Made by a program: the position numbers and the translations under genes. From contig JAQTNC010000002.1 of assembly GCA_028714475.1 (NCBI GenBank), forward strand, positions 14,609-78,608: DNA of 64,000 nt, in the 5' to 3' direction. This DNA comes from Patescibacteria group bacterium. GTDB lineage: Bacteria > Patescibacteriota > Patescibacteriia > SG8-24. The notes under the pieces are model-generated. The model was not told the origin of the DNA, did no database searches, and saw only the letters and a list, made by a program, of their open reading frames with translations. This document shows, one piece after another, positions 1 through 64,000 of this stretch. How positions within the stretch are numbered: the stretch's first letter is position 1; every line of letters starts with the position of its first letter.

Positions 1-30
1 CCATGTGGCGAAAAGGCGCAAGCCACACCG

Positions 31-51
31 CAAGACCTGACCCCGTTTTCC
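31..51 (-). repeat. Copy A1 of recurring motif (reverse orientation): caagacctgaccccgttttcc, the reverse complement of GGAAAACGGGGTCAGGTCTTG
   Basis: Direct read. Matches the 3611/5837/7816 copies over ~20 nt. Confidence 0.6.
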
Positions 52-164
52 ACACTACCGCCGCCTAGTGATGTTCCGAGCGGAATAAAAGGAGGGTCTT
101 GCTGAATGTTTTCACAATTTGAAATATGTGAAATTCGATAATACATGCTATTCTTGATTCACAT

Positions 165-186
165 CCCAAGACCTAATCCCAAAACG
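165..186 (-). repeat. Degenerate copy A2 of the same motif (cccaagacctaatcccaaaacg), 130 bp from A1 in the same orientation
   Basis: Direct read. Resembles the right arm of the 3611-3666 palindrome (tcaagatctaacccaaaa). Confidence 0.4.
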
Positions 187-388
187 TGTGGAATACCCAC
201 TTGTTTGGTCAAAAACCCGCCATCCATCGATGACGGGTTATTGAGTTAGCGCGACGCCACGATGCCCGGAGCCTCAAAAACGACCTTGGCAGGGAATGGA
301 ACTGGGTAAAATCAGCGCGCTGCATTTTATGTAAAAATCATATATAGTCTAATCACAGAAAAGAGGCGGCATTGCTAATAAGATCCAT

Positions 389-1126
389 ATGGATATAAAC
401 GAATCCCACCCAAACGCTAAAAGCAATCTTAAGAATAGAACGGAAATTTTGGAATATTCCCTCACCATCGAAGATGCCATTGATTCCTTGTTGCTCATGT
501 ATTTGGGCATATATGATAAAAAGAAATCCAAAGGGCCTCAAGTATCAAAAACAAAATTTAACGTTAGTTTTCAAAGCAAAATAGATTTGTTGTTTGACAT
601 AGATGTCCTGTCAAAAGAAGAACATTCAGATTTAGAATTATTAATGAATTTTCGAAACAAATTTCTTCACGAAATTAGATGTAATTCATATTTATCCGTA
701 GTAAATCTTTTTGATAATGGAATTAAGAATAGATTTAAGAAATATTTAAATAAAAATGGCAGCATAGAAGAGGAAGATTCATGTAAATGGGGGTGCTTCA
801 ATTTATATGGCAAGAATCTTCAGACAATTCAAAAAAAGGTTAAGGAAAAAATCGACCAAACTCAAGACAAGGCCAGTCTCGTTAATACTCTTCTAGCAAA
901 GAACGTAAGAATGATTGACATGTCTTTTGGTTTTGTTACTGACTTGCTTAAGGAAATGAAAAAGGCCGAATTAGAAAATCGTAAAATTCGAGCATTGGTA
1001 AGTTTGGTAGCGTCAAAATGTAAAGATTACACCGACGGTATAGGGGTTGATAGGAGAATGGCAAAATTAGATAAAAGAATGAAGAAGCTTCTTTCCGAGG
1101 AAAGAATAAAAAAGTACCTTAAATAA
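389..1126 (+). CDS. Hypothetical Lys-rich protein encoded by a strongly AT-rich gene, with a HEPN-like R-x4-H motif (RNKFLH, residues 89-94). Candidate effector/partner of the downstream ATPase.
   Basis: 245-aa ORF, the only long ORF here. GC about one third versus 60%+ in the flanks. 12-nt gap to the next gene on the same strand. No recognisable housekeeping family. Confidence 0.5.
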   Translation: MDINESHPNAKSNLKNRTEILEYSLTIEDAIDSLLLMYLGIYDKKKSKGPQVSKTKFNVSFQSKIDLLFDIDVLSKEEHSDLELLMNFRNKFLHEIRCNSYLSVVNLFDNGIKNRFKKYLNKNGSIEEEDSCKWGCFNLYGKNLQTIQKKVKEKIDQTQDKASLVNTLLAKNVRMIDMSFGFVTDLLKEMKKAELENRKIRALVSLVASKCKDYTDGIGVDRRMAKLDKRMKKLLSEERIKKYLK

Positions 1127-1138
1127 AGATGCTCCGGT

Positions 1139-3445
1139 ATGCGGTTCAGAAAAATCAAGGAAATTATGGACAGCGACGCATTTGACTCCTTCGACTGGAA
1201 GGGGCCAGATTTTAGGCGCTATAACTTGATTTACGGGTGGAACGGCTCGGGAAAGACCACGACATCCAGAATCTTTCGGTCAATAGAGTGCGGCGCGGTC
1301 GCGACAGAATTGGGTGCGACCCAGTTTCAGGTGGTGACGGAGGACGGAATTATGAGGAACGTCGACATCACGGCTCCGTCCAATGGCGTCAGAGTATTCA
1401 ACGACGACTTCGTTAAGGAAAACCTAGAGTTCCATGAGTCCAAAACCAAGCAAATCCTCATAGTCGGCAATGCTAGCATAGAGGCGGAGGGCAAAATCAG
1501 GTCTCTGGAAGAGCGCAGAAAGGAAGCTGGCATAGAAAGGAAAGTGTTGGAGGAAAGCCTGGGCAAAATCAAGCCGCTCGACAAGATTCGCAAGGCCGCC
1601 AGCGACGAGGTGGTGAAGCAGTTTGCCAACACGCCGCTCGGCACCAGCGACTACAGCGGTCGCAAGTACAACAGAAAGGAAGTCGATGACCTTCTCGCGA
1701 AAAACATTATCACCGAGGCGAATGTCAAGTCGCTGGTTATCAATAAGCAGGAGGATATCGACCGCCGCCGCGAGGTAATTAAGAGCCAGCGCCAGAAGGT
1801 GCCGGTCTTTCCCGAAACGGTTGAGGACTTCTCGCAGGTGTTTGCCGACGCGAACCTGCTTCTTCAGGCCAGTCCGGCGGCAGAAAAAATTGACGAGCTT
1901 TCTAACGATGACGAGAGGAGATTGTGGGTGGAGGACGGCTACGCACTTCACACCGCTCGAGGCTCCCACGGCTGCCTATTTTGCGGTAAGACGCTCGACG
2001 GCGGATTCCTTGAGCGTCTCGCGAGGTTCTTCACAAAAGAGATGGACGAGGTCAAGAAGAATGTCGATGTAGCCATCGCACTACTGGACACGTCGCCCAT
2101 GCGCGGCGAGACGTCACAGCCGGACGCGGGTCTGCTGCTGCCCGACCTGAGCATCGAGTATCTATCCTTCAAGGCAGAGGCCGACAGGTACGCGGTGGAG
2201 ATTCGGGCGGCGATCGGCAAGATGACGCAGGCGCTCAAAGACAAACGGCAAAACGTCCAAGCGGTAGCACCCGGGCTTAAGATCGTAGAATACCCATCAA
2301 AGGCCATCACTGGTTTCAACGAGGTCATCGCAAAGATGGTCGCCACGATACACAAGCACAACGAGCAGATCGACAAGAAAATCGAGGCCGCCAAGGAGAT
2401 AGAGCTGCACATCGTCGCCAAGACGCTCGTGGAGAAGGACTACTTCTCGACAAAGGCCGAACATGATTCCCTGACTACGAAAATCGGCGGCCTGACCACA
2501 GAGATTGACGAGATCGAGCGTAAGGTCGCCGGTTTAAAATCGGCCATCCTAGACTCGGCGATCGCCATCGGGAAGATAAACGGGATGCTCGAAGAGTTTT
2601 TCGGGCGGGGCCACATTTGCCTCGAACCTGCCACGGGCACCGACTTGGGTTATGTTCTAAAGAGAAGGGGCAAGAATGCGAGGAACCTGAGCGAGGGCGA
2701 GAAGAACGCCGTGGCCTTGGCGTTCTTCCTGACAAAGCTCGATGAGGGAGACTTCAGCAAGAAGGATGGTTCGGTGGTCGTCGACGACCCCGTCGACAGT
2801 CAAGACGAGCTGTTCCTATTCCGCGCGTTCAGCCTAATCAAGCGGCATGTTAGCCCCTGCGGCCAAGTAATACTGCTCACGCACAACTTCCCGCTGTTCA
2901 ACTTGGTGCGTGACTGGCTTTCTCACGAGAACCGTAAGCGTCACAAGACCAAAAATGACTCGGTGTCCGAATTCTTCATGATGAGGTGTCTGAGAAGTGA
3001 GTCCAGTCACGAGACCGTTGTCGAGCCGCTCCATGACTTGCTGATGAAGTATAAAACGGAATACCAGTATCTATTCCACCAGCTGTACAAATTCGGCGCT
3101 GGCGAGGCTGGCGTCGACGTGCCCCTGATTCCGAACATCGGTCGCAAGGTGCTCGAATACTTCGCCAGCTTCAAGTGGTCGTGCGACGTGGGCGAGGAAC
3201 TCGGGGCGATTGTCCAAGAGAAATACGTTGACGCCCCTAACGCCACCACCGATCAAAAGGCCAACGGGGACTTCATAAAGAAATTCGTGGACGAGTATTC
3301 GCACGGCAAGGACTTCGGCAGGCCGATAACGGCGGCTACTTTTGAGGCAAAAAACGTAGCGGTTAACGTGCTCAAGCTGATTGAGACCGCCGACCCCGAA
3401 CACTACGACCGGCTCGTCGCTCTTTGCAAGGAGGACGACGAGTGA
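1139..3445 (+). CDS. RloC/PrrC-like (AAA_13-type) Rad50/SMC-fold ABC ATPase with coiled-coil insert and CxxC zinc hook
   Basis: 768 aa. Walker A GWNGSGKTT (aa 33-41, nt 1235-1261). ~450-aa charged, helical insert carrying CLFC at aa 279-282 (nt 1973-1984). ABC-signature-like LSEGEKNAV. Walker B VVVDDPVDS. H-loop LLTHN. ~180-aa C-terminal tail containing RSESSH (R-x4-H). Confidence 0.7.
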   Translation: MRFRKIKEIMDSDAFDSFDWKGPDFRRYNLIYGWNGSGKTTTSRIFRSIECGAVATELGATQFQVVTEDGIMRNVDITAPSNGVRVFNDDFVKENLEFHESKTKQILIVGNASIEAEGKIRSLEERRKEAGIERKVLEESLGKIKPLDKIRKAASDEVVKQFANTPLGTSDYSGRKYNRKEVDDLLAKNIITEANVKSLVINKQEDIDRRREVIKSQRQKVPVFPETVEDFSQVFADANLLLQASPAAEKIDELSNDDERRLWVEDGYALHTARGSHGCLFCGKTLDGGFLERLARFFTKEMDEVKKNVDVAIALLDTSPMRGETSQPDAGLLLPDLSIEYLSFKAEADRYAVEIRAAIGKMTQALKDKRQNVQAVAPGLKIVEYPSKAITGFNEVIAKMVATIHKHNEQIDKKIEAAKEIELHIVAKTLVEKDYFSTKAEHDSLTTKIGGLTTEIDEIERKVAGLKSAILDSAIAIGKINGMLEEFFGRGHICLEPATGTDLGYVLKRRGKNARNLSEGEKNAVALAFFLTKLDEGDFSKKDGSVVVDDPVDSQDELFLFRAFSLIKRHVSPCGQVILLTHNFPLFNLVRDWLSHENRKRHKTKNDSVSEFFMMRCLRSESSHETVVEPLHDLLMKYKTEYQYLFHQLYKFGAGEAGVDVPLIPNIGRKVLEYFASFKWSCDVGEELGAIVQEKYVDAPNATTDQKANGDFIKKFVDEYSHGKDFGRPITAATFEAKNVAVNVLKLIETADPEHYDRLVALCKEDDE

Positions 3446-3610
3446 TGAGCGTCGGCGGTGCTAATCAAACCGTCCTTCAGGACGAAGTTCGACAGCAGTC
3501 TCTCGAGTATGGCCCGCTTCTCGTCCCTCGTGCCCTCCTTGAGCACGTATTTGGCGTACGTCCTGACGTTGAACCCGGCCGCCGCCTTAGCCAGCTCGTC
3601 TGTCATGCCC

Positions 3611-3666
3611 CGGAAACGGGGTCAGGTCTTGAATCATCAGTTTTCATGTTAATCAAGATCTAACCC
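3611..3666 (+). repeat. Copy B of recurring motif (cggaaacggggtcaggtcttgaatcatcagtttt), forming an imperfect palindrome with tcaagatctaaccc 20 nt downstream
   Basis: Direct read. Preceded by the small hairpin ccccg-gaaa-cgggg. Sits about 165 nt after the stop of the 768-aa gene. Confidence 0.6.
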
Positions 3667-3725
3667 AAAATCCTGACGACCTTTGTCCAACGCTTCTTCG
3701 GCGCGGTCTGCAACATCTAGTCATG

Positions 3726-3734
3726 TGCTATAAT
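3726..3734 (+). promoter_or_regulatory. Extended -10 element TGcTATAAT upstream of the Zn-ribbon gene
   Basis: TGcTATAAT about 33 nt upstream of the ATG at 3767. RBS GGGAGGA 7 nt before the ATG. Confidence 0.4.
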
Positions 3735-3766
3735 ACAATCGGTCCTTTTTGAAGGGAGGAACCGAG

Positions 3767-4189
3767 ATGTTGACCATCAGATGTCACTTCCATCCGCGCT
3801 ATCGGGCCCATAGGGAGCCCAAGAACGATTGTGAGACCTGCCGGCTCCTTTACGCCTTGGCTCATCAGCAAGACGGGAACACCGAAGAGATTCTTAGGCG
3901 GCTCGGTTCAGGGCTCGCCGGAACAACTGGTGACGACAAGATGTCTGTAGCCCTGGAAGGCATGGAAACGGGCAGGGCCTCGACCCTGACGGTGAAGTGC
4001 AGCCATCACCAATATCAGGCCACCCGGAAACCAGGGTGGAATTGCGATGCCTGCTGGCTCCTCTTTGTGCTCAAGTTCCAAGCCCACAAGGACGGAGAAA
4101 GGCGACTCGGTCCCTTCAATCCGTACGCCTACGTCATCGGTCACGTGAATCTGAAAGCAGCCTGTGCCGCCCTGCTGATTGTCAGGTAG
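3767..4189 (+). CDS. Small protein with two tandem Zn-ribbon-like repeats (C-x-H-H/F-H ... C-x2-C)
   Basis: 140 aa. Repeat 1 is CHFHPRYRAHREPKNDCETC and repeat 2 is CSHHQYQATRKPGWNCDAC, each followed by a W/RLL(Y/F)xL motif. Strong RBS. Own promoter. Confidence 0.5.
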   Translation: MLTIRCHFHPRYRAHREPKNDCETCRLLYALAHQQDGNTEEILRRLGSGLAGTTGDDKMSVALEGMETGRASTLTVKCSHHQYQATRKPGWNCDACWLLFVLKFQAHKDGERRLGPFNPYAYVIGHVNLKAACAALLIVR

Positions 4190-4291
4190 ACGGACGGCAA
4201 GCATCTTCGGCTCCCGCTGGGAGCTTTTTGTTTAGCCCAATCGTCATGAAAATAATGGCTCGAATCCCAGCCTTGCGCCTAAACTGCAGGG

Positions 4292-4320
4292 TTGACAAAA
4301 TGCTTGTTATCAGATATACA
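4292..4320 (+). promoter_or_regulatory. Sigma70-like promoter: TTGACA, 17-bp spacer, TATACA
   Basis: ttgacaaaatgcttgttatcagatataca, 60 nt upstream of the 4380 ORF. Confidence 0.45.
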
Positions 4321-4379
4321 TTTACTGTTCTGCCCTCAATCTTTTCGGAAAACACACATAGAAGGCGAGGCAATACGAA

Positions 4380-4565
4380 ATGAGCGACAAGCCGGCTGGA
4401 ACTTATCAGTGCGTTATCTGCTCGGCTACTTGGGACGGGTCACAGTTGCACGAAGACCCGATGAGTACGGGCCAGCGGTGGACTTGCGGCGATCCTTTCT
4501 GCGGGGCCAATGTCCGCAAAATCAGCGACGAGCCAAAAGCAAAGAAGAGTCCCGGTCAAACGTAA
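4380..4565 (+). CDS. Small Zn-ribbon protein (CxxC ... CGDPFC)
   Basis: 61-aa ORF. YQCVICSATW and WTCGDPFCGAN cysteine pairs. Consensus promoter upstream. Confidence 0.4.
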   Translation: MSDKPAGTYQCVICSATWDGSQLHEDPMSTGQRWTCGDPFCGANVRKISDEPKAKKSPGQT

Positions 4566-4738
4566 TGAAAGGCAGACGAATTCTTGAACCCGCCGTAGTC
4601 CATTGGACGAAAGCGGGTTTTTTAGCGTCCAAAATGCGGAACCATACAATTTAAGACTCCAAAAACACCCGTTCGTCATGGCATATCCAGGCGGTATGCT
4701 GGTATACTAAACCAGCGAATCAACCCTAAGAAACCCAA

Positions 4739-5857
4739 ATGAACAAGGCCATTCTATACAATGTTATCGGCGTACTGGCAGTCTTGGCGGTAATATTTTT
4801 CAAGATACCGGCGGTCTGGGTGGTTCTCGGGATTTTGGCGGTTTTGGTCATGGTCATCGTCAGCCCCTTTGTGCCCGCCGTCGAAAGCATCCCGAAGGGG
4901 TTCGTCGAAAAGAAATTCGACACGGGGAAAGTCATCCTGAATTACGTGGAAGGCCCGGACAACGGCCCGCCAATGCTTTTTATTCCGGGACAAACGGAAT
5001 TCTGGCAAGGCTATAAACTGGTCATGCCCAACTTCGCCAAGAAGTATCACGTCTTCGTCGTAGACGTCAGGGGGCACGGGAAATCGACCAAAACTCCTGG
5101 CGAATATTCCTACAACATCATCGGCGAAGACCTGAAGGCTTTTTTGGAAACGGTCATCAAGAAACCGGCGATCGTGTCCGGTTTGTCTTCCGGGGCCGTT
5201 CTCGCCTTGTGGTTGGCGGCCAACGCCCCGGAGTCGGTCTCGGCCGTCGTGAGCGAGGATCCGCCGCTCTTTTCCGCCATGTGGCCGCACATCAAGGAGG
5301 AAAAATACATGTATCGCCTGTTTGAAATCATGGTTGAGTGTCTCGGCAAGCCAAAACGGGACATCTTGGACTACTTCATGAAGCAGGGGATTCCCAAAGA
5401 CGGTCAGGATGAGCTGTTGCTGATTCCACCCTGGATCGCCAAGTTCATCGTGGGTGATTTTGAACTCAACAAAAGATTTCGCCCGTCAAAAAAGTACGAC
5501 GTGCCTTTGGCTCCCTTCAGCGGCCGGGTCGGCCTCAAGTTCATCAGTGAGTACGACGTTGATTTTTCCCGGGCCACGATTGACGGCCGGTTGACGGCAG
5601 GGTTCAATCCCGAGGAGACGTTAAAAAAAATCAACTGCCCCGTATTGTTGATTCAGGCGCTTTGGTCCAGGCACGCGACCTGGGGACTGCTGGGGGCGCT
5701 GGATGACAAAGACGTTGAAAAAATCCGCGCCCTGGTAAAAAACCTCCAGGTCGTAAAAGTTAAAGCCATCCATGATGTTCACTTGTCCAAGCCAAAAATT
5801 TTCATCAAGGCGGTCAATGAATATCTGGATAGTTTACGGAACGGGGTCAGGTCTTGA
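4739..5857 (+). CDS. Membrane-anchored alpha/beta-hydrolase fold protein
   Basis: 372 aa. Two N-terminal hydrophobic helices. HGxGxS-type VVDVRGHGKS. GxSxG nucleophile elbow GLSSGA. Stop codon TGA lies inside motif copy C. Confidence 0.75.
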   Translation: MNKAILYNVIGVLAVLAVIFFKIPAVWVVLGILAVLVMVIVSPFVPAVESIPKGFVEKKFDTGKVILNYVEGPDNGPPMLFIPGQTEFWQGYKLVMPNFAKKYHVFVVDVRGHGKSTKTPGEYSYNIIGEDLKAFLETVIKKPAIVSGLSSGAVLALWLAANAPESVSAVVSEDPPLFSAMWPHIKEEKYMYRLFEIMVECLGKPKRDILDYFMKQGIPKDGQDELLLIPPWIAKFIVGDFELNKRFRPSKKYDVPLAPFSGRVGLKFISEYDVDFSRATIDGRLTAGFNPEETLKKINCPVLLIQALWSRHATWGLLGALDDKDVEKIRALVKNLQVVKVKAIHDVHLSKPKIFIKAVNEYLDSLRNGVRS

Positions 5858-5869
5858 ACTATCAGTTTG
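5837..5869 (+). repeat. Copy C of recurring motif (cggaacggggtcaggtcttgaactatcagttt)
   Basis: Matches copy B over >30 nt. Contains the stop codon of the hydrolase gene. Confidence 0.65.
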
Positions 5870-6021
5870 ACCAGTCGTCGCCTCATTGTCGCCGCTGGCC
5901 CTTTTTTGCTGTAATTTACCAACTAAAAGGCCTACGGTGTAGGCGGGCCGTTAAGTGTAATCACGGCGATAATCGGTTGTTGTATTGGTTTGTCGTAGTG
6001 GTTAGTAGAGACGGCGGAGAC

Positions 6022-6053
6022 AAAAGACGGGTTTAACCCGTCTTTTGTTTTTG
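6022..6053 (+). terminator. Rho-independent terminator (aaagacggg-ttta-acccgtcttt plus T-run)
   Basis: Perfect 9-bp stem followed by TTTTGTTTTT. Confidence 0.6.
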
Positions 6054-6112
6054 ACCCGCGACGGCGTCGGCGTTACAATGCCCGTATAATTCTTCACCTT
6101 CTTTTTGCTCAT

Positions 6113-6922
6113 ATGCGTGCAAAACATCTCATCTCCACTTCATTGTTATTGGCATCGCTCGCGCTCGTCGGCTTTGGTTGTGGCCAGAAGGCGTCCGTAT
6201 CCACGAACGCGTCGCCGGCCGCCAACAAGCAGCCCGCCGCGCCGGCCGAGAGGCCGAGCACTACGACTTCGGACTCCTGCGGCAACCCGTATTACCCGTT
6301 CAAGCCCGGCTTGACCATCGCCTATAGCGTCACGCCGCCAGCGAACACCCCGGGAGATGCCGACTACACGGTCCGCACCGTCAGCGTATCCGGCAACAAG
6401 GCCACGGTGCGCACCGAGATGGCCGGCGGCGTCACTGCCGACATGGAGGCCGACTGCGCGAACGGCTCCGTTGAGATGAAGGGGTCGTCTGGGCTCGGCG
6501 CCGACGTCCAGGGGTTCAAGACGACCGTCATCTCGTCGAGCGGCACATTCATGCCAGCGGACGTCTCGGCCGGTTCCACCTGGAGCAACTCGAAGACGGT
6601 GAGGATGGATTCGGCCGGCGGCTCGGCCGCGGCTGCGGCCATGGGTTCGCTCATCATGACTACGACGGAGCAGAGCCGGGCGGTCGGCGAGGAATCGGTT
6701 ACGGTTCCGGCCGGCACGTATAAGGCGATGAAGGTCGAGTCGACGCAAACCACGACCTCCAAGTTTTCGGCTACGCCGGCGGGCACGCAGTCCAGCGAGA
6801 TGCCGCCGTCGACTTATACGTCCACCGAATGGTTGGTGAAAGGCATCGGCATGGTGAAATCCGTGACGAAGGGCGAGGGCGGCACCTCGACCACCGAGGC
6901 GAAGTCGATCACCGGGCTTTGA
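6113..6922 (+). CDS. Ser/Thr-rich lipoprotein, function unknown
   Basis: 269 aa. Signal peptide with lipobox LVGFGC. Low-complexity T/S/A-rich sequence. The antisense ORF 6146-7003 is judged a GC shadow. Confidence 0.6.
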   Translation: MRAKHLISTSLLLASLALVGFGCGQKASVSTNASPAANKQPAAPAERPSTTTSDSCGNPYYPFKPGLTIAYSVTPPANTPGDADYTVRTVSVSGNKATVRTEMAGGVTADMEADCANGSVEMKGSSGLGADVQGFKTTVISSSGTFMPADVSAGSTWSNSKTVRMDSAGGSAAAAAMGSLIMTTTEQSRAVGEESVTVPAGTYKAMKVESTQTTTSKFSATPAGTQSSEMPPSTYTSTEWLVKGIGMVKSVTKGEGGTSTTEAKSITGL

Positions 6923-7147
6923 CGCGTAACGGCACCTGCTTAACGTACGGAACGGAAAAGAGGACGTCCGGCTCGGGCGTCCTCTTAATGTGCGTCGGCT
7001 CACCCGAAAGTTTCCGGCAGAAAGCCCTCAACAGCTTCGATTTTGCAGCCGAGCAGCCGCCGCCGGCGAAGCCCCGGGCTGCGGCCCGGGTGAGCGGCGG
7101 GTGAACCGGAATACCTACCCCAAACATTTGGTGTAGAATAGAATCAT

Positions 7148-7546
7148 ATGCAAAACAACATGCCCAAATTCCTTTATTGGACCCCAAGAATTCTATCGAT
7201 ATTGTTTATTTGCTTTTTGGCAATATTTTCGTTGGATGTAATTTCTCCCGGATTAGGTTTTTGGCAAATAGCTATTGGATTATTCATGCATAATATTCCG
7301 GTATTCGTCTTGACGGCCGTTTTGGTTATTTCGTGGAAACACGAACTCGTCGGCGGAATCGTTTTTAGCCTAGTCGGGCTACTCTTTGCCGCCAGGATGG
7401 TGATTACTATGCTGACGAACCGGTTTGAATGGGGTGGGCTGTTTGGAGCCCTGCCGCTGGCCGTTCCAGCGCTTCTGATAGGAATATTATTTATTACTGG
7501 GTGGCTTAAAAAGAGGACTGGCCGTAGTGATGTATCCGTGAAATAG
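7148..7546 (+). CDS. Small integral membrane protein (4 predicted helices) encoded by a relatively AT-rich gene
   Basis: 132 aa with hydrophobic helices. Lower GC than the flanks. Confidence 0.5.
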   Translation: MQNNMPKFLYWTPRILSILFICFLAIFSLDVISPGLGFWQIAIGLFMHNIPVFVLTAVLVISWKHELVGGIVFSLVGLLFAARMVITMLTNRFEWGGLFGALPLAVPALLIGILFITGWLKKRTGRSDVSVK

Positions 7547-7601
7547 GTTCTGACTTCGTCTACAGTACGGACACAAAAAGTCAGAACTTGTTGGGATGTG
7601 A

Positions 7602-7925
7602 ATGCCTATGCGCCGATTCAACATCAACGAGCTCGCCGACTGGCAGTCGCCGGAGCGGCGCGATGACTTGCCCAAGTGTGAATTCTCGGGCAAGGACATG
7701 CACCCGAACGAGCGGAGCGCAAAGGCCGCCGCAACTTGGCGCGAATCGCAGGCCGGGACGCCGATGGGCGTCTATTTTTGCGTGTGGTGCAAAGCTTGGC
7801 ACCTGACGTCTTCCCGGGTAACGGGGTCAGGTCTCGGACGTGAATTCCGCGGCGTCCCGACCCCCCTTACCGACCATCGGCACCAGCCTTCTCGCCATAT
7901 TGACATTGCATTTGTAACCTCCTAA
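7602..7925 (+). CDS. Small Cys-containing protein (CEFSGK ... CVWCKAW). The C-terminal 29 codons read through motif copy D.
   Basis: 107-aa ORF. Preceded by the hairpin gttctgactt-N21-aagtcagaac. Confidence 0.35.
   Translation: MPMRRFNINELADWQSPERRDDLPKCEFSGKDMHPNERSAKAAATWRESQAGTPMGVYFCVWCKAWHLTSSRVTGSGLGREFRGVPTPLTDHRHQPSRHIDIAFVTS
7816..7866 (+). repeat. Copy D of recurring motif (gggtaacggggtcaggtctcgg), forming an imperfect inverted repeat with cgtcccgacccccc
   Basis: Direct read. The TTGA of copies B/C is TCGG here. Confidence 0.55.
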
Positions 7926-7959
7926 GGTTGATTTAAAGGTCTTTTTGTGGAGGTGCAAG

Positions 7960-8907
7960 ATGAAAACACCGATCTTCCCGCAGGCGCTGCTTGGTACGGG
8001 CATAGTGCCGTTTGGCGACCTGAAAATCAGCGTCGCGAGCCCCACGAGTCAGTACGGTCACGGCGTCTTCGAAGGCGTCAGGGCATATCCGGCCAGCCGC
8101 GGCGGCATGATCGTTCCCGCCTTGCGCCAACACATGGCCAGAATGTTTCGTTCGGCGCGGGCCTTGTTCTCGGACTTCGCGATTCCCATCACGCAAGAGG
8201 AGGCGTGCGAAAGCGTCCGTCGGCTGGTCGAGACCAACGACATCAACGAGCCGGTGTACATCAGGCCGTCGCTGCTCATCCCGGTCGCCTGCACCATCCA
8301 TCTTGAGCCGGTGGAGGGACCGAAAGAGCTCATCTTCTCCGCCTACGCGCAGAGAAGCAGCCGGTTCAGGAGAGAGGGCCTGTCCTGCATCGTCTCGCCG
8401 CTTCGCAAGCCACACGCGCGGGTGGCTCAGCACAAGGCTTGTGGCATGTACGTGTACCTAGGCATGGCTAGCGCCATGGCCGAGGAGGCCGGCTACGACG
8501 AGAGCATTCTGCTCGATCAGGACGGCCTGGTCGCCGAAGGCACCTATCAGAACATCGTTTTCGAGAAGGATGGGGTGCTGTGGGAACCGCGCCGAGAGGG
8601 GCGGCCCATCATGCCGAGCATCACTCGGGACGTCGTGCGGTGTCTGATTGCGGAAGATATGCCCGGTGGCAGGGAAATTGTGCCCACGGACGTCACGCCG
8701 CAGACGATGGTCAGGGCCGATTCGCTCATGCTGTTGGGCACCGCGTCGGAGATATGTTTCGCGCGCAAGGTTTGCTTAGACGGCGTCGATTATCAGATCG
8801 GTTCCGGCGAGGACACACCGACGCCCTTCGTGGCCGCGGTTCGGGATTCGTACGTCCGGTTTGTCAGCGGGGAACTTGGGCACGAAGACCTCTTGGTTCG
8901 GGTCTAG
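7960..8907 (+). CDS. Class IV aminotransferase (branched-chain / D-amino-acid aminotransferase family)
   Basis: 315 aa. FEGVRAY motif and overall BCAT-like layout. RBS GGAGGTG. Confidence 0.8.
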   Translation: MKTPIFPQALLGTGIVPFGDLKISVASPTSQYGHGVFEGVRAYPASRGGMIVPALRQHMARMFRSARALFSDFAIPITQEEACESVRRLVETNDINEPVYIRPSLLIPVACTIHLEPVEGPKELIFSAYAQRSSRFRREGLSCIVSPLRKPHARVAQHKACGMYVYLGMASAMAEEAGYDESILLDQDGLVAEGTYQNIVFEKDGVLWEPRREGRPIMPSITRDVVRCLIAEDMPGGREIVPTDVTPQTMVRADSLMLLGTASEICFARKVCLDGVDYQIGSGEDTPTPFVAAVRDSYVRFVSGELGHEDLLVRV

Positions 8908-9052
8908 CGCCACCGTCTTCATAATAACCGCCCTGTCTCAAGGGGCGGTTTATTAGTTAATTGCGCCCCGAGCCTCGGCCTTGCCATTTTTTGGCTATGT
9001 GGTAAAGCTAGAGATAGTGTTCGGCCTTTACAGGCAAGAGAGGAGTCGCGTC

Positions 9053-10165
9053 ATGATTATCGGCTTACCCAAGGAGATCAAGAAGGCGGAGTATCGCGTA
9101 GCCTTGACCCCGGCCGGAGCAAGGGAACTGACGCAGTGCGGCCATGATGTTTTAGTCGAGATGGGAGCTGGCCTCGGTAGCGGTTTCCCCGACGAAGCCT
9201 ATGTTCAGGCAGGCGCGTGGATCATCACCACGCCTGGGGAGATTTTCGGCCGTTCGGAACTGGTGCTTCACGTGAAGGAGCCCCAACCTTGCGAACGGAA
9301 CCTTATTCGCGAGGGACAAGTGCTGGTCGAATACCTGCACTTGGCCGCGGATCAGGGTCTCACGGAGGCGCTCATTCGAAGTCGGTGCGTCGCCTTCGGT
9401 CTGGAGACATTCCGGGGAACCAGGGATCCGTTGCCGCTACTCACCCCGATGAGCGAAGTGGCCGGATGTCTGGCGGCCCAGCAGGCCGCGAAGTACCTCG
9501 AACGGCCGATGGGCGGACGCGGCATCCTGCTCGGCGGCGTGACCGGCGTCGAACCGGCGACCGCGGTCGTCATCGGCGGCGGTGTTGTCGGCGAGAACGC
9601 GGCGCGAAAGCTCGCCGGGTTGGGCGCGAGAGTGCACGTCCTGGACACCAACCTGGATCGACTGCGCCGTCTGCGCGAGATCATGCCGGCGAACTGCGTG
9701 ATGCTGAAGTCCGACGAGGCCACCATTCGGCGCCTGCTTCCGTTGGCTGACGCCGTCATCGGCGCGGTGCTGGTCGCTGGCGCGAAGGCACCGCGGCTCA
9801 TCACGCGGGACATGCTTTCCACCATGAAGCCCGGCTCGATTATCGTGGACGTGGCCATTGACCAGGGCGGCTGCTGCGAGACCTCACGGCCCACGACCCA
9901 CGAGAACCCGACCTATGTCGTGGACGGCGTCGTTCATTATTGCGTCGCCAACATGCCCGGCTGTGTCCCATGGAGCTCCACCATGGCGCTCACGAACGCC
10001 ACGTTGCCGTACATCCTGGCGATTGCCAATCTCGGTTGGCGCCAAGCCGCCCGCGAACGGCCCGACATCCGCGCTGGCATCAACGTCCTCAACGGTCAGA
10101 TTGTCTGCCCGGAGGTCGCTAAAGCCTTCGGTATGCCCTTTGCCAGTATCGACGATCTGCTCTAG
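9053..10165 (+). CDS. ald: Alanine dehydrogenase
   Basis: 370 aa. N-terminus MIIGLPKEIKKAEYRVALTPAG. Rossmann GGGVVG motif. RBS AGAGGAG. Confidence 0.85.
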   Translation: MIIGLPKEIKKAEYRVALTPAGARELTQCGHDVLVEMGAGLGSGFPDEAYVQAGAWIITTPGEIFGRSELVLHVKEPQPCERNLIREGQVLVEYLHLAADQGLTEALIRSRCVAFGLETFRGTRDPLPLLTPMSEVAGCLAAQQAAKYLERPMGGRGILLGGVTGVEPATAVVIGGGVVGENAARKLAGLGARVHVLDTNLDRLRRLREIMPANCVMLKSDEATIRRLLPLADAVIGAVLVAGAKAPRLITRDMLSTMKPGSIIVDVAIDQGGCCETSRPTTHENPTYVVDGVVHYCVANMPGCVPWSSTMALTNATLPYILAIANLGWRQAARERPDIRAGINVLNGQIVCPEVAKAFGMPFASIDDLL

Positions 10166-10203
10166 TCGGCCAGCTTCCACCGAGCAGTCTCGTCCTCTCC
10201 ATG

Positions 10204-10229
10204 CCAGGCGCTATCGCCTGGCTTTTTTG
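10204..10229 (+). terminator. Rho-independent terminator (ccaggcg-ctat-cgcctgg plus TTTTTTG)
   Basis: 7-bp stem plus T-run, 39 nt after the ald stop. Confidence 0.7.
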
Positions 10230-10258
10230 TTTGAATTACGTTGCTGGGTCTCGTTGAA

Positions 10259-10275
10259 CCCCCCAAGACCTGACC
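10259..10275 (-). repeat. Copy E of recurring motif (reverse orientation; ccccccaagacctgacc)
   Basis: Reverse complement GGTCAGGTCTTGGGGGG. Lies between the ald terminator and the kinase gene. Confidence 0.5.
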
Positions 10276-10367
10276 TTATTTAAGAAAGATGCCCCCACTT
10301 TCCCGGGAAAATCAGCTTCACAAATGGCCGTTATTTTGCTAAAATTAAATAGACAAAGAAACCCCTT

Positions 10368-12038
10368 ATGCCAGCGAATATCGACCTCTTTAAGAGCGAG
10401 AACATGCGTCGCACGGAAGAAAGGCAGCGGACGCGGATGTTTTATCTATTCTCCGGCATCGCCATCCCGTATCTGCTGGCATACGGCGTTTTTGATTATC
10501 TTGATGCGCGAGGAGGGGTGCATATCGTCATCGGAGCCATCGAGCACCTGCTCGCTTTTCTGCTGCTATTAAGCGTTGCCCGGTATTATAAGCACAGTCA
10601 GCTCTCTGTCCTGAAGCCCCTGATTACGGTCTTGATGATGATCATGCTTCTTGTGTCGATGTTTGACGGGGGCATATCCGGCACCGCGATATATTGGCTT
10701 TTCGTCTTCCCGCCCGCGGCTTTTTACCTGAACGGTTATAAGCCCGGCATTTTCTATAACACGCTATTTTTCGTCTGCTCGGTCGCGTACCTGCTATTGC
10801 AGCGCGCCGGCATCATCCCAGCCTTTTACTCGATGGAACAGCTTGTGCAGATGTTGTTTGTCCTGCTGCAGGTTTTCCTCATCAGTTTCGCCGCGCAATT
10901 CAACCTCGAGAAGTTCCGGGTAACCATCATCAGCCAGCGCGAGCATTTGCGCGTGCTGTTGGGCGGCTTGCCCGTTGGCATCACCATGGTCGTGGCGCCT
11001 GACGGTCGGCTTTCCACGGCCAACCCGAGCGCGGAGCGGCTGTTCGGCCGCACGATCGAACCGAACGTCAAGGCAGCCGATTTCCCCAAAACCTACCAGT
11101 TAGCCAGGGAAGACGGCACCCCGTACCCGGCGGAAGACCTGCCGCTCACCGTCGCACTCATGCGCGGCGAAAGCACGGTCAAGAACGACGTGTTCGTCAA
11201 GAGGCCTGACGGGTCGCACGCGGTGTTGCGCGTCTCGGCCGCGCCGGTCCGCGACGAGACCGGTCGCATCGTCTCCGCAGTCGCGGTCTGGGAGGACGCG
11301 ACCAAAGAGCATGAAATCAGCCGGATGAAATCGGATTTCATCTCGCTTGCCTCGCACCAGCTGCGGACGCCGCTTACTTCAATAAAGTGGTCCATCGAGA
11401 TGGCGGCCGACGAGGAGAACGGCCCGTTGTCGCAGGCTCAAAAGGAAGCGCTGGACTTCGCCCGGCGATCGACCATACGTTTGGTCCGTCTGGTCAGTGA
11501 CCTGCTGAACGTTTCGCGGATCGAACGCGGCCAAATCGCCCTGCAGCCGGAACTCACCGACCTTGATGCGCTTTGTCGCGAGGCGGTGGCGGAAATAAAC
11601 CCGACCGCCGTGGAGAAGGGTCTGGCCTTGGAGAATGAAGTTCGTGCCTTGGGTCAGGTCCGTCTCGATCCCAAACTGATATTCCAGGCCCTGCTCAACC
11701 TGTTGGCCAACGCGGTGAAATACACCCCCAAGGGCGGGCACATCGAGGTCGGCGGCCGGCGCGGAGCCAATGAGGTCGAGATGTTCGTACGCGATAGCGG
11801 CGTGGGCATTCCGGCCGAAGCGAAGGACAAGATCTTCCAGAAATTCTTCCGCGCCGACAATGTTTCCGTGGACAACGAAGGCACCGGCTTGGGACTTTAC
11901 CTGGTCAAGGCCATCATCGAATCGTCTGGCGGCCGTGTTTGGTTCGAATCGGAGGTCGGCAAAGGAACTACCTTCTGGTTCAGCCTGCCTATCAGCGGCG
12001 TCGCGGCCAAGGAGGGCAGTCGTGAATTGATTATTTAG
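10368..12038 (+). CDS. Membrane-bound PAS sensor histidine kinase
   Basis: 556 aa. 5-6 N-terminal TM helices. PAS-like middle region. H-box SHQLRTPLTSI. HATPase_c motif GTGLGLYLVK...GKGTTFWFSLP. Confidence 0.8.
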   Translation: MPANIDLFKSENMRRTEERQRTRMFYLFSGIAIPYLLAYGVFDYLDARGGVHIVIGAIEHLLAFLLLLSVARYYKHSQLSVLKPLITVLMMIMLLVSMFDGGISGTAIYWLFVFPPAAFYLNGYKPGIFYNTLFFVCSVAYLLLQRAGIIPAFYSMEQLVQMLFVLLQVFLISFAAQFNLEKFRVTIISQREHLRVLLGGLPVGITMVVAPDGRLSTANPSAERLFGRTIEPNVKAADFPKTYQLAREDGTPYPAEDLPLTVALMRGESTVKNDVFVKRPDGSHAVLRVSAAPVRDETGRIVSAVAVWEDATKEHEISRMKSDFISLASHQLRTPLTSIKWSIEMAADEENGPLSQAQKEALDFARRSTIRLVRLVSDLLNVSRIERGQIALQPELTDLDALCREAVAEINPTAVEKGLALENEVRALGQVRLDPKLIFQALLNLLANAVKYTPKGGHIEVGGRRGANEVEMFVRDSGVGIPAEAKDKIFQKFFRADNVSVDNEGTGLGLYLVKAIIESSGGRVWFESEVGKGTTFWFSLPISGVAAKEGSRELII

Positions 12039-12059
12039 CTACTTAACGCGTAACCAGAT

Positions 12060-12488
12060 ATGGATTTAGTCAGCAAGGAGACGGGCACGGAGCCAAAAAA
12101 AATCCTCATCATCGAGGATGACGCTCCTCTATCAGCGATGGTGCAGAATAGATTCAAGCGCGAACTGTACGAGACGGTGTCTGCCTTGAACGGTAGTGAA
12201 GGATTGGATGCCGCACGGAAATACCGGCCGGACATCATCGTCCTGGATTTGCTCCTGCCGGTCATGAACGGATTCGATGTCTTGAGCGCCCTTAGGAAAG
12301 ACGAGCTGACTCGCGACATACCAGTCCTGGTTTTGAGCAACTTGAGCCGAGCCGAAGACATCCAGCGGACGCAAATGCTGGGCGCCAACGGCTATTTGGT
12401 CAAGACGGATGTCAGCCTCAAATACGTTACCGAAAAAATCAAAGACCTGCTTTCCAAAGGATCGGCGGGCCAGTCAGTCCGGACTTAG
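12060..12488 (+). CDS. Stand-alone response-regulator receiver domain protein
   Basis: 142 aa. ILIIEDD ... DIIVLDLLLP ... phospho-acceptor Asp context. No output domain. Confidence 0.75.
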   Translation: MDLVSKETGTEPKKILIIEDDAPLSAMVQNRFKRELYETVSALNGSEGLDAARKYRPDIIVLDLLLPVMNGFDVLSALRKDELTRDIPVLVLSNLSRAEDIQRTQMLGANGYLVKTDVSLKYVTEKIKDLLSKGSAGQSVRT

Positions 12489-12577
12489 GACGAGCAGCCG
12501 CTTCTAATCTTGTCGCGTTTTGCTAAAAAAATCGTGAATAACTAACGGGGGTTTAGCCCCAACGTAACGCTTAACGT

Positions 12578-13687
12578 ATGCGTGACCAAGCAGCCGGAAT
12601 ATCACGGCGTAAGACAGGATTTAAGTCATTGTTCCTCGTTGCTGCCATGATGTTGGTAGGGGCCGGCTGCATGCCGGCGAAAGAGGTCGTGGTCGCGCCG
12701 ACGCCCGAGACCAAGCCCGCCGCGCCAGCTCCGCAGCCGAAAATCGAGCCGCTCACGCTTACCTACACGCTCAAGAATTTTTTTGGCCCGAATTCGGAAT
12801 CCGGCGTGACCTTTTGGCTTGAGGAAGCGAGGAAATGCGACGGACGCGACGCTTATCTGGGCCTCATGAAAATGCAGGCCGGTCCCGGTTCAAACCAGGA
12901 CGTTTACGCGAAGGTCACCATCTATGCGGATAACGGCGAGTTGGCCAGCACAAGGTTTGTCCAGCCGGACGAGCTGGTCTTCGACGACATGATTCCCCAA
13001 TACAACGACCTGTCCATCCCGCTCACCGTCAACTTCTTTTTCGCCGCTGGCGGCAAGAATTTCAACGAGGACGCGAACTGGAACGCTTCAGCCCCGATTC
13101 TTCTGAAGCAGGTCGACACCGGCAAGCAGGTTGCCGACTACTCGGTCGTCCGTCAAGCCGGCGATGACGACACGTCCGGCATTGCCCCATGCCGAAAATT
13201 CAAGATCGTCGAGAAGAGCACGAACGGCAGTTCCACTTATGCCGTTTGCCTTAGCAAGGACGTCGGCAAGTTTAAACTGCCCTTCGTCGTTTCCATGGCC
13301 TTTGCGGGCGATGGGGGAATGCCGAGCTGGGCTTTGAAAAGCTTCTCCAGCGATAAATCCGGCGTGGATTGGGTGCCGCAGTGCTTGAAGCCGGTCAAGT
13401 GCGTCGCGCCGAAGCAATTCACCGACGTCGAACAGCGAACCTGCAACAGCAAGGGTTCGCAGATCGAACCGGTGGTTGATGACAACGGCTGCTTCACGGA
13501 GTACAAGTGCATGTCCCAGGAGGATTTGGCCGAACGGTCAATCAACAACATGCAGCGCCCCGGCTGTGGCGTGAATCCGGCCGTCAAGCAGAAGGTGGTT
13601 CAGTGCCGTAAGCAGAACATGCCGAACTTCGACACGACGCAGTATGACAACGGCGGTTGTATGCTGGATATTGTCTGTCGGCCGTAA
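12578..13687 (+). CDS. Cys-rich lipoprotein, unknown function
   Basis: 369 aa. Lipobox LVGAGC. C-terminal third has about 14 Cys. Confidence 0.55.
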   Translation: MRDQAAGISRRKTGFKSLFLVAAMMLVGAGCMPAKEVVVAPTPETKPAAPAPQPKIEPLTLTYTLKNFFGPNSESGVTFWLEEARKCDGRDAYLGLMKMQAGPGSNQDVYAKVTIYADNGELASTRFVQPDELVFDDMIPQYNDLSIPLTVNFFFAAGGKNFNEDANWNASAPILLKQVDTGKQVADYSVVRQAGDDDTSGIAPCRKFKIVEKSTNGSSTYAVCLSKDVGKFKLPFVVSMAFAGDGGMPSWALKSFSSDKSGVDWVPQCLKPVKCVAPKQFTDVEQRTCNSKGSQIEPVVDDNGCFTEYKCMSQEDLAERSINNMQRPGCGVNPAVKQKVVQCRKQNMPNFDTTQYDNGGCMLDIVCRP

Positions 13688-13731
13688 TTGTACAGCGCGA
13701 TAGTCGGTTAGCCTAAACTCGTAGATGAAAA

Positions 13732-13762
13732 GGCGGGCATCGTTATCGGTGCCCGCTTTTTT
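13732..13762 (+). terminator. Rho-independent terminator (gcgggcatcg-ttat-cggtgcccgc plus TTTTTTG)
   Basis: 10-bp stem with one mismatch, plus T-run. Confidence 0.7.
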
Positions 13763-13767
13763 GCATG

Positions 13768-13783
13768 CTTCGGGGTCAGGTCG
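13768..13783 (+). repeat. Copy F of recurring motif (cttcggggtcaggtcg), immediately after the terminator
   Basis: Shares the core GGGGTCAGGTC. Confidence 0.45.
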
Positions 13784-13818
13784 CCATTTTTGGCGCTTAG
13801 AGATATAATTCTGGACAT

Positions 13819-14181
13819 ATGTGGGAACAAATCAAGGAGTATCTTATCTATTTCGTGGTCGGCGGCGCGGTGACGGCGGCCATCGTGGGGCTGGAGAAGA
13901 CCGGCTCGCGCCTGCTCTCCGGCCTGGCGACGCTCGTGCCGGTCTTCACTCTCATCGCCTACTACTTCATCGGGGAAGCGCGCGGCGGCGTCGCGGTTTC
14001 CCAGCACGCCTGGCTGGTGCTTTTTGGCACGCTCGTATCCTGGGTGCCGTACATGATCGTGGTGGCCGTTTTGGCGCCGCGTCTTGGGCCGTCAAAGGCG
14101 ATTCCAACCGGGCTTGTAGTCTTTTCGGTGCTTGCCGTCGCGTATTTGCAGACGGTACGGCACTTCGGCTGGTTCCGCTGA
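13819..14181 (+). CDS. Small membrane protein (3-4 TM), unknown function
   Basis: 120-aa hydrophobic ORF. In frame with the upstream part of the 13821-15401 track ORF but separated from the MFS domain. Confidence 0.45.
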   Translation: MWEQIKEYLIYFVVGGAVTAAIVGLEKTGSRLLSGLATLVPVFTLIAYYFIGEARGGVAVSQHAWLVLFGTLVSWVPYMIVVAVLAPRLGPSKAIPTGLVVFSVLAVAYLQTVRHFGWFR

Positions 14182-14186
14182 CACTT

Positions 14187-15401
14187 ATGAAGCCAAAGAA
14201 TTCCGTTCAGTCAGTCCGCTCGAAAATACCGCGCAACGTCATCGTGGTGGCGTTTGTCGCCCTCGCGTCCGGATTCGGCCAGGATCTGATCTCGCCGATC
14301 CTGCCGTCGTATCTCCTGCTCATCGGCGTCAGTTCGGCAGGCATCGGCCTCATTGACGGGCTCCTCCAGGGTGCGACGAACGTTTTTAGGTTCGTTTCCG
14401 GCGTGCTGTCGGATCGGCTGCGCAACCGAAAAGGGCTGGTCTTCCTTGGTTACGCACTCTCATCGGTTGCCCGCCCGCTTCTCGCAATTGCGGGGTCGTT
14501 CGGTTTTGTCGCCGCCTTGCGGATAGCCGACGGCATTGGCAAGGGGACGAAGGATGCGCCACGGGATGCGCTCGTAGCCGACTCCGCTCATGAAGGAGGG
14601 AAAGGCCGCGCTTTCGGCTTCCAGCGTCTTGTTGACACGGTAGGATCAGTCATCGGACCGCTGACGGCCGCCGCGCTGTTACTGGCGCTTGCCCCATCTC
14701 TTGGCACGTATCGGCTGATTTTCCTCCTGTCCGCCGTGCCTGGCGCCATCGCCCTCGCGCTCATCGTCTTCGGCGTACGCGAACCGGAAAAACCCGCGCC
14801 GGAGGCGGCGGTGATCCAGCGGAAATTGCCGTTGCGTTTTTGGCTTTTTGTCGTTGCGGCCACCATCGGACTGCTGACAAAAATCAACGACTCGCTTTTC
14901 CTGGTGCGGGCCAGCACGCTCGGCGTGTCCGCGACTTGGCTGCCGGTGGTGTTTGCCGGCTTCACTTTGGTTTACGCGCTGTTGTCATACCCGCTTGGGG
15001 CGTGGAGCGACCGCATCGGCAAGCCGCCGCTCATCGTGGCCGGCTGGCTCACGTTAGGCATCGTGGAACTAGGCTTCTCGTTTGATGCCCCGCTGGCACC
15101 GACGTTCGGCCTGTTCGCACTTTACGGCCTCTTTTACGCCCTCACCGAAGGTTCGGCGCGCGCGTTCATTGCTGAAATCGTACCGTCGGATGCGCGCGGC
15201 AGCGCCTTCGCCGTTTATTACACGCTGACCGGCGTTGCGGTCATTGTGGGCGGCTACGGCCTCGGCCACCTTTGGGATGTCGTTTCGTCCGACGCCGCGT
15301 TCCGAGTCGCGGCCATCGGCTCAATGGTGGCCGCCGTGTTGTTTGCCGGGCTAATTAAACGACGTCCGGAACCCGCTCAAGCACCATCCGCGTTGGTATA
15401 A
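14187..15401 (+). CDS. MFS transporter
   Basis: 404 aa. 12 predicted TM. MFS motif GxLxDRxGxR (SGVLSDRLRNRKG). Confidence 0.75.
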   Translation: MKPKNSVQSVRSKIPRNVIVVAFVALASGFGQDLISPILPSYLLLIGVSSAGIGLIDGLLQGATNVFRFVSGVLSDRLRNRKGLVFLGYALSSVARPLLAIAGSFGFVAALRIADGIGKGTKDAPRDALVADSAHEGGKGRAFGFQRLVDTVGSVIGPLTAAALLLALAPSLGTYRLIFLLSAVPGAIALALIVFGVREPEKPAPEAAVIQRKLPLRFWLFVVAATIGLLTKINDSLFLVRASTLGVSATWLPVVFAGFTLVYALLSYPLGAWSDRIGKPPLIVAGWLTLGIVELGFSFDAPLAPTFGLFALYGLFYALTEGSARAFIAEIVPSDARGSAFAVYYTLTGVAVIVGGYGLGHLWDVVSSDAAFRVAAIGSMVAAVLFAGLIKRRPEPAQAPSALV

Positions 15402-15520
15402 ACGTCCGGGCGATTCGTCGGAAGACATTCGGCCTTTTGACGCGAAATCGAGTTCGTGTTAATTTCCGTTTGGCGAGCAGGTTGCCGAACATTGTTCCAG
15501 ACAAAGAAGAGGAGCCAAAC

Positions 15521-15895
15521 ATGAGAAAGTCGTTCATTTTTCTTGGCGCAGTCCTGTTGGCCGCCGCCTTGATATACCGCTGCAACCGCGATGTAGATAA
15601 CGATGCGGACACGGTCGTTCGTCCGGCGCCCTCAAGCGAGATGCCGCCACCGCAAATTGTGCCCGTTCAGCCGCCCGCGGTCGTGGCCGAGCCACCGGCC
15701 AAATCGGGGCAGGACACGGTTGGGGTTTCTCCGAAGATCGAGCCGCCCGTGTTCGACCCGCAAACGTTCCACCCGGCACCCATGCCGACCTTCAACCCGG
15801 CGCCGGTGATGACGTTCAACCCGACGCCCTTCGTGGTGCCGCCGTTCCGCACCTGGGAGCCGGTTCGTCCGCCCGTGGTACGCGGGATACCTTGA
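15521..15895 (+). CDS. Pro-rich secreted protein
   Basis: 124 aa. RBS AAGAGGAG. Signal peptide. PxxP-rich. Confidence 0.45.
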   Translation: MRKSFIFLGAVLLAAALIYRCNRDVDNDADTVVRPAPSSEMPPPQIVPVQPPAVVAEPPAKSGQDTVGVSPKIEPPVFDPQTFHPAPMPTFNPAPVMTFNPTPFVVPPFRTWEPVRPPVVRGIP

Positions 15896-15968
15896 AGCAA
15901 CCAGCCACGTCACGCCCACTACAGGCCGTCCGCTTGGATGGCCTGTTATATTATTAAGAATACAAAAG

Positions 15969-15996
15969 ACGCCCTGCACAGGTTGGCAGGGCGTCA
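15969..15996. terminator. Bidirectional terminator hairpin (gacgccctgc-N8-gcagggcgtc) between convergent genes
   Basis: 10-bp perfect stem. T-runs on both strands. Confidence 0.6.
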
Positions 15997-16035
15997 GTGC
16001 TGGCTGACCATCAGGGGATGGTGAGCGTTCGTCCT

Positions 16036-17481
16036 TCACTCGCCCAGCTGTTGGAGGAGTGGAAGGTATGGAGCCGAATCGTCCAAGGGGGAAACGACCG
16101 CGAGGTAGGCCCGGCTGGCGCTCAGCAAATCCGCGGCTACCGCCTGAACTTGGGTGGGCGTGACGGCGTCGTAGGCCGCGAAGCGTTCCGCGATTGTCCA
16201 GGTACGGCCTTCCAGTAGCAACTGCAGGCCGTAATATTGCGCCACTTCGTCCGACTTCTCGAGCGACAAGGCCAAATCGCCGCGCAGGCATGACTTGACT
16301 TTCGCGAGTTCGGCAGCTGACACCGGCTCCGTCTTGAGCCTGACCAGTTCCGAAACGATGACCTGGATGGCTTCGGCTAGGCGTTTCGTGTCCAAACCGG
16401 CGCGAATGACCAACTGGCCGGTGTGCCTAAAGGTGCTGGGGCCGGCGCTGATAGAATATGCCAAGCCGCGCTTGGTGCGGATTTCCGAGAACAGCCGCGA
16501 ACTCATGCCGCCGCCCAGGACCGTGGCCAAAATCCCTAGGGCTGGCCCTCGCGAATCGCCCCGGGCGTAAGCCGGAAAGCCGAGACGCAAGCTCACTTGC
16601 GTGGCGTCATCCTTGCGGTCCATGAGGACGTGCGGTCCCGGAATGAAAACCGGCGACGCAAAACGCGGACGACGGCGTTCGACCGGCGCGGCGCTGCCGA
16701 AGGTACGCTCCAGCATGGTCAGGGTGGCTGCTTCGTCAAACCGGCCGGCGACGGTCACAATCGTGCTGGACGGCACGAAATTCCTCTTCCAGAAACTGAC
16801 CAGGTCGGCTCGCGTGATTGCCCCGACCGTCTCGGCCGTGCCAACCACAGGGCGACCTAGGCCATCGAGAGGGAACATGAGGTGGTCGAGCGCCTCCTCG
16901 TTGCGGATGCCGACATGGTCGCGACGCATATTGATTTCATCGGTGATGGCGCCGCGCTCGATTTCCATGTCTTCGGCGCGAACGACCGAGTTCATGAGCA
17001 TATCCGCGAGGATATCCATGCCTTGTCCGAAGCCGCTCGCTTCGGCGCGGATGTAATAACCGACGTGATCCGTGCTCGTGTAGCCGTTGAAGTCCGCACC
17101 GAGGCCTTCCATCTCGCTGGTCAGGTCAGCCTGCGTCGGCCGCCTGGTCGTCCCGCGGAACATCATGTGCTCCACGAAATGCGCGATGCCTGCCTGTTCC
17201 GGGTTTTCTAGGAGCGAACCGGCATCATACAGCACCAGTACGGTCGCGGTGACGGCGCTGGGCATCTGCACGAACAGGACGCGCGTGCCGTTATCCAGCC
17301 TGAGTTTCCTGACCGCGATGTCCGCCGATTTGGCGGCCGATGCGGCTTTGTCTTGGTTGCGGTTGTCAAGGGACGTTTTTGCCGTTCCGCACAGCGTTTG
17401 CCCTTGGCCGCCACAGGCGACGAGGGCAAGGAGCAGGGCGACGAACAGCAGGACCAACTGATTGCCTAGTCGCTTTGTCAT
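16036..17481 (-). CDS. M16 family zinc peptidase (pitrilysin/insulinase-like)
   Basis: 481 aa. Signal peptide. Inverted zincin motif HFVEHMMF (HxxEH). Confidence 0.8.
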   Translation of the reverse strand: MTKRLGNQLVLLFVALLLALVACGGQGQTLCGTAKTSLDNRNQDKAASAAKSADIAVRKLRLDNGTRVLFVQMPSAVTATVLVLYDAGSLLENPEQAGIAHFVEHMMFRGTTRRPTQADLTSEMEGLGADFNGYTSTDHVGYYIRAEASGFGQGMDILADMLMNSVVRAEDMEIERGAITDEINMRRDHVGIRNEEALDHLMFPLDGLGRPVVGTAETVGAITRADLVSFWKRNFVPSSTIVTVAGRFDEAATLTMLERTFGSAAPVERRRPRFASPVFIPGPHVLMDRKDDATQVSLRLGFPAYARGDSRGPALGILATVLGGGMSSRLFSEIRTKRGLAYSISAGPSTFRHTGQLVIRAGLDTKRLAEAIQVIVSELVRLKTEPVSAAELAKVKSCLRGDLALSLEKSDEVAQYYGLQLLLEGRTWTIAERFAAYDAVTPTQVQAVAADLLSASRAYLAVVSPLDDSAPYLPLLQQLGE

Positions 17482-17634
17482 GATTTCACCTCAATTCACA
17501 GCAGTTCGATCAGGTTCAATTTAAACATCGCGCCCACGCAATGTCAAAAGGGAACACCGCGTCGGCGTTTGGCATCAGGTCAAAGCAGGGTATAATGAAC
17601 GCGAACTGTGCGTTGAACACATTAATGATGACTT

Positions 17635-18111
17635 ATGAAAAATGACCTCCCGAAACTGCTAATTGCCGTCGTGGTTTCCGAACTGGCCGGTGTTATTGGA
17701 GCGGTATTCACGACCCCGTCGATTCCCACCTGGTACGCGGGCCTCGTCAAGCCGGCCCTCAATCCACCCAATTGGGTTTTCGGGCCCGTTTGGACGACCT
17801 TGTTCCTGCTCATGGGCGTCGCGGCATTCTTGATTTGGCGGCAGGGCATGAAGCGCCAAGATGTCCGACATGCCTTGGAAATTTTTGGCATCCAGCTGTT
17901 GTTGAACACCTTATGGTCAATTATCTTTTTTGGGCTTCATGACCCCGGGGCGGCTCTCATCGATATTGCCGCCCTCTGGGTGGCCATCATGGGAACGATG
18001 GTGCTTTTCCATCGTGTATCCAAGCTGGCGGCTTGGCTGCTTTTGCCCTACATCCTCTGGGTCAGTTTCGCGGGTTATCTTAATTATTCGATTTGGACAC
18101 TAAACTTATGA
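17635..18111 (+). CDS. tspO: TspO/MBR family tryptophan-rich sensory protein
   Basis: 158 aa. 5 TM. Trp-rich. WYAGLVKPALNPPNWVFGPVWTTL signature. Confidence 0.8.
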   Translation: MKNDLPKLLIAVVVSELAGVIGAVFTTPSIPTWYAGLVKPALNPPNWVFGPVWTTLFLLMGVAAFLIWRQGMKRQDVRHALEIFGIQLLLNTLWSIIFFGLHDPGAALIDIAALWVAIMGTMVLFHRVSKLAAWLLLPYILWVSFAGYLNYSIWTLNL

Positions 18112-18662
18112 TGTACACGCGCGATGGCGACAAGGGAACAACCAGCACGTTTGGCTGTTGTCAGCGGGTGTCCAAGAGCTCGGTCGTAGCCGAGGCGCTT
18201 GGCGCTCTTGACGAGGCCAACTCATTCATCGGGCTTTGCCGGTCCAAGGCTGACGCCTCATCGTTGTTGATTGCCAGCCGGAATTTTTCTTCCGTGTTGC
18301 TTGACGCACAGGATTCGTTGTTCGTTGTCCAGGCCGAGGTCGCGGGAACGGAAGGCAAGACCGTGAAGGCGGAGGGCGTGAAAGCGCTTGAGGAAATCAC
18401 AGACGCCATCGAAAAGGAGTTGCCGCCCATCAGGAATTTCGTCGTGCCCGGAGCGACGGAATACGGCGCGCTCCTGGATGTTGCCCGCGCCGTCGCGCGG
18501 CGGGCGGAAAGACGCGTGGTGGCGATGGGCGACAGCGGCGACCGCCGGGTCAGCGAGCAAACGCTCGCATACCTGAACCGCCTGTCATCGCTCTTGTACG
18601 CGCTCGCCAGGCTCGCGAATCATCGCGCCGGCGTATCGGAACAGCCGCCGAGTTATAAATAA
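18108..18662 (+). CDS. ATP:cob(I)alamin adenosyltransferase, PduO type
   Basis: YTRDGDKGTTS N-terminal motif. ~184 aa. Confidence 0.75.
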   Translation: MMYTRDGDKGTTSTFGCCQRVSKSSVVAEALGALDEANSFIGLCRSKADASSLLIASRNFSSVLLDAQDSLFVVQAEVAGTEGKTVKAEGVKALEEITDAIEKELPPIRNFVVPGATEYGALLDVARAVARRAERRVVAMGDSGDRRVSEQTLAYLNRLSSLLYALARLANHRAGVSEQPPSYK

Positions 18663-18755
18663 GGCCGTGGTAACTTGAGTTTTCGGGAGGCATAGGCGAT
18701 AATGTCAGCTAGCCGCTCTCGCAGACTCGTGTTCCAAAAAACGGTTTTTCTTATG

Positions 18756-19226
18756 CCTTGTCGGCAACAGTCCGGTTTCAGCCTTATCGAGCTGCTCGTC
18801 ATTATCGCCATTGTCGCGGCGATAGCGGTTTTTTGCGTGGTTTCCGTGGACGACGCCCGTCGCCAGTCCCGAGACCTCAAGCGCGTCGCGGATGTCCGTC
18901 AGCTGCAGATGTCGCTCGAGCTGTTCAACGACGATCATAACGGTTATCCGACGGAGGTCAGTCCGGTGGTATTAGGGGACGGCAATTTCCGGGCGCTGTG
19001 CGCCGGAGGCTTCAAGGCCGCTTGCTCTCCAGGCGAACTTGTTGGTCAAGGCATCGTGCCGCGCGCGCCACAGCCCGTGGACGGCAACTGCACGCATGAG
19101 GCCAACGAGTATCTGTACCAGACGCCGGGCGGGAAGACGGAATTCAGGATTACCTTTTGTTTAGGCAAGCGTACGGGGGAGTTGGCCCCGGGTCTGCACA
19201 TCGCGACGCCGAGCGGCATTAAATGA
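18756..19226 (+). CDS. Prepilin-type N-terminal cleavage/methylation domain protein (GspG/ComGC-like pseudopilin)
   Basis: GFSLIELLVIIAIVAAIA class-III signal. DLKRVADVRQLQMSLELFNDDHNGYP resembles GspG. Confidence 0.6.
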   Translation, partial: PCRQQSGFSLIELLVIIAIVAAIAVFCVVSVDDARRQSRDLKRVADVRQLQMSLELFNDDHNGYPTEVSPVVLGDGNFRALCAGGFKAACSPGELVGQGIVPRAPQPVDGNCTHEANEYLYQTPGGKTEFRITFCLGKRTGELAPGLHIATPSGIK

Positions 19227-19414
19227 ACACGAAAGACGCCTCCGGCAACGAGTTCACCATGGTTTGTCCCGTCCTCCAAGCGTAGGACGGTTTTTTGGCT
19301 ACGCGCTCGGCGCGCTGGTCCGGTTATGTTTCGTGTTTACGGCAAAGGCTGTATGCTTTAGCTGTGTCATTTGGATCCTTTCAAACCCCACCTTGAGTGG
19401 AGAAAGAGGCTGTC

Positions 19415-20866
19415 ATGGCCAACCAATCAGCTCTCGATCGTCTTCCTCGCATCTGCGGCCGAGAGGCCGAAATCGCGGCTCATCGCGCCAGGACGGCGCA
19501 GAGCCGGTTCTATCCGAACGGTTTTCCCAGCGGCGTCAGGGCCGCTTGCGCGAACGCCTTGCACATGCAACAGCCAATCGTGTTCCCGGAAGGCAGCGAC
19601 TTTCGGCACGCTGACGCGATCAGCAACCTTCAGCTCATGCTGCGGAGCGGTCGGGACAACGTCAGGCACGACGCCGAGGTTTTCTGCAACTGCTACGCGC
19701 GCATGGCGCGGATTATCGCCGGACTCGTTAACGAGGGAGCGAACCCGCGCATCATGCTGGATTATTCCGGCGAGTTGCTCTACGGCTTCGAACTCATGAA
19801 TGCCCACGAGATTCTGGGCTCGCTCCGGACGATTGCGACGGACCCGCGGTATTTCGAGAACGTGGAATGGCTCGGCTGCACCTGGGGCCACGCGGTGGCG
19901 CCCTCGACGCCGGTCCAGGATTTCCGCCTGCATGTCACCGCCTGGCTTCATCACTTCGCCGAACTGTTCGGCATGGAAGCGGTCAGCCGGGTGCGCGGAT
20001 TTTCGCCGGCCGAGATGGCATTTCCCAACCATCCGGATGTCGCCTACGAGTTCGTGCGAACTCTGGTCGACAACGGGTATCGGTGGGTCATGCTTCAGGT
20101 CAACAGCGTGGAACTGCTGAATGGCGACGGGCTTCGTAAGCCGCACCTGCCCCATCGTCTTGTGTGCCAGAATTCTCGGGGCGAAACGGCGAGCATCACC
20201 GTGCTCGTGAAGACGCAGGGCAGCGACACCAAGCTGGTGGGGCAGATGCAGCCGTATTACGAGGCGCGCAACCTCAATCCGGCCGATTGGCAGCTCGCTG
20301 GTCGTCTGGTCCCGCCCTGCGTCTCGCAGATCGGAGACGGCGAAAACGGCGGCGTCATGATGAACGATTTCCCGCCCAAGTACGAAGGCGTCATGCGGGA
20401 AGCGTCGCGTTCGGCGGTGCGTCCCATGAACGGCACGGAGTACCTGGAGGCCTTGGCGGCCATGGGCATCACGGAAGGAGATTTCACCGTGATCCAGCCC
20501 ATGCATCAGGCCAAGCTTTGGAGTATGTTCCAACCAGGCGACGGACCGGAGCGTTTGGCCGCGGTCATCGACGAACTCAAGCGAACCGGCAGTTCTTTCG
20601 ACGGTGCCAGCTGGACCAACAACATTTCCTGGGTGCGGGGGTACGAAGGCGTCCTCGGCCCCATGGAGACGTTGAGCGCGGAGTTCGACCGCGTGATGCG
20701 CGAAAGCGGCGCTTCGACGGCAGAACCGCGTTTTCGCAACGCGCTTTTCCACCTGCTCGTGGCGGAGACCAGCTGTTTCCGTTATTGGGGAAAGGACAGC
20801 GTGTTCACCGCCTACGCGCGCGAGTTCGTGCGGCGCGGCCTGGCGATCCTTCAGTACGACTTCTGA
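19415..20866 (+). CDS. Hypothetical protein, ~483 aa, weak GH57-like motifs (HMQQP, GDGENGG). Unassigned.
   Basis: Long ORF with RBS-less ATG choices. Antisense ORF 19427-20893 rejected as a shadow. Confidence 0.5.
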   Translation: MANQSALDRLPRICGREAEIAAHRARTAQSRFYPNGFPSGVRAACANALHMQQPIVFPEGSDFRHADAISNLQLMLRSGRDNVRHDAEVFCNCYARMARIIAGLVNEGANPRIMLDYSGELLYGFELMNAHEILGSLRTIATDPRYFENVEWLGCTWGHAVAPSTPVQDFRLHVTAWLHHFAELFGMEAVSRVRGFSPAEMAFPNHPDVAYEFVRTLVDNGYRWVMLQVNSVELLNGDGLRKPHLPHRLVCQNSRGETASITVLVKTQGSDTKLVGQMQPYYEARNLNPADWQLAGRLVPPCVSQIGDGENGGVMMNDFPPKYEGVMREASRSAVRPMNGTEYLEALAAMGITEGDFTVIQPMHQAKLWSMFQPGDGPERLAAVIDELKRTGSSFDGASWTNNISWVRGYEGVLGPMETLSAEFDRVMRESGASTAEPRFRNALFHLLVAETSCFRYWGKDSVFTAYAREFVRRGLAILQYDF

Positions 20867-20897
20867 GCCCGGCGTTTGCCGACGTCGGGCCAACCAA

Positions 20898-20922
20898 GCC
20901 CCGGTTTCTCACCGGGGTTTTG
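20898..20922 (+). terminator. Rho-independent terminator (gccccgg-tttctca-ccgggg plus TTTT)
   Basis: Direct read. Confidence 0.6.
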
Positions 20923-21127
20923 TAGTTCACCTCCGCCGAATGCCCCGGGCGCGGTGCCCCACGAAGCATTGCGTAGTGGGGTCAGCCCGGGTTCCTGACG
21001 CGTGAATCCCCCGAAGCCCGGAGGGCGTAGGGGGCAGCGGGCTACGGTGAATGAAACAGGATGGGGCGTTAGATACCCCGGGCGTGAGCCCGTGGAGTCT
21101 TCATTGAAAAAATTTGCGAATACACAA

Positions 21128-21157
21128 GAGCGGCTGGCAGGTGCCAAGCCGCTCGTG
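21128..21157. terminator. Hairpin gagcggct-N11-agccgctc with T-run on the minus strand. Terminator for the minus-strand membrane protein gene.
   Basis: Direct read. Confidence 0.55.
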
Positions 21158-21204
21158 AGGAGACTGGTGTTATTTTTCATCCGTGAGACGGCCTGGCTGT
21201 CGAA

Positions 21205-21600
21205 TTAGCCGCGTCTTCGCGACACTCTGTCGGGCCACCGCCTTCTCCTTCTGGGGTTTCGTTTGGCGATGACTCGGTAGGCGAAGGTCGTGAAGGAGAC
21301 GACGGCGACCGTTGCCGTGCCGAACACCAACCAAGGGTGTCCGACAATCAGCGTTGCGATCGGCGCACTGACAAGCGCGATGCTGTAGATGGCCATGCCT
21401 ATCAGTGAGAGCTTCGGCTTGGATTTGTTGTCGCGGGATGTGTCGTAGAAACAAGCGTACACGACCCAAAAACCAAGACAGACCACATCGAGACCGAGCG
21501 TCCCCAGGAAGACCCTGGCGGGCGCGGCTAGTGGACCGTAAATGGACAGGACGACAGCGGCGAGCACGACGGACCAGAATGCGGAAAAGGCGATTTTCAT
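21205..21600 (-). CDS. Small membrane protein, unknown function
   Basis: 131 aa from MKIAFSAF. 4 TM. Confidence 0.5.
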   Translation of the reverse strand: MKIAFSAFWSVVLAAVVLSIYGPLAAPARVFLGTLGLDVVCLGFWVVYACFYDTSRDNKSKPKLSLIGMAIYSIALVSAPIATLIVGHPWLVFGTATVAVVSFTTFAYRVIAKRNPRRRRRWPDRVSRRRG

Positions 21601-21682
21601 CGAAAAACCTCCAAAAAGCTTGGGTACATTAAACCACCTTGACTCGGTTTTGTCAAGGCGGCTTGGGTACTGGTGTATCACT

Positions 21683-22813
21683 TCATTTCACTTCGCCTTC
21701 CTTGGCGATGCCGGCCTTCTTCTCCTTGATGCCCTCCTTGAGCGCGTTGTACTTGTCCCAGGTGAGCAGCCAGATGAGCGCGATGGCATCGATGGCGTTT
21801 GCGATGAGGTACGGGCTGATCTCGTCGAGGCGCTTTTTGTAATTGGCATCCTTGACGATTTTGAGCTTCTTGTACTCGCTCTCCGTAACCGAATAGGGAA
21901 TGAAGTCCGTGGAGATGAGGTATGACGAGAAGCAGACGGCCTTGATGAGATCGTAGATTTTCTTGTTGCCTTGGCCGATGATGGCCTCGGTGAAGCCACC
22001 GCTTTTGGTGTTCTTGAGCGGCCATTTGCGCTGGTTGACGATTTGGAGCGCCTTGTACAGCACCGAACCCTTGAAAGCCTCGCGCTTGGCCGGATCGTCG
22101 AACAGTTCCGGCGCGCCGTCGATGTCGTAGTCGAACACGCCGCGCGGCTTGTCGAATTCGAAGTACTTGATGACCTCGTCGTCCCAGTAACCCTCCATAT
22201 CCGGATGGATGGTCGAGGGGCCGTAGAAATCGCGGTCATCGCAATGCGGCGGCACGTGGGCGTCGGCGACGTAATGGCTCAACATCAGGAAGTACAGCGT
22301 GAGCTGGTCGTCATTGAACATGATGTCCGAGCCCTTCGGCTGATCCATCTGGATGAGCACCATGTCGCGCAGGGTGTGGGTGAGCGCTTCGCAACGGTCG
22401 GGGAGGGTGTAGTCCTCCAGGCGATAGACCTTCTCGTCCAAGCGCGCCTCCTTGATGCCCATGTCCATGACCGGGCTCATAAATTTCGGCAAACGGTTCG
22501 CGAACCCGACCGCTTGCTTCGTTTCCGTGTCGGTCTCCGGCTTTTTCAGCTTGAAAGTGTGGCCGCCGACCAGGTTATCGGCGATGACGGAGTCGGGAAA
22601 CCACGCCCCTTTGAGGAACGAGTCCTTATGCTTGTCGAAAAGCGTGACGAAGCGGTCGGCCTGCGCTTGGTAGTAATCATCGAAAGTGTCGCCGAGATAA
22701 AGTCCCGGCAGGTTCGCGGTCATGAAGCCGGTCTTGCGCGAGCCGGCTTTCGGCAGGCGCTTCAGGCGCTCGAGGGCCATGAGGGCCACCCAAGCATGAG
22801 CGATGGATTTCAT
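21683..22813 (-). CDS. S1/P1 nuclease / zinc-dependent phospholipase C superfamily protein
   Basis: 376 aa. HYVADAHVPPHCDD matches the Zn-binding H-x3-D-x-H-x-P-x-H block of P1 nuclease. N-terminal HAW. Confidence 0.55.
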   Translation of the reverse strand: MKSIAHAWVALMALERLKRLPKAGSRKTGFMTANLPGLYLGDTFDDYYQAQADRFVTLFDKHKDSFLKGAWFPDSVIADNLVGGHTFKLKKPETDTETKQAVGFANRLPKFMSPVMDMGIKEARLDEKVYRLEDYTLPDRCEALTHTLRDMVLIQMDQPKGSDIMFNDDQLTLYFLMLSHYVADAHVPPHCDDRDFYGPSTIHPDMEGYWDDEVIKYFEFDKPRGVFDYDIDGAPELFDDPAKREAFKGSVLYKALQIVNQRKWPLKNTKSGGFTEAIIGQGNKKIYDLIKAVCFSSYLISTDFIPYSVTESEYKKLKIVKDANYKKRLDEISPYLIANAIDAIALIWLLTWDKYNALKEGIKEKKAGIAKEGEVK

Positions 22814-22972
22814 ATGAACAATCGCGTTAGCGAATTAAATAGCGCGGTTACGGCTGAAGAAATACGATTAGTCGGACGAAAGCACGTGACGGCATAAGCT
22901 GAACAGCCTGAATACATTATACCATCGGTTGTTCCGGCCTGAAAAACGTTGGTTTCGACTTGCGTCCAACCC

Positions 22973-23001
22973 TTGACAAGTTCGAGAAATTGTGCTATGC
23001 T
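22973..23001 (+). promoter_or_regulatory. Sigma70-like promoter: TTGACA, 17-bp spacer, extended -10 TGcTATGCT
   Basis: ttgacaagttcgagaaattgtgctatgct. Divergent from the nuclease gene. No ORF follows for ~650 nt. Confidence 0.6.
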
Positions 23002-23007
23002 GTTGTC

Positions 23008-23534
23008 AGTCTGAATAAATATCAAGAACAGCCGTCGCCCATCGTCCCCCGCGCCGAGATTTGGCGTGAACCGGGCATCGGGAGCGGCTCAACCAGAAAA
23101 AGAGAGGAGTCAGGGTGTTCACCTCGGGCTTTGTGTAGTGGGCCGGGCTTTGCCGGTTCGCACAACAAGTTTCGAAGTTCGGTACCTGTGGCCGGGCGCG
23201 TAGCCTGACCGCAGAGGGTATCACAACTTGAGCCCCACGGAGTGGGGAAGCGAACCAGGCGGGGTGTGTCAAGGCATACTTCGCTTGGCGAAAGGACCGG
23301 GTAGGTCCAACACGACTGCGAAACAGCATGATTGCTTGAGGTAATCCGGATTTTTCGAACCACCACCGGCGCGCGCATCACGGGTCTTCAGCCTGTGAGT
23401 GTTGCTCCGGGAGGGCGCTAAGTCAGCCGGAACCCTACGTCGCTATGGCAACTTGAGAGAGGGCATCCACGCTTGTGGCTCTGCCCTCTTCACCCTATCT
23501 GGACGATTTTTGCCCGCCGAAAGGCGGTTTTTTT
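23008..23534 (+). ncRNA. Candidate structured non-coding RNA (~520 nt), identity undetermined
   Basis: Bounded by the promoter above and a strong intrinsic terminator (ccgcc-gaaa-ggcgg plus TTTTTTT at 23512-23534). Several local hairpins, for example aagcgaa/ttcgctt and agagggca/tgccctct. No credible ORF on this strand. Confidence 0.4.
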
Positions 23535-23666
23535 ATCGGCTTGCGCTAGCAGCCGGCTTCTGGTAAACATGGGCGGCCAGCCGAACAAGGCCAGAAACCT
23601 TTGATACTTGTTTGGGGCTGTTTCTGCTATACTCAAGCCAGCCGAAAAGCTAGCCAACCATTTCGT

Positions 23667-24431
23667 ATGGAACCGTTCGTCAACGTTCACGTACCTTACT
23701 ATCAGTACCGTCCGCGCGAGCTCGTGCTCGATGACGTCGGACGCGAGTATTCCTCTATATTGAAGATTCACGACCTGCCGCCGGAGGAGAAGCCGCGCGA
23801 GAAGCTCGTGAAACACGGCCCGTCCGTTTTGTCGGTCGGGGAGTTGCTGGCCGTCGTTCTCGGCGTCGGTTCCCGCAAGGAGGGCGTGCTGGCCATGTCG
23901 CACCGTCTGCTCAAGGACTACGGCGAGAAGGCCATCATGCACGAGAAGGATCCCAAGAAGATCGCCGAGGCGCTGGACATCCCGCTCATCAAGGCCTGCC
24001 AGATCGTCGCCTGTCTTGAGCTCGGCCGACGTTTTTTCCGGAGCACGGCCATCGGTCGTCCGGAGTCGTTGCGCACGGCGCGCCAGGTCTATGAGTATTT
24101 GCGAGACATGCAGAGCTTGCCCAAGGAGCATTTGCGAGGGCTTTATCTCGACAGCCATTTCCGCCTGATTCACGACGAGGTCATCTCCATCGGCAGCGTG
24201 AGCGGCAACCTGGTGCACCCGCGCGAGGTTTTCCGGCCCGCCTTGGCCGTCTCCGCGGTCGCCGTCATTCTCGCGCACAATCATCCGTCCGGCGTGGCCA
24301 AGGCCAGTGCCGCTGACATTGACGTCACCAAGCAGCTGATTGAGGCGGGTCGCGTGCTCGGCATCACCGTCCTTGATCATGTCATCGTCACGCGCCGCGG
24401 CTTCGCTTGCGTGCCGGCGGATTATTCCTGA
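23667..24431 (+). CDS. radC: RadC-family JAB/MPN domain protein (UPF0758)
   Basis: HNHPSG JAMM motif. N-terminal helix-hairpin-helix-like region GELLAVVLGVG. Antisense ORF 23490-24767 rejected. Confidence 0.8.
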   Translation: MEPFVNVHVPYYQYRPRELVLDDVGREYSSILKIHDLPPEEKPREKLVKHGPSVLSVGELLAVVLGVGSRKEGVLAMSHRLLKDYGEKAIMHEKDPKKIAEALDIPLIKACQIVACLELGRRFFRSTAIGRPESLRTARQVYEYLRDMQSLPKEHLRGLYLDSHFRLIHDEVISIGSVSGNLVHPREVFRPALAVSAVAVILAHNHPSGVAKASAADIDVTKQLIEAGRVLGITVLDHVIVTRRGFACVPADYS

Positions 24432-24437
24432 CGTGAT

Positions 24438-24677
24438 ATGGACAAACCTTACGTTTTGGCCGCCAAGGACGGCCTCATGATTGACGGTCAGGTGGGCGGC
24501 GTGCTGCTGCGTGACGAGCCGACGACGCTGGCGCGGTACTTGAGGGAAAGCCGTCAGCTTTTTCACGAACGCCTGGACGAGCTCATGACCATGAACAGGA
24601 AAATGTCCGGTGAGGAGGAGCAGGAACTGCGCTCCATGCTGGACATCATGATTGAGGTCAGGCGGCACGTGGATTAG
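24438..24677 (+). CDS. Small hypothetical protein (79 aa)
   Basis: ORF 6 nt after radC. Charged, helical. Confidence 0.35.
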   Translation: MDKPYVLAAKDGLMIDGQVGGVLLRDEPTTLARYLRESRQLFHERLDELMTMNRKMSGEEEQELRSMLDIMIEVRRHVD

Positions 24678-24754
24678 AAGACCCCGTGCTTGCATTGACG
24701 CCGACGGTCGGGCGCGTTGCGCAAGACGGTTTTTTTTGGCAAAATAAAAAACAT

Positions 24755-25840
24755 ATGGACAGGACACTTCTGGTCATCTCCGTCATCCTTTCGGCCCTGC
24801 TTTTTGGCTACCCAATCATACTTTTTTTCCGGATTAACCGGTTGGCGCGCGAACAGAGCAGGGGCACCCGCATGATCTGGGTGGCCTTGTTCATAATCTC
24901 GATACTGTTCTATCTCGGTTACGTGGCTGTGGCGGTCCAATTGCTGAAGGCGGCCGGCACCGTCAGCGTGAGCGAACTAATCAACGGATCGATTCTGGCT
25001 GCCGGATCCATTTTTGTCGCGATGGTCGGCCAAGTCTGTTACCAATCGGTGGTCGATTTGGAGCGTCTGGTTCGGGAACGCACCGCCCAGCTTGAGCGGA
25101 CTTACGAAGACGCCCTGAAAAAGGAAAAGGAGATTCAGAAGCTGAAGGACCAGTTCCTTTTCGTGGCGGCGCACGAGTTGCGAGCGCCCGTGACGGCCAT
25201 GCGGTGGATCGTCGACATCATCCGCGACTCGGGGTGTGAACGGTTGCTGAAACCGGCGCAGTCCGGCGTCATCAGGACGCTGGACGCCGCAGTGGTTCGT
25301 CTGTTGCAGCTGGTGAACGACCTTCTGGACACGTCCCGGCTGGAATTCGGAACCTTCAGGCTGAAGGAGGAAACCTCCGTTCCCAAGGACTCAATCGAGG
25401 AGACGATAGGCGTGCTGTCGGCCCATGCGGAAAAGAAAGGCATCGTGCTTGAATACCTGAATTCCACCGCCGGCAGCGAGCCGTGCCTCATGGATTCCTG
25501 CCGCTTCCAGGAGGTTATGATGAATCTGCTTTCCAACGCCATCAAATACAACATTCACGGCGGCAAAGTGGTGGTCTCAACCGTGCGAGACGGCGACCAA
25601 CTTTTGGTGAGCGTCGCCGACACCGGGGCCGGACTTTCGCCTGAAGACATCACGAAACTGTTCCAGAAATTTGGCCGCCTTGACAATCATCCGGCTCCGG
25701 AAGAACAGAGCACCGGATTGGGGCTGTTCATCGCCAAGAGCATCGTGGAAAAATGGGGCGGAAAAATATGGGCCGAAAGCCCCGGGCGCGCCAAAGGTTC
25801 GACCTTCCGCTTTACGCTGCCAATCAGGAAACAGGTTTGA
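24755..25840 (+). CDS. Sensor histidine kinase (2 TM)
   Basis: H-box AAHELRAPVTAM. HATPase_c motif GTGLGLFIAKSIVEKWGG...GSTFRFTLP. Confidence 0.8.
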   Translation: MDRTLLVISVILSALLFGYPIILFFRINRLAREQSRGTRMIWVALFIISILFYLGYVAVAVQLLKAAGTVSVSELINGSILAAGSIFVAMVGQVCYQSVVDLERLVRERTAQLERTYEDALKKEKEIQKLKDQFLFVAAHELRAPVTAMRWIVDIIRDSGCERLLKPAQSGVIRTLDAAVVRLLQLVNDLLDTSRLEFGTFRLKEETSVPKDSIEETIGVLSAHAEKKGIVLEYLNSTAGSEPCLMDSCRFQEVMMNLLSNAIKYNIHGGKVVVSTVRDGDQLLVSVADTGAGLSPEDITKLFQKFGRLDNHPAPEEQSTGLGLFIAKSIVEKWGGKIWAESPGRAKGSTFRFTLPIRKQV

Positions 25841-25954
25841 AGTCGTCTCGCGACGCGAGGAACACGCGGACGGATCGTCAAAAAACCGCGGGCAACAAAG
25901 CCCGCGGTTCTAACATTGCGCAAATATTTCCGGCCAGCTTTGGTTTCCGGCGTT

Positions 25955-26578
25955 CTACAAATCGTGGCTCATTTTTTGTTTCTTCGTCCGTAAATAGTCG
26001 CGGTTGTGTCGCGTTGGCTTGGTGCGTAACGGCCGCAAGCCGGAAACGAGAATGCAGGCCGCTTCTAGCGCCCGTCTTTTTTCCGGGTTGTTGGTCAGAA
26101 GGACGATGGACTTGACGCGAAAACGCTTCAGGAACGCCGCCGCCAGGCGGTAGTCCCGTGAGTCGTCTGGCAGGCCGAGTTGCCGGTTGGCTTCCACCGT
26201 GTCGAGACCGCAATCCTGCAGGTGATAGGCGCGGATCTTGTTGAAGATGCCGATGCCCCGGCCCTCCTGCCGCAGATAGAGCACGAGACCGCGACCGAGC
26301 CGTCGGATGCGGCTCATGGCCAACTTCAGCTGGCCGTCGCAATCGCATTTCAGCGAACCAAAGACCTCGCTCGTCAGGCATTCGGAATGAACTCGCACCG
26401 GAAGGTTTACGGCAGCGTTGATGTCGCCCCAGATCAGCGCCAGGTTTGCGGCGCCGCTCTCACGGTTGGCGTTGTCATGAAAAGCGATGATGCGCCAGGT
26501 TCCGAGTTTGGTCGGCAAGCAGGCCGCCTCGGAACAGATGAGGCGGGACCGTTGTTGCTTTTTTATGCAAAGTTTCAT
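25955..26578 (-). CDS. ribA: GTP cyclohydrolase II
   Basis: VRVHSECLTSEVFGSLKCDCDGQL and RGIGIFNKIRAYHLQD blocks. Confidence 0.85.
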   Translation of the reverse strand: MKLCIKKQQRSRLICSEAACLPTKLGTWRIIAFHDNANRESGAANLALIWGDINAAVNLPVRVHSECLTSEVFGSLKCDCDGQLKLAMSRIRRLGRGLVLYLRQEGRGIGIFNKIRAYHLQDCGLDTVEANRQLGLPDDSRDYRLAAAFLKRFRVKSIVLLTNNPEKRRALEAACILVSGLRPLRTKPTRHNRDYLRTKKQKMSHDL

Positions 26579-27087
26579 TTCAGTTCCCGAATCAAATAGG
26601 TCATCGTTTGGTCGGCCGCGTTTTTCAACGTGACAGATTCGCCAACCCGTCGGCCAATCAAAATCGAGCCGAGAGGGGAGAGGTGCGAAATTCGCCCTGC
26701 GCCCGGATCGGTTTCCTGCGTACCGGTGATGAGATAGGAGCGGCGACGGCCATTGATCTCCAGGATGACGGTCGTCCCGATTCGAATTCGCCCGTCTGCC
26801 GTTGCGCCGGGCCTGATGATGACGGCGTGACGGAGCCTTTCGCGGAGCTCATTAACCCTTGCGTCCAGGCCCAGCACCCGGCGCTTGGCGTCCGAGTAAG
26901 CGGCGTTTTCCGACAGGTCGCCCATTTCGCGGGCGCGCGTCAAATCCTCCAGCAAGCGCGGGCGGACGTTATGAACCAGCCGCTCGATCTCCTTCCGCAT
27001 CTCGTCGGCTTTCTCGGCCGTCAGGTGGCGATCATCCGGAAGGCTCGCCTGACGCCGGACTTCAGATTGTCTTTTGGGCAGTTGCAT
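26575..27087 (-). CDS. greA: Transcription elongation factor GreA
   Basis: GDLSENAAYSDAK ... C-terminal FKBP-like domain. 170 aa. Confidence 0.85.
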   Translation of the reverse strand: MQLPKRQSEVRRQASLPDDRHLTAEKADEMRKEIERLVHNVRPRLLEDLTRAREMGDLSENAAYSDAKRRVLGLDARVNELRERLRHAVIIRPGATADGRIRIGTTVILEINGRRRSYLITGTQETDPGAGRISHLSPLGSILIGRRVGESVTLKNAADQTMTYLIRELK

Positions 27088-27229
27088 GTTCGTGTGCGAT
27101 ATTGCTTACAGACTAGACGGCTTGGTTGCCGGTGTCAAAAACGGCGAGCAGTCTTGGTGTTGTGGGCGAAACGGGGCTGAAATCGCGCCTGGCAGATTAT
27201 CGAAAAATAAGGTAAAATAAACACAAGTT

Positions 27230-28519
27230 ATGCCTGAACAACATCGCCGCCGCAAGACCATCTGGCGTCGGCTTCTGTCAGCCATCGGCCCCGGGTTCGT
27301 GACCGGCGCCGCGGACGATGACCCGTCCGGCATCGGCACCTACGTCCAAACCGGGACGCTTTTTGGTTATTCCCAGCTTTGGTTGGCGTTCTTCACGACG
27401 CCGTTCATGGTCACGATCCAGGAGATGTGCGCCCGCATCGGCATGGTGAAAGGGCGCGGCTTGGCCTGCGTCATTCGCGAGCGGTTCGGGCGGAAAACGG
27501 TCGTTTTCGCCGCGACTCTTCTTCTGGTCGCGAACTCCGTCAACATCGGCGCGGATCTCGGGGCCATGGCCTCGACCATGCAGCTGCTCTGGAACCTGCC
27601 GTTCGCCTTCTGGCTCATCCTGTTCACGGCCGTCATCCTGCTTGTGGAGATTTTCGTTCTTTATCGCACCTATGCCAAATACCTGAAATGGTTGACCTTG
27701 TCGCTGTTGGCGTATGTCGTCGTGGCCTTCACCGTCAAGCAGGATTGGGGAGAAATCGTCGTCTCGACGCTCATTCCGAACGTGACCTTGTCAAAAGAGT
27801 ACCTGTTTAACCTGGTGGCCCTGCTCGGCACGACCATTTCTCCCTATCTCTTTTTTTGGCAGGCCAGTGAAGAGGTTGAAGAAGAGATTGTTAGCAACAA
27901 GCTCACGGACATGAACGATGGGGAACCGGACGTCACGAAGGAAGACGTCAGGCAGATGCGATGGGACACGACGGCGGGCATGATCTTCTCGAACGTGATG
28001 ACTTTCTTCATCATCGTCTGCGCCGCCTCGACCTTGGGAAAGGCTGGCCTGACCAACATCGGCACGGCCTCCGAGGCCGCCGAGGCGTTGCGACCGCTTG
28101 CCGGGGATTTCACCTACTGGCTATTCGCCCTCGGGATCCTTGGCACCGGTTTACTTGCCGTTCCCGTTCTGGCCGGCTCGGCGTCATATGCCGTTGCCGA
28201 AACGCTTGGCTGGCGTTCCGGCCTCTATCGTCGGCTCAAGGATGCGCATGGCTTCTATGGCGTCATTACCGTGGCCACCTTGTTCGGCTTGCTCGTCAAT
28301 TTCATGGCCATCCCGCCGTTTCAGCTGCTGTACTACACGGCGATCCTGAACGGCATGCTGGCGGCACCGCTCATGGTCATCATCCTCCTCATCGCCAATG
28401 ATCCCGAGGTGATGGGCCCATACCGCAATCGCCGCTGGTCAAACGTCTTTGGCTGGATTATCACTGGCATCATGGGCTTCTGTTCGTTGGCGCTGTTGGG
28501 TCAACTGATTTTTGGATAA
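27230..28519 (+). CDS. mntH: NRAMP family divalent metal cation transporter
   Basis: GPGFVTGAADDDPSGIGTYVQTG signature. 11 TM. Confidence 0.85.
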   Translation: MPEQHRRRKTIWRRLLSAIGPGFVTGAADDDPSGIGTYVQTGTLFGYSQLWLAFFTTPFMVTIQEMCARIGMVKGRGLACVIRERFGRKTVVFAATLLLVANSVNIGADLGAMASTMQLLWNLPFAFWLILFTAVILLVEIFVLYRTYAKYLKWLTLSLLAYVVVAFTVKQDWGEIVVSTLIPNVTLSKEYLFNLVALLGTTISPYLFFWQASEEVEEEIVSNKLTDMNDGEPDVTKEDVRQMRWDTTAGMIFSNVMTFFIIVCAASTLGKAGLTNIGTASEAAEALRPLAGDFTYWLFALGILGTGLLAVPVLAGSASYAVAETLGWRSGLYRRLKDAHGFYGVITVATLFGLLVNFMAIPPFQLLYYTAILNGMLAAPLMVIILLIANDPEVMGPYRNRRWSNVFGWIITGIMGFCSLALLGQLIFG

Positions 28520-28527
28520 CTGGCGGG

Positions 28528-30276
28528 TCACGCCAGCTTCAGCCACGCCTGTTCGCGGGCGGCCACTTCCTCCTCCAGCTCGGTGAGCCGACGTTGCTTG
28601 TCCGGCGCGTACTCGGTCGGGTTCTCGAAAAACCAGGCGAGCAGCCGGCTTTTTTCTTTTTCCAGCGCCTGCAGTTCGGCTTCTATCTTTTCCCGAGTGC
28701 GGCGTCGGGTGCGGGCTTCCCGGGCGGCCTCCTGACGGGCCGTGGCTTCGGGGTGCCCGTCGTCCGTTCCTGGCAGTTGTTCGGTTTCCGCCGCCAAGGC
28801 GGTTAGTTCGGCGACATAATCCTCGTAGTTTCCCGGATAAAGTCTGACCGCCCCGTTCCTTACTTCGTAAACGCGGTCCGCGAGCTGGCTCATGAAGGAG
28901 CGCGCATGCGAGACGACGATGACCGTGCCGGCGTAATCCTTGAGCGCCTTGGCGAGCGTGGCAACCGTCTCCGCGTCGAGGTGGTTGGTCGGTTCGTCGA
29001 GGATGAGCACGTTGTGTTCGCGCAAGGTGAGTTGGGCGATGCGTAGGCGCGCACGTTCACCTCCGGACAAAACGGCGCACGTTTTTTCCAGGTCATCATC
29101 GTGAAACAGAAAGGCTCCGGCCGCGGCCAACAGCTTTTCCGGCGTCGCCTCGGGCGGCGCGGCGCGGGTCAGGGCTTCCAACACGGTCTCGTTCGGCGCG
29201 AGCGCCTCATTCGACAGCTGCGAAAAATAGCCGAGGTCGGCGCGGTGCCACCATTTGACTTCGCCCGAGAGCGGCGCCAGCAGGCCGGCCAGCGTCTTCA
29301 GCAGGGTCGTCTTGCCGCGTCCGTTCTCGCCGACGATGGCCGCCTTGCAGCCGCGCGGGACCTCAAGGTCGATGTCCTTGGCGACCACGGCTTGGCCGTA
29401 GCCGATGGTGAGGTTGAGGCAGCGCACCGCTGTTCCGGCAGGCACGGGCGGACAGGCGATACGGAAAGCCGCCGTTGCGGCGCCCGCTCCCGTTTCCAGC
29501 AGTTGCCGCCGCAGTTTGGCGACATGTTTGAGCTTGCTTTGGGCGCGGCTCGCGAGCGAGGCCTTGGCGCGGAAACGGTCGGCGAAAGCCTGGGCCTGGA
29601 CCATCTCGCGGCGCAAACGCTTGTTGGTACGCTGAACATATTCTTCCTGTTCGTTGCGCCACGCCTCGTAAGAGGCAGGGTCGCCGGCGTAGGTCGTTAG
29701 CCGGCCATTGGCAATCTCCCAAGTGGTGGTGCAGAGGTCCTGCAGAACCGAACGGTCGTGAGAAACGATGATGAAGGCGCCGTTAAAGTGCTTCAGGAAC
29801 GATTCCAGCATGAGCAGGGTCGTCAGGTCCAGGTAATTGACCGGCTCGTCGAGTAGCAACAGGTGGGGATCGGTGAGGAGCATCCGCACCAGCTTGACGC
29901 GCATCTGGTATCCGCCGGACAAGGCGGCGGGCGGACGACCCAACTCCTCGCCCTTGAGACCGAAGCGCGCCGCGAGCCGTTCGCATTCCCACTCGGCGCG
30001 GCCCGTCGTGGCCAAATAGGCGAGCGTGGAAACGTCAGCAGGCAGATTTTCATCTTGGGCGACGGTACCCAAACGCACGCCGGACATGAGCCTGACTACG
30101 CCGTCGTCGGCCTTCTCCTGGCCCGCCAACAGGCGCAAGAGGGTGGTCTTGCCGCTGCCGTTGCGGCCAATCAGGGCGATGCGCGACCGATCAGGTATCG
30201 CGAAAGAAAGTCCGTCCAGCACGGTTTGGCGGCCGTAGGTTTTATTCAGTTTTTCCGCGATGACAAGGGTGCGCAT
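28528..30276 (-). CDS. ABC-F family ATPase (two ABC domains, no TM)
   Basis: Two Walker A motifs (GRNGSGKTT, GENGRGKTT) and two signature motifs (LSGGYQMR, LSGGERAR). Charged linker and C-terminal arm. Confidence 0.85.
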   Translation of the reverse strand: MRTLVIAEKLNKTYGRQTVLDGLSFAIPDRSRIALIGRNGSGKTTLLRLLAGQEKADDGVVRLMSGVRLGTVAQDENLPADVSTLAYLATTGRAEWECERLAARFGLKGEELGRPPAALSGGYQMRVKLVRMLLTDPHLLLLDEPVNYLDLTTLLMLESFLKHFNGAFIIVSHDRSVLQDLCTTTWEIANGRLTTYAGDPASYEAWRNEQEEYVQRTNKRLRREMVQAQAFADRFRAKASLASRAQSKLKHVAKLRRQLLETGAGAATAAFRIACPPVPAGTAVRCLNLTIGYGQAVVAKDIDLEVPRGCKAAIVGENGRGKTTLLKTLAGLLAPLSGEVKWWHRADLGYFSQLSNEALAPNETVLEALTRAAPPEATPEKLLAAAGAFLFHDDDLEKTCAVLSGGERARLRIAQLTLREHNVLILDEPTNHLDAETVATLAKALKDYAGTVIVVSHARSFMSQLADRVYEVRNGAVRLYPGNYEDYVAELTALAAETEQLPGTDDGHPEATARQEAAREARTRRRTREKIEAELQALEKEKSRLLAWFFENPTEYAPDKQRRLTELEEEVAAREQAWLKLA

Positions 30277-30328
30277 GTGGGCAGGTTCGTTGAACGTCCG
30301 ACCGGCATAACCGTGGTATAATTAACAC

Positions 30329-30862
30329 ATGAAAGCATATCATATGAACAATCCGCCAGCCCGTCATGACCACAGCCAACGACGCGGCTTCACGCTCGTC
30401 GAGTTGCTCGTCGTCATCGGCATCATCGGAATCTTGGCGACCGTGGTTGCGGTCGCTGCCGGCGGTGCCCTTCAGAAGGGGCGTGATGCCAAGCGGAAAG
30501 CGGACTTGGCGCTGGTCGGACGTTTCCTGACCGGCGGCACGTGTTATGTGCCGGATGCCGGCCCGGGCGATTATGATTTCGGTCAAATCGTGAATGAGGT
30601 GCTAAATAAGAACCCGCAGTACCGAACGATGCTTTTGAAGGTGCCCCGCGACCCGCGGCTTGGCACGGCGGAAGATTCCCATTATCGGTATGCCGTTTCC
30701 GCGGCAGGCAAGTGCGCCGTTTACGCCAACTTGGAAAACGCCAAGGAGCCTGTCACCGTACCGGGGCTAACGGCGCCGACGCCCGGCGGCGGCACCGGCG
30801 TTCTTCAGGCGGCCGTCAAAGGCGAAAACAACACGGACCGGTTTTTTGAGGTGACAAATTAG
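30329..30862 (+). CDS. Prepilin-type N-terminal domain pseudopilin
   Basis: [19 protein letters not shown] class-III signal. Confidence 0.6.
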
Positions 30863-31005
30863 AGCCGAGCGAGTCAAAAACAGAATTATTTCGTCTTCAG
30901 ATGCGTATTACTGAACGAGCTAGGTATCGATAATTTTGTTTACTATTTATATCGCTAAAATTAGCCAATATTCCTCTGGCTTGAGCCCATCTCCGCGAAT
31001 GCCAT

Positions 31006-32808
31006 ATGAACCAGCCTCTCAAGACAATTCTCATTCGGATTATAATCGCGCTTATTGTCGTCGGCGGCGTGGCAGGTGGCTATCTGTATTACCGCCAGAA
31101 GCAGCAGCAAGCTGCGGTCGTCAAATACGTGCTCGGCCAGGTCGAAAAAGGGACCCTGGTCGTTTCGGTTTCCGGTAGCGGGCAGGTGGCCGCGTCTTCG
31201 CAGGTGGACTTGAAACCGAAGGTCTCCGGCGAAGTGCTGTCGGTGAAGGTCAAGGAAGGGGATGAGGTTAAGTCTGGTGCGGTCATCGCCACGATTGACG
31301 ACAGCGATGCCCGGAAGACGGTCCGTGACGCCCAGACTTCCTTGCAAAGCGCCGAGCTGTCACTCGAGAAGCTCCGCAAGGCCGCTGACCCGTCGTCGAT
31401 CACGCAGGCGGAAAACGCCCTGACGCAAGCCAACGAGAACAAGCAGAAGGCGCAGGACGATTTGGCCAAGGCTTATGACGACGGCTATACGGCCGTGGCT
31501 GACGCCTTCATCCAGTTGCCGAAGGTAGTGTCCGGCCTCGACGGCATTTTGCACAACAACGACATCGACCCATCGTCTGACAACATTGATTATTACACTG
31601 ATGGGGCTTATCGCTACGACACGGCGGCTCATGACTACCGCGATATAACCAACGCGGCCTATCTTAAGGCCAAGGCGTCCTTTGATGCCGCGTTTGAAAA
31701 ATACCAAGGCACCACCCGCGCTGCCGATACGGCGACGATCGAAGCCTTGGTCACCCAGACTTACGACGCGGCGCAGGACATCTCTGATGCGCTCAAGGCG
31801 GCTCATAACCTCATCACCTTTTATCAGGATACGCTGTCCGGACGGCTGTTGCGGGTTTCCCCTTATGCCACGACGCATCTCAACAGCCTGGAGTCGTACA
31901 CCAGCCAAGTCGACAGTCAACTGACGACATTGCTTAACCAGATGTCTTCCTTCCGAGACGCCAAAACGGCGATTACCGCGTCTGATCGCTCGATTCAGGA
32001 GAAGACCAATGCGCTGAACGACCTGAAGGCCGGCGCTGACCAGCTGGATATCCAGTCACAGGAACTGTCGGTTCAGCAAAAACGTTTCGCGCTTGCGGAC
32101 GCCCAAGCCAAGCTGGCTGATTACGTGGTGCGGGCGCCGTTTGACGGCGTGGTAGCGGTGTTGAGCGTCACGAAAGGGGACGATGTCTCGAGCGGCACGG
32201 CCATGGCAACCTTGCTGGCGCACGGCTCGATGGTTGAGGTCCCGTTCAACGAGGTGGACATCGCTGCCATTAAGGTCGGACAGAAAGCAACGTTGTCCCT
32301 TGATGCTTATCCTGATTTGGCTTTGACCGGCAGCGTCTCGGAAGTTGAAACCATCGGCACGGTGACGCAGGGCGTGGTCAACTACACGGTCAAGATTGCT
32401 ATCAACAGCGAGGAAGAAGGCGTCAAACCGGGCATGAGCGTGACGGCCGCCGTCATCACCGATGTCCAGTCCGACGTGTTGCTCGTGCCCAACGCCGCCA
32501 TCAAGACAAAAAATGGGGTTTCGACTGTCGCCTTCGTGTCGAGCATTTCAGCGGATGATTCACGCATCGGGGACACGCAGGGCGTGGAGTTGGCCGTACC
32601 GCCCATCTTCCAGGAGGTCACTATCGGGTCGGCTGACGACACCAACACGGTCATCAAGTCCGGGTTGTCGGAGGGTCAGGTCATCGTCGTCAGAACCATC
32701 AGTTCGGCCGCGACATCAAGTACGTCCTCCACGTCCAAAAGCAACGGAAACAGCGGTTTCGGCATCATGGGCGGTATAACAGGGGGAGGCGGGCCACCTA
32801 GTCGTTGA
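31006..32808 (+). CDS. Membrane-fusion (HlyD/MacA-like) periplasmic adaptor protein
   Basis: N-terminal TM anchor. Lipoyl-like hairpin KVSGEVLSVKVKEGDEVKSGAVIATID. Long coiled coil. Second lipoyl half and beta-barrel. Gly-rich tail. Confidence 0.7.
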   Translation: MNQPLKTILIRIIIALIVVGGVAGGYLYYRQKQQQAAVVKYVLGQVEKGTLVVSVSGSGQVAASSQVDLKPKVSGEVLSVKVKEGDEVKSGAVIATIDDSDARKTVRDAQTSLQSAELSLEKLRKAADPSSITQAENALTQANENKQKAQDDLAKAYDDGYTAVADAFIQLPKVVSGLDGILHNNDIDPSSDNIDYYTDGAYRYDTAAHDYRDITNAAYLKAKASFDAAFEKYQGTTRAADTATIEALVTQTYDAAQDISDALKAAHNLITFYQDTLSGRLLRVSPYATTHLNSLESYTSQVDSQLTTLLNQMSSFRDAKTAITASDRSIQEKTNALNDLKAGADQLDIQSQELSVQQKRFALADAQAKLADYVVRAPFDGVVAVLSVTKGDDVSSGTAMATLLAHGSMVEVPFNEVDIAAIKVGQKATLSLDAYPDLALTGSVSEVETIGTVTQGVVNYTVKIAINSEEEGVKPGMSVTAAVITDVQSDVLLVPNAAIKTKNGVSTVAFVSSISADDSRIGDTQGVELAVPPIFQEVTIGSADDTNTVIKSGLSEGQVIVVRTISSAATSSTSSTSKSNGNSGFGIMGGITGGGGPPSR

Positions 32809-32811
32809 CGT

Positions 32812-33528
32812 ATGTTGGAAACCAATAACGTAACGAAAATCTATAAAACAGGCGGCGAGGAAACATTCGCCCTCAAGGACGTCACCTTCACGGTTAAGGA
32901 CGGGGAATTCGTGGCCATCATGGGCTTCTCTGGTTCGGGAAAATCCACGCTCATGCACATCTTGGGCTGTCTCGACCGTCCGACTTCGGGAACGTATAAG
33001 CTCGACGGCACCGATGTGTCGGAATTGTCCGATGACGATTTAGCGGCCATCCGTCGCGACCGCATCGGCTTCGTCTTCCAAAGCTACAATCTCTTGCCGC
33101 GCGCCTCGGTCATGCGCAATGTCACCCTGCCACTCATCTATTCACGGCGTCCGCGCGCCGATCGTGAACAGCGAGCCGCCGATGCCTTGCGCGCCGTCGG
33201 CCTGCCGGAAGACCGCTGGAACCACCGGTCTAATCAACTGTCGGGCGGACAGATGCAGCGCGTCGCCATCGCCCGGGCGCTGGTTAACGACCCGTCGCTG
33301 ATCCTGGCCGACGAACCGACCGGAAACCTCGATACGCAGACCGGCGAAATCGTGCTGGATACTTTCCAGAGGTTGAATCGCGCCCGCGGTCGCACCGTCA
33401 TGCTGATCACCCATGAGCGGGACGTGGCCGAACACGCTGACCGCATCATCACCCTTCGTGACGGAAAAATCATCGGTGACAAGGCTAACCCCAACCCCCG
33501 TCACGCCGACCAATATGATGTTCAATGA
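32812..33528 (+). CDS. MacB/LolD-type ABC transporter ATP-binding protein
   Basis: GFSGSGKST Walker A. LSGGQMQRVAIARAL. FVFQSYNLLP block. Confidence 0.85.
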   Translation: MLETNNVTKIYKTGGEETFALKDVTFTVKDGEFVAIMGFSGSGKSTLMHILGCLDRPTSGTYKLDGTDVSELSDDDLAAIRRDRIGFVFQSYNLLPRASVMRNVTLPLIYSRRPRADREQRAADALRAVGLPEDRWNHRSNQLSGGQMQRVAIARALVNDPSLILADEPTGNLDTQTGEIVLDTFQRLNRARGRTVMLITHERDVAEHADRIITLRDGKIIGDKANPNPRHADQYDVQ

Positions 33529-34738
33529 CCTGATGCATGAGACCTACGCGGCTCTCACCGTAAACCTGGTGCGTTCCGGCCTGACGGTGCTCGGCATCGT
33601 CATCGGCATCGGTTCGGTCATAGCGATGTTGGCGATCGGGCAGGGAGCCAGGGGTTCCATCGAGTCGTCCATCCAGTCAATCGGTTCCAACCTGCTCATC
33701 GTCATGCCGGGCTTCCAGCGCGGCGTCGGCCAGCAGGTGAGTTCCGGCCGCGGCAGCGCCCAGACGCTGACGATGGAGGACGCTGAAGCCATCAGCCAAC
33801 AGGTGACCGGGGTGTTGGCCGTCGCACCCGATTTGTCGCGTCGCTACCAGCTTACGGCCAGCGGCACGAACACGAACGTGTCGGTCATAGGCACCGTTCC
33901 GGCATATCTGGATGTTCGCAATCTGCAGGTGGACACGGGGTCGTTTATTACCGAGTCGCAAAACGATTCCGCCGCTAAAGTCGTGGTTCTCGGGCCAACG
34001 ACCCGCGATGACCTGTTTGGCGAAGGCGAGGATACGGTCGGCAAGTCCGTCCGCGTCAACCGCATCGAGTTCAAGGTGATCGGCGTCACCGTGTCGAAAG
34101 GCGGATCGGGCATGACTAACCAAGACGATCAGGTTTACGTGCCCATCGCGACAGCCCAGCGCTACTTGGCGGGGCAGAAATACGTTTCAACCATCAGCGT
34201 TCAGGCGGAAACCGCCGAGGTGATGACGGATGTCCAGGAGCAAATCACCAACCTGCTGCTCGATCGGCATAATATTTCCGACGCGACGCAGGCTGACTTC
34301 AACGTCATGAACCAGACGGACATCGTCGCCGCTGCCTCGTCCGTTACCGAAACCTTCACGATGCTGCTGGCCGCCATCGCCAGCATCTCGCTCATCGTCG
34401 GCGGCATCGGCATCATGAACATGATGCTGACGACGGTCACAGAGAGGACGCGGGAAATCGGCCTGCGCAAGGCCATAGGCGCCCGCCGTCGCGACATCAG
34501 CGCGCAGTTCCTAGTGGAAACGCTGATGCTGACCTTTCTGGGCGGATTCATCGGCATTCTGGCCGGTTGGGCCGGCGCGGTGATCATCGGCAAGCTGGCC
34601 AGCACCGCAACCTCCGTCACGAGCCAGTCCGTGTTGCTGGCGTTCGGCGTCTCTGCCGTGATCGGCATCGTCTTTGGCTATTACCCGGCTCGACGAGCGT
34701 CCCGCCTCGATCCGATCACGGCCCTTCGTTATGAATAA
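33515..34738 (+). CDS. ABC transporter permease, FtsX/MacB family
   Basis: Overlaps the ATPase stop by 14 nt. N-terminal TM, large periplasmic domain, C-terminal 3 TM with FtsX-like motifs. Confidence 0.8.
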   Translation: MMFNDLMHETYAALTVNLVRSGLTVLGIVIGIGSVIAMLAIGQGARGSIESSIQSIGSNLLIVMPGFQRGVGQQVSSGRGSAQTLTMEDAEAISQQVTGVLAVAPDLSRRYQLTASGTNTNVSVIGTVPAYLDVRNLQVDTGSFITESQNDSAAKVVVLGPTTRDDLFGEGEDTVGKSVRVNRIEFKVIGVTVSKGGSGMTNQDDQVYVPIATAQRYLAGQKYVSTISVQAETAEVMTDVQEQITNLLLDRHNISDATQADFNVMNQTDIVAAASSVTETFTMLLAAIASISLIVGGIGIMNMMLTTVTERTREIGLRKAIGARRRDISAQFLVETLMLTFLGGFIGILAGWAGAVIIGKLASTATSVTSQSVLLAFGVSAVIGIVFGYYPARRASRLDPITALRYE

Positions 34739-34777
34739 CTCCCTTCATAATTAACGCGAGCATTTATTGGCCAATCT

Positions 34778-35272
34778 ATGTCAAAAGCCATGACCAAACA
34801 GATAGTCATCATCGCCGCGGTCGCGGTCGTCGCCTTTGGCGCCGGCATCGGGGCCGATCGGCTCATGAAAGGAAACCAGCCTAACCCACGCCTTGCCAGC
34901 GGACAATTCGGAGCGCAAGGCCAACGCGATGGCAACGGCGGCACGAGCATGCGCCAGCGCTTCGGTAACGGCGGCATGATTGCCGGGGAAATCACGGCCA
35001 ACGACGGTCAATCGCTCACCGTCAAGACCCGCGACGGAGGCAGCCGCATCGTCATTCTCCCGACCACCGTCAAGGTCGGTAAGTCAGTTGATGCCACCTT
35101 GGAAGACCTGACCGTCGGCGCCGCCGTCACCGTCGTCGGTTCCTCGAACCAGGACGGCAGCGTGACCGCGGAAAACGTCCAAATCGGCACGGGGTTCCAG
35201 TTACGCGGACCAGCGGGGCAGCCACCGAGTACCGCGCCAAGCGACGAACAGCCAACGCCGCCGGTTCGATAA
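34778..35272 (+). CDS. Exported protein, unknown function
   Basis: 164 aa. Signal/anchor helix. Confidence 0.5.
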   Translation: MSKAMTKQIVIIAAVAVVAFGAGIGADRLMKGNQPNPRLASGQFGAQGQRDGNGGTSMRQRFGNGGMIAGEITANDGQSLTVKTRDGGSRIVILPTTVKVGKSVDATLEDLTVGAAVTVVGSSNQDGSVTAENVQIGTGFQLRGPAGQPPSTAPSDEQPTPPVR

Positions 35273-35404
35273 TTGTTTCTGCCAAAAAGCCGGTCGACGC
35301 AAATCGACCGGCTTTTGAGTAGTCCGAGCCAATTCGCTTGTGTCTGCCCGACAAGCGGCGTAATATGCGGTCATCGAGTAACATAAGGGTGTCATGAGTC
35401 CAGT

Positions 35405-35971
35405 ATGGGATCAAAGGAAACGCGAAAGAAAAAACCTTCCAAGCGCGCGACCCACAATCAGCCGACGGCGGTCATTAGGCTCAAGACCGACGAGTACCGG
35501 CGGCTTTTGGAGATGGTGTTTTGCGGCAACTGGCTCATCAATTCGTGGCGCGATGATGGCGAGACGCTGGCAGAATACGACGAACTGGAGGATCGCTTGC
35601 TTTCATACGCAGCCGAAGCCGGCTTGCCCGAAGCGGCCGAGTTGGACAAGCAGAGCGGCCAACGCCTGTTTTCGCGCGCTTTCGAGAAGGCCGTCCACGA
35701 TCGGTTCATTCCGGATTTCGAGAACGAGGTTTTTTGGGGCGAGCTGTCCCAGCGGCTGGCTTGGCGGGATCTCGAAAGGTTGTTCGGCGCCGACGGCCTG
35801 ACCCGCATGGGTTCGCGGGAGCGCGAGTCCGCCATCGAGCGTTTCGAGGACCGATACTGGCAGGAATTCGACACTCACGGCCTCGACCACCTCATCGTGA
35901 CGGCGGTGGACGAGCCGCAGGGCACCTCCATGAAACGTGCGTGGCCAAAGGGAAAAGAAGCGGAAGCATGA
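35405..35971 (+). CDS. Hypothetical cytoplasmic protein
   Basis: 188 aa. No recognisable motifs. Confidence 0.45.
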   Translation: MGSKETRKKKPSKRATHNQPTAVIRLKTDEYRRLLEMVFCGNWLINSWRDDGETLAEYDELEDRLLSYAAEAGLPEAAELDKQSGQRLFSRAFEKAVHDRFIPDFENEVFWGELSQRLAWRDLERLFGADGLTRMGSRERESAIERFEDRYWQEFDTHGLDHLIVTAVDEPQGTSMKRAWPKGKEAEA

Positions 35972-36091
35972 CAAGATTCGGAAGCGGGCCGAAAGGCCCG
36001 TTTTTTCGTCTGGCGGCGGACAGCTGACCTGACCAGCCGCATTTCTCGCTACATGGTATAATTCAACAACTAGACTTTAAGCGCATAAAAT

Positions 36092-37780
36092 ATGTCCGAC
36101 CTCGTCGAGGAGCTGAAAACCTTTCAGCAGATGCGTTCCACCCCGCAGTACGAACGTCTGCGCGCCAGGCCGGTGGCGTATTTCTGCGCCGAATATGCCT
36201 TCGAGGAAGAACAGCGGCGTTATGCCGGCGGGCTCGGCGTCTTGGCCGGGGATTTCGTGCGCGAAGCGGCCGACCGAGGCTTCCCGCTGGTCGCCGTCGG
36301 TCTCTATTACCGCGAGGGTTACGTTTGCGCGGCCAAGGAGGTGGCCGGACGCAGTGTTGAGATCTGCAGCGTCACACCGCCGTCGCAAGCCGGCTTCGAG
36401 CCGGTTCGTGACGCCGAAGGCAAGCGCCTGCATGTCAGTGTGCCGATTCATGACCGCGTGATCAAGGTGCGCGTATGGCAGAGGCGGCAGGGGAGCGTAA
36501 CCGTGTACATGCTCGACACCAACTGCGAGGAGAACACCCCTCACGACCGTGGCATCACGGATCGCCTTTACGACGACGACAAGGAAACGCGCTTCAAGCA
36601 GGAAATCGTCCTCGGCATCGGCGGGTTGCGGGCGCTCGAGGCACTGGGCATCCATCCGTCGCTTTATCACCTGAACGAGGGCCACTCGGCGCTTTTGGCG
36701 CTCGAGCTCATCTGGCACGAGATGCGCGAACGAAACCTCGGCTTTGACGAAGCCAAACAGTTCGCCCGCCGGCGCATCGTCCTCACCAACCATACCCTGC
36801 TGCCGGCCGGCAATGAGGTTTACGGGCAGGACCTGGCCGCCATGCTCCTCCAGCGATTCGCGCTGGAACTCGGCGTACCCACCCAAAAGCTCATCATGCT
36901 GGGCCTGGTCGAACAATCGCATGAGTTCTCCATGTCCATGTTGGCCTTCCGCCTGGCCACCGTCATCAATGCCGTCAGCCGCCTACATGCCCTGAAAGCC
37001 AAGGACATCTGGCCGGAGTACCCGATGGTGGCCGTGACCAACGGCGTCCATGTCCCGACCTGGGATCGCCTGGGCCAGGTCACCGCGCCAGCGGAGCTGT
37101 GGCAGAAACACCAAGCGTGCAAGACGGAACTGCTCGACCATATCGCCAAGACAACCAACCGCAAGTGGGGCCAGGGTGAGTTGCTGGTCGGATGGGCGAG
37201 ACGCATCGTGCGTTATAAACGGCCCATGGCGATAATCGAGGATGTCACCCGTTTTTCCGCGCTGGCTCGCCGCGCGGATCAGCCAATCCGCTTGGTGCTC
37301 TCCGGCCTCCCGCATCCCGGTGACGGCGACGGCAAGTGGCTCTTGGGCGAGATCAAACGACTAGTTGACGGCGAGCTTGCCGATGTTGCTTGTTACCTGC
37401 CGGATTATGATTTGAAGCTGGCGCGATTGCTCGTGTCCGGCTGTGACGTATGGCTGAATACGCCGATGGTCGGCTTTGAGGCCTGCGGCACGAGCGGCAT
37501 GAAGGCAGCCTTGAACGGCGTCTTGCCCATGAGCACCAAGGACGGCTGGGTGGACGAGGCGGAACTGAACGGCATCGGCTGGAACCTCAACAACGATCAT
37601 GTCGGCGCCGACACCCTGGATCGATTAGAGAAGGACATTACACCCCTTTACTACTCCCGCAATGCCGCCGGTCAGCCGGAGCTTTGGGCGGAACAGATGC
37701 GGCGCTGCCGCGAGATGATCATGAACCAGTTCACGGCGACGCGCATGTTGCGCGAATATGCCGAGACCTTATACCTTTGA
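36092..37780 (+). CDS. glgP: Alpha-glucan (glycogen/maltodextrin) phosphorylase, short GT35 form
   Basis: PLP-site ACGTSGMKAALNGV. 562 aa. Confidence 0.85.
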   Translation: MSDLVEELKTFQQMRSTPQYERLRARPVAYFCAEYAFEEEQRRYAGGLGVLAGDFVREAADRGFPLVAVGLYYREGYVCAAKEVAGRSVEICSVTPPSQAGFEPVRDAEGKRLHVSVPIHDRVIKVRVWQRRQGSVTVYMLDTNCEENTPHDRGITDRLYDDDKETRFKQEIVLGIGGLRALEALGIHPSLYHLNEGHSALLALELIWHEMRERNLGFDEAKQFARRRIVLTNHTLLPAGNEVYGQDLAAMLLQRFALELGVPTQKLIMLGLVEQSHEFSMSMLAFRLATVINAVSRLHALKAKDIWPEYPMVAVTNGVHVPTWDRLGQVTAPAELWQKHQACKTELLDHIAKTTNRKWGQGELLVGWARRIVRYKRPMAIIEDVTRFSALARRADQPIRLVLSGLPHPGDGDGKWLLGEIKRLVDGELADVACYLPDYDLKLARLLVSGCDVWLNTPMVGFEACGTSGMKAALNGVLPMSTKDGWVDEAELNGIGWNLNNDHVGADTLDRLEKDITPLYYSRNAAGQPELWAEQMRRCREMIMNQFTATRMLREYAETLYL

Positions 37781-37792
37781 CGCGCAAACCTT

Positions 37793-39106
37793 ATGACGCG
37801 CACGACCCGCAGCTTCTGGCTGACCTTCATGGTCGCCGCCATGCTGATCTCCGGCCTGGCGCTTTGGCAATGGCGGAATGAACCGATCCCGATGCCGCCC
37901 GCCGCCCCCTTCGCGCCGGTTCGCCCGGCCGTCGTCTCGCCAAATCCGAACGGCGGCATCAATGAAGCGATTCCGCCGACGGCTCCGGAAGCCGTGCCGC
38001 CGCCGACCACGGAAATCCCGACCCCACCGCCGCCGCCCGTTCAGATTCTGCCCATGAACGCCCAGCGACTCGAGCGAGTCGAGTTCAACCCGTTCATCGG
38101 CGACATCTTCCGCGTCGTTTATGACCGATCATCAGAAAATCTCTTCATGACCGTTGTCGAGTCGGATGGCATGCGCGGCGTCTGGAAACTTTCCAAGGAC
38201 CTGCAGATAGAGCGCGTCCTCAAGGGTAACAACAAGGCCGGGGAGGTGTTCCTGGGTCAGACGACAACCGGCGTCCTGATCGCGCAATTCGACAACCCAG
38301 GCAGCATCTACCGTTCCGTTGACCTCGGCCGCACCTGGCAAAAAGTTTCCGGCGACATTGACGGGGCCTTTTGGCAAATAGCCGATGACGGGAAGGGGAC
38401 GGTGTGGGGCGCCTTGCACGCCTACAACAAGGCCATCCTCTACCGCAGCACCGACGATGGGCTGACCTGGGAGCCGTGGCGCGATTTCCAGAAACTGTAT
38501 CCGGAATACGCCACGACTTATGCAGCTGGTGACAACCGCCTGAAGCTCCGTCATCTTCACAGTGTCGCTTACCTGAACGGGCGTCTCTTCGTCGGCACCG
38601 GCGACATGGCGCGCTTCACGTTCATGTCCTCGGACAACGGCGAAACATGGAAAAAAATCTGGGATGAAGGGTTTACCGCCAGTGTCCCGCTCGAAGACCG
38701 CTCCGGCCTTATTCTCGGACCGGACCGCCTGCAGGCGCGCGGCTTGGCCGTCTACAAGCTGTCAGACGGTTCTGCCACCGAAGTCTGGCAACCGCGGCAA
38801 TACGGTTACGCCGGTTACACCTACAGCATGACCGATGTGGGCGGTTCGTATTTCGCGGCCTTCCACAACGAAACCAACGAAACGTCGACCTTCACCGGGC
38901 GCAGCGGCATCATCGTCTCGCCGGACGGGTATCGCTGGTACCCATTCCTGGAATTCGAGAAATTGAACAACTGGGCGCGGACGGACATCTTCATGACGCC
39001 TCTCAACCAGTGGCAAGGTTACGTGACGCTGAACGGCGGCCTGTACCGCTTTGAAGCCCCGATTGGCCGTTGGTACGAGATGCATAAGGCTTTCGGCGAT
39101 AAATAG
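37793..39106 (+). CDS. Exported BNR/Asp-box repeat protein (Ycf48/sialidase-like beta-propeller)
   Basis: Signal peptide. Repeated S-x-D-x-G-x-T-W boxes (SVDLGRTW, STDDGLTW, SSDNGETW). Confidence 0.7.
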   Translation: MTRTTRSFWLTFMVAAMLISGLALWQWRNEPIPMPPAAPFAPVRPAVVSPNPNGGINEAIPPTAPEAVPPPTTEIPTPPPPPVQILPMNAQRLERVEFNPFIGDIFRVVYDRSSENLFMTVVESDGMRGVWKLSKDLQIERVLKGNNKAGEVFLGQTTTGVLIAQFDNPGSIYRSVDLGRTWQKVSGDIDGAFWQIADDGKGTVWGALHAYNKAILYRSTDDGLTWEPWRDFQKLYPEYATTYAAGDNRLKLRHLHSVAYLNGRLFVGTGDMARFTFMSSDNGETWKKIWDEGFTASVPLEDRSGLILGPDRLQARGLAVYKLSDGSATEVWQPRQYGYAGYTYSMTDVGGSYFAAFHNETNETSTFTGRSGIIVSPDGYRWYPFLEFEKLNNWARTDIFMTPLNQWQGYVTLNGGLYRFEAPIGRWYEMHKAFGDK

Positions 39107-39276
39107 AAAAATCGCGGACTTCCGGGTTTCAAGCCCGGGAGTTTGGCTGGGGCAAATAACGTCCGGGCATGGATTCGGGGCTGTTTATTGCGACCGGTGC
39201 TGTTCGCCGAGCCGAAAGATTTATGGTAAAATATAGATGATAGATGGCGCATTTATGCCGCCACAATGCTGAAGTT

Positions 39277-40011
39277 ATGAAACAGAATCCCGATTACGAT
39301 AAAGCCGTAGAAATCGCCGATGGCGTCTTTTGGGTGGGTTTTTACGACCCGGTCGCCCATTTCCATTGCAACCCGTACCTCATCCTGACCGGCGAGGACG
39401 CGGTTCTGATTGACCCCGGCTCCAATCCGCATTTTCCCACCGTGGCGCGCAAGGTCGCTTCGGTCGTGAAGTTCGATCGCATCCGCTACATCATCATCCA
39501 CCACCAGGATCCGGATCTCGCCAGCAACATCCCGGTCTTCGAGAAGCTCATCAACCGTCCGGATCTGGAGGTCGTCACGACCTTCCGCGCCAGCCTGCTC
39601 ACGAGTTACTACGGCTTCAAGAGTCCGTACCGCCTGGTGGAGAAAGGCCCGCTTGAGGTCGGCGGACGCAAGTTCGACTTCGAGCTCACGCCCTACCTGC
39701 ACGCGCCGGGTGCCTTCACCACCTATGACGGCGAGCGGAAAATCCTGTTCTCGTCCGACATCTTCGGGGCCTTCTCGCGCAACTGGGACCTCTATGCCGC
39801 CGAGAACTACCCGGAACTGATGTTCGAGTTCCACGACTCCTACATGCCGGACCACGGCCTCCTCAAGAACCAGATGGAGCGTTTCGAGCGCTTCAACATC
39901 GATCTTATCGCGCCGCAACACGGCTCGGTCATCCGGAAGGAACTGGTCCAGTCGCAGATTGATGCGCTCAAGAAGGTGCAGGGCGGCGGTTACCTGCGCA
40001 ACCGTCAGTAA
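39277..40011 (+). CDS. MBL-fold metallo-hydrolase
   Basis: HHQDPD (HxHxDH) motif. 244 aa. Confidence 0.75.
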   Translation: MKQNPDYDKAVEIADGVFWVGFYDPVAHFHCNPYLILTGEDAVLIDPGSNPHFPTVARKVASVVKFDRIRYIIIHHQDPDLASNIPVFEKLINRPDLEVVTTFRASLLTSYYGFKSPYRLVEKGPLEVGGRKFDFELTPYLHAPGAFTTYDGERKILFSSDIFGAFSRNWDLYAAENYPELMFEFHDSYMPDHGLLKNQMERFERFNIDLIAPQHGSVIRKELVQSQIDALKKVQGGGYLRNRQ

Positions 40012-40015
40012 GAAT

Positions 40016-40867
40016 ATGGAATCGTCGGGCATCGGCTCCGTGTCCTTCAAGACGCTGGAGGAGAAACATTATCAGGAAATCCTACGCGCCTACAGCGACG
40101 CGCAGTATTTCGAGCTGATTGCCCAGTTCATCAGCCACCTTGACGTGTTGCAGCGTGAGCGTGACATCATCCGTTCGCAATACGATTTTGTCCGCATGCT
40201 TTCGCACCAGCTGCGCACGCCTCTCGGCGCCATGATCGGGTCGTTCGACCTGCTGGAGCGGGTCATTCCGGAAGACACGAAACAGCTGTTCAGCGGCATG
40301 CAGGACAAGCTGGACAATCTCAACGAGCTGGTGGACAACCTACTCTATTTCACGGAAGTCGTCGGGAGCGGCGGCGCGACCGAAAAGGTGCGCTTTCGCC
40401 TTTCCGAAGCCGTCGATCGCGCGACGGAAGAGGTTGAGCGCAAGTCCAGACGCAAGGAGGTCAAAGTTTCCTTCAGCCGGCCTGACTTCGACGACACCAT
40501 CGTCGGTGACCGTTACGGACTGACCAAGGCGGTGTCTTACCTGCTTGACAACGCCATTGTCTATAATCGGCAGGGCGGCACCGTTAGCGTTCGCATCTGG
40601 CATTCGGGTAAGACCTTACGCCTGGACGTGGAGGATACCGGCTTTGGCGTCCCGCCTGACGAACAGCCGCGCATCTTCGGCCGGTTTTTTCGCGCCTCAA
40701 ACGCCTCGCTTGGCAAAAACGAGGGCAGCGGTGTAGCCTTGTACCTGGTTCGGACGCTGGTTGAGGCCGCTGGAGGAAGCGTTGGTTTCCGCAGCATCGA
40801 GGGCCAGGGTTCGGAATTCTGGCTGGAATTGCCGGCGGCCGGTGTCGTTGAGGAAGAGTCCGTATAG
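40016..40867 (+). CDS. Cytoplasmic histidine kinase
   Basis: H-box SHQLRTPLGAM. HATPase_c with G-boxes. No TM. Confidence 0.75.
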   Translation: MESSGIGSVSFKTLEEKHYQEILRAYSDAQYFELIAQFISHLDVLQRERDIIRSQYDFVRMLSHQLRTPLGAMIGSFDLLERVIPEDTKQLFSGMQDKLDNLNELVDNLLYFTEVVGSGGATEKVRFRLSEAVDRATEEVERKSRRKEVKVSFSRPDFDDTIVGDRYGLTKAVSYLLDNAIVYNRQGGTVSVRIWHSGKTLRLDVEDTGFGVPPDEQPRIFGRFFRASNASLGKNEGSGVALYLVRTLVEAAGGSVGFRSIEGQGSEFWLELPAAGVVEEESV

Positions 40868-40961
40868 AGCCGCGTGTAGTGAGCTCCCTCCGGGCTTGTG
40901 CCCGGATTTTTGAGAAACGAAACAAATTGTCCGCCATATTCGTATTAATTCTTGCTGGCCT

Positions 40962-41555
40962 ATGCTGTCAGGAACGGAAATGGAGGGAAAAACCGACGCG
41001 GAACTGGCCGAACTGGTGTCAATTGACCGCGAAGCCTACGGGTTCCTCATGCGGCGCTACGAGGGCCGCCTTTTGGGCTATCTCCGGCGGCTATCCAACA
41101 TCCGACATGAGGATGCGGAAGACATCCTGCAAGAGGTCTTTATCAAGGCTTATCTTAACCTGAACTCGTTTGATCGGCGCCTGAAATTTTCCTCCTGGAT
41201 TTACCGTATAGCCCACAACGAGGCCGTCAGCCATTGGCGCAGGAACAAGAATCGCCCTCAGCCGCTGCTGACCGAAGACGAGGATGCGGCCGCGGAAATG
41301 GCGGCCAAACTGTCCGTTGACCCCGAGTTGGCCGAACAGTTCGATCGCACCCAAACCGCCGAGGCGGTCCGCGCGGCTATCGCGGGCCTGGATGACAAGT
41401 ATCGCGACATCCTGATCCTGCGCTATCTGGAAGAGAAGGACTACGCGGAGATTTCCGACATCCTGTGCAAGCCGATGGGGACGGTGGCGACCTTGCTCAA
41501 TCGCGCCAAGCAGGCCCTGCGTCTCGCCGTGGTGAACAACAAGGCTTTCAAATGA
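40962..41555 (+). CDS. RNA polymerase ECF-type sigma-70 factor
   Basis: Region 2 (DILQEVFIKAY, IAHNEAVSHWRR) and region 4 HTH (YAEISDILCKPMGTVATLLNRA). Confidence 0.85.
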   Translation: MLSGTEMEGKTDAELAELVSIDREAYGFLMRRYEGRLLGYLRRLSNIRHEDAEDILQEVFIKAYLNLNSFDRRLKFSSWIYRIAHNEAVSHWRRNKNRPQPLLTEDEDAAAEMAAKLSVDPELAEQFDRTQTAEAVRAAIAGLDDKYRDILILRYLEEKDYAEISDILCKPMGTVATLLNRAKQALRLAVVNNKAFK

Positions 41556-41559
41556 CCAT

Positions 41560-42384
41560 ATGACTGGACTAACCGAAAAGGTGCTGCAGACCATCAGGAA
41601 GCGCGACATCCGGCCGACGCCGCGTTGGCGTTTCCTGATGATCGAGGGCGGTAAAATATTGCTCCTGGCCGCCACGGTCGTCGCGAGCAGTCTCGCGGTC
41701 AGCGCCACGCTTCACCTGTTTACGGATTTCGAATGGGAGGGCGGCGTTTACCGGGCGGATAACTGGCTGAACTATGCCGTTCGCGGCGTTCCTTTCTTCT
41801 GGCTGGCGGTGGTACTGGTGTTTCTCGTCGCGGCGGCCTTGGATTTCTATTCCACAACCGATGGTTACCGTTATCGGCGCTCGTCGGTCGTGGCCGCTTG
41901 CCTGGGCGCGAGCCTGGTCCTCGGCACGGTGATGTATGGGCGCGGCTACGGCGAGGATGTCGATGCGGCGATGGAGCGAAGTTGGGGCGGTTATCGTCGC
42001 GTGGTCTGGAGCCGGACGGACGTCTGGTCGCAGCCGGACGAAGGGCTGTTGGGTGGCGTCGTGGAGAGTGTCCGACCGGAGCCGCCGGAAATGATTGTGC
42101 GTGACTTTGAACGCCGCATCTGGTTGGTTCGTCCGCGGGGATCGACGTGGCCAGAGCCGCATCCGAGGCTCGTTCACAACGCCGTCATTCGCATCATCGG
42201 CGACCGGGAAGACGGCCTTTTCTTCGCGCGAGAAATCCGTCCTTGGGTCGGCCGCCCGCCAAGGATCAACCCCCTCTACGATAATTGCCGCGGCGAACCT
42301 CTCGAAGCGCCGCCTTCCGACGAGGCGAAAGAAAGGCCGTGGCCGCCACGTATCATCAGGTGCGGAGCCGTTCAACAGCCTTAA
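41560..42384 (+). CDS. Putative anti-sigma factor / membrane protein
   Basis: Starts 5 nt after the sigma gene. Short cytoplasmic N-terminus, then TM helices. Confidence 0.5.
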   Translation: MTGLTEKVLQTIRKRDIRPTPRWRFLMIEGGKILLLAATVVASSLAVSATLHLFTDFEWEGGVYRADNWLNYAVRGVPFFWLAVVLVFLVAAALDFYSTTDGYRYRRSSVVAACLGASLVLGTVMYGRGYGEDVDAAMERSWGGYRRVVWSRTDVWSQPDEGLLGGVVESVRPEPPEMIVRDFERRIWLVRPRGSTWPEPHPRLVHNAVIRIIGDREDGLFFAREIRPWVGRPPRINPLYDNCRGEPLEAPPSDEAKERPWPPRIIRCGAVQQP

Positions 42385-42414
42385 CGCGCGGCTCAACGCG
42401 GAACCATCAAAAAT

Positions 42415-42723
42415 ATGTCAATTTTGACGAGGGTGGCGTCTCTCGGCATTGCCGTCCCGATGCTCGCGTTCGCGGCCGCACCCACTTGGGCCGTGGACGT
42501 GAATGACGTCGCTGAAGCTGGGGGCTCCCGACGACTTGAATGGCGCGTCTGCCGACAGATGACGTCCGACGAAAGCAACGCTCTCGATAACGCAAATAAC
42601 GGTCTGCTGATGCGATCCGGGAGCGGTTTTTCCCGCGGGTGGCGAAACGGCCGCCCCGGTCAACCCCAGTTTCCGGTTACCCCCACGAATCGTCCCCGAC
42701 CTGCCTCTGAAAGACATCGTTGA
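42415..42723 (+). CDS. Small secreted protein (possible)
   Basis: 102-aa ORF with a signal-peptide-like N-terminus. No SD. Confidence 0.3.
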   Translation: MSILTRVASLGIAVPMLAFAAAPTWAVDVNDVAEAGGSRRLEWRVCRQMTSDESNALDNANNGLLMRSGSGFSRGWRNGRPGQPQFPVTPTNRPRPASERHR

Positions 42724-42807
42724 AAACGGCGCCGTGAGGCGCCGTTTTCGGTGAAGATGACGCCTGGCCCGTATTCAGGTAAAATACAGCCGTATCCGCC
42801 GCCAACT

Positions 42808-43767
42808 ATGAAAAAAGACAACATCATTATCGCCGTGATCGGTCTCGGATTCGGATTTTTAGCGCTCACCCAGGTGATTGAGCTTAATCGCTTGAATGAC
42901 GCCTTCTCCGCTACGGAAAACCGCCAGGACATGTTGCAGAAGCAAATCATGTCCTTACGGCAGCATTTGGTCACCGCGGCTGGTGAAAGCGAAGCGCTAG
43001 CCAGCCGAATGGCTGAAGCAGAGCAACGAAACCGCGAGGTCGTCCGCCAGAAATCGCAGGACGAACTGCTCACGGCCGCCGTGGCCATGAACACGCCGGC
43101 GGTCGTTTCCGTGGTCATCTCCAAGGACGTCCCGCAGCTGGAAGTGACATACGTCAACCCCTTCGGCGATGATCCGTTCTTCAAGGATTTCGATTTCCGC
43201 GTGCCGGTTTACCGCCAGAAGGGTTCGACCCTCCAGAAAGTCGGCGCTGGCACCGGCTTCATCGTCTCCAAGGACGGCCTGATCGTGACCAACCGCCACG
43301 TCGTCACTGACCAGACCGCGTCCTACACCGCCTTGCTCTCGGATGGCAGCCAACAAACCGCGCGCGTCCTGTACCGCGACCCGAATAACGACCTGGCCGT
43401 CATAAAGATAGACGGAACAAACCTGCCGACGGTCAGTCTCGGCGATTCCGCGAGTCTGAAGCTCGGCCAAACCGTTTCCGCCATCGGCAACGCGCTCGGC
43501 GAATACGACAACTCCGTTTCGGTCGGCATCATCTCCGGCCTCGACCGCACCATCGAGGCGGGCGGCGGCGGAACCAGCGAACAGCTGAAAGGCGTCATCC
43601 AGACGGACGCCGCCATCAACCCCGGCAATTCCGGCGGCCCGCTCATTGACCTGGATGGCCGCGTCATCGGCGTGAGCGTCGCCACGGTGCTCGGTTCCCA
43701 GAACATCAGCTTTGCGATCCCCGTGAATGACGTCAAACGCATTCTTGATAAGGTCGCCACCCAATAA
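42808..43767 (+). CDS. HtrA/DegP-like trypsin-family serine protease
   Basis: GTGFIVSKDGLIVTNRHVV (His block), DLAVIKI (Asp), GNSGGPL (Ser). Confidence 0.8.
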   Translation: MKKDNIIIAVIGLGFGFLALTQVIELNRLNDAFSATENRQDMLQKQIMSLRQHLVTAAGESEALASRMAEAEQRNREVVRQKSQDELLTAAVAMNTPAVVSVVISKDVPQLEVTYVNPFGDDPFFKDFDFRVPVYRQKGSTLQKVGAGTGFIVSKDGLIVTNRHVVTDQTASYTALLSDGSQQTARVLYRDPNNDLAVIKIDGTNLPTVSLGDSASLKLGQTVSAIGNALGEYDNSVSVGIISGLDRTIEAGGGGTSEQLKGVIQTDAAINPGNSGGPLIDLDGRVIGVSVATVLGSQNISFAIPVNDVKRILDKVATQ

Positions 43768-43770
43768 CCA

Positions 43771-45213
43771 ATGTTTATGCGCAGGGTTCTTCCGATGTTG
43801 CTCGTGTTGGTCTGTGGCGCGGTTGCCGCGGCCTTGCTTTATCGTCTCATCCAGATGCCGGTTGGCGACGGCTCCCAATCCCTGACCGTTCGGCCGCATA
43901 GGCCGGAAAAAACGGAATCGGCGCCGCAGGTCGGCGGCACCGTTGATTTCGTGAGCGGGGCCGTGGAATTCCGCCCGGCCGACGGGGAATGGAAACGCGC
44001 GTCCATCGGCCAAGGACTGCAGGCCGGGGACGCCGTCGAGGTGGTGGGCGATGGGCGGGCCGCCATCCGTTTTGCCGACGGCAATTCCGTGCGGCTCGAT
44101 CGCGACACGCTCGCGGAAATCAGTCAGCTCGAGGACAGCTCGGTCACGGTCGCCGCCGTTAAGGGTCGCGTGTATGCCTATGCCGGCTCGGCCAGACAGT
44201 CCTTGCGCCTGACGACCGGCGTTCAGGAATACCAAGGGGACGGCGACGGAATACACACCTACTTGGCAACCGTTGGCGAAGAGAACAGCGTAGCGGTCTT
44301 TGAGGGAAATGTCGCGGTGAAGGACGTCCTTGGCGCGGAACAGACAGCTTTCGTTGAAGCCGGCAATCAACTCCAAGTCGTCATTTCGGCGGAAAACGGT
44401 CCATCGGGGAAAACCCAGAAGCTGGATCCGAAAAGTTTGAACAAGGACGAGTTCGTTAAATGGAATCTGGAATGGGACAAGGAGATTTCTGCCGCGGACA
44501 GCGTGACGCAACAAAAGGAGGCGCCGGGAACCGCCACCGAGCTGGCCGAAAAGAACTCGTCCGCCAGCGGCAGGGGATTGTTCGCCGATTCAGGCAACGC
44601 GCCACTCACCATCACCCTGTCCGGCAAACCGACGGCGGACGGCGTTTATCTCGCTTGGACCGTGCAGGGCACAAGCCCGCCGAACGGCTTCAAGCTGCTT
44701 AAGAGCCGCGAAGCATACCCTGTCTATCCGGGCAGTGATTTCGTCTACCTTACGAACGGTGATGACCGCGATTACGTGTGGCCGCTCCTTGACGGAGAAA
44801 CGTACCATATTCGCGCCTGCGCCTATCTCGGCGACGGCACCTGCGGGAATTACAGCAACGACGTTTCGGTCACGGCGCCGAAAAAAACCGTTTCGGCCGC
44901 ACCCAAAACGGAAACCGCGGCTGACAGCGGCGTCAAGCGCTTGGCCCTGTCATCGGCCGGCGGACGACTGGTGCGTTGGACCGTTGAAGGTCAGTCGCCC
45001 AGCGGCTTCAAGGTTGTTTGGTCCAAGTCGCCCGGCCCGACCTACCCGACCCGCGACGCCGACCAATACCTGTACTTCGCCGACCCGTTGCGGCGCACGG
45101 CGGAAATCAACGCCTTCAACGGCGCTGGCAAATATTACGTCCGCGTCTGCGAATACCTGGGCGGCACCTGCGGGCTGTATTCAAATGAAATCATCGTTGA
45201 CTTGGGCGATTAG
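43771..45213 (+). CDS. Exported FecR-domain protein
   Basis: N-terminal anchor. FecR-like block (VEVVGDGRAAIRFADGNSVRLDRDTL). Antisense and alternative-frame ORFs rejected. Confidence 0.55.
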   Translation: MFMRRVLPMLLVLVCGAVAAALLYRLIQMPVGDGSQSLTVRPHRPEKTESAPQVGGTVDFVSGAVEFRPADGEWKRASIGQGLQAGDAVEVVGDGRAAIRFADGNSVRLDRDTLAEISQLEDSSVTVAAVKGRVYAYAGSARQSLRLTTGVQEYQGDGDGIHTYLATVGEENSVAVFEGNVAVKDVLGAEQTAFVEAGNQLQVVISAENGPSGKTQKLDPKSLNKDEFVKWNLEWDKEISAADSVTQQKEAPGTATELAEKNSSASGRGLFADSGNAPLTITLSGKPTADGVYLAWTVQGTSPPNGFKLLKSREAYPVYPGSDFVYLTNGDDRDYVWPLLDGETYHIRACAYLGDGTCGNYSNDVSVTAPKKTVSAAPKTETAADSGVKRLALSSAGGRLVRWTVEGQSPSGFKVVWSKSPGPTYPTRDADQYLYFADPLRRTAEINAFNGAGKYYVRVCEYLGGTCGLYSNEIIVDLGD

Positions 45214-45254
45214 CGACGCTGTCGTTTCAGCAAGGCAACCTTTATTTAACTGTC

Positions 45255-46229
45255 ATGCCAGCCATCATCCGCACCGACCGCCTGACCAAACGCTTCGGCG
45301 ATTTCACCGCCGTGGACAACCTCTCCTTCGAGGTTCAGGAAGGGGAGATTTTCGGCTTTCTCGGCCCCAACGGCGCGGGCAAATCCACGACCATCGCCAT
45401 CCTCACGACCTTGCTCATGCCGACCTCCGGCACGGCCCGCGTGAACGGCTGGGACGTGACGCGCGATCGCGATGCCGTGCGTCGCGCCATCGGCATCGTC
45501 TTCCAGGACCCGTCGCTCGACGACCGGTTGACGGCCGAGGAGAACCTGCGCTTTCACGCGCGGCTTTACGGCGTACCGGCCAAGGAATACAGCGAGCGAC
45601 TCAAGACCGTCCTCAACCTGGTAGAGCTTTGGGACAGGCGCAACGCCCTGGTCAGGACTTTTTCCGGCGGCATGAAGCGGCGGCTGGAAATCGCCCGCGG
45701 CCTCATTCATTACCCGCGCTTGCTTTTTCTTGACGAGCCGACGCTAGGCCTTGACCCACAGACCCGCGCGAAGCTCTGGGACTACATCCTCGACCTGCGC
45801 CGCCGTCACGCCATGACCATCTTCATGACGACCCACTACATGAATGAGGCGGAATATTGCGACCGCATCGCCATCGTTGACCGCGGCCGCCTGCAGGCCT
45901 TGGATACCCCCACGGAACTCAAGCACCTCGTCGGCGATGACGTCATCAGCCTCGTGCCGACGGACGCGGTCGCCGCTGCCGACGAGATAAAGTCCGCTTT
46001 CGGACTGGAGCCTCACCCGGTCGGTGAAAATCTTGAGGTTCACGTGACGGACGGCGAAGCCTACCTGCCCAAACTGCTCTCCGGACTGAAATCCAACATC
46101 AAATCCGTCACCTTGCGTGAACCGACGATCGAGGACGTCTTCCTGAAGCTGACCGGCCGCGGCCTGCGCGACGCCGACGCCTCGGCTACTGACCGCCTGC
46201 GGGAACACCGCAAGCACCATGGCCATTAA
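45255..46229 (+). CDS. ABC-2 type transporter ATP-binding protein
   Basis: GPNGAGKST. SGGMKRRLEIARGL. Confidence 0.85.
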   Translation: MPAIIRTDRLTKRFGDFTAVDNLSFEVQEGEIFGFLGPNGAGKSTTIAILTTLLMPTSGTARVNGWDVTRDRDAVRRAIGIVFQDPSLDDRLTAEENLRFHARLYGVPAKEYSERLKTVLNLVELWDRRNALVRTFSGGMKRRLEIARGLIHYPRLLFLDEPTLGLDPQTRAKLWDYILDLRRRHAMTIFMTTHYMNEAEYCDRIAIVDRGRLQALDTPTELKHLVGDDVISLVPTDAVAAADEIKSAFGLEPHPVGENLEVHVTDGEAYLPKLLSGLKSNIKSVTLREPTIEDVFLKLTGRGLRDADASATDRLREHRKHHGH

Positions 46230-47016
46230 TCCTATGCCGCGAATTTCCGTTATCGCCACCATCGCCGAACGCGAGCTGATCCGCTATTGGCGGGACCGCG
46301 CCCGCATGGTCTCGACGCTCTTCCAGCCGCTCATGTTCTTGTTCGTGTTTGGCGCCGGCCTCCAGCAGACGCTCTCCCGCGGCTCGTTCGGCGTGGACTT
46401 CATCCAGTTCATGTATCCCGGCATCGTGGCCATGAACATCATGGGCACGGCATTCTTCTCGACCATCTCCACCGTCTGGGATCGTGAGTTCGGCTTCCTC
46501 AAGGAAATCCTCGTCGCTCCGGTCTCGCGCACCGACATCGCCGCCGGCAAGATGCTCGGCGCCACCATCGTCGCGACCCTGCAGGGCTTGGTGCTCTTGG
46601 CCATCGCCCCGCTCATCGGCGTGCATCTGCATATCCTCATCGTGCTGCGACTGGCGGTCTTCATGGTCTTGGTCGCCTTCGCCATCTCCGGCCTCGGCCT
46701 GTTCATCGCGTCCGCCGTTCAAACCGTGGAGAATTTCGGCGTCATCATGAACTTCTTCGTCTTCCCGCTGTTCTTCCTCTCCGGCGCCTTCTTTCCGCTC
46801 ACCGCCGTGCCTCAATGGATGTCCATCATCGCTTCCGCCAACCCGTTGGCCTACGGCGTGGACGCCATGCGCCAAATCTTGCTCGCCCCGCAGGTGAACG
46901 CCGACGCGCTCGCCAAGCTCGTCCTGCGCGCGCCGGCCATGGACGCGCTGTTCCTCATGGTGTTCGCCGGCGTTTTCCTGTCCGCCGCCGTGCTGGCGTT
47001 CAATCGGAGGACGTAA
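46219..47016 (+). CDS. ABC-2 type transporter permease
   Basis: 6 TM. Overlaps the ATPase gene by 11 nt. Confidence 0.8.
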   Translation: MAINPMPRISVIATIAERELIRYWRDRARMVSTLFQPLMFLFVFGAGLQQTLSRGSFGVDFIQFMYPGIVAMNIMGTAFFSTISTVWDREFGFLKEILVAPVSRTDIAAGKMLGATIVATLQGLVLLAIAPLIGVHLHILIVLRLAVFMVLVAFAISGLGLFIASAVQTVENFGVIMNFFVFPLFFLSGAFFPLTAVPQWMSIIASANPLAYGVDAMRQILLAPQVNADALAKLVLRAPAMDALFLMVFAGVFLSAAVLAFNRRT

Positions 47017-47145
47017 TTATTGAATAGCTGTAATGTCAAGGCATTTTGCCGAGAGGGGCCAAAATGAAGTAAGCTTATGCTGACCTCTGATGAAGACTCC
47101 CCGGGCTGACGCCCGGAGTATTCGGCGGAGGTGAATTAATGACCT

Positions 47146-47901
47146 ATGGAACAGACCCTCAATAAACCCGCGGCTCCGCCTTCGCACCGGCCGCCAACCC
47201 GACTCATCCTCATCGTCATCGGCGTTGTTGTTGTCATCGCTGCGGTTTTGACGCTAATGCAAACGAAACCCAACGACGTCGCGAGGCCATCATCGGTCAG
47301 CCCGACTGTCACCGAACAGCCCGGCCTCAAGATTCCGACCCAGCCGCAGGTTGAGCCGACGGATTTCGTCTTCGAACGGACCGTCAAGCTCGGCGAACCG
47401 GCCGAAATGCAGATCCGCTTCCGCGACTACTCGACCGTTCCGGCCGACTTCGCTTCCATGGACGAGCTGGAAGGCAAGCTCAAGAGCGTGCCCGGCCTCA
47501 TCACCATGACCGTGAATTCGGTCGAGCCGAAAGCGGCGATCGGCGAAATGGCCGAGGTGGGAAACGCCGTCTATTTTGCCGCCAACTTCAGCGTGAAGGG
47601 CGATGCCAACAACCCGACGGGGAATCTGATTCATCCGGGCAGCCTCGAGGAAATCGGCAAGGACATGTTTCCGCAGATCGTGCTCATCAAGGCCAATGCC
47701 GTCGTCACGATGGATCCTGACGCCAGCCGGCTGTACGCTCGCGCCAAGCAGTTGCCGAACTTTCGACGGGCCACACCGACGATGACCGAGCCCATCAACC
47801 TGACCGCCGTCTGGAAATGGCCGTACGCCAACCACCCGATCCTCGCGCTCGAGTACGTCAACGCTTCGGGCGAAAAAAAATACATCCGCGTGCAGTACTG
47901 A
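47146..47901 (+). CDS. Membrane-anchored hypothetical protein
   Basis: 251 aa. Single N-terminal TM. Confidence 0.5.
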   Translation: MEQTLNKPAAPPSHRPPTRLILIVIGVVVVIAAVLTLMQTKPNDVARPSSVSPTVTEQPGLKIPTQPQVEPTDFVFERTVKLGEPAEMQIRFRDYSTVPADFASMDELEGKLKSVPGLITMTVNSVEPKAAIGEMAEVGNAVYFAANFSVKGDANNPTGNLIHPGSLEEIGKDMFPQIVLIKANAVVTMDPDASRLYARAKQLPNFRRATPTMTEPINLTAVWKWPYANHPILALEYVNASGEKKYIRVQY

Positions 47902-47905
47902 TAAC

Positions 47906-48610
47906 ATGAACGCCGAACGCCGCAAAACCCATCGATTTTTCACGGCCATCGAAAGAGTCGGTAACGGGATAAGACTGACTGATTCGGCGGTGTGTCACCA
48001 GATTGCCCGCGTCCTGCGCCTGCGGCCGGGGGAAACGATTGTCCTCGCGAATGACGGGCAGGAAACCGAAGCGCGGCTCATTGAAGTCGCACCGGGCAAG
48101 GTGATGGCCGAGATGTTGTCCGTCAAAGACGGTCGGCGCGCGAAAAGGCGCGTCACGCTTTATTGTGCGATCATCAAGAAGGACAATTTCGAGCTCACGG
48201 TGCAGAAGGCGACCGAGGTCGGCGTGGCAGCCATCGTTCCCATCATCACTGAACACACCGTCAAGCTCGGCTTACGCCAGGAACGCCTTGAAAAAATCGC
48301 CCGCGAGGCGGCCGAGCAGTCGGAGCGCGCTGACGTCCCCGTAATCACCCCGGCCCTGTCCCTTGAACAGGCGTTGCGTCAGGCGATAGGGGAGCGCGTC
48401 TTTCTCGATGCCGAGGGCGAGCCGTGGCACGGCCAAGCGGCCGTGAGCGAGGTTTCGCTTTTCATCGGCCCCGAGGGCGGCTGGACGGAGGCGGAAATCG
48501 CCAAAGCCAAGGAAGCCGATTGTCGCCTGGCGCGGCTCGGCGGACTCGTCCTCCGCGCCGAAACCGCGGCCGTTGTCGCCTCACACTTAGCCTGTTGGCC
48601 GCTCGAATAG
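47906..48610 (+). CDS. rsmE: 16S rRNA (uracil1498-N3)-methyltransferase RsmE family
   Basis: HRFF N-terminus. SPOUT C-terminal LFIGPEGGWTEAE. Confidence 0.75.
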   Translation: MNAERRKTHRFFTAIERVGNGIRLTDSAVCHQIARVLRLRPGETIVLANDGQETEARLIEVAPGKVMAEMLSVKDGRRAKRRVTLYCAIIKKDNFELTVQKATEVGVAAIVPIITEHTVKLGLRQERLEKIAREAAEQSERADVPVITPALSLEQALRQAIGERVFLDAEGEPWHGQAAVSEVSLFIGPEGGWTEAEIAKAKEADCRLARLGGLVLRAETAAVVASHLACWPLE

Positions 48611-48679
48611 TCGCCTTCATGCCCTGTTTTGGCCTTATTTGCGTCGCATCGTCTTCAAGCGTATAATATAGATGTACAT

Positions 48680-49063
48680 ATGCCCAAACGAATCCTCTGC
48701 ATAGACGACGACCCGTTCTACAAAGACCTGTTCCGGGCGATTCTCGAGCCGCGCGGCTATGAGGTGTTCACGGCGCTGAATCCGGCCGAAGGCTGGAGCA
48801 TCGCCAGCGAACACAAGCCCGATCTCATCACTCTCGACGTGATGATGCCCGAAAAGGAAGGCATGTTTGACGGTTACGGATTGCTCAAGCGGCTGCAGGA
48901 AGAGCCGGGTTACAAGGACGTGCCGGTCATCATGATTTCGGCCTTGGGTGACCCGGAAGACATCCAGCACGGTCTCAAGGCTGGCGCACGGATGTATCTG
49001 CCGAAGCAGGACATGACGCCGAATCGGCTGGTCGAGGAGATCAAGAAAATCCTGGGGCAATAA
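48680..49063 (+). CDS. Stand-alone response-regulator receiver domain protein
   Basis: ILCIDDD ... DLITLDVMMP ... 127 aa. Confidence 0.75.
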   Translation: MPKRILCIDDDPFYKDLFRAILEPRGYEVFTALNPAEGWSIASEHKPDLITLDVMMPEKEGMFDGYGLLKRLQEEPGYKDVPVIMISALGDPEDIQHGLKAGARMYLPKQDMTPNRLVEEIKKILGQ

Positions 49064-49104
49064 TGATAAACAACAAGCCGCCGGGTGCATCCCGGCGGTT
49101 TTTG

Positions 49105-49200
49105 TAGGTAAGTGCTGGGGTGCTGGAGAAATTGTTGGCGGTATTGTTACGATGTTTAGTTATTCTTTCTTCAGTACTTCAGCACTCCCCAACTTCAGCA
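49105..49200. repeat. Palindromic repeat element, copy 1 (arms gtgctgg(g/a)g ... cttcagtacttcagcactcc ... cagcactc)
   Basis: 20/20 identity of cttcagtacttcagcactcc with 61537-61556. Both copies have inverted half-sites GTGCTGGAG/CTCCAGCAC and GTGCTGAAG/CTTCAGCAC. Confidence 0.6.
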
Positions 49201-49203
49201 CTC

Positions 49204-50577
49204 TTAGTCACCAATCGGCTTGCCCAACGGATGAAGTTCCAACAGCCGCCTGCTCACCGTCACGACCTGGTTCCACTGGTAACCCAACGACGCAAAGGCC
49301 GCCTCCGTCTTGATGACGCGCCGTTCGCCGCCGGAAATCAGGTAGACCGCTGGCACACCCGCCGTTTTCACCAGCCGGCCGTCCGCCAATTTTACGGGCT
49401 CGGCGGTTTGGTAGCGCATCAGTTCCGTCGCCGCGACCGGCTTGGTAATCAAGGCCGGAAACTGGTCAAGAATCGCGCGGTCGAGAAGCGGTTGCTTCTC
49501 TTCGCCGCGCACGAGGTAAACGCCGCCGGTGGCCTTGTCCTGCAACAGCTTGCTGGCCCCCGTGTCGTTATCGTCGCCCAGAGCATCACCATCGGCGTAA
49601 TCGGCGATGTCAGCGGTCACGACGTCCTCCAGCTCCTCCGGATTGAAGCCGAGCCGCCCGAAAGCCTCGGCCGAAACGAACCGCCGCTTGCTGTTCCCGA
49701 CGAGCAGGAACAGATCGCCGGTTTCGGTGCGTACGACGGCCTGGTCCGGCAGGCGCAGGGGGCGCCCCGGCCGTTCATTCTCCAAGGCACGGAAATCGAA
49801 CTCGTTCACGTCCACGATCGGCACGCCGTGAAAACGCGTCTGCAGAACGCTCGCGCTCGCCATGGCGCGCAATCGCCCGTTTTGGATGACGCCGACCGCG
49901 CCGTTCTTCTCGTTGCGTATCACCGTGCCGTCCGGGTAGTCCGGCGGCGCGCCGCCGAACCAATTCTGCCAGATGCTCCAAAGCAACCGGTTGCCGTGCA
50001 GGTGCGGCGTATAACCGTAAAGCGCGGCCGTCGTCAGGTTGGCCGGCGTCACGGTGATGTGGCTGATGGAATAGGGGGTGCCGACCTGACGCTGTCCGGC
50101 CGGAGCCTGACCGCTCTTTAAGTACCAATTCATCCAAGCCGCCCCCGCGTCAATCTGCTTGCCCAGGCCGCGGTATTTGGTCGCGCTCGTCTTGGTACAA
50201 CCGTCGCAAAGCGCGTAGCCGGTTGCCCAATCGAGCTGTTCCCTAGTCGGCGCGGCAGCTTCGACCGCACTCGATTCCTTCTGAATGAGCGCCAGCAGGT
50301 ATCTGGGGTTGATGGAGTATCGGCGGCTGGCATCAGCAATCAGCTGGGCCGCTCCCTTGAGCAGGCCGTCCGTCGGGTCAGCGTCATAATAACGCCCGAG
50401 GCCGCCCTTTCCAGCCAAAAAAACGGCGATGTCAGCGATGTCCATCGCGTCCGCGTCGCGCATCTCGACATCAGTCAGGATAAGATTCGGGTCGAAGGTC
50501 GAGGCGTGAATAGGAGCGGCAACGAACACCGCGACTAAACACAATAAACACGCGAGGAGTTGGCGCTTCATATGCAT
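49204..50577 (-). CDS. Exported hypothetical protein
   Basis: Signal peptide MHMKRQLLACLLCLVAVFVAAPIHA. RBS GGAG. The plus-strand ORF 49120-50121 is a shadow. Confidence 0.6.
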   Translation of the reverse strand: MHMKRQLLACLLCLVAVFVAAPIHASTFDPNLILTDVEMRDADAMDIADIAVFLAGKGGLGRYYDADPTDGLLKGAAQLIADASRRYSINPRYLLALIQKESSAVEAAAPTREQLDWATGYALCDGCTKTSATKYRGLGKQIDAGAAWMNWYLKSGQAPAGQRQVGTPYSISHITVTPANLTTAALYGYTPHLHGNRLLWSIWQNWFGGAPPDYPDGTVIRNEKNGAVGVIQNGRLRAMASASVLQTRFHGVPIVDVNEFDFRALENERPGRPLRLPDQAVVRTETGDLFLLVGNSKRRFVSAEAFGRLGFNPEELEDVVTADIADYADGDALGDDNDTGASKLLQDKATGGVYLVRGEEKQPLLDRAILDQFPALITKPVAATELMRYQTAEPVKLADGRLVKTAGVPAVYLISGGERRVIKTEAAFASLGYQWNQVVTVSRRLLELHPLGKPIGD

Positions 50578-50698
50578 ATATTCTAGTCTCCGCGCGGTCA
50601 TTCGGCAACTCTCTTCCGTCCGCGCCGACCCGGTGCTAAGCTGAAATCAGGCAGTGGACAACTGTTCACTGCCAACTGTCAACTTCACCACTGCCGGT

Positions 50699-51124
50699 AT
50701 GACCTTCAAGAAGGAACCGTTTCTGCAGCGCATCGAGAAGCCATGGGGATTCGAGGTAGTTTACACGCCGCCCGAAATCACGGACAAGACTGGCAAAATC
50801 CTTTTCACCAAGGCGGGCAAGAAATGGTCGTTCCAGTACCACGACCAGAAACAGGAGACCATCTGCTGTCTCATGGGCAAGGCGCTGATTTGGCTCGAGA
50901 ACGATCAGGGCGAGATCGAAAAGATTCCCATGGTCCCGATGGCGGGCTATACCATCACGCCCGGACAGAAACACCGCGTCGAAGCCATCGAAGACTCCTA
51001 CATGATCGAGACGTCGATGTCCGAGCGCGGCACGACCGTCCGGCTGTCAGACGATTACGCCCGCGCAGACGAAACCGACGCCATGCGCGCCCAGGAAAAC
51101 CGGGGATGGAAGCCACCGGCATAA
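50699..51124 (+). CDS. Cupin-domain protein
   Basis: Cupin two-motif beta-barrel pattern (G..H.H, P.G..H). Confidence 0.55.
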   Translation: MTFKKEPFLQRIEKPWGFEVVYTPPEITDKTGKILFTKAGKKWSFQYHDQKQETICCLMGKALIWLENDQGEIEKIPMVPMAGYTITPGQKHRVEAIEDSYMIETSMSERGTTVRLSDDYARADETDAMRAQENRGWKPPA

Positions 51125-51153
51125 AGGTATTGACGAGCTGAACAAAAGACGAT

Positions 51154-51180
51154 AATATCCTAGTAGAACACTAGGATATT
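51154..51180. promoter_or_regulatory. Perfect 11-N5-11 palindrome AATATCCTAGT-agaac-ACTAGGATATT overlapping a TTGACG-17-TAATAT promoter and followed by a T-run. Operator and/or terminator.
   Basis: Direct read. Lies between the cupin stop and the Rrf2-suf operon. Confidence 0.5.
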
Positions 51181-51474
51181 GTTTTTTGTCGTTTGGTGTG
51201 AATATCGAGCAGGCCATGACCACGAGCGGCCAGCTCCGCCGCCCGCGCGGGAGGCGCTCCGGGCCGGGCGCGTTCCACCCGCGCCCTTAAGACGGCCCTC
51301 CGCACCAGCCCTCGCGTGCGGCTCCGCTGGCCGCGAGACGCGTGAGTGACGCAGACGGATGAGAGAAAGGCGCTCGCAGGGTTACATGGCCCGACGGCAG
51401 TCAGGCCGATGCTCGCGTAAGGAAGGTTTCATGCGCCTAAATCAATACCTAAAGACGAAGAACCGATATTATTT

Positions 51475-51930
51475 ATGGCTCAACTCTTCCGCGTTCCCCA
51501 ACGGGTTCATCACGGCCTGCTCATCGCCACTGAATTGGCGTCGCTCCATCGGGGTGGCGGCTGGTTGTCGCTCGACGAAATGGCCCGCCGAACCAGCATT
51601 TCCCAAGGCTTCCTCGAACAGGCGGTGACGCCGCTTCGCCGAGCCGGCTTGGTGGACGGGCGCCGCGGTCCGCAAGGCGGCTACCGGCTGGCGCATGCTC
51701 CGCGAAGCGTGTCCGTGGCGGCCGTCATCGAGGCTATCGAAGGGCCGACATCCGTGGCCGCCTGCACCGGAGCCTCAGCCCACTGCGGGCTGGCCTCGAT
51801 CTGTTCCAGCCGAAAAATCTGGTCCGCGGTTCAAGCCAGCCTTGATCTGACCCTGCGGCGGCTCAAGCTGTCGGACCTCGCCGGCGGCTCCTGCTGTGGC
51901 GGACACGGAAAGAAAAAACACGAACCATGA
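51475..51930 (+). CDS. Rrf2-family (IscR/SufR-like) transcriptional regulator
   Basis: wHTH segment ...LSLDEMARRTSISQGFLEQAVTPLRRAGLVDGRRGPQGGYRLA. C-terminal Cys residues. Confidence 0.75.
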   Translation: MAQLFRVPQRVHHGLLIATELASLHRGGGWLSLDEMARRTSISQGFLEQAVTPLRRAGLVDGRRGPQGGYRLAHAPRSVSVAAVIEAIEGPTSVAACTGASAHCGLASICSSRKIWSAVQASLDLTLRRLKLSDLAGGSCCGGHGKKKHEP

Positions 51931-52100
51931 ATCATAATTAAAAAGCGCGTCGCCCCAGCCGCCAGAAACTTGGCCGGGACGACGCAGTCGTGCACGAAAC
52001 GGAAAGTGTCTGACGCTAGCATAGCAGGAACCCGCTATTTCGCATCGACATAGTTAAATGATGACGCAAATCGCAATTTCTGTCAATAACCCCGGATAAT

Positions 52101-53486
52101 TTGGGGCAAGTCATGAAGAAATCTCCCTCGAAAACGGCCCACGCCACAAGTCCGGCGAAAACCCGCGGTCTCACCCGCGAGGCGGTTTTGGCGATTTCGC
52201 GGCACAAGCAGGAGCCGACCTGGATGCGCGACCTACGGCTGAAGGCCTTCGGGCTTTATCTCCGGACGCCGCTCCCGAACTGGGGCCCAAGCCTCAAGCG
52301 GCTGAAGCTCGATCGCCTGATCTATTTCGCCGATCCCGGCACCCGCCTCGCCTCCAGATGGGAGGACGTGCCGTCGGACATCCGCGACACCTTCGAGAGT
52401 CTCGGCATACCCGAGGCCGAGCGCCGCGTCTTTTCCGGCGCGGGCGCGCAATTCGATTCCGAGGGCATCTACCATCGGCTGAAGGAACTATGGGCCAAAC
52501 AGGGCGTGATTTTCGAGGACATGGATGTCGCCGTCCGCAAATATCCGGATCTGGTCCGCCGCCATTTCATGACCGATTGCGTGCCCATGAGCGACCATAA
52601 GTTCACCATGCTCCACGCCGCGGTCTGGAGCGGTGGCACCTTCATTTATATCCCGCCCGGCGTGAAAGTGACGGCCCCGCTTCAGGCCTACTTCCGCATG
52701 AACACGGAAGGTGCAGGTCAATTCGAGCACACCATCATCATCGCCGACCGCGGCAGCGAGGTGCATTACATCGAGGGCTGCAGCGCACCGCGCTACGTGA
52801 AGAGCTCGCTGCACGACGGCTGCGTGGAAATCCACGTCAAGGAAGGGGCGCGCGTGCAGTATTCAAGCGTCGAGAACTGGAGCAAGAACGTCTTCAACCT
52901 CAACACCAAGCGCGCGGTCGTCGAGGCCGACGGTTCCATCGAATGGCTGGGCGGCAATCTCGGCAGCGGTGTCACCATGCTGTACCCGATGAGCGTCCTG
53001 CGTGGCGCCCGCGCCCGATCCGATTATCTCGGCCTGGCCTTTGCTGGCCCAGGACAGGAGCAGGACACCGGCATGAAGGTCGTCCATGCCGCGCCGGACA
53101 CGTCCTCCACCGCGCGCACCAAAAGCGTCAGCCGCGGCGGCGGCATCGCGACCTTCCGCGGCTCGGTGCGCGTCACGCCTGCCGCCCGCAACTCGACGGC
53201 CAGCGTTTCCTGCCAGTCCCTGCTCCTGGACAACTGTTCCGCGGCCAATGCCATCCCGGTCATCCGCGTGGACAACGACGCCTCTTCCGCCTCGCATGAG
53301 GCCACGGTCGGCCGCATCGGGGAGGCGGAACTGTTTTACCTGATGAGCCGCGGCCTTGACGAGGAGGCCGCCCGCAAGACGATCGTCAACGGCTTTTTCG
53401 AGCCGGTGGCGCGCCGCCTGCCGCTTGAATACGCGGTTGAACTCAATCGTCTTGTCGAACTAGAAATGGAGGCTTCCGTCATCTGA
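52101..53486 (+). CDS. sufB: Fe-S cluster assembly protein SufB
   Basis: HAAVWSGGTFIYIPPGV and KSVSRGGGIATFRGSVRV blocks. 461 aa. Confidence 0.85.
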   Translation: MGQVMKKSPSKTAHATSPAKTRGLTREAVLAISRHKQEPTWMRDLRLKAFGLYLRTPLPNWGPSLKRLKLDRLIYFADPGTRLASRWEDVPSDIRDTFESLGIPEAERRVFSGAGAQFDSEGIYHRLKELWAKQGVIFEDMDVAVRKYPDLVRRHFMTDCVPMSDHKFTMLHAAVWSGGTFIYIPPGVKVTAPLQAYFRMNTEGAGQFEHTIIIADRGSEVHYIEGCSAPRYVKSSLHDGCVEIHVKEGARVQYSSVENWSKNVFNLNTKRAVVEADGSIEWLGGNLGSGVTMLYPMSVLRGARARSDYLGLAFAGPGQEQDTGMKVVHAAPDTSSTARTKSVSRGGGIATFRGSVRVTPAARNSTASVSCQSLLLDNCSAANAIPVIRVDNDASSASHEATVGRIGEAELFYLMSRGLDEEAARKTIVNGFFEPVARRLPLEYAVELNRLVELEMEASVI

Positions 53487-53487
53487 T

Positions 53488-54615
53488 ATGCCGCGCCGAA
53501 TGCCGAAAACAAACGGTCGAAAGGAACTGCCTAGCTTCCGCTTCGGGCTGGGCGTGGAGTTTGCCGCGCATACCTGGCCATCACCGCTTGGGCGCCAGCC
53601 AAACAAGCCGCCCTCGTCGCCGACGATTGACGTCCCGGAACCGGTCGAGCTGATGAAGCCGTCCGTCGCAGCTAAGGCTTTGCGGAGCATGAAAACGCCG
53701 GGGGTTGTCCAACCCGACGCCCTTCGTCGTTGGCACGAACAGCATTCCCAGACTCTGGGCATCCGCATACCAAATGACGTACAGATTATGGAACCTATTT
53801 GCCTCGACTGGCGTCTGCCCGACGGCCTGCACGCCAACCGCCTCATCGTCATTGCGGAACAGGGGAGTCGCGCCACGCTCATAGAACGCGTCGGCGGCAA
53901 GGGAGCGCTGACCAACAGCAGCTCCATCGTGGTCCTGGCTGAAGCCGGGTCATCCTTCACCCATATTCGCGTTCAGAACCTGCCCGACGACGCCACCGAT
54001 TACGTCTGGCGCGATGCCGTGGCCATGGCCGGCGCGTCGGTCACCTGGCTCGATTGCGCGTTTGGCGCGTCGGTCATTGACCGTTCACGGACCGTCCTTG
54101 CCGAACCGAACGCATCCGTAGCCGTTCGCCGCCTCGTCTTCGGCGACGGCGAACGCAGAATCGCGGTCGAGGACAAGGTTCGCCACGCCGCAAATGCTAC
54201 CGCTTCCGACATCGTTTTCCGCGGCGCGGCGGGCGACTCGTCACGGGTCGTGAACCGCGCCCATGCGGACGTCCCGCCATGCCTCAAGGGCTGTATCGTG
54301 AGCGAGAAAAGCGATACAATTCTTTGGAGTCCCTTGGCCTGGGCCGCCGCCCTGCCGGAAATGTCCGTGGCCTCGCCGGAATCCAACTGCCGACATGCAG
54401 CCGCCACCGGCGCGATTGATCCACAGCGCCTCTTTTACCTTCAGACCCGCGGTCTTGACCGGTCAGCCGCTCTCCAACTCGCGGTCAGCGGGTTCTTCGC
54501 TCCGATCATCGACGATATGCGTCACCGCAGCCCGTCGGAAATGATCGAGCGCCTCATCGCCGAACGATTCAAGCACCACGAAAAATCGACCAACCATGAT
54601 TATGACCGTAGCTGA
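53488..54615 (+). CDS. sufD: Fe-S cluster assembly protein SufD
   Basis: Starts 2 nt after the sufB stop. C-terminal SufB/D beta-helix similarity (LFYLQTRGL). Confidence 0.7.
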   Translation: MPRRMPKTNGRKELPSFRFGLGVEFAAHTWPSPLGRQPNKPPSSPTIDVPEPVELMKPSVAAKALRSMKTPGVVQPDALRRWHEQHSQTLGIRIPNDVQIMEPICLDWRLPDGLHANRLIVIAEQGSRATLIERVGGKGALTNSSSIVVLAEAGSSFTHIRVQNLPDDATDYVWRDAVAMAGASVTWLDCAFGASVIDRSRTVLAEPNASVAVRRLVFGDGERRIAVEDKVRHAANATASDIVFRGAAGDSSRVVNRAHADVPPCLKGCIVSEKSDTILWSPLAWAAALPEMSVASPESNCRHAAATGAIDPQRLFYLQTRGLDRSAALQLAVSGFFAPIIDDMRHRSPSEMIERLIAERFKHHEKSTNHDYDRS

Positions 54616-55831
54616 CAAGCGCCTAAACCCAAGCCGCCTGCGCCGCGATTTCCCGATGTATGCCCGTCGGCGTAATTTCGTTTATCTTGATTCCGCCGCC
54701 TCATCGCAGACGCCGCTCGCCGTTCTCAAGGCGATGAACGACTTTTACGGACAATGCCGCGCCAACATCCATCGCGGCATGTATTCGGCCAGTTTGGAAG
54801 CGACCAATCGCTACGAAGCCGCCCGCGCGAAAATCGCGGCCTTCTTGAACGCCGCGCCGGACGAAACCATCATGACGCGCGGCGCCACCGAATCGCTCAA
54901 CCTTCTGGTTCAGACGCTGGCACGCCGGCTCGGTCCTGGCGACGAGGTCGTAACCACGCTCATGGAGCACCACAGCAATTTCGTGCCGTGGCAGCAGCTC
55001 GCCAAGGAGCGCGGCTTCACGCTCAAGTTCGTCGGTCTCACGCCGGATTTCCAGATGGACATGGCCGCCGCGCGCCGACTCATCTCGTCAAAAACGAAAG
55101 TGGTGACGGTCACGCACGTCTCCAACGCCATGGGCACGGTGACGCCGGTGGCGGAACTGGCCAAGCTCACACACGCGGTCGGCGCCGTGCTCATCGTGGA
55201 CGCCGCGCAATCAATCGGCCACCGCCCGATTGACGTCAAGAAACTGGGTTGCGACTTCCTGGCCTTCAGCGGCCACAAGATGTTCGGCCCGACCGGCACC
55301 GGCGTCCTTTTCGGCCGCCGCGACCGGCTTCAGGCCCTCCCGCCCTACATGTATGGCGGCGACATGATCAGCCGCGTCACCAAGGACAAATCCGAATGGA
55401 ACGAACTGCCGTGGAAATTCGAAGCCGGTACACCCAACATCGCCGGCGTGATCGGCCTGGGCGCGGCCATCGATTTCATCGGCATACTCGGCGAGAAGAA
55501 CATCCACGCCCACGAACAGCGGCTGACGAATCTTGCCTTGGGACGGTTGAGTAAAATCAAGGGCCTGCGCGTCATCGGCCCGTCCGCCAAGGCCGACCGC
55601 GGCGCGGTCATCTCGTTCGTGCTCGGCGATGTCCACCCGCACGACCTCACCAACGTGCTCGCCGATGCCGGCGTCTGCGTGCGCGGCGGTCACCACTGCG
55701 CCATGCCGCTCATGCTCGAACTTGGCCTCGCCGGCACGACCCGCGCCAGCTTTTCCGTTTACAACGACGAAAAGGACGTTTCGGCCTTGGTCGCGGCGAT
55801 TCAGAAGGCCAAAAAGATGTTTGACGTATGA
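54596..55831 (+). CDS. sufS: Cysteine desulfurase SufS (class V aminotransferase)
   Basis: RRDFPM...YLDSAASSQ N-terminus. PLP-lysine SGHKMFGPTG. Catalytic Cys loop RGGHHCA. Confidence 0.85.
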   Translation: MIMTVADKRLNPSRLRRDFPMYARRRNFVYLDSAASSQTPLAVLKAMNDFYGQCRANIHRGMYSASLEATNRYEAARAKIAAFLNAAPDETIMTRGATESLNLLVQTLARRLGPGDEVVTTLMEHHSNFVPWQQLAKERGFTLKFVGLTPDFQMDMAAARRLISSKTKVVTVTHVSNAMGTVTPVAELAKLTHAVGAVLIVDAAQSIGHRPIDVKKLGCDFLAFSGHKMFGPTGTGVLFGRRDRLQALPPYMYGGDMISRVTKDKSEWNELPWKFEAGTPNIAGVIGLGAAIDFIGILGEKNIHAHEQRLTNLALGRLSKIKGLRVIGPSAKADRGAVISFVLGDVHPHDLTNVLADAGVCVRGGHHCAMPLMLELGLAGTTRASFSVYNDEKDVSALVAAIQKAKKMFDV

Positions 55832-56271
55832 CAAAAAGGAAACCCGCGGCCAAACAATCGGCACCGCCCGCCACCCGTGACATCGACTTGCTTTACCGCG
55901 AGGAGATTCTCGACCACTACCGCCGACCGCATCATTTCGGCAGCCTGCCGGACGCCAACCTCAAGCGCCGCGAGACCAACTTCAGCTGCGGCGATGACCT
56001 GGAATTCCAGATCAAGACCGAAAACCACCGCGTGCGCGGCATCGCCTTCACCGGTCGCGGCTGTGCCGTGAGCGTGGCAGCCGCGTCCATGCTGACGGAC
56101 AAGGTCATCGGCATGAACGAAAAGCAGATTGCCAAGCTGACGGCCAAGGACATCATGAGGCTCCTGGGCGTGGAGTTCGGCCCGGCTCGAATCAAGTGCG
56201 CCCTGCTCGGCCTGCGCGCCGTCCAGCAGGCCATCACCCCCGCGCCGAAAGGGGAAAGCGAAAAGAAGTGA
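55828..56271 (+). CDS. sufU: SufU/IscU-like sulfur-acceptor scaffold protein
   Basis: NifU-N-like. Conserved Cys in GDDLEF and GRGCAVS. Confidence 0.8.
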   Translation: MTKRKPAAKQSAPPATRDIDLLYREEILDHYRRPHHFGSLPDANLKRRETNFSCGDDLEFQIKTENHRVRGIAFTGRGCAVSVAAASMLTDKVIGMNEKQIAKLTAKDIMRLLGVEFGPARIKCALLGLRAVQQAITPAPKGESEKK

Positions 56272-56272
56272 T

Positions 56273-57010
56273 ATGTCGCCAATTGCCCTAAGCATCGAAA
56301 ACCTGCGCGTGCGACGTTCCGGACAGACCATCGTCAAGGGCGTGAGCCTTGAAATCCCGCCAGGAAAAATCGTCGCCCTCATGGGTCCGAACGGTTCGGG
56401 CAAGAGCACCGTCGCCAATGCCGTGTTCGGCCATCCGGGCTACCAAACATCAGGGAAAATCCGCCTCGACGGACGCGACCTGACAAAAGCCCCGACGCAC
56501 GAGCGCTCGCGGGCCGGCCTATTCATGTCCTTGCAGCAGCCGCCGGAAATTCCCGGCGTATCCGTATCCGCTTTCCTTCGCGCCGCGGTCAATGCCCGCC
56601 GCGAACAGCCGATATCGGTTGGCGATTTCCAAACCATCCTAAAAAACAACCTGAAAATCGTCGGCTTGCCGAACGACTTCGCGCACCGACCGCTGAATGA
56701 GGGATTTTCCGGCGGCGAAAAGAAGCGCGCCGAGCTGCTGCAGCTGCTGACGCTGCAGCCGAAATACGTCATTCTTGACGAACTGGACGCTGGTCTTGAC
56801 GCCGACGCATTGCGCGCCGTGACGGCGACCATCGAAAACCTGCGTCGCCGGAAAATCGGCATCCTGCTCATCACCCATTCGCCGCGTTTTCTCAAGAAAC
56901 TCAAGCCCGACCGCGTCCATGTGCTCATCGAAGGACGCCTCGCCGCGAGCGGCGGCCCCGAACTCGCGTCTCGCGTCGAGACGAAGGGGTACGAAAGATT
57001 CGGAGTATAG
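56273..57010 (+). CDS. sufC: Fe-S cluster assembly ATPase SufC
   Basis: MGPNGSGKST. FSGGEKKRAELLQL. 245 aa. Confidence 0.85.
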   Translation: MSPIALSIENLRVRRSGQTIVKGVSLEIPPGKIVALMGPNGSGKSTVANAVFGHPGYQTSGKIRLDGRDLTKAPTHERSRAGLFMSLQQPPEIPGVSVSAFLRAAVNARREQPISVGDFQTILKNNLKIVGLPNDFAHRPLNEGFSGGEKKRAELLQLLTLQPKYVILDELDAGLDADALRAVTATIENLRRRKIGILLITHSPRFLKKLKPDRVHVLIEGRLAASGGPELASRVETKGYERFGV

Positions 57011-57157
57011 CACTCCGGCATCCGCTCCAGCTTCGCGTAAGCCGCGAACACCGCACCCATGACGCGTTCGCATTTTTTGACGACCGGGCGCGCACAACCC
57101 TTTTAATTTCACGCTCGACTGATATACTCATAAAAATACTTAACAAATCATGACCAT

Positions 57158-58663
57158 ATGAAAATCATCGTCACCCTAGACCAGCCGGAAACAATGCGCG
57201 CCGACCTGATCGTCGTGCCCTTATCAAGCGAAGCCAAGCGCTTGCCCGTCGCCGCCGCGCCGCTGGATAAGTCCCTGAACGGCCAGCTCACCAAACTCAT
57301 CGCGGAAGAGAAACTAACCGGCAAGGCCGGCGAATACGCCTTGCTGAAATCCAACGGCCGCGTGGCGGCGGAAAAGATCATGTTGCTCGGAGCGGGTGCC
57401 AGGAAGCTCGACGCCAAAGCCGCCCGGAAATTCGCCGCCTTGGCCGTACAGAAGGCCCGCGTCGTCCACGCGAAGAGCCTCGCCCTCCTGATCCCTGACG
57501 CGGACGCGAAGGAAATGGCCGCGGTCGCCGAAGCCCTGACCGAAGGCGCGATTCTCGGGGATTACCGCTTCCTCAAATACCGTTCGGAAGAGGCCAAGAA
57601 GCACGCCGAGGGAACGGTTGAGGCGTTGGCGCTTGCCGTGACGAATCGCCAGACAAAAGTCGCCGCGGAAAAAGGCGTCGTCACCGGGCAATTGCTGGCC
57701 AAGGCGACGGTCTTCGCCCGCGAGCTAATCAACGAACCGGCATCAGTCACGACCCCGACCCGCCTCATGGAAACCGCCCGGGTCTTGGCCGCCGGAAGCA
57801 AGCGCGTCAGCGTCAAGGTTTTCGACCGGGCGCAAATGGAAGAGATGGGCATGGGCGGACTCTTGGGTGTCGCCCGTGGTTCGGACGAGCCGCCATATCT
57901 CGTCCACCTGACCTACAAGCCTGTCGGCAAGGCCAAGCGGCGCATCGCGGTCGTCGGCAAGGGCCTCACCTTCGACTCCGGCGGTCTGTCGCTCAAGCCA
58001 GCCGAGGCGATGGAGGACATGAAAATCGACATGTCCGGTGCCGCCGCCGTCCTGGGCGTCTTCAGCGCCATCGCCGAAATCAATCCGGCCTGCGAGGTTC
58101 ATGGCATCATCGGCCTGTGCGAGAACATGCCGTCCGGCAAAGCCGTGAAGCCCGGCGATGTCCTTCACACCATGTCCGGAAAGACGGTCGAGATTCTCAA
58201 CACCGATGCCGAGGGTCGCATCACCCTCGCCGACACCCTGCATTACGCGCAACAGCAGAAACCCGACTATGTCATAGACCTCGCCACGCTCACCGGCGCC
58301 TGCATGGTGGCGCTCGGCCAGGAAGTCGCCGGCCTCATGAGCAATTCGCGCGCGCTCGCCGACCGTTTGCTCTCCGCCGCCGACCGCGCCGGAGAACTGA
58401 TGTGGGAACTGCCGCTCACCGAGGAATACCGCGACTCCCTCAAGAGCCGCGTCGCCGACCTCAAGAACATCACGGGCACGCGCTACGGCGGTGCCATCAC
58501 CGCCGGTCTCTTCCTCCAGGAATTCGTCCGACCCAGCCAGGCCTGGGCGCACCTCGACATCGCCGGCCCGGCCTGGGCGGAAAAAGACACCGTGCCGCAC
58601 CAGCCCATCGGGGGCGTTGGCTATGGCGTGAGGACCGTGCTACGCTTGATACAGAATCTCTAA
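57158..58663 (+). CDS. pepA: Leucyl aminopeptidase (M17)
   Basis: NTDAEGRITLAD signature. 501 aa. Confidence 0.85.
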   Translation: MKIIVTLDQPETMRADLIVVPLSSEAKRLPVAAAPLDKSLNGQLTKLIAEEKLTGKAGEYALLKSNGRVAAEKIMLLGAGARKLDAKAARKFAALAVQKARVVHAKSLALLIPDADAKEMAAVAEALTEGAILGDYRFLKYRSEEAKKHAEGTVEALALAVTNRQTKVAAEKGVVTGQLLAKATVFARELINEPASVTTPTRLMETARVLAAGSKRVSVKVFDRAQMEEMGMGGLLGVARGSDEPPYLVHLTYKPVGKAKRRIAVVGKGLTFDSGGLSLKPAEAMEDMKIDMSGAAAVLGVFSAIAEINPACEVHGIIGLCENMPSGKAVKPGDVLHTMSGKTVEILNTDAEGRITLADTLHYAQQQKPDYVIDLATLTGACMVALGQEVAGLMSNSRALADRLLSAADRAGELMWELPLTEEYRDSLKSRVADLKNITGTRYGGAITAGLFLQEFVRPSQAWAHLDIAGPAWAEKDTVPHQPIGGVGYGVRTVLRLIQNL

Positions 58664-58679
58664 CCTCCCATATCGCTAT

Positions 58680-58916
58680 ATGGCCAAGTCCGTCATTGTT
58701 TACTCAACGCCCACGTGTCCCTACTGCAAGATGGCAAAAGCGTTCCTTGATGAGAAAGGCGTTAAATATGCGGATATTGACGTGTCCACAGACCGACAGG
58801 CGGCCGAACAGATGGTGGAGAAAAGCAGTCAATTCGGCGTCCCGGTGTTGGAAATTGATGGGGAAATCGTCGTCGGCTTCGACAAGGAGGCGATTGCCAA
58901 GGCACTCGGCATCTAA
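58680..58916 (+). CDS. Glutaredoxin-like protein (NrdH/YruB type)
   Basis: CPYC active site. 78 aa. Confidence 0.75.
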   Translation: MAKSVIVYSTPTCPYCKMAKAFLDEKGVKYADIDVSTDRQAAEQMVEKSSQFGVPVLEIDGEIVVGFDKEAIAKALGI

Positions 58917-58931
58917 CAGCCAACGGAACCA

Positions 58932-58962
58932 AAAACACCCGGCCGATGGTCGGGTGTTTTTG
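58932..58962. terminator. Bidirectional terminator hairpin (acacccg-N9-cgggtgt) between convergent glutaredoxin and SOD genes
   Basis: Stem plus T-run on the plus strand and A-run upstream. Confidence 0.6.
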
Positions 58963-58969
58963 ATTTCCT

Positions 58970-59563
58970 CTACTTCAGCCCGTATTTTTCGATGACGCCG
59001 TTCGGCACGGACCAATCGATGTTCTGCAGGAACGCCTCGAGGTATTTCTTGCGCGCCGTGGCGTAATCGAGGAAGTAGGCGTGCTCATAGACGTCGAGAA
59101 CCAAGAGGGGAATGGCGCCCCAGACGCCGCCTTGGTCGTGGCGTTCGCAAACGTAGTTGCGGAGCCGGCCTTCGTTCAGATCGTAGGCGAGCACGACCCA
59201 GCCGCGGCTCGACAGTCCGTTCGCGATCATCTCCTCCTGCCAGCGCTCCAGCGAACCGAAGTCGCGCTCGATCATCTCGGCGATACGGCCTTCAGGCTTG
59301 GAACCGCCCGGCGTGAGGTTGTCAAAAAAGCGCTCATGCAGGACAACGCCGTTCACCGCGAAAACCTCCTCCACCTTTAACTCGCGCCAGGCACCATAAG
59401 TGCCGTTGGCCGAAGCCAGATCCGCCGTCCCCAAAGCCTCGCGAATCTCGTTCGTCTTCTTGACGTAGCCGGCGTAAAGCACGTCATGGTGCTCGGCGAG
59501 CTGGCGCTCGGACAGGCCGGGCAGGCCTTTGTATTTTAATGGTTTTAGAGTCATGTCCGACAT
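58970..59563 (-). CDS. Fe/Mn superoxide dismutase
   Basis: DVYEHAYFLDY motif. 197 aa. Confidence 0.85.
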   Translation of the reverse strand: MSDMTLKPLKYKGLPGLSERQLAEHHDVLYAGYVKKTNEIREALGTADLASANGTYGAWRELKVEEVFAVNGVVLHERFFDNLTPGGSKPEGRIAEMIERDFGSLERWQEEMIANGLSSRGWVVLAYDLNEGRLRNYVCERHDQGGVWGAIPLLVLDVYEHAYFLDYATARKKYLEAFLQNIDWSVPNGVIEKYGLK

Positions 59564-60013
59564 AATGTTGTCGTTATCGGCGGTTTCTCCGCCGCTGACC
59601 GTATTGTATCATTGTTCGTTGCCGTTGACAGGCTGGGCGATGTTTGTTTAAGTGTCTCCGGACGCGACCTCGTCGCAACACCGGAGAAAAGCCCATGACC
59701 ATCCTCGGGATCGAAGCCAACTTGTTCGTTTCGTGCGTCGGCGGCGCCGCCGGTCTCGCCATCGTGGCGATAGCCGTTTTGAAGGGGAGGATGGGCCAGC
59801 CCTGCCGACCCAAGCCCAGAATGAGGCCAGTGACCTCAAGACGATGGGGGTGAGGCCACCTCCGGTTAACCGCTTGGTTGACCGGAAAAAGGACCGCTTG
59901 TCAACTCGACAACGCGGTTTTTTGTTTATTTATGCGAACCTGAGCCAATTCGTCCTCTGCCCCTTGACTATAAACGAAAAACATGCCATAATGTTCCTAT
60001 CCTAGGAGGACTC

Positions 60014-60163
60014 ATGGACTTCGGAAGATTTACAGTCGCGCAACTCGACCAGACCCTCTGCTACGCCCCCTTCGTATTGCTGCTCGGCGCCGCCGTGGTG
60101 ATAATCGGCGGGGTCGCCGTGGCTCTCTGGTACCGCGGTTCCTGGAAGAGCCCCGAACAGTGA
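60014..60163 (+). CDS. Possible small membrane protein (49 aa)
   Basis: RBS AGGAGGA 4 nt before the ATG. Single TM segment. Not in the >=60-aa ORF track. Confidence 0.3.
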   Translation: MDFGRFTVAQLDQTLCYAPFVLLLGAAVVIIGGVAVALWYRGSWKSPEQ

Positions 60164-60312
60164 ACGACGGCGCGTTGCGCCACCAACTCCCAGCTGCTGC
60201 TTGGCTGGATCACCGGACCACCGTGCTTCGCGCATGGGGTCCGTTTCAATTTACGGAAAAGGCCGTGATATTGATAATTCCTCCGGACGCTGGTATTTTT
60301 TGGTAGTTATCT

Positions 60313-61494
60313 ATGTACGACGCCATCATCATCCATGTCGGCGAACTGGTGCTCAAGGGCGGCAACCGCGGTCGCTTCGAGCAATGCCTCATCACCAATC
60401 TCCACCGCCAACTCGAAGGGTTGGGCGTTTTCAAAATGGCCATGAGACAGGCGAGCCTGGTGATGACGCCGGCGAGCGGCCCGATTGATGCCGAACAAGC
60501 CGAGAAAATCCGCCGCCGTCTCCGCGCGGTTTTCGGCATCGCGAAATTCATGTTCGTGAAGAAGACGCCGCGCGACATCGAGGCCATGGGCGCCGCCGCC
60601 GCGACCATCGCCGCGGCCTCCGGCGCCGCGACCTTCAAGGTCATCACGCGCCGCAGCGACAAAACCTTCCCGCATCCGTCCATGGAAGTGAGCCGCCTCG
60701 TCGGGGCCGCCGTGCTCGATGCCGTACCGGGCATCAAGGTGGATGTCCACGAGCCGAAAATGGAACTGCGCGTCGAAATCGCCTCGAGGGCGGCCTACGT
60801 CTCGCCGGGCTTGGAGAATGGCGCCGGCGGCCTGCCGGTCGGTTCGTCCGGCCGCGTCGTGGCCCTTCTCTCCGGCGGCATCGATTCGCCGGTCGCGGCC
60901 TGGAAGGCGCTCAAGCGCGGCTGTGAGGTCATCTACGTGCATTTCCACAGCTACCCGTTCGTTGACCGCCGCTCGGTCGAGAAGGCGCGCCGCCTCGCCG
61001 AAGCGCTCGCGCCGTGGCAACCGGACGCCAAGATGTATCTCGTCCCGTTCGGCGAATTCCAACGCGAGGTCGTGGCCAAGTGCGACCCGTCCATGCGCAT
61101 CGTGCTCTATCGCCGGATGATGGTGCGCATGGCTGAAGTCATCGCCCGCCGCGAAGGCGCGCTCGGCATCTTCACGGGCGACAGCATCGGGCAAGTCGCG
61201 TCACAAACGCTCGAAAACCTGGAAACTGTGACCGCCGCCGCCAAACTGCCCATCTACCGACCGCTCGTCGGCGACGACAAGGAGGAAATCATCACTTTCG
61301 CCAAACGCATCGGCACCTACGCCATCGCCATCGAGCCGCACGACGACTGCTGCAGCCTGTTCATGCCCCCGCGTCCGGCCACCAAGGCGACCGTCGCGAG
61401 GGCCGAGGCGGAAGAGGCGCGTTTGGACATCGGCCGATTTCAGGACGAAATGCTTACCCAAGCCGAACTGGTCACAATAGGCTATAATCAATAG
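60313..61494 (+). CDS. thiI: tRNA 4-thiouridine synthase ThiI (THUMP plus PP-loop)
   Basis: PP-loop LLSGGIDSPVAAW. 393 aa. Confidence 0.85.
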   Translation: MYDAIIIHVGELVLKGGNRGRFEQCLITNLHRQLEGLGVFKMAMRQASLVMTPASGPIDAEQAEKIRRRLRAVFGIAKFMFVKKTPRDIEAMGAAAATIAAASGAATFKVITRRSDKTFPHPSMEVSRLVGAAVLDAVPGIKVDVHEPKMELRVEIASRAAYVSPGLENGAGGLPVGSSGRVVALLSGGIDSPVAAWKALKRGCEVIYVHFHSYPFVDRRSVEKARRLAEALAPWQPDAKMYLVPFGEFQREVVAKCDPSMRIVLYRRMMVRMAEVIARREGALGIFTGDSIGQVASQTLENLETVTAAAKLPIYRPLVGDDKEEIITFAKRIGTYAIAIEPHDDCCSLFMPPRPATKATVARAEAEEARLDIGRFQDEMLTQAELVTIGYNQ

Positions 61495-61578
61495 TGCTGA
61501 AGCGGGGAAGTGCTGGAGTAATGAAGAGCAAAAAATCTTCAGTACTTCAGCACTCCAGAACTCCAGCACTCCTGCGCT
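61495..61578. repeat. Palindromic repeat element, copy 2 (gtgctgaag...gtgctggag...cttcagtacttcagcactcc...ctccagcactcc)
   Basis: Fills the thiI-rsmI intergenic gap. Twin of 49105-49200. Confidence 0.6.
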
Positions 61579-61581
61579 CCC

Positions 61582-62277
61582 ATGCTTTACCTCATCGCCA
61601 CGCCCATCGGCAACCTCGAAGACATGACCTTCCGCGCCGTCGAGACCATCAAGAATCTCGACGTGCTTTTCTGCGAGGACACGCGGCAGACCAAGCGCCT
61701 GCTTGACCGTTACGGCCTGAGGGTCGCGCTCGACTCCTACCGCGAGGAGGCACACGCGCGCAAGGCGGAACGGATGATTGAGCTGCTGCAGGAAGGAAAA
61801 AATGTCGGTCTCGTGAGCGATGCCGGCACGCCGGGCGTCTCCGATCCCGGCGGACGACTCGTCGCGGCGGTTGTTGAACGCCTGCCGAACGTGAATATCA
61901 TCCCAATACCCGGCCCCTCGGCGGTCGCCGCCATCGTCTCCGTCGCCGGCTTTGGCGGAAACGGCTTCACCTTCCTCGGCTTTCCGCCAAACCAGAAAGG
62001 CCGCCAGTCCTTCATCAGGGAAGCGCTTGACGAGCCCCGCACCGTCATCCTCTACGAATCGCCTCACCGGATAAGCAAGCTGCTCGAAAGCATCAGGGAA
62101 ATCTCGCCGGACCGAAACCTGGTCGTCGGACGCGAACTGACCAAACTCCACGAAACGATTTACCGCGGCACGGCCGCCGAAATCATTTCGGCCATAAAGA
62201 AAACCAGCGACAAAGGCGAATTTGCCATCGCCATCGAGAGCGCGAGACACGGACAGCGTCGCTTGAATACGAATTAA
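61582..62277 (+). CDS. rsmI: 16S rRNA (cytidine1402-2'-O)-methyltransferase RsmI
   Basis: LYLIATPIGNLEDMTFRA ... FCEDTR. Confidence 0.85.
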   Translation: MLYLIATPIGNLEDMTFRAVETIKNLDVLFCEDTRQTKRLLDRYGLRVALDSYREEAHARKAERMIELLQEGKNVGLVSDAGTPGVSDPGGRLVAAVVERLPNVNIIPIPGPSAVAAIVSVAGFGGNGFTFLGFPPNQKGRQSFIREALDEPRTVILYESPHRISKLLESIREISPDRNLVVGRELTKLHETIYRGTAAEIISAIKKTSDKGEFAIAIESARHGQRRLNTN

Positions 62278-62357
62278 TATTCTGGCCCGACCTTGTGGAG
62301 GGCCAAGAGCCGTAACCCCTCGACTACGCTTCGCTCCGCTCGGGGAATAACCTCACT

Positions 62358-63887
62358 ATGTCGAGCAAATTTTTCCTCACCACCCCCATCTACTACGTTA
62401 ACGACGTGCCGCATATCGGACACTACTACACGACCGTGGCCGCGGACGTGTTGGCGCGCTGGCATCGCCTCAAAGGCGATGACGTTTTCCTGCTGACCGG
62501 CACCGACGAGAACAGCCAGAAAAATGTCGAGGCGGCCGCCAAGCGCGGCTACGACGAAACGCGCATCCAAGAATACCTCGATGAGATGGCCGCCAACTGG
62601 CGCCAGACCTGGGACAAACTCGGCATCAGCTACGACGGCTTCATCCGCACGACCGAAGACCGCCACAAGGCCGGCGTCGCCCAATTCTGGAAGGCCGTCG
62701 CCGCGAAAGGCGACATCTACCAAGGAGAATACTCCGGCCTCTACTGCCCGGGTTGCGAGGCGTTCGTGCGCGAATCCGACCTTGTGGACGGCAAATGCCC
62801 GATCCATAAGAAGGAACCGCAGGTCATCAAGGAGAAGAACTATTTCTTCAGGCTGTCGGCCTATCGCGAACAACTGCTCAAGCACATCGATGAGCACCCG
62901 GAATTCATCCAGCCGACGAGCCGCCGCAACGAAGTCCGAAGCTACATCGACAAGTTCATGGAGGACATTTCCATCACCCGCGAATCCGTGAAGTGGGGGA
63001 TACCGGTGCCTGGCGACGAAGCCAACGTCATCTACGTCTGGTTCGACGCGCTCATCAACTACTTGACCGGCGTCGGTTACGGCTCAAACGAGCAGGAGTA
63101 CCGGAAACGTTGGCCCGCCCAGCTGCATCTCGTCGGCAAGGACATCATCAAGTTCCACTGCGCGCTCTGGCCGGCCATGCTCTTGTCGGCCGGCGTGCCG
63201 CTGCCGGAACGAGTTTTCGCCCACGGCTTCTTCACCATCGACGGCGTCAAGATGTCCAAGTCGCTCGGCAACGTGGTGGATCCGCTCGCGGTTTCCGAAA
63301 AATACGGCCGTGATGTCGTCCGCTTCTTTCTCCTGCGCGAAATCACCTTCGGCGAGGATGGCGACTTCTCCTTCGCCCGCTTGGAACAGCGCTACAACTC
63401 CGACCTCGGCAACGACCTCGGCAACCTTCTGCATCGCGTCCTCTCCATGACGGAAAAATACTTTGACGGGAAAGTTCCTGAAGCCGCCCAATGTGCCGAG
63501 GCGCCGGTTGACCAGGCCAAAACGTGGGAACGCTACGAGGCGGCCATGTCAAAACTGGATTTTGGTGACGCCCTCGACGCCATCTGGGAGGATTTGCGCT
63601 GGGACAACAAGCACATCGACGAGGTGAAACCCTGGACGCTCGCCAAGACCGACCGCGCCGAGCTGGCCAAGGTCATGTATTATCTGCTCGAGCACCTGCG
63701 GCAGACCGCATGGCTGCTTCGGCCCTTCGTCCCGGAAATATCCGAAAAAATCCTGTTGCAGCTCGGCGTCGCCGAGGCGGAAGGGAAAAAATCGCTAGAA
63801 GAAGCAAAGGTTTGGGGTGGCCTTCCGATTGGTGGTACAATAGCCAAAGGAGAGCCGTTATTCCCGAGACGAGAAGATAAGCAGTAG
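62358..63887 (+). CDS. metG: Methionyl-tRNA synthetase (short form)
   Basis: HIGH-type PHIGHYYT. KMSKS. Zn knuckle CPGCE...CPIH. Confidence 0.9.
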   Translation: MSSKFFLTTPIYYVNDVPHIGHYYTTVAADVLARWHRLKGDDVFLLTGTDENSQKNVEAAAKRGYDETRIQEYLDEMAANWRQTWDKLGISYDGFIRTTEDRHKAGVAQFWKAVAAKGDIYQGEYSGLYCPGCEAFVRESDLVDGKCPIHKKEPQVIKEKNYFFRLSAYREQLLKHIDEHPEFIQPTSRRNEVRSYIDKFMEDISITRESVKWGIPVPGDEANVIYVWFDALINYLTGVGYGSNEQEYRKRWPAQLHLVGKDIIKFHCALWPAMLLSAGVPLPERVFAHGFFTIDGVKMSKSLGNVVDPLAVSEKYGRDVVRFFLLREITFGEDGDFSFARLEQRYNSDLGNDLGNLLHRVLSMTEKYFDGKVPEAAQCAEAPVDQAKTWERYEAAMSKLDFGDALDAIWEDLRWDNKHIDEVKPWTLAKTDRAELAKVMYYLLEHLRQTAWLLRPFVPEISEKILLQLGVAEAEGKKSLEEAKVWGGLPIGGTIAKGEPLFPRREDKQ

Positions 63888-63945
63888 GTTCTAGGTGCTA
63901 GAACATAATCACTAGAACCTAGTAACTAGAACCTAACCTCCACCC

Positions 63946-64000
63946 CATGACCCCCATCGACATCGCCATTCTCGTCATGCTCGGCTGTTTTGTGCTGGCC
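63946..64000 (+). CDS. 5' end of a membrane protein gene (truncated by the window edge)
   Basis: ATG followed by a hydrophobic stretch MTPIDIAILVMLGCFVLA. Confidence 0.3.

Follow-up and report, generated by a model that had tools for sequence, protein, structure and literature searches.

The window, that is, the whole 64-kb stretch of Patescibacteria DNA that was analysed, carries eight copies of the motif (A)ACGGGGTCAGGTCTTG, all within positions 29-13,782. This recurring motif of ~20 bases is real; a count of eight copies was reached in 0 of 100 shuffles. Its 11-base core, GGGGTCAGGTC, is exact in five of the eight copies (at 34, 3618, 5843, 7823 and 13772) and degenerate in the other three. 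With the 22-mer and no more than three mismatches, matches were obtained at 29-50(-), 3612-3633(+), 5837-5858(+) and 7817-7838(+), and none of 100 shuffles contained any match. The 14-mer GGGGTCAGGTCTTG, at the same tolerance, matched 17 times where 4.7 ± 2.2 matches were expected, adding 167-180(-, 2 mismatches), 3654-3667(-, 3 mismatches) and 10264-10277(-, 2 mismatches); the remaining 3-mismatch matches, at 11617 and at eight positions past 14 kb, correspond to the chance level. The seven sites reported by a first-pass annotation were all recovered to within a few bases, and its statement that the other 50 kb of the window contain no convincing copy was borne out by the mismatch-tolerant searches. 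The site that it placed at 20977 is weak, as it had said, with the 8 bases GGGGTCAG in common with the motif, but actually lies at 20967-20974.

Motif copies and their gene context

The copies are described here in terms of the assignment favoured below, as TIRs, the end repeats of TIRtron elements. Copy A (29-50, minus strand, GAAAACGGGGTCAGGTCTTGCG) is a solo TIR that contains the 17-mer AACGGGGTCAGGTCTTG exactly. It is followed 136 nt away, in direct orientation, by the degenerate solo TIR A2 (165-186, minus strand; core 167-180, GGGATTAGGTCTTG, 2 mismatches), and both lie within the 5' region of gene 389. The 343 nt upstream of the window, read from L002, are the end of an unrelated gene. 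Copy B (3612-3643, plus strand, GGAAACGGGGTCAGGTCTTGAATCATCAGTTT) is a TIR of the GAAYYATCAGTTT subtype. Together with its degenerate inverted partner B2 (3654-3675, minus strand, TGGGTTAGATCTTG, 3 mismatches) it makes up a MITE-like dimer, of which B is the left arm, and the two arms can pair in a modest 9-bp hairpin. B lies upstream both of the next plus-strand gene and of a possible minus-strand ORF (3403-3606), 6 nt from the start of the latter. Copy C (5837-5868, plus strand), of the same subtype, overlaps the 3' end of an alpha/beta-hydrolase gene (4739-5857) and supplies its last six codons and TGA stop (…RNGVRS*). The solo TIR D (7817-7838, plus strand, GGTAACGGGGTCAGGTCTCGGA) lies ~45 nt past a terminator-like hairpin at 7756-7773, and the solo TIR E (10264-10280, minus strand, AAGGTCAGGTCTTG), whose outer end is decayed, ~40 nt past the AlaDH terminator at 10203-10222. 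Copy F (13772-13782, plus strand) comprises only the outer half of a TIR and is followed by TCGCCA-N17-TATAAT and an ATG at 13819.

All copies are thus intergenic or at gene ends; the eight occupy six such sites, one of them a dimer, in both orientations (in order -,-,+,-,+,+,-,+, or four plus and four minus) and in differing states of decay. Five copies (A, B, C, D and F) retain the sequence GGGGTCAG without change, and in A2, B2 and E it has decayed. The long match between B and C noted in the first-pass annotation extends to ~30 of 33 nt, and A, D, E and F match these two over the outer 11-20 nt only. Of the inverted copies that were thought to follow B and D, the partner of B is B2, but that of D amounts to a weak 12-nt partial match at 7855-7866. 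Likewise, the claim that every copy sits at the 3' end of a gene holds insofar as all are intergenic or at gene ends, but not for A and A2 or for B, in view of the positions given above.

The 14-kb stretch holds a candidate defence gene, orphan ORFs and low-GC genes. The units between copies measure 2-3.5 kb and contain one to four genes, among them an aminotransferase-AlaDH pair and a histidine kinase-response regulator pair, and at least some units have their own terminators and promoter-like sites. The compositional heterogeneity described earlier is found gene by gene, with GC contents of 32-64%, but the GC shifts do not fall at motif boundaries. Genes spanning this range are mixed in the first 8 kb, where the candidate defence gene also lies; the aminotransferase-AlaDH pair, between D and E, has typical GC and GC3, and the genes around E and F are host-like in composition.

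The nearest homologues share only 42-56% identity, too little for an alignment of orthologous intergenic sites; the loci of these homologues do not contain the motif, and it is absent from the relatives that keep the aminotransferase-AlaDH pair. Short-read contig breakpoints are located at ~-52, 3740-3769, 7035, 9850 and 20972, none of them inside a copy, though those at ~-52 and 3740-3769 come to within ~100 nt of A and B2; contigs read through C, E and F. Rfam models gave no match at gathering scores over the whole window, and at E <= 1 over 1-14.5 kb only a chance match to RNase P.

The repeat in other genomes

Beyond the window, more than 120 genome stretches, representing more than 15 phyla, contain the 17-mer, and the B/C subtype is present in 28 metagenome contigs with GC contents from 29% to 62%. 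Genomes ranging from Atribacteria to Proteobacteria thereby have at least 17 nt of the end sequence in common; Patescibacteria records are absent among the 120 genome matches listed. An ORF starting MARPLRIE…YHV adjoins the motif in 16 of the 120 genome loci among the matches listed and in 5 of the 28 metagenome loci. When five such ORFs were tested against Pfam, Y1_Tnp was found in all five and HTH_23 also in the four that are full-length, and the best solved-structure match of the transposase is TnpA-REP (4er8), a weak match with E = 0.027. At 13 loci, genomes and metagenomes taken together, the nearest inverted copies bracket the transposase gene at a constant spacing of 896-987 bp. The bracketed gene encodes an IS200-like Y1/HUH transposase of ~285 aa with a C-terminal HTH. 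In 13 of 20 elements the left copy precedes the ATG by 31-35 nt, the left TIR contains a -35 hexamer (TTGCAA, TTGAAT or TTGACA) at fixed spacing, and the right copy overlaps the stop codon; judged from sequence, the transposase promoter and transcript look leaderless. Short tandem duplications are seen at the outer repeat boundary of the elements.

Groups of copies like those of the window were found at six loci (L032, L046, L062, L089, L100 and L116), and three others (L149, L132 and L156) resemble, as do B and B2, an element whose interior was deleted so that its two ends adjoin. Single non-transposase genes lie between inverted copies at L143, L046, L075 and L116; the bracketed ORF of L143, 196 aa long, is uracil-DNA glycosylase-like by eye. 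Among 72,556 plasmid records, only 10 contain TIRYT-like genes. Viral carriage was also considered and rejected: only three IMG/VR matches were obtained, and their flanks, which lack the TIR extension, look like chance.

TIRtrons and their TIRYT transposases, with the TIR motif GGGGWSAS, were described by Di Nocera, De Gregorio & Rocco 2013 (PMC3733652), who found TIR families as singles, dimers or clusters and proposed in vitro assays as future work. Most TIRYTs belong to TnpA-Y1 subclass 2.1, with HTH_23, HTH_28 or Bac_DnaA_C tails (Quentin et al. 2018, PMC6006769); experimental transposition of TIRYT repeats is reported in neither PMC3733652 nor PMC6006769. The TIRYTs probably correspond to the 'Group 1 RAYTs' defined by Bertels et al. 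2017 (PMC5581495). A literature search with GGGGTCAGGTC and its reverse complement returned unrelated papers only. The family is little studied but already described.

Origin of the copies

Since the motif brackets a Y1 transposase gene elsewhere, and repeats of this kind are known from the literature to occur singly, as dimers and in clusters, the window motif is probably the TIR of a TIRtron and its eight copies the non-autonomous relics of that element. An intact TIRtron is ~0.9-1.0 kb long and carries one TIRYT gene (RAYT-like, IS200-type Y1/HUH, with a C-terminal helix-turn-helix) that lies between two inverted repeats of the sequence (A)ACGGGGTCAGGTCTTG(C/A)A, which fits the published consensus. 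The relics in the window would then comprise six solo ends and the end-to-end dimer B/B2, which resembles an element that has lost its interior (MITE- or REPIN-like). A TIRYT that is encoded elsewhere in the genome, or was formerly present, presumably acted in trans to disperse the copies; tblastn revealed no TIRYT gene or remnant in the 64-kb window (all E > 0.1). By analogy to IS200/IS605 TnpA and to TnpA-REP of E. coli, this dispersal would require single-stranded DNA to be cut and rejoined at the ends of the repeats. Judging by the relatives that keep the same gene pairs without the motif, the copies appear to be lineage-specific insertions, and they may have built up in the 14-kb stretch because this region is variable and tolerates insertions. 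Their strong local clustering, for which this cause is only proposed, counts against the assignment. A, D, E and F on the one hand and B and C on the other need not come from one source element. The copies would not delimit cassettes here; at most, they may incidentally affect transcript ends (C, D, E and F, each of which is at the 3' end of a gene or shortly past a terminator) or promoters (F).

The near identity of the motif across phyla means that donors would be plentiful and that some copies could have come with imported DNA. We consider it unlikely that all were brought in this way, on separately acquired foreign segments from TIRtron-bearing donors, instead of being amplified here. Such import is consistent with the mixture of 32-64% GC genes in the first 8 kb, including the candidate defence gene, and with the divergence, inside the repeat, of A, D, E and F from B and C. 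However, the agreement of B with C extends into the tail that is specific to their subtype and thus points to a recent source shared by both; D and E flank the aminotransferase-AlaDH pair, which is of typical GC and GC3 and is conserved in related contigs that lack the motif, and E and F lie among genes of host-like composition. It is rather improbable that the copies constitute an operator or promoter module, in which sites for one regulator (e.g. the TIRYT HTH) or portable -35 elements co-regulate neighbouring genes. The HTH domain of the TIRYT protein, the fixed -35 hexamer of the apparently leaderless promoter in the left TIR of TIRtrons, and the N17-TATAAT and ATG that follow copy F could be accounted for by such a module, but only F is correctly spaced from a -10 element. 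Moreover, C, D and E follow terminators or are situated at the 3' ends of genes, and they face away from genes or into them; the flanking genes share no functional theme, and relatives have the same genes without the sites. A very improbable variant of the favoured assignment would make inverted repeat pairs the ends on which a TIRYT acts in trans, with the intervening genes as movable cargo. In the window, D(+) at 7823 and E(-) at 10264, with the aminotransferase and AlaDH genes between them, form a candidate pair, and the single genes bracketed by inverted copies at L143, L046, L075 and L116 would fit. If this were true, a reduced CPR genome would possess an analogue of a cassette array that is based on a Y1 transposase.

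The first-pass annotation had read the motif as an attC-type site closing each independently acquired cassette of an integron-like array (CALIN). The resemblance lies in a short recurrent site near gene ends, amid orphan ORFs, mixed GC and variable gene content, and in the imperfect palindrome formed by B/B2. An attC site is a 55-140 nt imperfect palindrome with a 5' R'' box (RYYYAAC) and a 3' R' box (GTTRRRY) that folds into a bulged hairpin, and a CALIN is a set of co-oriented sites, one per short, mostly promoterless cassette, with or without a nearby intI. In the window, by contrast, the orientations are mixed. The bulged hairpins that folding was expected to reveal did not appear, with DNA fold z-scores between -1.3 and +0.3 and no copy better than shuffled sequence. 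Only B/B2 is palindromic and only it contains GTTRRRY/RYYYAAC-like heptamers, but these (GTCAGGT … ATCTAAC) stand in R'…R'' order, the reverse of attC and thus inside-out. The units are multi-gene, at least some with terminators and promoter-like sites of their own, and a tblastn search with an approximate IntI1 query gave no match at E < 2 in the 64 kb. Neither the GC changes nor the short-read contig breakpoints coincide with the motif, relatives have the aminotransferase-AlaDH pair without it, and in other genomes the motif can be shown to terminate an element with a Y1 transposase. A cassette array is therefore scarcely credible, whereas the alternatives offered alongside it, a family-specific REP or a locally amplified recombination site, came close to the TIRtron assignment.

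Comparison with known repeat systems

As in the published TIRtron/TIRYT families, the motif has the GGGGWSAS signature (GGGGTCAG) at its outer end, brackets in inverted orientation a Y1/HUH + HTH gene in other genomes, and occurs as intergenic singles, dimers and clusters at moderate copy number. The host here is a Patescibacteria MAG. Unlike in those families, a TIRYT gene is lacking within the 64-kb window, and the sequence shared across phyla extends over at least 17 nt as compared with a published consensus of 8 nt.

With the REP/REPIN-RAYT systems (E. coli TnpA-REP, Pseudomonas REPINs) the copies have in common that they are short intergenic non-autonomous repeats, present as singlets and inverted doublets, and associated with a usually single-copy Y1 transposase gene that is flanked by repeats and presumed to act by single-strand cleavage. 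REP/REPIN units are, however, self-complementary stretches of 20-40 nt with a conserved GTAG (or CGTC) tag, whereas the window motif has neither tag and its single units are not stable hairpins. Further differences are the extra C-terminal HTH of the transposase, whose similarity to 4er8 is only weak (E = 0.027), and the conservation of the repeat across phyla in place of species-specific sequences. IS-derived MITEs resemble B/B2, which has the appearance of two ends joined with the interior deleted. In contrast to these MITEs, the parent enzyme is Y1/HUH and not DDE, target-site duplications are not evident, and most copies are single ends.

Implications

The TIRtron assignment removes a false lead, in that no integron was found in these 64 kb of a candidate-phylum-radiation genome, and places the repeat in a family scarcely treated in the literature. 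The motif can account for odd C-terminal extensions of flanking genes, e.g. …GVRS* and …FKT*, and provides a simple annotation marker for the TIRtron element and its relics. The 17-nt identity, the -35 hexamer within the left repeat, the leaderless look of the transposase transcript and the tandem duplications may be useful for work on HUH/Y1 transposases.

Motif copies in the first 14 kb

A window scan for the 22-mer at no more than three mismatches placed copies at 29-50 (minus strand; copy A), 3612-3633 (B), 5837-5858 (C) and 7817-7838 (D, all three plus), and 0 of 100 shuffled windows contained any such match. The 11-base core GGGGTCAGGTC occurs without mismatch at 34 (minus), 3618, 5843, 7823 and 13772, the last being copy F, and these two results bear out the recurring motif that the first-pass annotation had described in this region. 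The 14-mer GGGGTCAGGTCTTG gave 17 matches at no more than three mismatches over the whole window, against 4.7 ± 2.2 expected. Degenerate minus-strand copies were found at 167-180 (A2, two mismatches), 3654-3667 (B2, three mismatches, the inverted partner of B) and 10264-10277 (E, two mismatches), and the remaining three-mismatch matches, at 11617 and at eight positions past 14 kb, are at chance level. The total is eight copies distributed over six sites, none of which lies beyond the first 22% of the window. The motif-free remainder is rich in intergenic gaps (100-600 nt), so a shortage of room does not account for the absence of copies there.

The long match reported between B and C was confirmed, with about 30 of 33 nt in common; of the inverted partners proposed for B and D, that of B stands, whereas that of D is a weak 12-nt match only. 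The copies are oriented -,-,+,-,+,+,-,+ in order and are all intergenic or at gene ends, but the claim that each marks a 3' end is not universally true, as A and A2 are positioned in the 5' region of the gene beginning at 389, and B sits upstream of the next plus-strand gene, with a possible minus-strand ORF starting 6 nt away. The hydrolase gene 4739-5857 takes its stop and last six codons from copy C (…RNGVRS*). D and E each follow a terminator-like hairpin, and one more was seen by eye before F. A2 (165-186) and B2 (3654-3675) are closer to each other, TTTTGGG(A)TTAGRTCTTG, than to the consensus, which may point to a second subfamily or an older one.

Gene content and composition

The gene content of the region is ordinary and varied. 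Two genes at 389-3445, for a 245-aa orphan (389-1126, 32% GC) and a 768-aa AAA_13 ATPase, form a unit that is probably a defence module gained by a CPR genome through horizontal transfer. In PADLOC the ATPase hits the candidate defence family PDC-S06 (E = 2e-135) and, less strongly, LmuB and PrrC. The first 3.2 kb of the window are also present in a 'Candidatus Pacebacteria' MAG. The motif-bearing region further holds small orphan ORFs, an alpha/beta hydrolase, a DUF3108-like protein and a DUF7670 protein; a class IV aminotransferase adjoins an alanine dehydrogenase (AlaDH), and a PAS histidine kinase adjoins a response regulator. A GlpM-like ORF (13819-14181, weak Pfam match) is followed by an MFS transporter, a stretch that ORF calling merges into a single 526-aa ORF (13821-15401). 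The compositional heterogeneity noted previously is real in that GC and GC3 differ gene by gene, but the shifts do not track motif-bounded units; the low-GC genes are three, namely 389-1126 (32%), 4292-4654 (49%) and 7148-7546 (44%).

Farther downstream, the intergenic stretch 20866-21200 (~340 nt) is GC-rich and structured-looking, with no Rfam match at gathering scores. Its GGGGTCAG is not a motif copy, and the short-read contig L004 terminates inside it at ~20972.

Association of the motif with a Y1 transposase

A scan for AACGGGGTCAGGTCTTG in one genome per species matched at least 120 stretches, and the matches listed include Pseudomonadota, Acidobacteriota, Nitrospirota, Actinomycetota, Myxococcota, Desulfobacterota, Planctomycetota, Atribacterota, Omnitrophota, Bacillota, Chloroflexota, Rokubacteria and others. 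Although an estimated ~70 matches to a 17-mer are expected by chance in this database, most of those listed continue past AACGGGGTCAGGTCTTG as …CTTG(C/A)A. An inverted partner lies within 60 nt in 28 of 135 matches listed, and a direct partner in 13. In 16 of the 120 loci listed the motif adjoins an ORF beginning MARPLRIE…YHV; Pfam analysis of five such ORFs identified Y1_Tnp (IS200-like) in all five and a C-terminal HTH_23 in the four full-length ones, and the closest solved structure is E. coli TnpA-REP (4er8), a weak match (E = 0.027). The nearest inverted copies enclose the transposase gene in 13 loci at a constant spacing of 896-987 bp, with the left copy 31-35 nt 5' of the ATG in 13 of 20 elements and the right copy covering the stop codon (…FKT*). 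The B/C subtype ACGGGGTCAGGTCTTGAAYYATCAG, scanned in metagenomes, occurs in 28 contigs of 29% to 62% GC, five of which carry the transposase gene; contig L149 has the exact B variant as an inverted dimer of ~95 bp.

RAYT-like genes between long terminal inverted repeats (TIRs) have been named TIRtrons, and their enzymes TIRYTs; GGGGWSAS is common to many of the TIRs, whose families are moderately abundant and occur as singles, dimers or clusters (Di Nocera et al. 2013, PMC3733652). Twenty of 26 TIRYTs were assigned to TnpA-Y1 subclass 2.1, with HTH_23/HTH_28/Bac_DnaA_C tails, and the same consensus was quoted as GGGG[AT][CG]A[CG] (Quentin et al. 2018, PMC6006769). In the literature searched, no mention of TIRYTs was found beyond these two papers. 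The 'Group 1 RAYTs', the widest-distributed group, in which the commonest flanking 16-mer has ~12 copies per replicon (Bertels et al. 2017, PMC5581495), are, we infer, the TIRYT family. The window motif (GGGGTCAG…) has the TIR consensus of the literature and is therefore a member of a described, barely studied family.

Features of the elements elsewhere

In 18 of 135 matches listed, one to three tandem duplications cover the junction of the flank with the outermost 9-10 nt of the repeat, in the form X-ACGGGGTCA-X-ACGGGGTCAGGTCTTG, where X differs by locus and the unit is 9-17 nt. The duplication lies upstream of the motif in L073, L078, L112, L113, L054, L039, L012, L080, L147, L149, L155 and others; units are longer (25-32 nt) in L045, L032 and L063. 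Nicking of the element end, or slippage there, may have left this trace, which is not clear at any window copy. Just within the left repeat, a hexamer (TTGCAA, TTGAAT or TTGACA) stands ~16-17 nt ahead of a -10-like hexamer, from which 6-7 nt lead to the ATG (L005, L019, L032, L049, L056, L065, L072, L073, L089, L109, L120, L140 and L150). With this spacing the transposase promoter seems to be part of the repeat, and the transposase mRNA is probably leaderless. TGA is present in the repeat on both orientations and closes TIRYT genes (…FKT*, …CKT*; e.g. L065, L019) as well as the window hydrolase (5837-5857). In a Legionella adelaidensis plasmid copy annotated 'transposase' (L161), all that is left of the repeats is a degenerate right one, at 2355-2375 over the stop codon.

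In five loci, inverted copies ~770-1150 nt apart enclose single non-transposase genes: ORFs that by eye are uracil-DNA-glycosylase-like (L143, 404-1246) and HAD-like (L046, 2904-3723), and ORFs of 259 aa (L075, 6847-7824), 151 aa (L116, 3083-3921) and 372 aa (L100, 3656-4819). These could be chance neighbours in repeat clusters or TIRtron cargo replacement.

Origin of the window copies

The first-pass annotation put forward an integron-like cassette array, possibly an integrase-less one (CALIN). The mixed orientation of the copies speaks against this, as does the folding check that it proposed: single-stranded DNA folding of 76-91 nt round each copy gave z-scores of -1.3 to +0.3, and only B/B2 has a stem, a modest one of 9 bp. 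Unlike in attC, the integron-core-like heptamers of B/B2, GTCAGGT … ATCTAAC, run R'…R''. A tblastn search of the 64-kb window with an approximate IntI1 sequence gave no match (E > 2), the 343 nt that precede position 1 (from contig L002) contain the end of an unrelated gene, and Rfam returned nothing relevant over the window. None of the hallmarks of an attC array or CALIN that could be tested was present, and this reading was rejected. Short-read contigs from the same samples (L001, L158, L004; SRR22315509) end at about -52, 3740-3769, 7035, 9850 and 20972, none inside a motif copy, the first two lying within ~100 nt of A and B2, and such contigs span C, E and F; both observations weigh against the motif marking the boundaries of units. 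Together with a 30-nt overlap between L001 and L158, the ends suggest assembly-graph branch points, possibly strain variants.

The alternative offered alongside, a REP-like or amplified recombination site, was essentially right. At the sequence level, the window copies match the ends of TIRtrons, and they are intergenic, in both orientations, unequally decayed and include one end-to-end dimer. No transposase gene or remnant was found in the 64-kb window, and the copies would be non-autonomous relics spread in trans by a TIRYT, presumably by a mechanism analogous to that of IS200/IS605 TnpA and TnpA-REP in which single strands are cleaved and rejoined, and retained at insertion-tolerant places. 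The insertions appear lineage-specific: L159 keeps the aminotransferase-AlaDH pair (52% identity) without the motif, which is also absent from L160, L125 and L126. That inverted pairs such as D…E mobilise the genes between them as cargo is very improbable, given that such pairs arise one quarter of the time by random orientation and that the gene pair is kept in relatives without repeats. Import along with foreign DNA is a less likely possibility for A to C, whose neighbours include low-GC genes as well as a candidate defence gene. A regulatory or promoter role is possible for F only, where TCGCCA-N17-TATAAT comes next and the ATG of the GlpM-like ORF, 5' of the MFS transporter, begins 9 nt further on (13772-13821), a possible repeat-derived promoter by prediction. 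The relics are of a known kind, TIRYT terminal repeats, now encountered in a Patescibacteria MAG.

Follow-up and report, generated by a model that had tools for sequence, protein, structure and literature searches.

A predicted HEPN RNase gene of an uncatalogued family directly upstream of an RloC-family gene in a Patescibacteria genome

Layout and composition of the locus

Two co-oriented genes, gene 1 and gene 2, lie near the start of the window, i.e., the whole 64,000-nt stretch of DNA that was analysed (Table 1), as an earlier note on this DNA had described. No terminator-like site was found in the short spacer between them, and the two genes are therefore probably co-transcribed. An Rfam search of the window returned no match. 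Gene 1 has a GC content of 0.32 (GC3, 0.33) against 0.589 for the window, and lysine makes up 14.7% of its residues, in agreement with the AT- and lysine-richness claimed for it. By composition gene 1 is foreign to the host genome, which upholds the horizontal acquisition proposed earlier as far as gene 1 is concerned. For gene 2, the corresponding values are 0.547 (GC) and 0.73 (GC3). The pair is compositionally chimeric, its two genes having different compositional histories, and in this host genome it is probably a recent assembly in which a low-GC HEPN gene was set before an rloC gene of host-like GC.

The pair is bracketed by a perfect 18-nt inverted repeat (31-48 and 3614-3631). Its interpretation as transposon ends is unsupported, since three more, degenerate copies that share its 17-nt core lie within 10.3 kb, and their flanks are unrelated. 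The repeat is absent from the loci of gene 2 relatives.

Table 1. Features of the two-gene locus (positions in the window; aa, amino acids of the respective protein)
Feature	Position	Strand	Remarks
Left copy of short dispersed repeat CAAGACCTGACCCCGTTT	31..48	+	Relation to the pair uncertain
Gene 1	389..1126	+	245 aa; predicted stand-alone HEPN RNase, family uncatalogued
Predicted HEPN catalytic motif R89-N90-K-F-L-H94	653..670	+	Rx4H, polar residue following R
Spacer between gene 1 and gene 2	1127..1138	.	12 nt
Gene 2	1139..3445	+	768 aa; RloC-family: Rad50-like ABC head, zinc-hook coiled coil, putative C-terminal anticodon-nuclease domain
Walker A GWNGSGKTT, aa 33-41	1235..1261	+	G33, N35, G38 and K39 invariant
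Zinc hook C279-L-F-C282	1973..1984	+	Loop between helices H258-274 and H290-297; both Cys in 47/47
ABC head, C-terminal half	2687..2887	+	Signature LSEGE 517-521, Walker B/D-loop VVVDDPVDS 546-554, H-loop THN 581-583
ACNase-type C-terminal domain, aa ~633-768	3035..3442	+	Triad R669 (3143-3145), E673 (3155-3157), S721-H722 (3299-3304)
Right copy of repeat	3614..3631	-	Perfect inverted match to 31-48; the copies bracket the pair

Family assignment of the two gene products

By its sequence, gene 2 belongs to RloC, a known family of tRNA-cutting, suicidal phage-defence enzymes, and agrees with every published sequence criterion for it. The family has been under study since 2008 (Davidov and Kaufmann, 2008; PMC2610378). 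Its activity is that of a wobble-nucleotide-excising, Zn-responsive tRNase regulated by a DNA-dependent ATPase (PMC2610378; PMC3458546), and the RloC tail is classed as HEPN (PMC3710099). Gene 2 matches Pfam AAA_13 (PF13166; E = 4e-113; score 380 bits, gathering threshold 36; aa 15-725) and, at full length, the PADLOC PDC-S06 model PDLC04894 (E = 2.1e-135; aa 1-763 on profile positions 1-738 of 740). The length of the protein lies inside the RloC range of 658-897 aa, and its relatives are labelled 'wobble nucleotide-excising tRNase' by JGI. A PDB sequence search with gene 2 gave nothing significant, and a Foldseek search with its AF2 model (pLDDT 85.9) returned Rad50, SMC, RecN and SbcC as best matches, Rad50 being the best. 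The AAA_13 match, the zinc hook and the fold matches all support the earlier assignment of gene 2 as RloC-like on the Rad50 plan. The accompanying label 'undescribed' fails for this gene, as RloC has long been known and is catalogued as PADLOC PDC-S06.

Motif conservation in gene 2 was counted in a set of 47 relatives. The motifs are where the earlier note had placed them, including LSEGEKNAV (aa 517-525) and LLTHN (aa 579-583), and L517, S518, E521, D549, D550, S554, D556, T581 and H582 are invariant. The helical coiled-coil insert spans aa ~110-490 in the AF2 secondary structure, i.e., ~380 aa and not the ~450 aa first estimated. A second R-x4-H (RSESSH) had been reported in the tail; it is present at aa 619-624, but it is not conserved (R in 9/47, H in 6/47) and is not a catalytic motif. 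What the tail carries instead is the RloC triad pattern, defined as Arg-X3-Glu-X36-52-His with Ser often preceding the His (PMC2610378). In gene 2 it reads R669-X3-E673-X48-S721-H722, the spacer of 48 falling inside the published range; R669, S721/H722 and also H755 are conserved in 47/47 relatives, and E673 in 45/47.

The RloC proteins of Geobacillus kaustophilus and Acinetobacter baylyi (Davidov and Kaufmann, 2008, PMC2610378; Klaiman et al., 2012, PMC3458546) have the size class, the ABC motifs and AAA_13 in common with gene 2. The likeness extends to the CX2C zinc hook in the coiled-coil insert (C279/C282 in gene 2, C291 in GkaRloC), the triad (R669/E673/H722 in gene 2, R692/E696/H737 in GkaRloC) and the rarity of restriction linkage. 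Canonical RloC is, however, described as a single-gene, self-regulated enzyme, whereas here and at 17 other RloC-like loci a HEPN gene is tightly attached. PDC-S06 is likewise catalogued as a single-gene candidate system, and gene 1 has no PADLOC model. PrrC, too, is an anticodon nuclease regulated by an ABC ATPase, and its catalytic triad follows the gene 2 pattern, but it is shorter (341-416 aa), lacks the coiled coil and zinc hook and is always found in a type Ic hsd locus. No hsd genes lie within 10 kb of gene 2, which thus does not qualify as PrrC; in its match to the PADLOC PrrC model (E = 1.8e-9) the ABC part alone was aligned (aa 516-615). HMM matches of gene 2 to LmuB (3e-15), AriA (2.5e-4) and mad3 were weak.

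Gene 1 is predicted to encode a HEPN RNase with an MtlR-like HEPN fold. The protein consists of an N-terminal HEPN-like bundle (aa ~8-120) followed by a C-terminal part of long helices (aa 129-245), and its best fold matches by two methods are MtlR, YggD, DUF86 and HepT, all consistent with an all-alpha HEPN fold. The motif of the HEPN superfamily is Rx4-6H with a polar residue following R (PMC3710099). In gene 1, R89, N90 and H94 are invariant among 32 relatives, which makes the motif more than a chance occurrence and, together with the fold matches, supports the HEPN-like reading that the earlier note had built on R-x4-H at aa 89-94. No non-nuclease family was matched, and neither this nor any other of the refuting conditions named in the earlier note applies to the pair. 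Searches of Pfam, PADLOC, NCBIfam and PHROG found no family model for gene 1, the matches at E<=1 being at chance level only, and no profile of the described HEPN families (Abi2, AbiU2, AbiV, Swt1, LA2681, DUF86, MtlR and others) matched it. PDB sequence searches with gene 1 and with its family profile gave nothing significant (MtlR best, E 0.4). Gene 1 had been called an orphan; this did not hold, as its profile matches 695 cluster representatives, a family of ~700 clusters.

MtlR/YggD and HepT, the best structural matches to the N-terminal domain, resemble gene 1 also in that HepT toxins have an Rx4H motif; they differ from it in lacking significant sequence similarity and in that gene 1 continues at its C-terminus for a further 115 aa of helices. 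No mannitol operon lies beside gene 1. An MNT nucleotidyltransferase antitoxin gene was found neither beside it in the window nor in the neighbour census, and the locus does not qualify as HepT-MntA. A viral origin is unsupported, as no gene 1 relatives were found in IMG/VR and gene 2 matches only a PHROG of unknown function. A paralogous relationship between gene 1 and the HEPN-type tail of gene 2 is equally unsupported (hhalign probability 0.1%).

Recurrence of the pairing

The pairing of HEPN and RloC-like genes is recurrent and non-random, yet facultative. With gene 2 as the tblastn query, 49 genome loci of gene 1 relatives yielded no match, and BLASTP clustering of the neighbours at those loci yielded nothing. 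These nulls arose because the partner ATPases are too divergent for BLAST, and the conclusion that the pair does not recur was overturned by the closest relatives, by metagenome loci and by a Pfam/PADLOC census. An adjacent, co-oriented RloC-like ATPase gene was found at 18 of 107 non-redundant gene-1-family loci (about 1 in 6), and at all 18 the gene 1 relative shares 39% identity or more with gene 1. RloC genes occur in just ~8% of genomes (PMC2610378), so that chance adjacency would be expected in far fewer than one of the 107 loci. SMC_N accounts for 13 of the 92 downstream neighbours of gene 1 relatives, and other defence families for at most two each.

The partner ATPases belong to at least five mutually distant groups (those of PDC-S06 models 04894, 04895 and 04891, the L068 type, and an 885-aa SMC_N/AAA_23 type), and every one of them has a CxxC and an R-x3-E...H tail. 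Ppl was seen as a sixth neighbour. Both gene orders are seen. The gaps range from -4 to +58 nt, with many overlaps of 1-4 nt. When the 885-aa family was sampled from the ATPase side, the relatives with 85% and 69% identity were both found to have a HEPN gene immediately upstream and differing flanks; more distant members, from Firmicutes, have no HEPN gene. Paired loci often adjoin RhuM and restriction genes of the MmeI kind or of type I, and the arrangement of the related MmeI/HsdR-HEPN-RloC-like-RhuM operons recalls that of the restriction-linked PrrC-EcoprrI (prr locus). The pair studied here has no adjacent restriction-modification genes within the window, as had been noted before.

About 80% of gene 1 relatives have neither an ATPase neighbour nor any other conserved neighbour. 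Their other neighbours include AbiGi, AbiH, Abi_2, AbiTii, PLD, PIN, HD-CE, TIR and MmeI. The four closest gene 2 relatives (77, 59, 47 and 46% identity) are solitary, with no gene-1-like neighbour, indicating that RloC of the gene 2 subfamily needs no HEPN gene. In addition, the type of ATPase partner switches even among closely related HEPN genes, which argues against tight co-evolution. The proposal that the pair forms a conserved unit is thus correct in that the pair recurs in unrelated genomes and with several ATPase subfamilies, but the association is not obligate.

Possible roles of the HEPN protein

Given that both genes can be assigned to families, that their motifs are conserved and that the two families repeatedly lie in close adjacency, we infer that the pair combines a known RloC with a new HEPN accessory family, and a functional coupling of the two, physical or regulatory, is plausible as a two-gene variant of a known defence theme. 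The reading we lean towards, somewhat better than evenly balanced, is that gene 2 is an RloC-type anticodon nuclease and gene 1 a second HEPN RNase that most likely serves as the ATPase's accessory effector. By analogy with characterised RloC, the ABC ATPase head and zinc-hook coiled coil of gene 2 would hold its C-terminal RNase (R669/E673/H722) silent until infection makes itself felt at the level of DNA, for instance through DNA ends, breaks or restriction failure, and the RNase is freed. The freed enzyme would cut tRNA anticodon loops, halting translation and leading to abortive infection. Gene 1, with R89/H94, would be a separately encoded second RNase, co-transcribed with gene 2. Its long C-terminal helices could dock it on the ATPase in the manner of the nuclease subunits of Mre11-Rad50/SbcCD or AriB-AriA, or it could be a back-up RNase that attacks another RNA, blunting phage escape by tRNA repair or by tRNAs that the phage encodes. 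The idea that gene 1 makes up for a nuclease that its partners lack was rejected: every partner ATPase has a nuclease tail of its own, and the HEPN protein therefore fills no missing-effector gap.

A bolder and more tentative form of the docking idea is that the gene 1 family provides RloC-like zinc-hook ABC ATPases with a dedicated but exchangeable RNase subunit, which would do for RNA what Mre11 does on Rad50; its C-terminal helices would dock on the ATPase, and its HEPN site would be switched on by the DNA-sensing ATPase cycle. If so, HEPN plus RloC-like genes would form a distinct two-component system of abortive infection, widespread in Bacteroidota and Patescibacteria and equipped with two different RNases, often wired to MmeI/type I restriction enzymes and RhuM in a multi-layer unit. 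Like Mre11-Rad50 and SbcD-SbcC, the pair joins a zinc-hook coiled-coil ABC ATPase to a small nuclease gene directly upstream, often with stop/start overlap. Unlike in those systems, the partner is a HEPN (RNase-type) protein and not an Mre11 phosphoesterase, the ATPase has an RNase tail of its own, and the context is mobile and defence-related and not core repair. An ABC ATPase sensor with a separately encoded nuclease is also found in PARIS (AriA/AriB), Lamassu (LmuB/LmuA), Septu, Gabija and HEC-01 to HEC-03, and tRNA cleavage is the end-point of PARIS. The effectors there are Toprim, Cap4, HNH, NERD or PIN proteins, whereas here the effector would be HEPN; no LmuC or AriB equivalents complete a Lamassu or PARIS gene set, and gene 1 has no match in PADLOC.

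RloC is widespread, yet its natural trigger, its targets and any partners are poorly understood, and both the literature and PADLOC treat it as a single-gene system. A recurrent, closely linked HEPN gene with RloC-like partners of at least five divergent kinds would bring the family a new component, accessory or effector, would name and place in context a large HEPN family of which the four libraries searched contain no profile, and offers a tractable case for asking if Rad50-like defence ATPases control an RNase encoded in trans. If the two genes are mere neighbours, the locus holds an ordinary RloC gene next to an ordinary Abi-like toxin. This second outcome, in which a self-sufficient RloC and an autonomous HEPN toxin share common defence/restriction hot-spots and, by accident, a transcript, with no interaction between them, is possible but the less probable one. 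It is favoured by the mainly solitary occurrence of both families, the many other defence genes among which gene 1 relatives sit, the chimeric composition of the pair, the free exchange of partner types and the presence of a nuclease in every partner. It accounts poorly for an adjacency that is specific to RloC-like ABC ATPases and far above chance, for pairs that are always co-oriented and often overlap, and for the persistence of the pair within one ATPase clade while the flanking restriction genes change.

An unlikely alternative to the accessory-effector reading gives gene 1 a regulatory role: as an MtlR-like HEPN protein it would bind and silence the RloC nuclease, its mRNA or its tRNA substrate until infection, much as the EcoprrI restriction enzyme does for PrrC. 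Its closest fold matches, MtlR and YggD, are indeed non-catalytic regulators, PrrC-type nucleases are known to be kept inactive by a partner, and HEPN domains act as dimers, the RloC tail being itself classed as HEPN (PMC3710099). MtlR-type regulators, however, typically lose the motif (PMC3710099), whereas R-N-x3-H is invariant in the gene 1 family; RloC is reportedly self-regulated through its own ATPase and zinc hook, close gene 2 relatives exist without a HEPN gene, and gene 1 has no profile similarity to the gene 2 tail. That gene 2 is instead a housekeeping DNA-repair ATPase (Rad50/SbcC/RecN/SMC) beside an unrelated hypothetical gene, as the structural matches to such heads and a weak SMC_N match might suggest, is effectively refuted: the SMC_N score of 22 bits is under the cut-off of 40 and far below that of AAA_13, no Mre11/SbcD (phosphoesterase) gene is adjacent, homology to the 77% relative ends exactly at the ORF ends with no flanking synteny, the conserved ACNase-type tail of gene 2 is absent from Rad50/SbcC, and gene 2 relatives are patchily distributed in variable contexts, beside methyltransferases, recombinases and integrases.

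RloC-like ATPase and HEPN families

Gene 2 of the pair (MDD5251156.1 in NCBI, on a 144-kb contig of a 'Patescibacteria group bacterium' MAG) matches Pfam AAA_13 over aa 15-725 (4e-113, 380 bits). Its top PADLOC match is full-length, to model PDLC04894 of the candidate single-gene system PDC-S06 (2e-135); the matches to LmuB (3e-15) and PrrC (1.8e-9, confined to the ABC part) were weak. Several relatives are annotated 'wobble nucleotide-excising tRNase' in JGI. By definition an RloC is 658-897 aa long, carries ABC motifs and a CX2C zinc hook within a coiled-coil insert, and has a C-proximal triad Arg-X3-Glu-X36-52-His, often with Ser preceding the His (PMC2610378); in G. kaustophilus RloC the triad is R692/E696/H737 and a hook cysteine is C291 (PMC2610378). 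Across 47-57 gene 2 relatives, the Walker A residues, C279, C282, LSEGE (517-521), D549/D550, S554/D556 and T581/H582 are invariant. The tail conserves R669 (47/47), E673 (45/47) and S721-H722 (47/47), with a 48-residue spacer between E673 and H722, and H755 is also invariant. Gene 2 therefore has all the sequence features of RloC, and it belongs to the known RloC/PDC-S06 family. All motifs listed in the earlier note lie at the residues it gave, and its assignment of gene 2 as RloC-like with a zinc hook is borne out. RSESSH (aa 619-624), proposed there as a second R-x4-H motif, is not conserved (R in only 9/47 relatives, H in only 6/47). The AF2 model (pLDDT 85.9) has a split head, a ~380-aa helical insert whose CxxC sits in a loop, and a C-terminal domain made of helices. 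Its best matches among solved structures were Rad50, SMC heads, RecN and SbcC; no solved structure of a close relative was found. A housekeeping repair role was rejected, as SMC_N reached only 22 bits, under the cut-off, and the RloC features are present.

Gene 1 had no match in Pfam, PADLOC or NCBIfam, and no meaningful one in PHROG. It is nevertheless not the orphan that had been supposed: a word-indexed search returned 67 homologues, and an exhaustive family-profile search matched 695 cluster representatives, 412 of them at E<=1e-10. The best 150 of these 695 are all stand-alone proteins of at most ~280 aa, mostly 220-270 aa besides fragments. Relatives occur mainly in Bacteroidota, with some in Patescibacteria, Ignavibacteria, Chlorobi, cyanobacteria and archaea. 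Invariant R89, N90 and H94, within RNKFLH, agree with the HEPN motif Rx4-6H and its polar residue after the Arg (PMC3710099), in keeping with the HEPN likeness first proposed; gene 1 belongs to a new, uncatalogued HEPN family.

Recurrence and partners of the HEPN gene

In initial tests, tblastn with gene 2 on 49 genome loci of gene 1 relatives gave no match, and neighbour clustering around gene 1 relatives gave no recurrent clusters. This result was reversed once the closest relatives, metagenome loci and a neighbour census were added. The two closest gene 1 relatives (60% and 54% identity) each lie directly downstream of an AAA_13 gene. A Pfam census, run after adding 67 metagenome loci, found SMC_N (13/92), AAA_21 (11), AAA_23 (8) and AAA_13 (5) downstream of gene 1 relatives and MmeI-type enzymes (8/89) upstream. 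The partner groups (Table) are scarcely alignable with one another; in all except Ppl a CxxC is conserved and the tail has R-x3-E...H, which marks them as RloC-like. Ppl has neither and is another ABC-ATPase partner, of different architecture.

Among 107 gene-1-family loci, non-redundant at 90%, 18 (window included) have an RloC-like ATPase next to the HEPN gene and in the same orientation. The HEPN shares 39% identity or more with gene 1 in all 18, which make up about half of the informative loci at that level of identity. Most gaps measure -4 to +2 nt, and the widest reach +67. RloC is present in only ~8% of genomes (PMC2610378), so chance adjacency would be expected far less than once in 107 loci. 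Sampling from the ATPase side, within the 885-aa family, was free of bias from how loci were found. Here, a HEPN gene lies immediately upstream in the relatives at 85% and at 69% identity (E ~1e-80), one without a nearby restriction gene and the other after a type I HsdR; none was found beside Firmicute relatives at 43% and 38%. The two families are genuinely linked, in a modular way that is specific to RloC-like ABC ATPases.

The proposed recurrence holds for these loci and several partner groups, but not for the four nearest gene 2 relatives (77, 59, 47 and 46% identity), which are solitary, in unrelated contexts, with no gene 1 relative in any frame. Similarity to the 77% relative is restricted to the ORF. 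Pairing is facultative, and gene 2's own subfamily normally acts alone. The 46-47% relatives (L056:4050-5880 and the P0074 locus; Candidatus Campbellbacteria and others) adjoin, in divergent orientation, two DNA methyltransferase genes (N6_N4_Mtase, MethyltransfD12), followed by PDDEXK_1 or DUF2779 genes, an arrangement that may link this RloC subfamily to restriction.

One clade conserves the order MmeI-like enzyme, HEPN, RloC-like ATPase (885-aa or 874-aa type); the MmeI-type restriction-modification enzyme is full-length, and the genes overlap by 1-4 nt. At three loci of this clade, L080, L083 and L086, RhuM (1e-107) is the next gene after the ATPase. This restriction-linked, multi-layer layout recalls the prr locus. 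TIR-domain genes just downstream of 885-aa-family ATPases occur with or without a HEPN gene.

Features of the window and of related loci (L numbers, loci from other genomes or metagenomes)
Feature	Position or loci	Strand	Remarks
Gene 1	389..1126	+	245 aa; predicted HEPN RNase
Gene 2	1139..3445	+	768 aa; RloC-family ATPase
67-aa ORF	3403-3606	-	overlaps final 43 nt of gene 2; called as gene in independent assembly L050
146-aa ORF	3749-4189	+	Cys/His-pair-rich; segments HFHPRY..CETCRLLYAL and CSHHQY..CDACWLLFVL alike
61-aa ORF	4380-4565	+	Cys/His-pair-rich; CVIC...CGDPFC
Repeat CAAGACCTGACCCCGTT(T), copy 1	31-48	+
Repeat, copy 2	3614-3631	-
Repeat, copy 3	5839-5856	-
Repeat, copy 4	7819-7836	-
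Repeat, copy 5	10264-10281	+
Partner, PDC-S06 model 04895	L057, L059
Partner, PDC-S06 model 04891	L080		4e-299
Partner, weaker PDC-S06 type	L068, L069
Partner, 885-aa SMC_N/AAA_23 type	L015, L074, L076 and others
HEPN gene and, after it, partner Ppl (defence protein, PHP + ABC ATPase)	L073:641-4197		PADLOC Ppl 5e-120
MmeI-HEPN-RloC-like operon	L015, L080, L083, L086, L113 (e.g., L086:521-7687)		Bacteroidota
TIR-domain gene	L132:8076-9440
TIR-domain gene	L134:7878-9302		fused to Mrr_cat

Proposed mode of action

From comparative genomics, we infer that gene 1 and gene 2 may be functionally coupled. The best-supported reading, held with modest confidence, is RloC-type DNA sensing and tRNA cutting with the HEPN protein as accessory or back-up RNase. 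As in characterised RloC (PMC2610378, PMC3458546, PMC3874168), the gene 2 ATPase and zinc hook would detect a DNA-level signal, and the anticodon nuclease of gene 2 would then be freed to cut tRNA. The HEPN protein, presumably co-transcribed, would serve as the accessory or back-up RNase, possibly docked on the ATPase (compare Mre11-Rad50, SbcCD and AriA-AriB). The majority of the HEPN family is solitary, often in defence islands with AbiGi, AbiH, Abi_2, AbiTii, PLD, PIN, HD-CE and TIR genes. The main rival, that the two genes encode autonomous toxins that are co-localised, is less likely. A regulatory role for gene 1 is improbable, since its catalytic motif is invariant. Both the theme of an ABC ATPase with a separately encoded nuclease and HEPN back-up effectors in restriction loci are known already, as is RloC/PDC-S06. 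New here are the HEPN family and its pairing with RloC-like ATPases, which was not found in the literature searched (subscription journals lying outside its scope).

Composition and surroundings of the pair

The two genes share orientation across a 12-nt spacer, in which no terminator-like site was found. GC content is 0.32 in gene 1 (GC3 0.33) versus 0.547 in gene 2 (GC3 0.73) and 0.589 on average in the window. Because the genes differ here by 23 points, whereas both are low-GC in every other paired locus (HEPN 0.25-0.28, partner 0.30-0.34), the window pair was put together recently from a HEPN gene of low GC and an rloC whose GC is host-like. A second MAG, of Candidatus Pacebacteria, and two SRA assemblies carry the 3-3.8 kb segment around the pair at 100% identity, and their contigs stop close to the segment's borders.

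Repeat copies 31-48 and 3614-3631 form a perfect 18-nt inverted repeat around the pair. All five copies of this short dispersed repeat lie in the first 10.3 kb, the other 54 kb having none (0.04 expected), and independent assemblies break close to them; none of their flanks is alignable. Candidate readings of the repeat are a site of recombination, a REP-like element and a regulatory site. The 67-aa ORF had no family match; the two Cys/His-pair-rich ORFs had none in Pfam and may encode zinc-ribbon proteins. The second MAG reaches 343 nt further upstream of window position 1, and its 99-aa partial ORF (L051:1-301), without a Pfam match, appears low-GC by eye, so the low-GC island may extend past the window start, its left border out of view. 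The pair's remaining neighbours are non-defence genes (alpha/beta hydrolase, DUF3108-like, DUF7670, aminotransferase). Positions 1-10300 are mosaic (300-nt GC 0.28-0.69, versus a steady 0.58-0.62 in the rest of the window), which points to a variable stretch close to the end of the contig; within these positions, the DUF7670 gene (7148-7546, GC 0.44) adjoins the 269-aa DUF3108-like gene (GC 0.64).

Follow-up and report, generated by a model that had tools for sequence, protein, structure and literature searches.

Probable TIRtron end repeats at the 3' ends of genes in Patescibacteria DNA

The window analysed here, a 64-kb stretch of Patescibacteria DNA, carries several copies of a short motif, two of which overlap the ends of coding sequences. 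A sequence-only reading of the same DNA had proposed that the motif acts as a DNA or RNA element rather than a conserved peptide, that its arrival reshaped the 3' ends of genes, and that it marks recombination junctions resembling the attC sites of integrons. This locus raises the question of what kind of repeat the motif is and how it came to lie in the last codons of two genes. In our view, it is probably the terminal inverted repeat (TIR) of TIRtrons, present as orphan copies that were spread by a TIRYT enzyme and survive at gene ends.

As outlined in the available text of the relevant papers, a TIRtron is a gene for a TIR-associated tyrosine transposase (TIRYT) with an inverted repeat of the GGGGWSAS class on either side, and TIRYTs are HUH/Y1 enzymes that belong to the RAYT/IS200 superfamily and carry a helix-turn-helix (HTH) domain at the C-terminus (PMC3733652; PMC6006769). 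The repeats are found singly, in dimers or in groups (Di Nocera, De Gregorio and Rocco 2013, PMC3733652). TIRYTs are classified there as TnpA-Y1 subclass 2.1, with HTH or DnaA_C-like tails (Quentin et al. 2018, PMC6006769), and correspond to RAYT Group 1 of Bertels et al. 2017 (PMC5581495). The available text of PMC3733652 and PMC6006769 reports no experiment showing TIRYT transposition.

Repeat copies in the window

The exact 15-mer AACGGGGTCAGGTCT occurs four times in the first 8 kb, at 33-47 on the minus strand and at 3615-3629, 5840-5854 and 7820-7834 on the plus strand, while about 1e-4 exact matches to a given 15-mer are expected by chance in 128 kb. Three weaker copies (A', B' and E) and a doubtful one (F) were also found; at three mismatches, the level of copy F, about five chance matches are expected. 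All copies lie within the first 14 kb, an accessory-gene stretch that includes a candidate defence gene (PDC-S06). The copies are not assembly chimeras, since C, D and A-B are each crossed by an independent Logan contig (L001, L002 and L123). The copies and the genes they touch are collected in Table 1.

Table 1. Repeat copies and adjoining genes, in positions of the 64-kb window
Feature	Position	Strand	Description
Copy A	31..47	-	exact repeat AAC+GGGGTCAGGTCTTG; orientation opposite to B-D
Copy A'	167..180	-	degenerate GGGATTAGGTCTTG, 2 mismatches
67-aa ORF	3403..3606	-	C-terminal remnant of recombinase-like protein; cut off 8 nt from B
Copy B	3615..3644	+	AAC+GGGGTCAGGTCTTGAATCATCAGTTTT, full 27-nt repeat
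Copy B'	3654..3667	-	TGGGTTAGATCTTG, 3 mismatches; inverted partner of B, decayed
Alpha/beta hydrolase gene	4739..5857	+	TGA and final five sense codons (N G V R S) from copy C
Copy C	5840..5869	+	AAC+GGGGTCAGGTCTTGAACTATCAGTTTG, monomer without inverted partner
Small Cys-rich protein gene (7602)	7602..7925	+	native part to near codon 72 (..WHLTSS); last 35 codons (7818-7922) added
Copy D	7820..7836	+	AAC+GGGGTCAGGTCTCG, 1 core mismatch, TTGA changed to TCGG
Copy E	10264..10277	-	degenerate AAGGTCAGGTCTTG, 2 mismatches; past terminator of alanine dehydrogenase gene
Copy F (doubtful)	13772..13785	+	GGGGTCAGGTCGCC, 3 mismatches

The repeat has the core GGGGTCAGGTCTTG and extends in this subfamily to about 27 nt, GGGGTCAGGTCTTGAAnTATCAGTTTT. 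In copies A, B, C and D, GGGGTCAG fits GGGGWSAS and stands outermost in the repeat. Conservation has a sharp edge at GGGG; AAC precedes it in all four exact window copies and is rare in the subfamily at large (7/144). Copies C, D and E are solo, A and A' form a small tandem cluster in direct orientation, 136 nt apart, and B and B' form a decayed inverted dimer, i.e., a degraded hairpin; all of them are orphans. An inverted partner matches clearly only for B and partially for D (a weak CGTCCCGACCCC at about 7851-7862). The repeat unit lacks both an internal palindrome and a GTAG or CGTC tag. Compared with shuffled sequences, B alone folds better (z -2.3), A, C, D and E giving z +0.8 to -0.1. 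Each orientation holds one TGA in one frame (GGG GTC AGG TCT TGA and AAG ACC TGA). Copy A lies about 60 nt past the 3' end of a plus-strand gene left of the window, and copy F overlaps a promoter-like site upstream of an MFS transporter gene.

A permissive Rfam search of 1-16 kb returned just a chance RNase P fragment, and full-text literature searches with the motif string and shorter cores yielded no relevant paper. Several other identities were considered and set aside. A hammerhead-like CTGATGA next to B was rejected, as C has CTGATAG and Rfam gave no match. A phage feature was rejected because viral contigs gave just 3 matches, and a Tn3-type inverted repeat, whose GGGG presumably resembles the window repeat, because the Tn3 transposase is absent. 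Copy A is not the upstream repeat of a TIRYT gene outside the window, since its left flank in L124 is the end of a plus-strand gene.

Gene ends and reading frames at the repeat

The hydrolase gene ends in cgg aac ggg gtc agg tct TGA, with the Arg codon at the junction, and the motif's own TGA (5855-5857) is in frame with it. Since the family-wide repeat goes on as ...GGTCTTGAAnTATCAGTTTT, this stop codon is internal to the repeat; copy C shares 26 identical nucleotides with the locus L226. The proposal that a motif copy supplies a stop codon is thus borne out at C. The hydrolase homologues (n=119) end in ..YLxxL plus a short variable tail, and none of them has the NGVRS ending, so the tail encoded by the repeat is not shared by orthologues. 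In other genomes of the candidate phyla radiation (CPR), hydrolase orthologues are found in loci where the motif is absent and the neighbourhood differs on both sides; an empty site sought through this synteny was not found, the orthologues' neighbours being unrelated on both sides.

At copy D, GGTCTCGG, the 7602 ORF passes through the motif and continues for 29 further codons to a TAA at 7923-7925. The repeat is read here as ..A ACG GGG TCA GGT CTC GG, in frame +1 with respect to C. Copy D and the DNA behind it supply the final 35 codons of the ORF, with VTGSGLG... in the read-through tail. The read-through and its differing frame had been described correctly from the sequence. The explanation offered for it, a lost stop codon that extends the ORF, does not hold: an intact TTGA would give GGT CTT GAx, with no in-frame stop, and the read-through is therefore due to the frame of the junction and not to the change from TTGA to TCGG. 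Homologues of the 7602 protein are 71-74 aa long and stop at WHLTSSK(R/Q/K), which makes the 35 residues non-native. In the orthologous locus L126, a stop codon and a terminator stand where the native part of 7602 ends, and the motif is absent; synteny with L126 is kept upstream of D and broken after it, in this single comparison. A weak likeness between the N-terminus of the 7602 protein and those of TIRYTs (14 aa, E above 1) was set aside as chance.

Copy B was said to lie in a third frame, which is true arithmetically only for the plus-strand ORF 3458-3652; ORF 3424-3663 has the frame of D. Both ORFs are antisense to the 67-aa ORF, which has homologues and corresponds to a gene called on L123; copy B is therefore most likely non-coding and in no credible gene. 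The 67-aa ORF is what is left of a recombinase-like gene that has lost all but its final ~50 residues. It matches the tails of small proteins, one of which has a resolvase-like N-terminus, and a tblastn search with it against phages gave no match.

Outside the window, the comparison covered 382 motif instances from other genomes and, for each locus, random positions. Long open frames run into the motif in 26% of the instances and into 54% of the random positions. Once entered, the frame meets a stop within 15 codons in 57% of cases at the motif and in 12% at random positions. The three frames are used about equally (32/38/30), and of the entries in the TGA frame, 24/32 end on the motif's own TGA. 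The motif therefore avoids ORF interiors, prefers no frame and is located at extreme 3' ends. Equal frame use supports a DNA element rather than a conserved peptide, and the non-native tails of the hydrolase and the 7602 protein agree with the suggestion that the arrival of the motif reshaped gene 3' ends. The sequence-only reading had named, as the result that would refute it, orthologues that share the motif-encoded C-terminal residues, and the comparison came out in its favour on this point.

The repeat and TIRYT genes in other genomes

A genome scan with AACGGGGTCAGGTCTTG found at least 120 loci in many phyla, and 21 of 120 such loci encode a Y1_Tnp+HTH protein of about 285 aa. A metagenome scan with the pattern of the B/C subfamily also gave at least 120 loci, with a Y1_Tnp+HTH gene adjoining the repeat in 38 of 120. 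Altogether, 59 of 240 public motif-bearing loci have a TIRYT gene within the fetched stretch, usually adjoining a copy. As judged by its sequence, the protein flanked by repeats in these related loci is RAYT-like and of the TIRYT subclass; its score against NCBIfam REP_Tyr_transpos is 67 bits, under the cutoff of 80. In the metagenome TIRYT loci, one repeat copy precedes the ATG. Measured from the TTG of the repeat, the TIRYT start codon lies 31-38 nt away in 31/48 cases. An inverted copy at the TIRYT 3' end is present in seven metagenome loci (L145, L156, L165, L175, L205, L237 and L252), which together with L053 carry full TIR-gene-TIR units, and perfect dimers of the repeat occur in L188, L208, L238 and L251. 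The first 23 nt of copy B are identical to the upstream repeat of the TIRYT gene in L141.

In the 64-kb window itself, tblastn with six TIRYT proteins found no TIRYT gene, with nothing below E 0.18, and no named Patescibacteria protein is among the best 120 of at least 8000 TIRYT homologues.

The window copies are thus tied to TIRtrons by sequence identity, by gene association in other genomes, by non-native C-termini and by a bias toward 3' ends. Their mobilisation by a TIRYT, and the presence of such an enzyme in this lineage now or in the past, would complete the account. The enzyme would recognise the repeat and spread copies in trans, as in the case of REP/REPIN and MITE repeats. Selection would then spare only copies that landed between genes or within the final few codons of a gene. 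A gene hit in the TGA frame would end at once, as at C, and a gene hit in another frame would read on to a chance stop, as at D, with 35 extra residues. Several points count against the TIRtron explanation: the window has no TIRYT gene, no target-site duplication or precise insertion boundary can be defined at its copies, these cluster in the first 14 kb rather than being dispersed, and the four exact ones carry the rare AAC before GGGG.

Alternative readings and known systems

Among the alternatives, the one that fits best, though it is still unlikely, is that the repeats are scars or hot spots of TIR-mediated rearrangement, each copy joining modules of different origin. The truncated recombinase-like gene abutting B, the restriction of all copies to the accessory stretch and the synteny break after D are consistent with it. 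Against it, hydrolase orthologues in motif-free CPR genomes have differing neighbourhoods, so synteny breaks need no repeat; there is one comparison per junction, and nowhere do two copies enclose a segment in the orientation of transposon ends.

It is improbable that the main role of the repeat is that of an operator or promoter module to which a protein binds, e.g., through the HTH of a TIRYT-like regulator, to control the genes nearby, with the stop codon overlaps being incidental. Upstream of TIRYT genes, the TTG of the repeat occupies the position of a -35 box, and a TAnnnT follows 16-18 nt after it in 17/48 cases, with an ATG 5-7 nt later in most of those; an HTH domain is described for TIRYTs in the available text of PMC6006769, and copy F overlaps a promoter-like site. 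The exact window copies, in contrast, are at gene 3' ends and not at promoters. A -10 box at the right spacing is absent from A-E, and as no orphan copy has one, a promoter function is unlikely. Both orientations occur, and the gene of a candidate regulator is absent from the window.

Slightly less probable again is a cassette-like system whose joints are the TIR copies, with a Y1 (HUH) transposase cutting and rejoining at GGGGTCAGGTCTTG. If this were true, HUH single-strand chemistry would shuffle accessory modules of two to three genes (defence gene, hydrolase, lipoprotein set) in an integron-like manner, leaving as its traces the 14-kb clustering, the recombinase cut short at B and the break in synteny at D.

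A role of the copies as RNA-level 3'-UTR elements (stabilisers, terminators or sources of small RNAs) selected at gene ends is very doubtful. Copies B, C and D lie on the sense strand, at or just after coding ends, and REP elements are reported to affect transcription termination and mRNA stability in the available text of PMC3733652. However, C, D, A and E show no significant structure, no copy is terminator-like, and several neighbouring genes have terminator-like hairpins of their own (e.g., 4209-4225, 8926-8950 and 10203-10222). In addition, A and E lie on the antisense strand of the genes next upstream, and Rfam has no match.

The least tenable reading is the integron one, in which the copies are attC-like sites of a cassette array with cassette stop codons inside the site. 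Integron attC sites are accompanied by an adjacent intI and attI; they consist of an imperfect palindrome of 57-141 nt with inverted core sites (R''-L''...L'-R') and form a single-strand hairpin. The arrays keep one orientation throughout, mostly with a single promoterless gene per cassette. The likeness is that upstream stop codons can fall in the site, as for the hydrolase at C, and that sites recur between co-directional genes, B, C and D sharing one orientation at the ends of co-directional gene groups. In the window, however, the main ORFs of the 64 kb include no integrase or other tyrosine recombinase and no Phage_integrase domain, the 67-aa remnant at B being the only recombinase-like trace; the R''/L''-L'/R' architecture and the bottom-strand hairpin are missing, since the bases before AAC (GAAA, GGAA, ACGG and GGGT) do not fit the RYYY of R''(RYYYAAC), no matched R'(GTTRRRY) partner is seen by eye within attC distance, A, C and D fold no better than shuffled sequence, and no copy has an Rfam match; orientation is mixed (A, A' and E point the opposite way to B-D), there are two to three genes per interval, several with terminator- or promoter-like sites, and dozens of unrelated genomes have Y1 transposase genes flanked by this repeat. 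The window repeat is not a member of integron attC sites. With no integrase, no core sites, mostly absent hairpins and mixed orientation, the attC inference of the sequence-only reading is not supported; its wider statement that the motif marks recombination junctions survives only loosely, in that B abuts the truncated recombinase-like gene, and fails in the integron sense.

Replacing the attC label with TIRYT/TIRtron end repeats has practical consequences. The locus offers a worked example of C-terminus rewriting, with a five-residue tail and a new stop in one gene versus 35 unrelated residues in the other. In annotation, proteins that end in GVRS* or carry GSGL... read-through tails beside the motif should be treated as repeat-modified. 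The 14-nt core, common to many phyla, makes the TIRYT-repeat pair accessible for biochemistry. The findings also suggest that Y1-transposase repeats reach bacteria of the candidate phyla radiation.

Compared with TIRtrons, the window repeat shares GGGGWSAS at its outer end, the occurrence as singles, dimers and clusters, the inverted copies flanking a Y1+HTH transposase gene in related loci, and a moderate copy number with very wide taxonomic spread. It differs in that the window has orphan copies only, and in its CPR host, a group unnamed in the taxonomic summaries of the available text of PMC3733652 and PMC6006769. The cross-phyla 14-nt core, the fixed distance to the start codon and the overlap with host stop codons are likewise not described in the available text of the TIRtron papers.

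REP/REPIN sequences are similar in being short repeats dispersed in intergenic DNA near gene 3' ends, in their link to a single-copy HUH/Y1 transposase gene flanked in inverted orientation, and in forming inverted doublets such as B/B' and the perfect dimers of L188 and L208. The REP/REPIN unit is a self-complementary palindrome of 20-40 nt with a GTAG or CGTC tag, both absent from the window unit, and REPs are lineage-specific, whereas the window repeat is conserved in sequence across phyla and its enzyme has the extra HTH domain.

Correia/NEMIS elements of Neisseria and Rickettsia palindromic elements are small non-autonomous repeats that, when inserted at or within the ends of genes, alter C-termini or supply stop codons. 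They show target-site duplications and either descend from insertion sequences with DDE transposases or have no known origin. The window repeat resembles such MITEs in what its insertion at gene ends does to coding sequences and differs from them in its parent, a Y1 element, and in having no definable duplication. That transposase-end repeats rewrite the tails of two genes is ordinary for such small repeats.

Repeat copies and gene ends in the window

The 15-mer AACGGGGTCAGGTCT has four exact matches in the window, all within its first 8 kb, and further copies were sought with the 14-nt core GGGGTCAGGTCTTG, allowing up to three mismatches. Copy F is doubtful because about five chance matches are expected at three mismatches. 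In the remaining 50 kb, which contain housekeeping genes (SUF, ThiI, MetRS, leucyl aminopeptidase), the same search gave no convincing copy. The repeat junctions are not assembly artefacts, since A-B, C and D are each crossed by a contig from independent Logan assemblies of this sample (L123, L001 and L002, respectively). A second, unrelated repeat family occurs in two intergenic regions, where GTGCTGRAG units are clustered with inverted CTYCAGCAC complements and a 36-nt stretch is 92% identical.

Repeat copies and associated features in the window
Feature	Position	Strand	Remark
Copy A	33-47	-	exact 15-mer match
Copy A'	167-180	-	2 mismatches to 14-nt core
Two-gene module	389-3445	+	AT-rich ORF, then AAA_13 ATPase
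Truncated ORF	3403-3606	-	67 aa
ORF across copy B	3424-3663	+	
ORF across copy B	3458-3652	+	
Copy B	3615-3629	+	exact 15-mer match
Copy B'	3654-3667	-	3 mismatches to 14-nt core; inverted partner of B
Small Cys-rich protein	3749-4189	+	without family
Small Cys-rich protein	4380-4565	+	without family
Alpha/beta hydrolase	4739-5857	+	
Copy C	5840-5854	+	exact 15-mer match
7602 protein	7602-7925	+	small, Cys-rich
Copy D	7820-7834	+	exact 15-mer match
Copy E	10264-10277	-	2 mismatches to 14-nt core
Copy F	13772-13785	+	3 mismatches to 14-nt core; doubtful
Second repeat family	49108-49203		
Second repeat family	61495-61579		

As the sequence-only reading had stated, the hydrolase stop lies inside copy C (cgg aac ggg gtc agg tct TGA), and the ORF of the 7602 protein crosses copy D (GGTCTCGG) in another frame and continues for exactly 29 codons beyond it. 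The proposal that D extends this ORF through a lost stop does not hold: the ORF reads A ACG GGG TCA GGT CTC GG, and with TTGA intact the codons would be GGT CTT GAx, without an in-frame stop. What extends the ORF is the frame of the junction between repeat and gene.

The comparison of native C-termini suggested by the same reading was carried out, and orthologues of the hydrolase and of the 7602 protein do not share the window tails. Three clusters of 7602 homologues (71-74 aa) all end in WHLTSSK(R/Q/K)*, and the orthologous locus L126 lacks the motif and has a terminator hairpin after the stop; the 7602 protein thus carries 35 non-native residues, starting at the repeat start. The 119 hydrolase homologues, mostly from named Patescibacteria or Paceibacterota, end in YLxxL and a short, variable tail, most commonly 19-20 residues past the HDVHL motif, whereas the window hydrolase extends 23 residues past it and is the sole one ending in NGVRS. 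In both genes the repeat, which is non-native at these ends, starts in the last two or three codons of the ancestral frame.

The assignment of copy B to a third frame, arithmetically true only for ORF 3458-3652(+), does not hold either: this copy is probably non-coding, because this ORF and ORF 3424-3663(+) are antisense to ORF 3403-3606(-), a gene called on the Logan contig with homologues among small proteins (best E 1.9e-7).

A survey of 382 repeat instances in the fetched loci demonstrated a bias to gene 3' ends. Open frames of 100 codons enter the repeat in 26% of cases, compared with 54% at random positions of the same loci, and once in the repeat they meet a stop within 15 codons in 57% versus 12%. 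None of the three frames is clearly preferred (32, 38, 30). Frames with the repeat's own TGA end exactly there in 24 of 32 cases, as do 14/14 in the reverse orientation (AAG ACC TGA), while in the remaining frames ORFs continue for a median of 15-22 codons past the repeat. The window pattern, in which C stops at once and D reads on, is the ordinary behaviour of the repeat family, consistent with a DNA element for which intergenic DNA and extreme 3' ends are the only tolerated sites.

The repeat is tightly linked to TIRYT genes in other genomes

A scan for AACGGGGTCAGGTCTTG over one genome per species gave at least 120 genome loci, where by our own estimate chance alone would yield roughly 70 for a 17-mer in that collection; the matches listed span many phyla and include Gamma- and Betaproteobacteria, Nitrospirota, Acidobacteriota, Actinomycetota, Atribacterota and Planctomycetota. 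Inverted pairs with arms of 14-20 nt, or short tandem arrays, are frequent among these copies. A protein of ~285 aa is encoded in the fetched stretch at 21 of the 120 listed loci, and in most of the 21 its gene adjoins a copy. This protein begins with M(A/T/S)RPLRIE, carries a Pfam Y1_Tnp (IS200-like) domain and a C-terminal helix-turn-helix (HTH), and scores 67 bits against NCBIfam REP_Tyr_transpos, below the cutoff of 80. The metagenome scan, performed with the variant common to B and C (GGGGTCAGGTCTTGAANNATCAG), gave at least 120 loci; 38 of the 120 listed contain the same Y1_Tnp+HTH gene (TIRYT, for TIR-associated tyrosine transposase), with one repeat upstream of the ATG. In L145, L156, L165, L175, L205, L237 and L252, the 3' end of the gene has an inverted repeat located at it or overlapping it. 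In the B/C subfamily the conserved repeat is 27 nt long (GGGGTCAGGTCTTGAAnTATCAGTTTT), and its outer edge is sharply defined at GGGG; copy B shares 23 nt with the upstream repeat in the L141 element, and copy C shares 26 nt with the L226 repeat.

Among loci L003-L252, the TTG of the repeat lies 31-38 nt before the TIRYT start codon in 31 of 48 cases (e.g., L071, L144, L158, L237). A TAnnnT occurs 16-18 nt after the TTGnnn hexamer in 17 of the 48, with ATG 5-7 nt behind it in most of the 17. This spacing suggests a TIRYT promoter with its -35 box inside the repeat and a leaderless mRNA, an arrangement for which no description was found in the consulted parts of PMC3733652 and PMC6006769. Upstream of some TIRYT genes (L043, L071, L076, L087, L091), tandem half-units (AACGGGGTCA every 10-25 nt) precede the full repeat and resemble a series of sites to which the HTH domain might bind. 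Additionally, perfect ~68-bp hairpin dimers (GGGGTCAGGTCTTGAAATATCAGTTTTGTTCAA...TTGAACAAAACTGATATTTCAAGACCTGACCCC), several per contig, occur in L188, L208, L238 and L251; these are REPIN/MITE-like derivatives in metagenomic organisms.

The accessory region and alternative readings

The copies cluster in an accessory region holding a candidate defence gene and a recombinase-like remnant. Its two-gene module consists of an AT-rich ORF (30% GC, 245 aa, without family) and a 768-aa AAA_13 ATPase matching the PADLOC candidate defence system PDC-S06 (E 2e-135); the pair is also present in another MAG (L124, GCA_028711105.1). The similarity of ORF 3403-3606(-) to small proteins is confined to their C-terminal ~45 residues (DVRxYAKYxLxEGTxDEKRELLxxLKSxxILKDG), and in one homologue, P0251, this tail is fused to a resolvase-like N-terminus. 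The ORF overlaps the end of the AAA_13 gene and appears to be what is left of a recombinase gene cut short near copy B. Both small Cys-rich genes lie with the hydrolase between copies B and C, and the 146-aa Cys-rich protein shows an apparent internal duplication (CHFHPRYRAHREPKNDCETCRLLYAL / CSHHQYQATRKPGWNCDACWLLFVL).

This setting leaves some room for the repeats being rearrangement junctions and not simple insertions, as does the cut of the remnant 8 nt from B. AAC, moreover, precedes GGGG in all four exact window copies and is rare in the subfamily at large (7/144). However, hydrolase orthologues occupy unrelated neighbourhoods in CPR genomes without the motif, so the repeat is not required for a variable context. 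In every CPR contig examined (L128, L129-L131, L132), the hydrolase neighbours differ on both sides (Fic, FecR, GmrSD/HNH, LysE, cation ATPase); the gene behaves as an accessory gene of variable regions, independent of the repeat. The attC reading first proposed for the motif is not supported. Among the main ORFs of the 64 kb, none was found with an integrase or other tyrosine recombinase domain. The bases before AAC differ from the RYYYAAC pattern, and inspection by eye revealed no GTTRRRY partner at a distance typical of attC. Folded as single strands, A, C, D and E do not outperform shuffled sequence, and z -2.3 is reached by B alone. A, A' and E have the opposite orientation to B-D, the intervals between copies hold two or three genes, of which several have terminator-like or promoter-like sites, and Rfam gave no match to the repeat.

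Comparison with TIRtrons

The copies in this Patescibacteria genome are orphan TIRYT/TIRtron terminal repeats. On the model of the single-strand chemistry of RAYT/REPIN and IS200/IS605, they are inferred to have spread in trans through a TIRYT acting on the repeat, an enzyme that would be present now or formerly in this lineage. No TIRYT gene lies within the 64-kb window, and no named CPR protein is among the 120 best TIRYT homologues.

Di Nocera et al. (2013) described "TIRtrons" as RAYT-like genes with flanking terminal inverted repeats, named their enzymes "TIRYT", and reported repeat families that share a GGGGWSAS motif and occur as singles, dimers or groups (PMC3733652). According to Quentin et al. 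(2018), most TIRYTs belong to TnpA-Y1 subclass 2.1 (PMC6006769), a subclass with tails of the HTH_23, HTH_28 or DnaA_C-like type that is equivalent to RAYT Group 1 of Bertels (PMC6006769; PMC5581495). The repeat is identical with TIRtron ends: GGGGTCAG conforms to GGGGWSAS, and the arrangement of repeat and Y1/HTH gene at the related loci matches the published description.

Follow-up and report, generated by a model that had tools for sequence, protein, structure and literature searches.

What, if anything, is encoded in the long gap upstream of radC in this Patescibacteria (CPR) genome? In the 64,000-nt stretch of DNA analysed here (the window), 877 nt separate radC from a divergent gene for a 376-aa phospholipase-C/nuclease-like protein. 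Few gaps in this compact CPR genome are as long as this one, which holds the candidate ncRNA unit that is the subject of this work, and none that lacks mid-sized ORFs is longer. The NCBI PGAP annotation is empty in it (the locus tags PHT12_00905, 00910, that of radC and 00920 are consecutive). Patescibacteria have genomes of about 1 Mb with few regulators, and we assume strong genome reduction in this host, in keeping with the rest of the group. To our knowledge, almost no ncRNAs have been described in Patescibacteria beyond the housekeeping set. The original prediction, made from the sequence alone, was a promoter-to-terminator transcript of about 520 nt, either a divergent housekeeping RNA or an unclassified large ncRNA. 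Our analysis of the transcription signals, coding potential, predicted fold and relatives of the element suggests that it is probably a real, lineage-restricted structured ncRNA that matches no known class.

Transcription signals of the locus

The unit opens with a sigma-70-type promoter on the plus strand (22973-23001), which consists of a perfect -35 box (TTGACA, 22973-22978), a 17-nt spacer and an extended -10 (TGcTATGCT, 22993-23001), and scores 10/12 in addition to the TG extension. This promoter had been predicted as near-consensus and divergent from the nuclease-like gene, and it proved to be unique in the 64 kb: TTGACA-N14-16-TGNTANNNT was found at one site when both strands of the window were considered, against 0.04 sites expected from shuffles. 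Furthermore, the core of the extended -10, TGCTATNCT, is present in five copies in the window (146, 22993, 23625, 52018 (-) and 57004 (-)) against 0.54 expected. Since this core is enriched, and one of its copies is located upstream of radC, it is plausibly a real promoter motif of the organism and the extended -10 element preferred by its lineage. The copy in question (TGCTATACT, 23625-23633 (+)) lies 34 nt upstream of the radC ATG (23667 (+); Pfam RadC and UPF0758_N), which suggests that radC is transcribed from a separate promoter located after the ncRNA terminator. According to promoter geometry, the transcript of the unit would start at A23008/G23009 (+), 7-8 nt past the -10.

At the other end, the unit is closed by an intrinsic terminator (CCGCC-GAAA-GGCGG followed by a run of seven T, 23514-23534 (+), dG -10.1 kcal/mol), which had been placed about 130 nt before radC and is separated from its ATG by 132 nt. 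Strict terminators, defined as a perfect stem of at least 5 bp with at least 4 G-C pairs and at least 6 T, are found five times in the window and 0.27 times in shuffles. Each of the other four comes immediately after a gene end; the organism thus relies on canonical terminators, and the one at 23514-23534 closes a stretch that holds no gene. Because two independent, rare and correctly oriented signals bracket an ORF-free gap, the transcription unit is very likely real. In addition, a short motif, GCC(C/A)GCCGAA, is repeated three times (23512-23521, 23576-23585 and 23637-23646) between the terminator and the 5' region of radC, with copies 61-64 nt apart, and could be either an operator-like repeat or a product of chance. 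Inside the gap no direct repeats longer than the chance expectation were found.

The divergent neighbour (21683-22813 (-), start at 22813) has a promoter-like site of its own (22945-22916) and belongs to no Pfam family. Its protein family, which is strongly conserved (40 sequences, 68% mean column identity, many invariant H and D residues), had no match in NCBIfam or PADLOC either, and its distribution over CPR bacteria, DPANN archaea and Phycisphaerae is patchy. When the 376-aa protein was modelled with AlphaFold (pLDDT 83), the closest structures were those of Zn-dependent phospholipase C and S1-P1 nucleases (Foldseek prob 0.97, E 0.045). Both here (21205-21600 (-)) and in the Uhrbacteria homologue, the next gene codes for a small hypothetical protein (131-148 aa).

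Coding potential of the gap

Coding potential was evaluated with a log-odds model of codon use derived from 26 long ORFs of the window, presumed to be genes. All ORFs of at least 30 aa in 22814-23650 scored between -0.14 and -0.33 bits/codon, whereas real genes scored between +0.2 and +0.7, and no frame was positive when the codon score was calculated in sliding windows over 22800-23600. None of the ORFs in the gap matched a Pfam family at E<=1, and neither tblastx of the gap against related loci nor self-blast within the window gave any match. Regarding the two minus-strand ORFs, the one of 119 aa had no homologue among 5.8 billion protein sequences, and the one of 107 aa gave a single match among 1.84 billion representatives, a 1666-aa repeat protein (P0216). 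This match was discarded as spurious, as a short SPLRGA-like string was matched in 13 stretches. All these data agree with the prediction that about 520 nt follow the promoter without any credible ORF. Elsewhere in the window, the codon score of ORF 389-1126 is neutral (-0.007), a possible sign of foreign origin.

It is also highly unlikely that the transcript is an mRNA for one or several very small proteins, such as a 7-codon GTG ORF at 23115 or plus-strand ORFs of 38-55 aa. Several short plus-strand ORFs are indeed present, and a strong Shine-Dalgarno-like GAGAGGAG is found 5 nt before GTG 23115, but this string is paired in the closing stem of the predicted fold (see below), every ORF combines a negative codon score with the lack of a family match, and the 55-aa ORF extends through the terminator. 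Known type I toxin peptides are hydrophobic, and no hydrophobic peptide was found among the candidates.

Predicted fold and strand specificity

The stretch had been described as rich in local hairpins, and our folding analysis extended this to a structure-rich RNA whose folding is strand-specific by z-scores. The 527-nt transcript has a minimum free energy of -223 kcal/mol, with z = -3.3 (-3.1 with separate dinucleotide shuffles), while its reverse complement gave z = -0.4 and 20 coding controls of 527 nt ranged from +1.0 to -2.7. The effect was strongest in a central domain (23100-23360, 261 nt), where the plus strand reached z values of -6.1 and -5.8 and the reverse complement gave -0.8 and -0.6, and it was also found in the 3' domain (-3.0 on the plus strand vs +0.2 on the minus strand). 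The central domain has 88 bp and a dG of -118.3 kcal/mol, and the asymmetry between the strands is explained by the fact that 22 of these pairs (25%) are G.U. At the 200-nt scale, however, a few other sites of the window reach z values between -3.5 and -4.6. Thermodynamic z-scores by themselves carry a known rate of false positives, and folding energy alone is weak evidence of function.

Strand-symmetric folding is a property of DNA palindromes and terminators, and two other structured gaps of the window (51125-51564 and 20867-21204) have equally negative z values on both strands. The first of them includes a GC-rich (60%) stretch of about 300 nt (51125-51475) upstream of ORF 51475-51930, behind a promoter-like TTGACG...GATAAT and a perfect hairpin. 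This stretch has z values of -4.3 and -5.0 on the two strands and no Rfam match (the best was RsmV, 13.8 bits), and the ORF is putatively Rrf2/IscR-like, as judged by its translation. The second includes non-coding DNA with 65% GC (20926-21110) between convergent terminators, that of a 489-aa gene (20898-20925) and a minus-strand hairpin near 21110-21165. The wider gap has z around -3.4 on both strands, with a minus-strand minimum of -4.6 at the 200-nt scale, and there was no Rfam match.

In the predicted plus-strand fold of the element, an A/U-rich 5' leader (23008-23029), mostly unpaired in both the MFE and the centroid structures, is followed by hairpin H1 (23030-23089), which has 21 bp and internal loops, pair probabilities of 0.5-0.95 and z = -2.2 for 23025-23095. 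An A-rich linker then leads to the central domain (23104-23356). This domain is closed by an irregular stem of 27 bp in which 23104-23136 pairs with 23326-23356, and the core of this stem is a 9-bp helix, ACCUCGGGC/GCUUGAGGU at 23121-23129/23334-23342, with a pair probability of 0.97. Inside the closing stem are a hairpin (23138-23161) and a second stem (23169-23179/23314-23324) that closes a five-way junction, from which four hairpins emerge (23181-23222, 23233-23247, 23255-23288 and 23294-23308), the third with 15 bp and p = 0.99. Lastly, the 3' domain (23357-23509) contains one hairpin of high stability (23366-23410) and, with less certainty, an extended stem (23413-23515) that bears another hairpin at 23454-23492.

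Searches against known RNA families

The proposed comparison with all Rfam models was carried out and gave no relevant match. At gathering score, none of the 4227 families of Rfam 15 was found in the whole 64-kb window, and at E<=10 only RAGATH-25 (17 bits) and a miRNA (14 bits) were recovered in 22800-23700 and 23005-23400. The RAGATH-25 match was rejected because it corresponds merely to the terminator. This result excludes a recognisable RNase P RNA, tmRNA, 6S, SRP, OLE, ROOL, GOLLD, raiA or HEARO RNA, riboswitch or group I/II intron. Furthermore, ARAGORN found no tRNA and no tmRNA in the window, and nothing in the region when run in tmRNA mode and with introns up to 600 nt. In line with the original prediction, the element cannot be recognised as RNase P RNA, tmRNA or 6S RNA. 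In the case of 6S, which is a rod of about 180-200 nt with a central bubble, the element is also set apart by its length (527 nt) and its branched fold.

The original prediction had nevertheless kept a divergent housekeeping RNA as one of its two options, pointing to strings that resemble parts of RNase P RNA. A highly diverged RNase P RNA missed by Rfam thresholds, as in some CPR genomes, has a precedent: in 10 of 35 circular CPR genomes no RNase P RNA was matched at default thresholds, and the diverged RNAs, which have extended or missing helices, were still recovered by RF00010 (Lui et al. 2021, PMC8172020). In the element, GAGAGGAGUCAGGG agrees with CR-I at 10 of 15 positions and follows a hairpin and an A-rich linker, and both ACAG..UGAUUGCUU and a GGGUA hairpin loop are present. 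The two strings originally noted, ACCGGGUAGG (23296-23305) and GCUUGAGG (23334-23341), are also there, although they carry no statistical weight. Indeed, in a fuzzy search with consensus strings, matches to the CR-I to CR-V strings were at or below chance, with none for CR-II, III, IV and V. In addition, none of the RNase P models (bacterial A and B, archaeal, nuclear and type T) was matched at E<=10, even when the search was restricted to 396 nt, and GCUUGAGG, which would be the 3' strand of P4, is taken by the 9-bp long-range helix (p = 0.97). The predicted topology is unlike P4/P5/P15/P18, and about 190 nt extend beyond the would-be P4 3' strand. Threading the element onto RNase P by hand was likewise rejected, with the conserved strings at chance and an incompatible predicted fold. 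All these data argue against the housekeeping option, and an RNase P RNA is a very improbable identity for the element.

A tRNA or tmRNA gene split by a group I intron, a type common in Patescibacteria and missed by standard tools, is even harder to reconcile with our results and we regard it as scarcely credible. Such tRNA genes have been described in Patescibacteria, where the introns were detected with RF00028 (Nakagawa et al. 2026, PMC13011429), and some relatives have tRNA genes at the position equivalent to that of the element. However, RF00028, the very model used in that study, is without match here, as are the tRNA and tmRNA models, all at E<=10, and the intron-tolerant and tmRNA searches with ARAGORN were negative as described above. 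The ends of the transcript also lack tRNA halves, and blastn-short with the tRNAs of the relatives gave only chance matches of 7-10 nt.

Relatives and conservation

The proteins that flank the gap assign the window to a Patescibacteria MAG of an isolated lineage. In the protein collection, identity to the best match is 71% for RadC and 70% for the 376-aa protein, and the RadC relatives are labelled Paceibacterota, Parcubacteria or Doudnabacteria. The element itself was found in two Logan contigs, from runs with adjacent accession numbers, which match the window over their whole length and offer no usable variation. We then compared both neighbourhoods of the gap. The radC set comprised 80 GTDB loci and the 7 nearest Logan, ENA or JGI contigs (69-71% RadC identity); upstream of radC in these approximately 90 relatives there was no comparable gap, and a few gaps held tRNA genes or small ORFs. 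The set for the 376-aa gene comprised the Uhrbacteria homologue and 26 metagenome loci, and the gaps upstream of these 27 homologues measured 28-358 nt and had no similarity to the element. As no copy accompanies the homologues of either flanking gene, the element is tied to neither neighbour.

A homology search, as proposed with the original prediction, was carried out in about 115-120 related loci retrieved through protein anchors and returned no diverged homologue: nhmmer with a 601-nt query found only self-copies in their ~835-876 kb, and a covariance model of the 164-nt five-way-junction core (R1) matched only itself in the same loci. Phages and plasmids were likewise negative in a 'distant' blastn search. 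Three exact k-mer scans of IMG/VR produced one 17-mer match in a 485-kb contig with dissimilar flanks, which was treated as chance.

These comparisons bear on whether the element could be a cis-acting leader of the radC operon, with transcription from 22973 continuing past the terminator into radC in the manner of a riboswitch or a protein-dependent attenuator. The element shares its strand with radC and lies 132 nt upstream of it, the lower terminator stem has a competing helix within ~2 kcal/mol (terminator pair probabilities of 0.56-0.98), and the GCC(C/A)GCCGAA repeats join the terminator to the radC 5' region. However, this alternative pairing is weak, so that the terminator is not a convincing or strong switch, and the extended -10 copy that would serve radC comes after the terminator. 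No riboswitch or leader family was matched in Rfam, such a leader is missing from the ~90 radC loci of the relatives, and 520 nt is several times the length of a typical leader. We therefore consider a leader function improbable.

A non-functional relic, that is, a decayed gene or a remnant of a tRNA operon with a leftover promoter and terminator, would give a transcript with no role whose folding comes from local G-rich composition. Several observations are compatible with this explanation: the element is missing from every relative examined, some of these relatives have tRNA genes just upstream of radC, the GC skew of the window peaks at the element (+0.21), and tRNA-Ile-like strings are present in it (GGGCGCGTAGC at 23194, and TTCGAACC...CGCGCGCA at 23354-23377). 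On the other hand, both transcription signals are intact and near-consensus, z is around -6 on one strand only even though the shuffles keep the dinucleotide composition, and no trace of similarity to a protein is left. Each of the tRNA-like strings is at chance level (E ~0.17); they cannot fold as a tRNA and have no Rfam tRNA match, and streamlined CPR genomes would be expected to shed unused DNA. A relic is thus an unlikely source of the element, yet one that deserves to be taken seriously.

Regarding the tRNA-Ile-like strings, those resembling the ends of tRNA-Ile(GAU) are 150 nt apart in the element (GGGCGCGUAGC at 23194-23204, and UUCGAACC then CGCGCGCA at 23354-23377), and a tRNA-Ile remnant was rejected because of their chance level and the lack of a tRNA fold. 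In five relatives tRNA-Ile is located at most 4 kb upstream of radC. In one relative, from Tayloriibacteriota (L039), radC is preceded by an intact tRNA-Ile and, some 70 nt further upstream, by a partial duplicate of the tRNA-Ile 5' half (AAATGCGCGTGTAGCTG..., 3680-3730).

A model for the element

The element has the features of a generic structured ncRNA gene, namely a promoter, a terminator, the lack of a coding signal and strand-specific excess folding. The product of the unit is best explained as a functional structured RNA, and we hold this prediction to be somewhat probable because of the strand-specific folding and because an unused gap of 877 nt is unlikely in a compact genome. In our model, the element would be a free-standing ncRNA gene with a transcript of ~527 nt. 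RNA polymerase would start about 7 nt past the extended -10, near 23008, and stop at the Rho-independent terminator at 23534. Its fold would comprise a 5' hairpin, a central domain of 250 nt and a 3' domain ending in the terminator as three modules, and in the central domain the long irregular stem would close first a three-way and then the five-way junction.

We infer that the unit is transcribed and that its RNA is stable. Since the unit has its own terminator and radC its own promoter motif, its most likely mode would be action in trans by a stable, structured molecule that could, for example, bind a protein or serve as an RNP scaffold, in one narrow lineage of Patescibacteria. More tentatively, the element might be the founding member of an undescribed class of structured ncRNAs of ~0.5 kb, stable and acting in trans or as RNP scaffolds, in a deep-branching and poorly sampled lineage of Patescibacteria. 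One sequence is not enough to define a class, however.

For metatranscriptomics and structure probing, a heavily structured RNA with a good promoter and terminator in such a streamlined genome would be a specific target that is cheap to examine. Should the element be a lineage-specific relic instead, it would be a useful warning that a promoter, a terminator and folding energy do not on their own establish function.

Comparison with known systems

Half-kilobase structured RNAs are rare in bacteria, and OLE, ROOL and GOLLD are structurally remarkable RNAs with unclear functions. The literature contained no described large ncRNA of CPR bacteria that corresponds to the element.

One parallel is offered by the diverged RNase P RNAs of CPR bacteria (PMC8172020). 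Both are stand-alone, strongly promoted structured RNA genes missed by default annotation, and a few short strings of the element resemble CR-I and CR-V. In contrast to those RNAs, the element has no RF00010 or RF00011 match at E<=10 and its conserved regions are not beyond chance; moreover, its predicted topology is incompatible with RNase P RNA and it is ~150 nt longer than usual. With the 6S and Ms1 RNAs the element shares an abundant-type promoter and a long irregular closing stem made from distant segments. It differs from them in being 2-3 times longer and in that its stem encloses multi-way junctions and not an open-promoter-like bubble, and neither the 6S nor the Ms1 Rfam models matched it.

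Lastly, the element is similar to OLE, ROOL, GOLLD, raiA and HEARO in its length of hundreds of nt, in its dense multi-helix structure with multi-way junctions, predicted in our case, and in its lack of coding capacity. ROOL and GOLLD are found near tRNAs, and there is a loose likeness in that some relatives carry tRNA genes at the site equivalent to that of the element. Unlike these families, which are known from hundreds of covarying homologues, the element is a single sequence; it matches none of their covariance models and it comes from a CPR bacterium and not from Firmicutes, phages or lake lineages. The element is in no known family, and its resemblance to the large orphan ncRNAs of bacteria is one of kind only.
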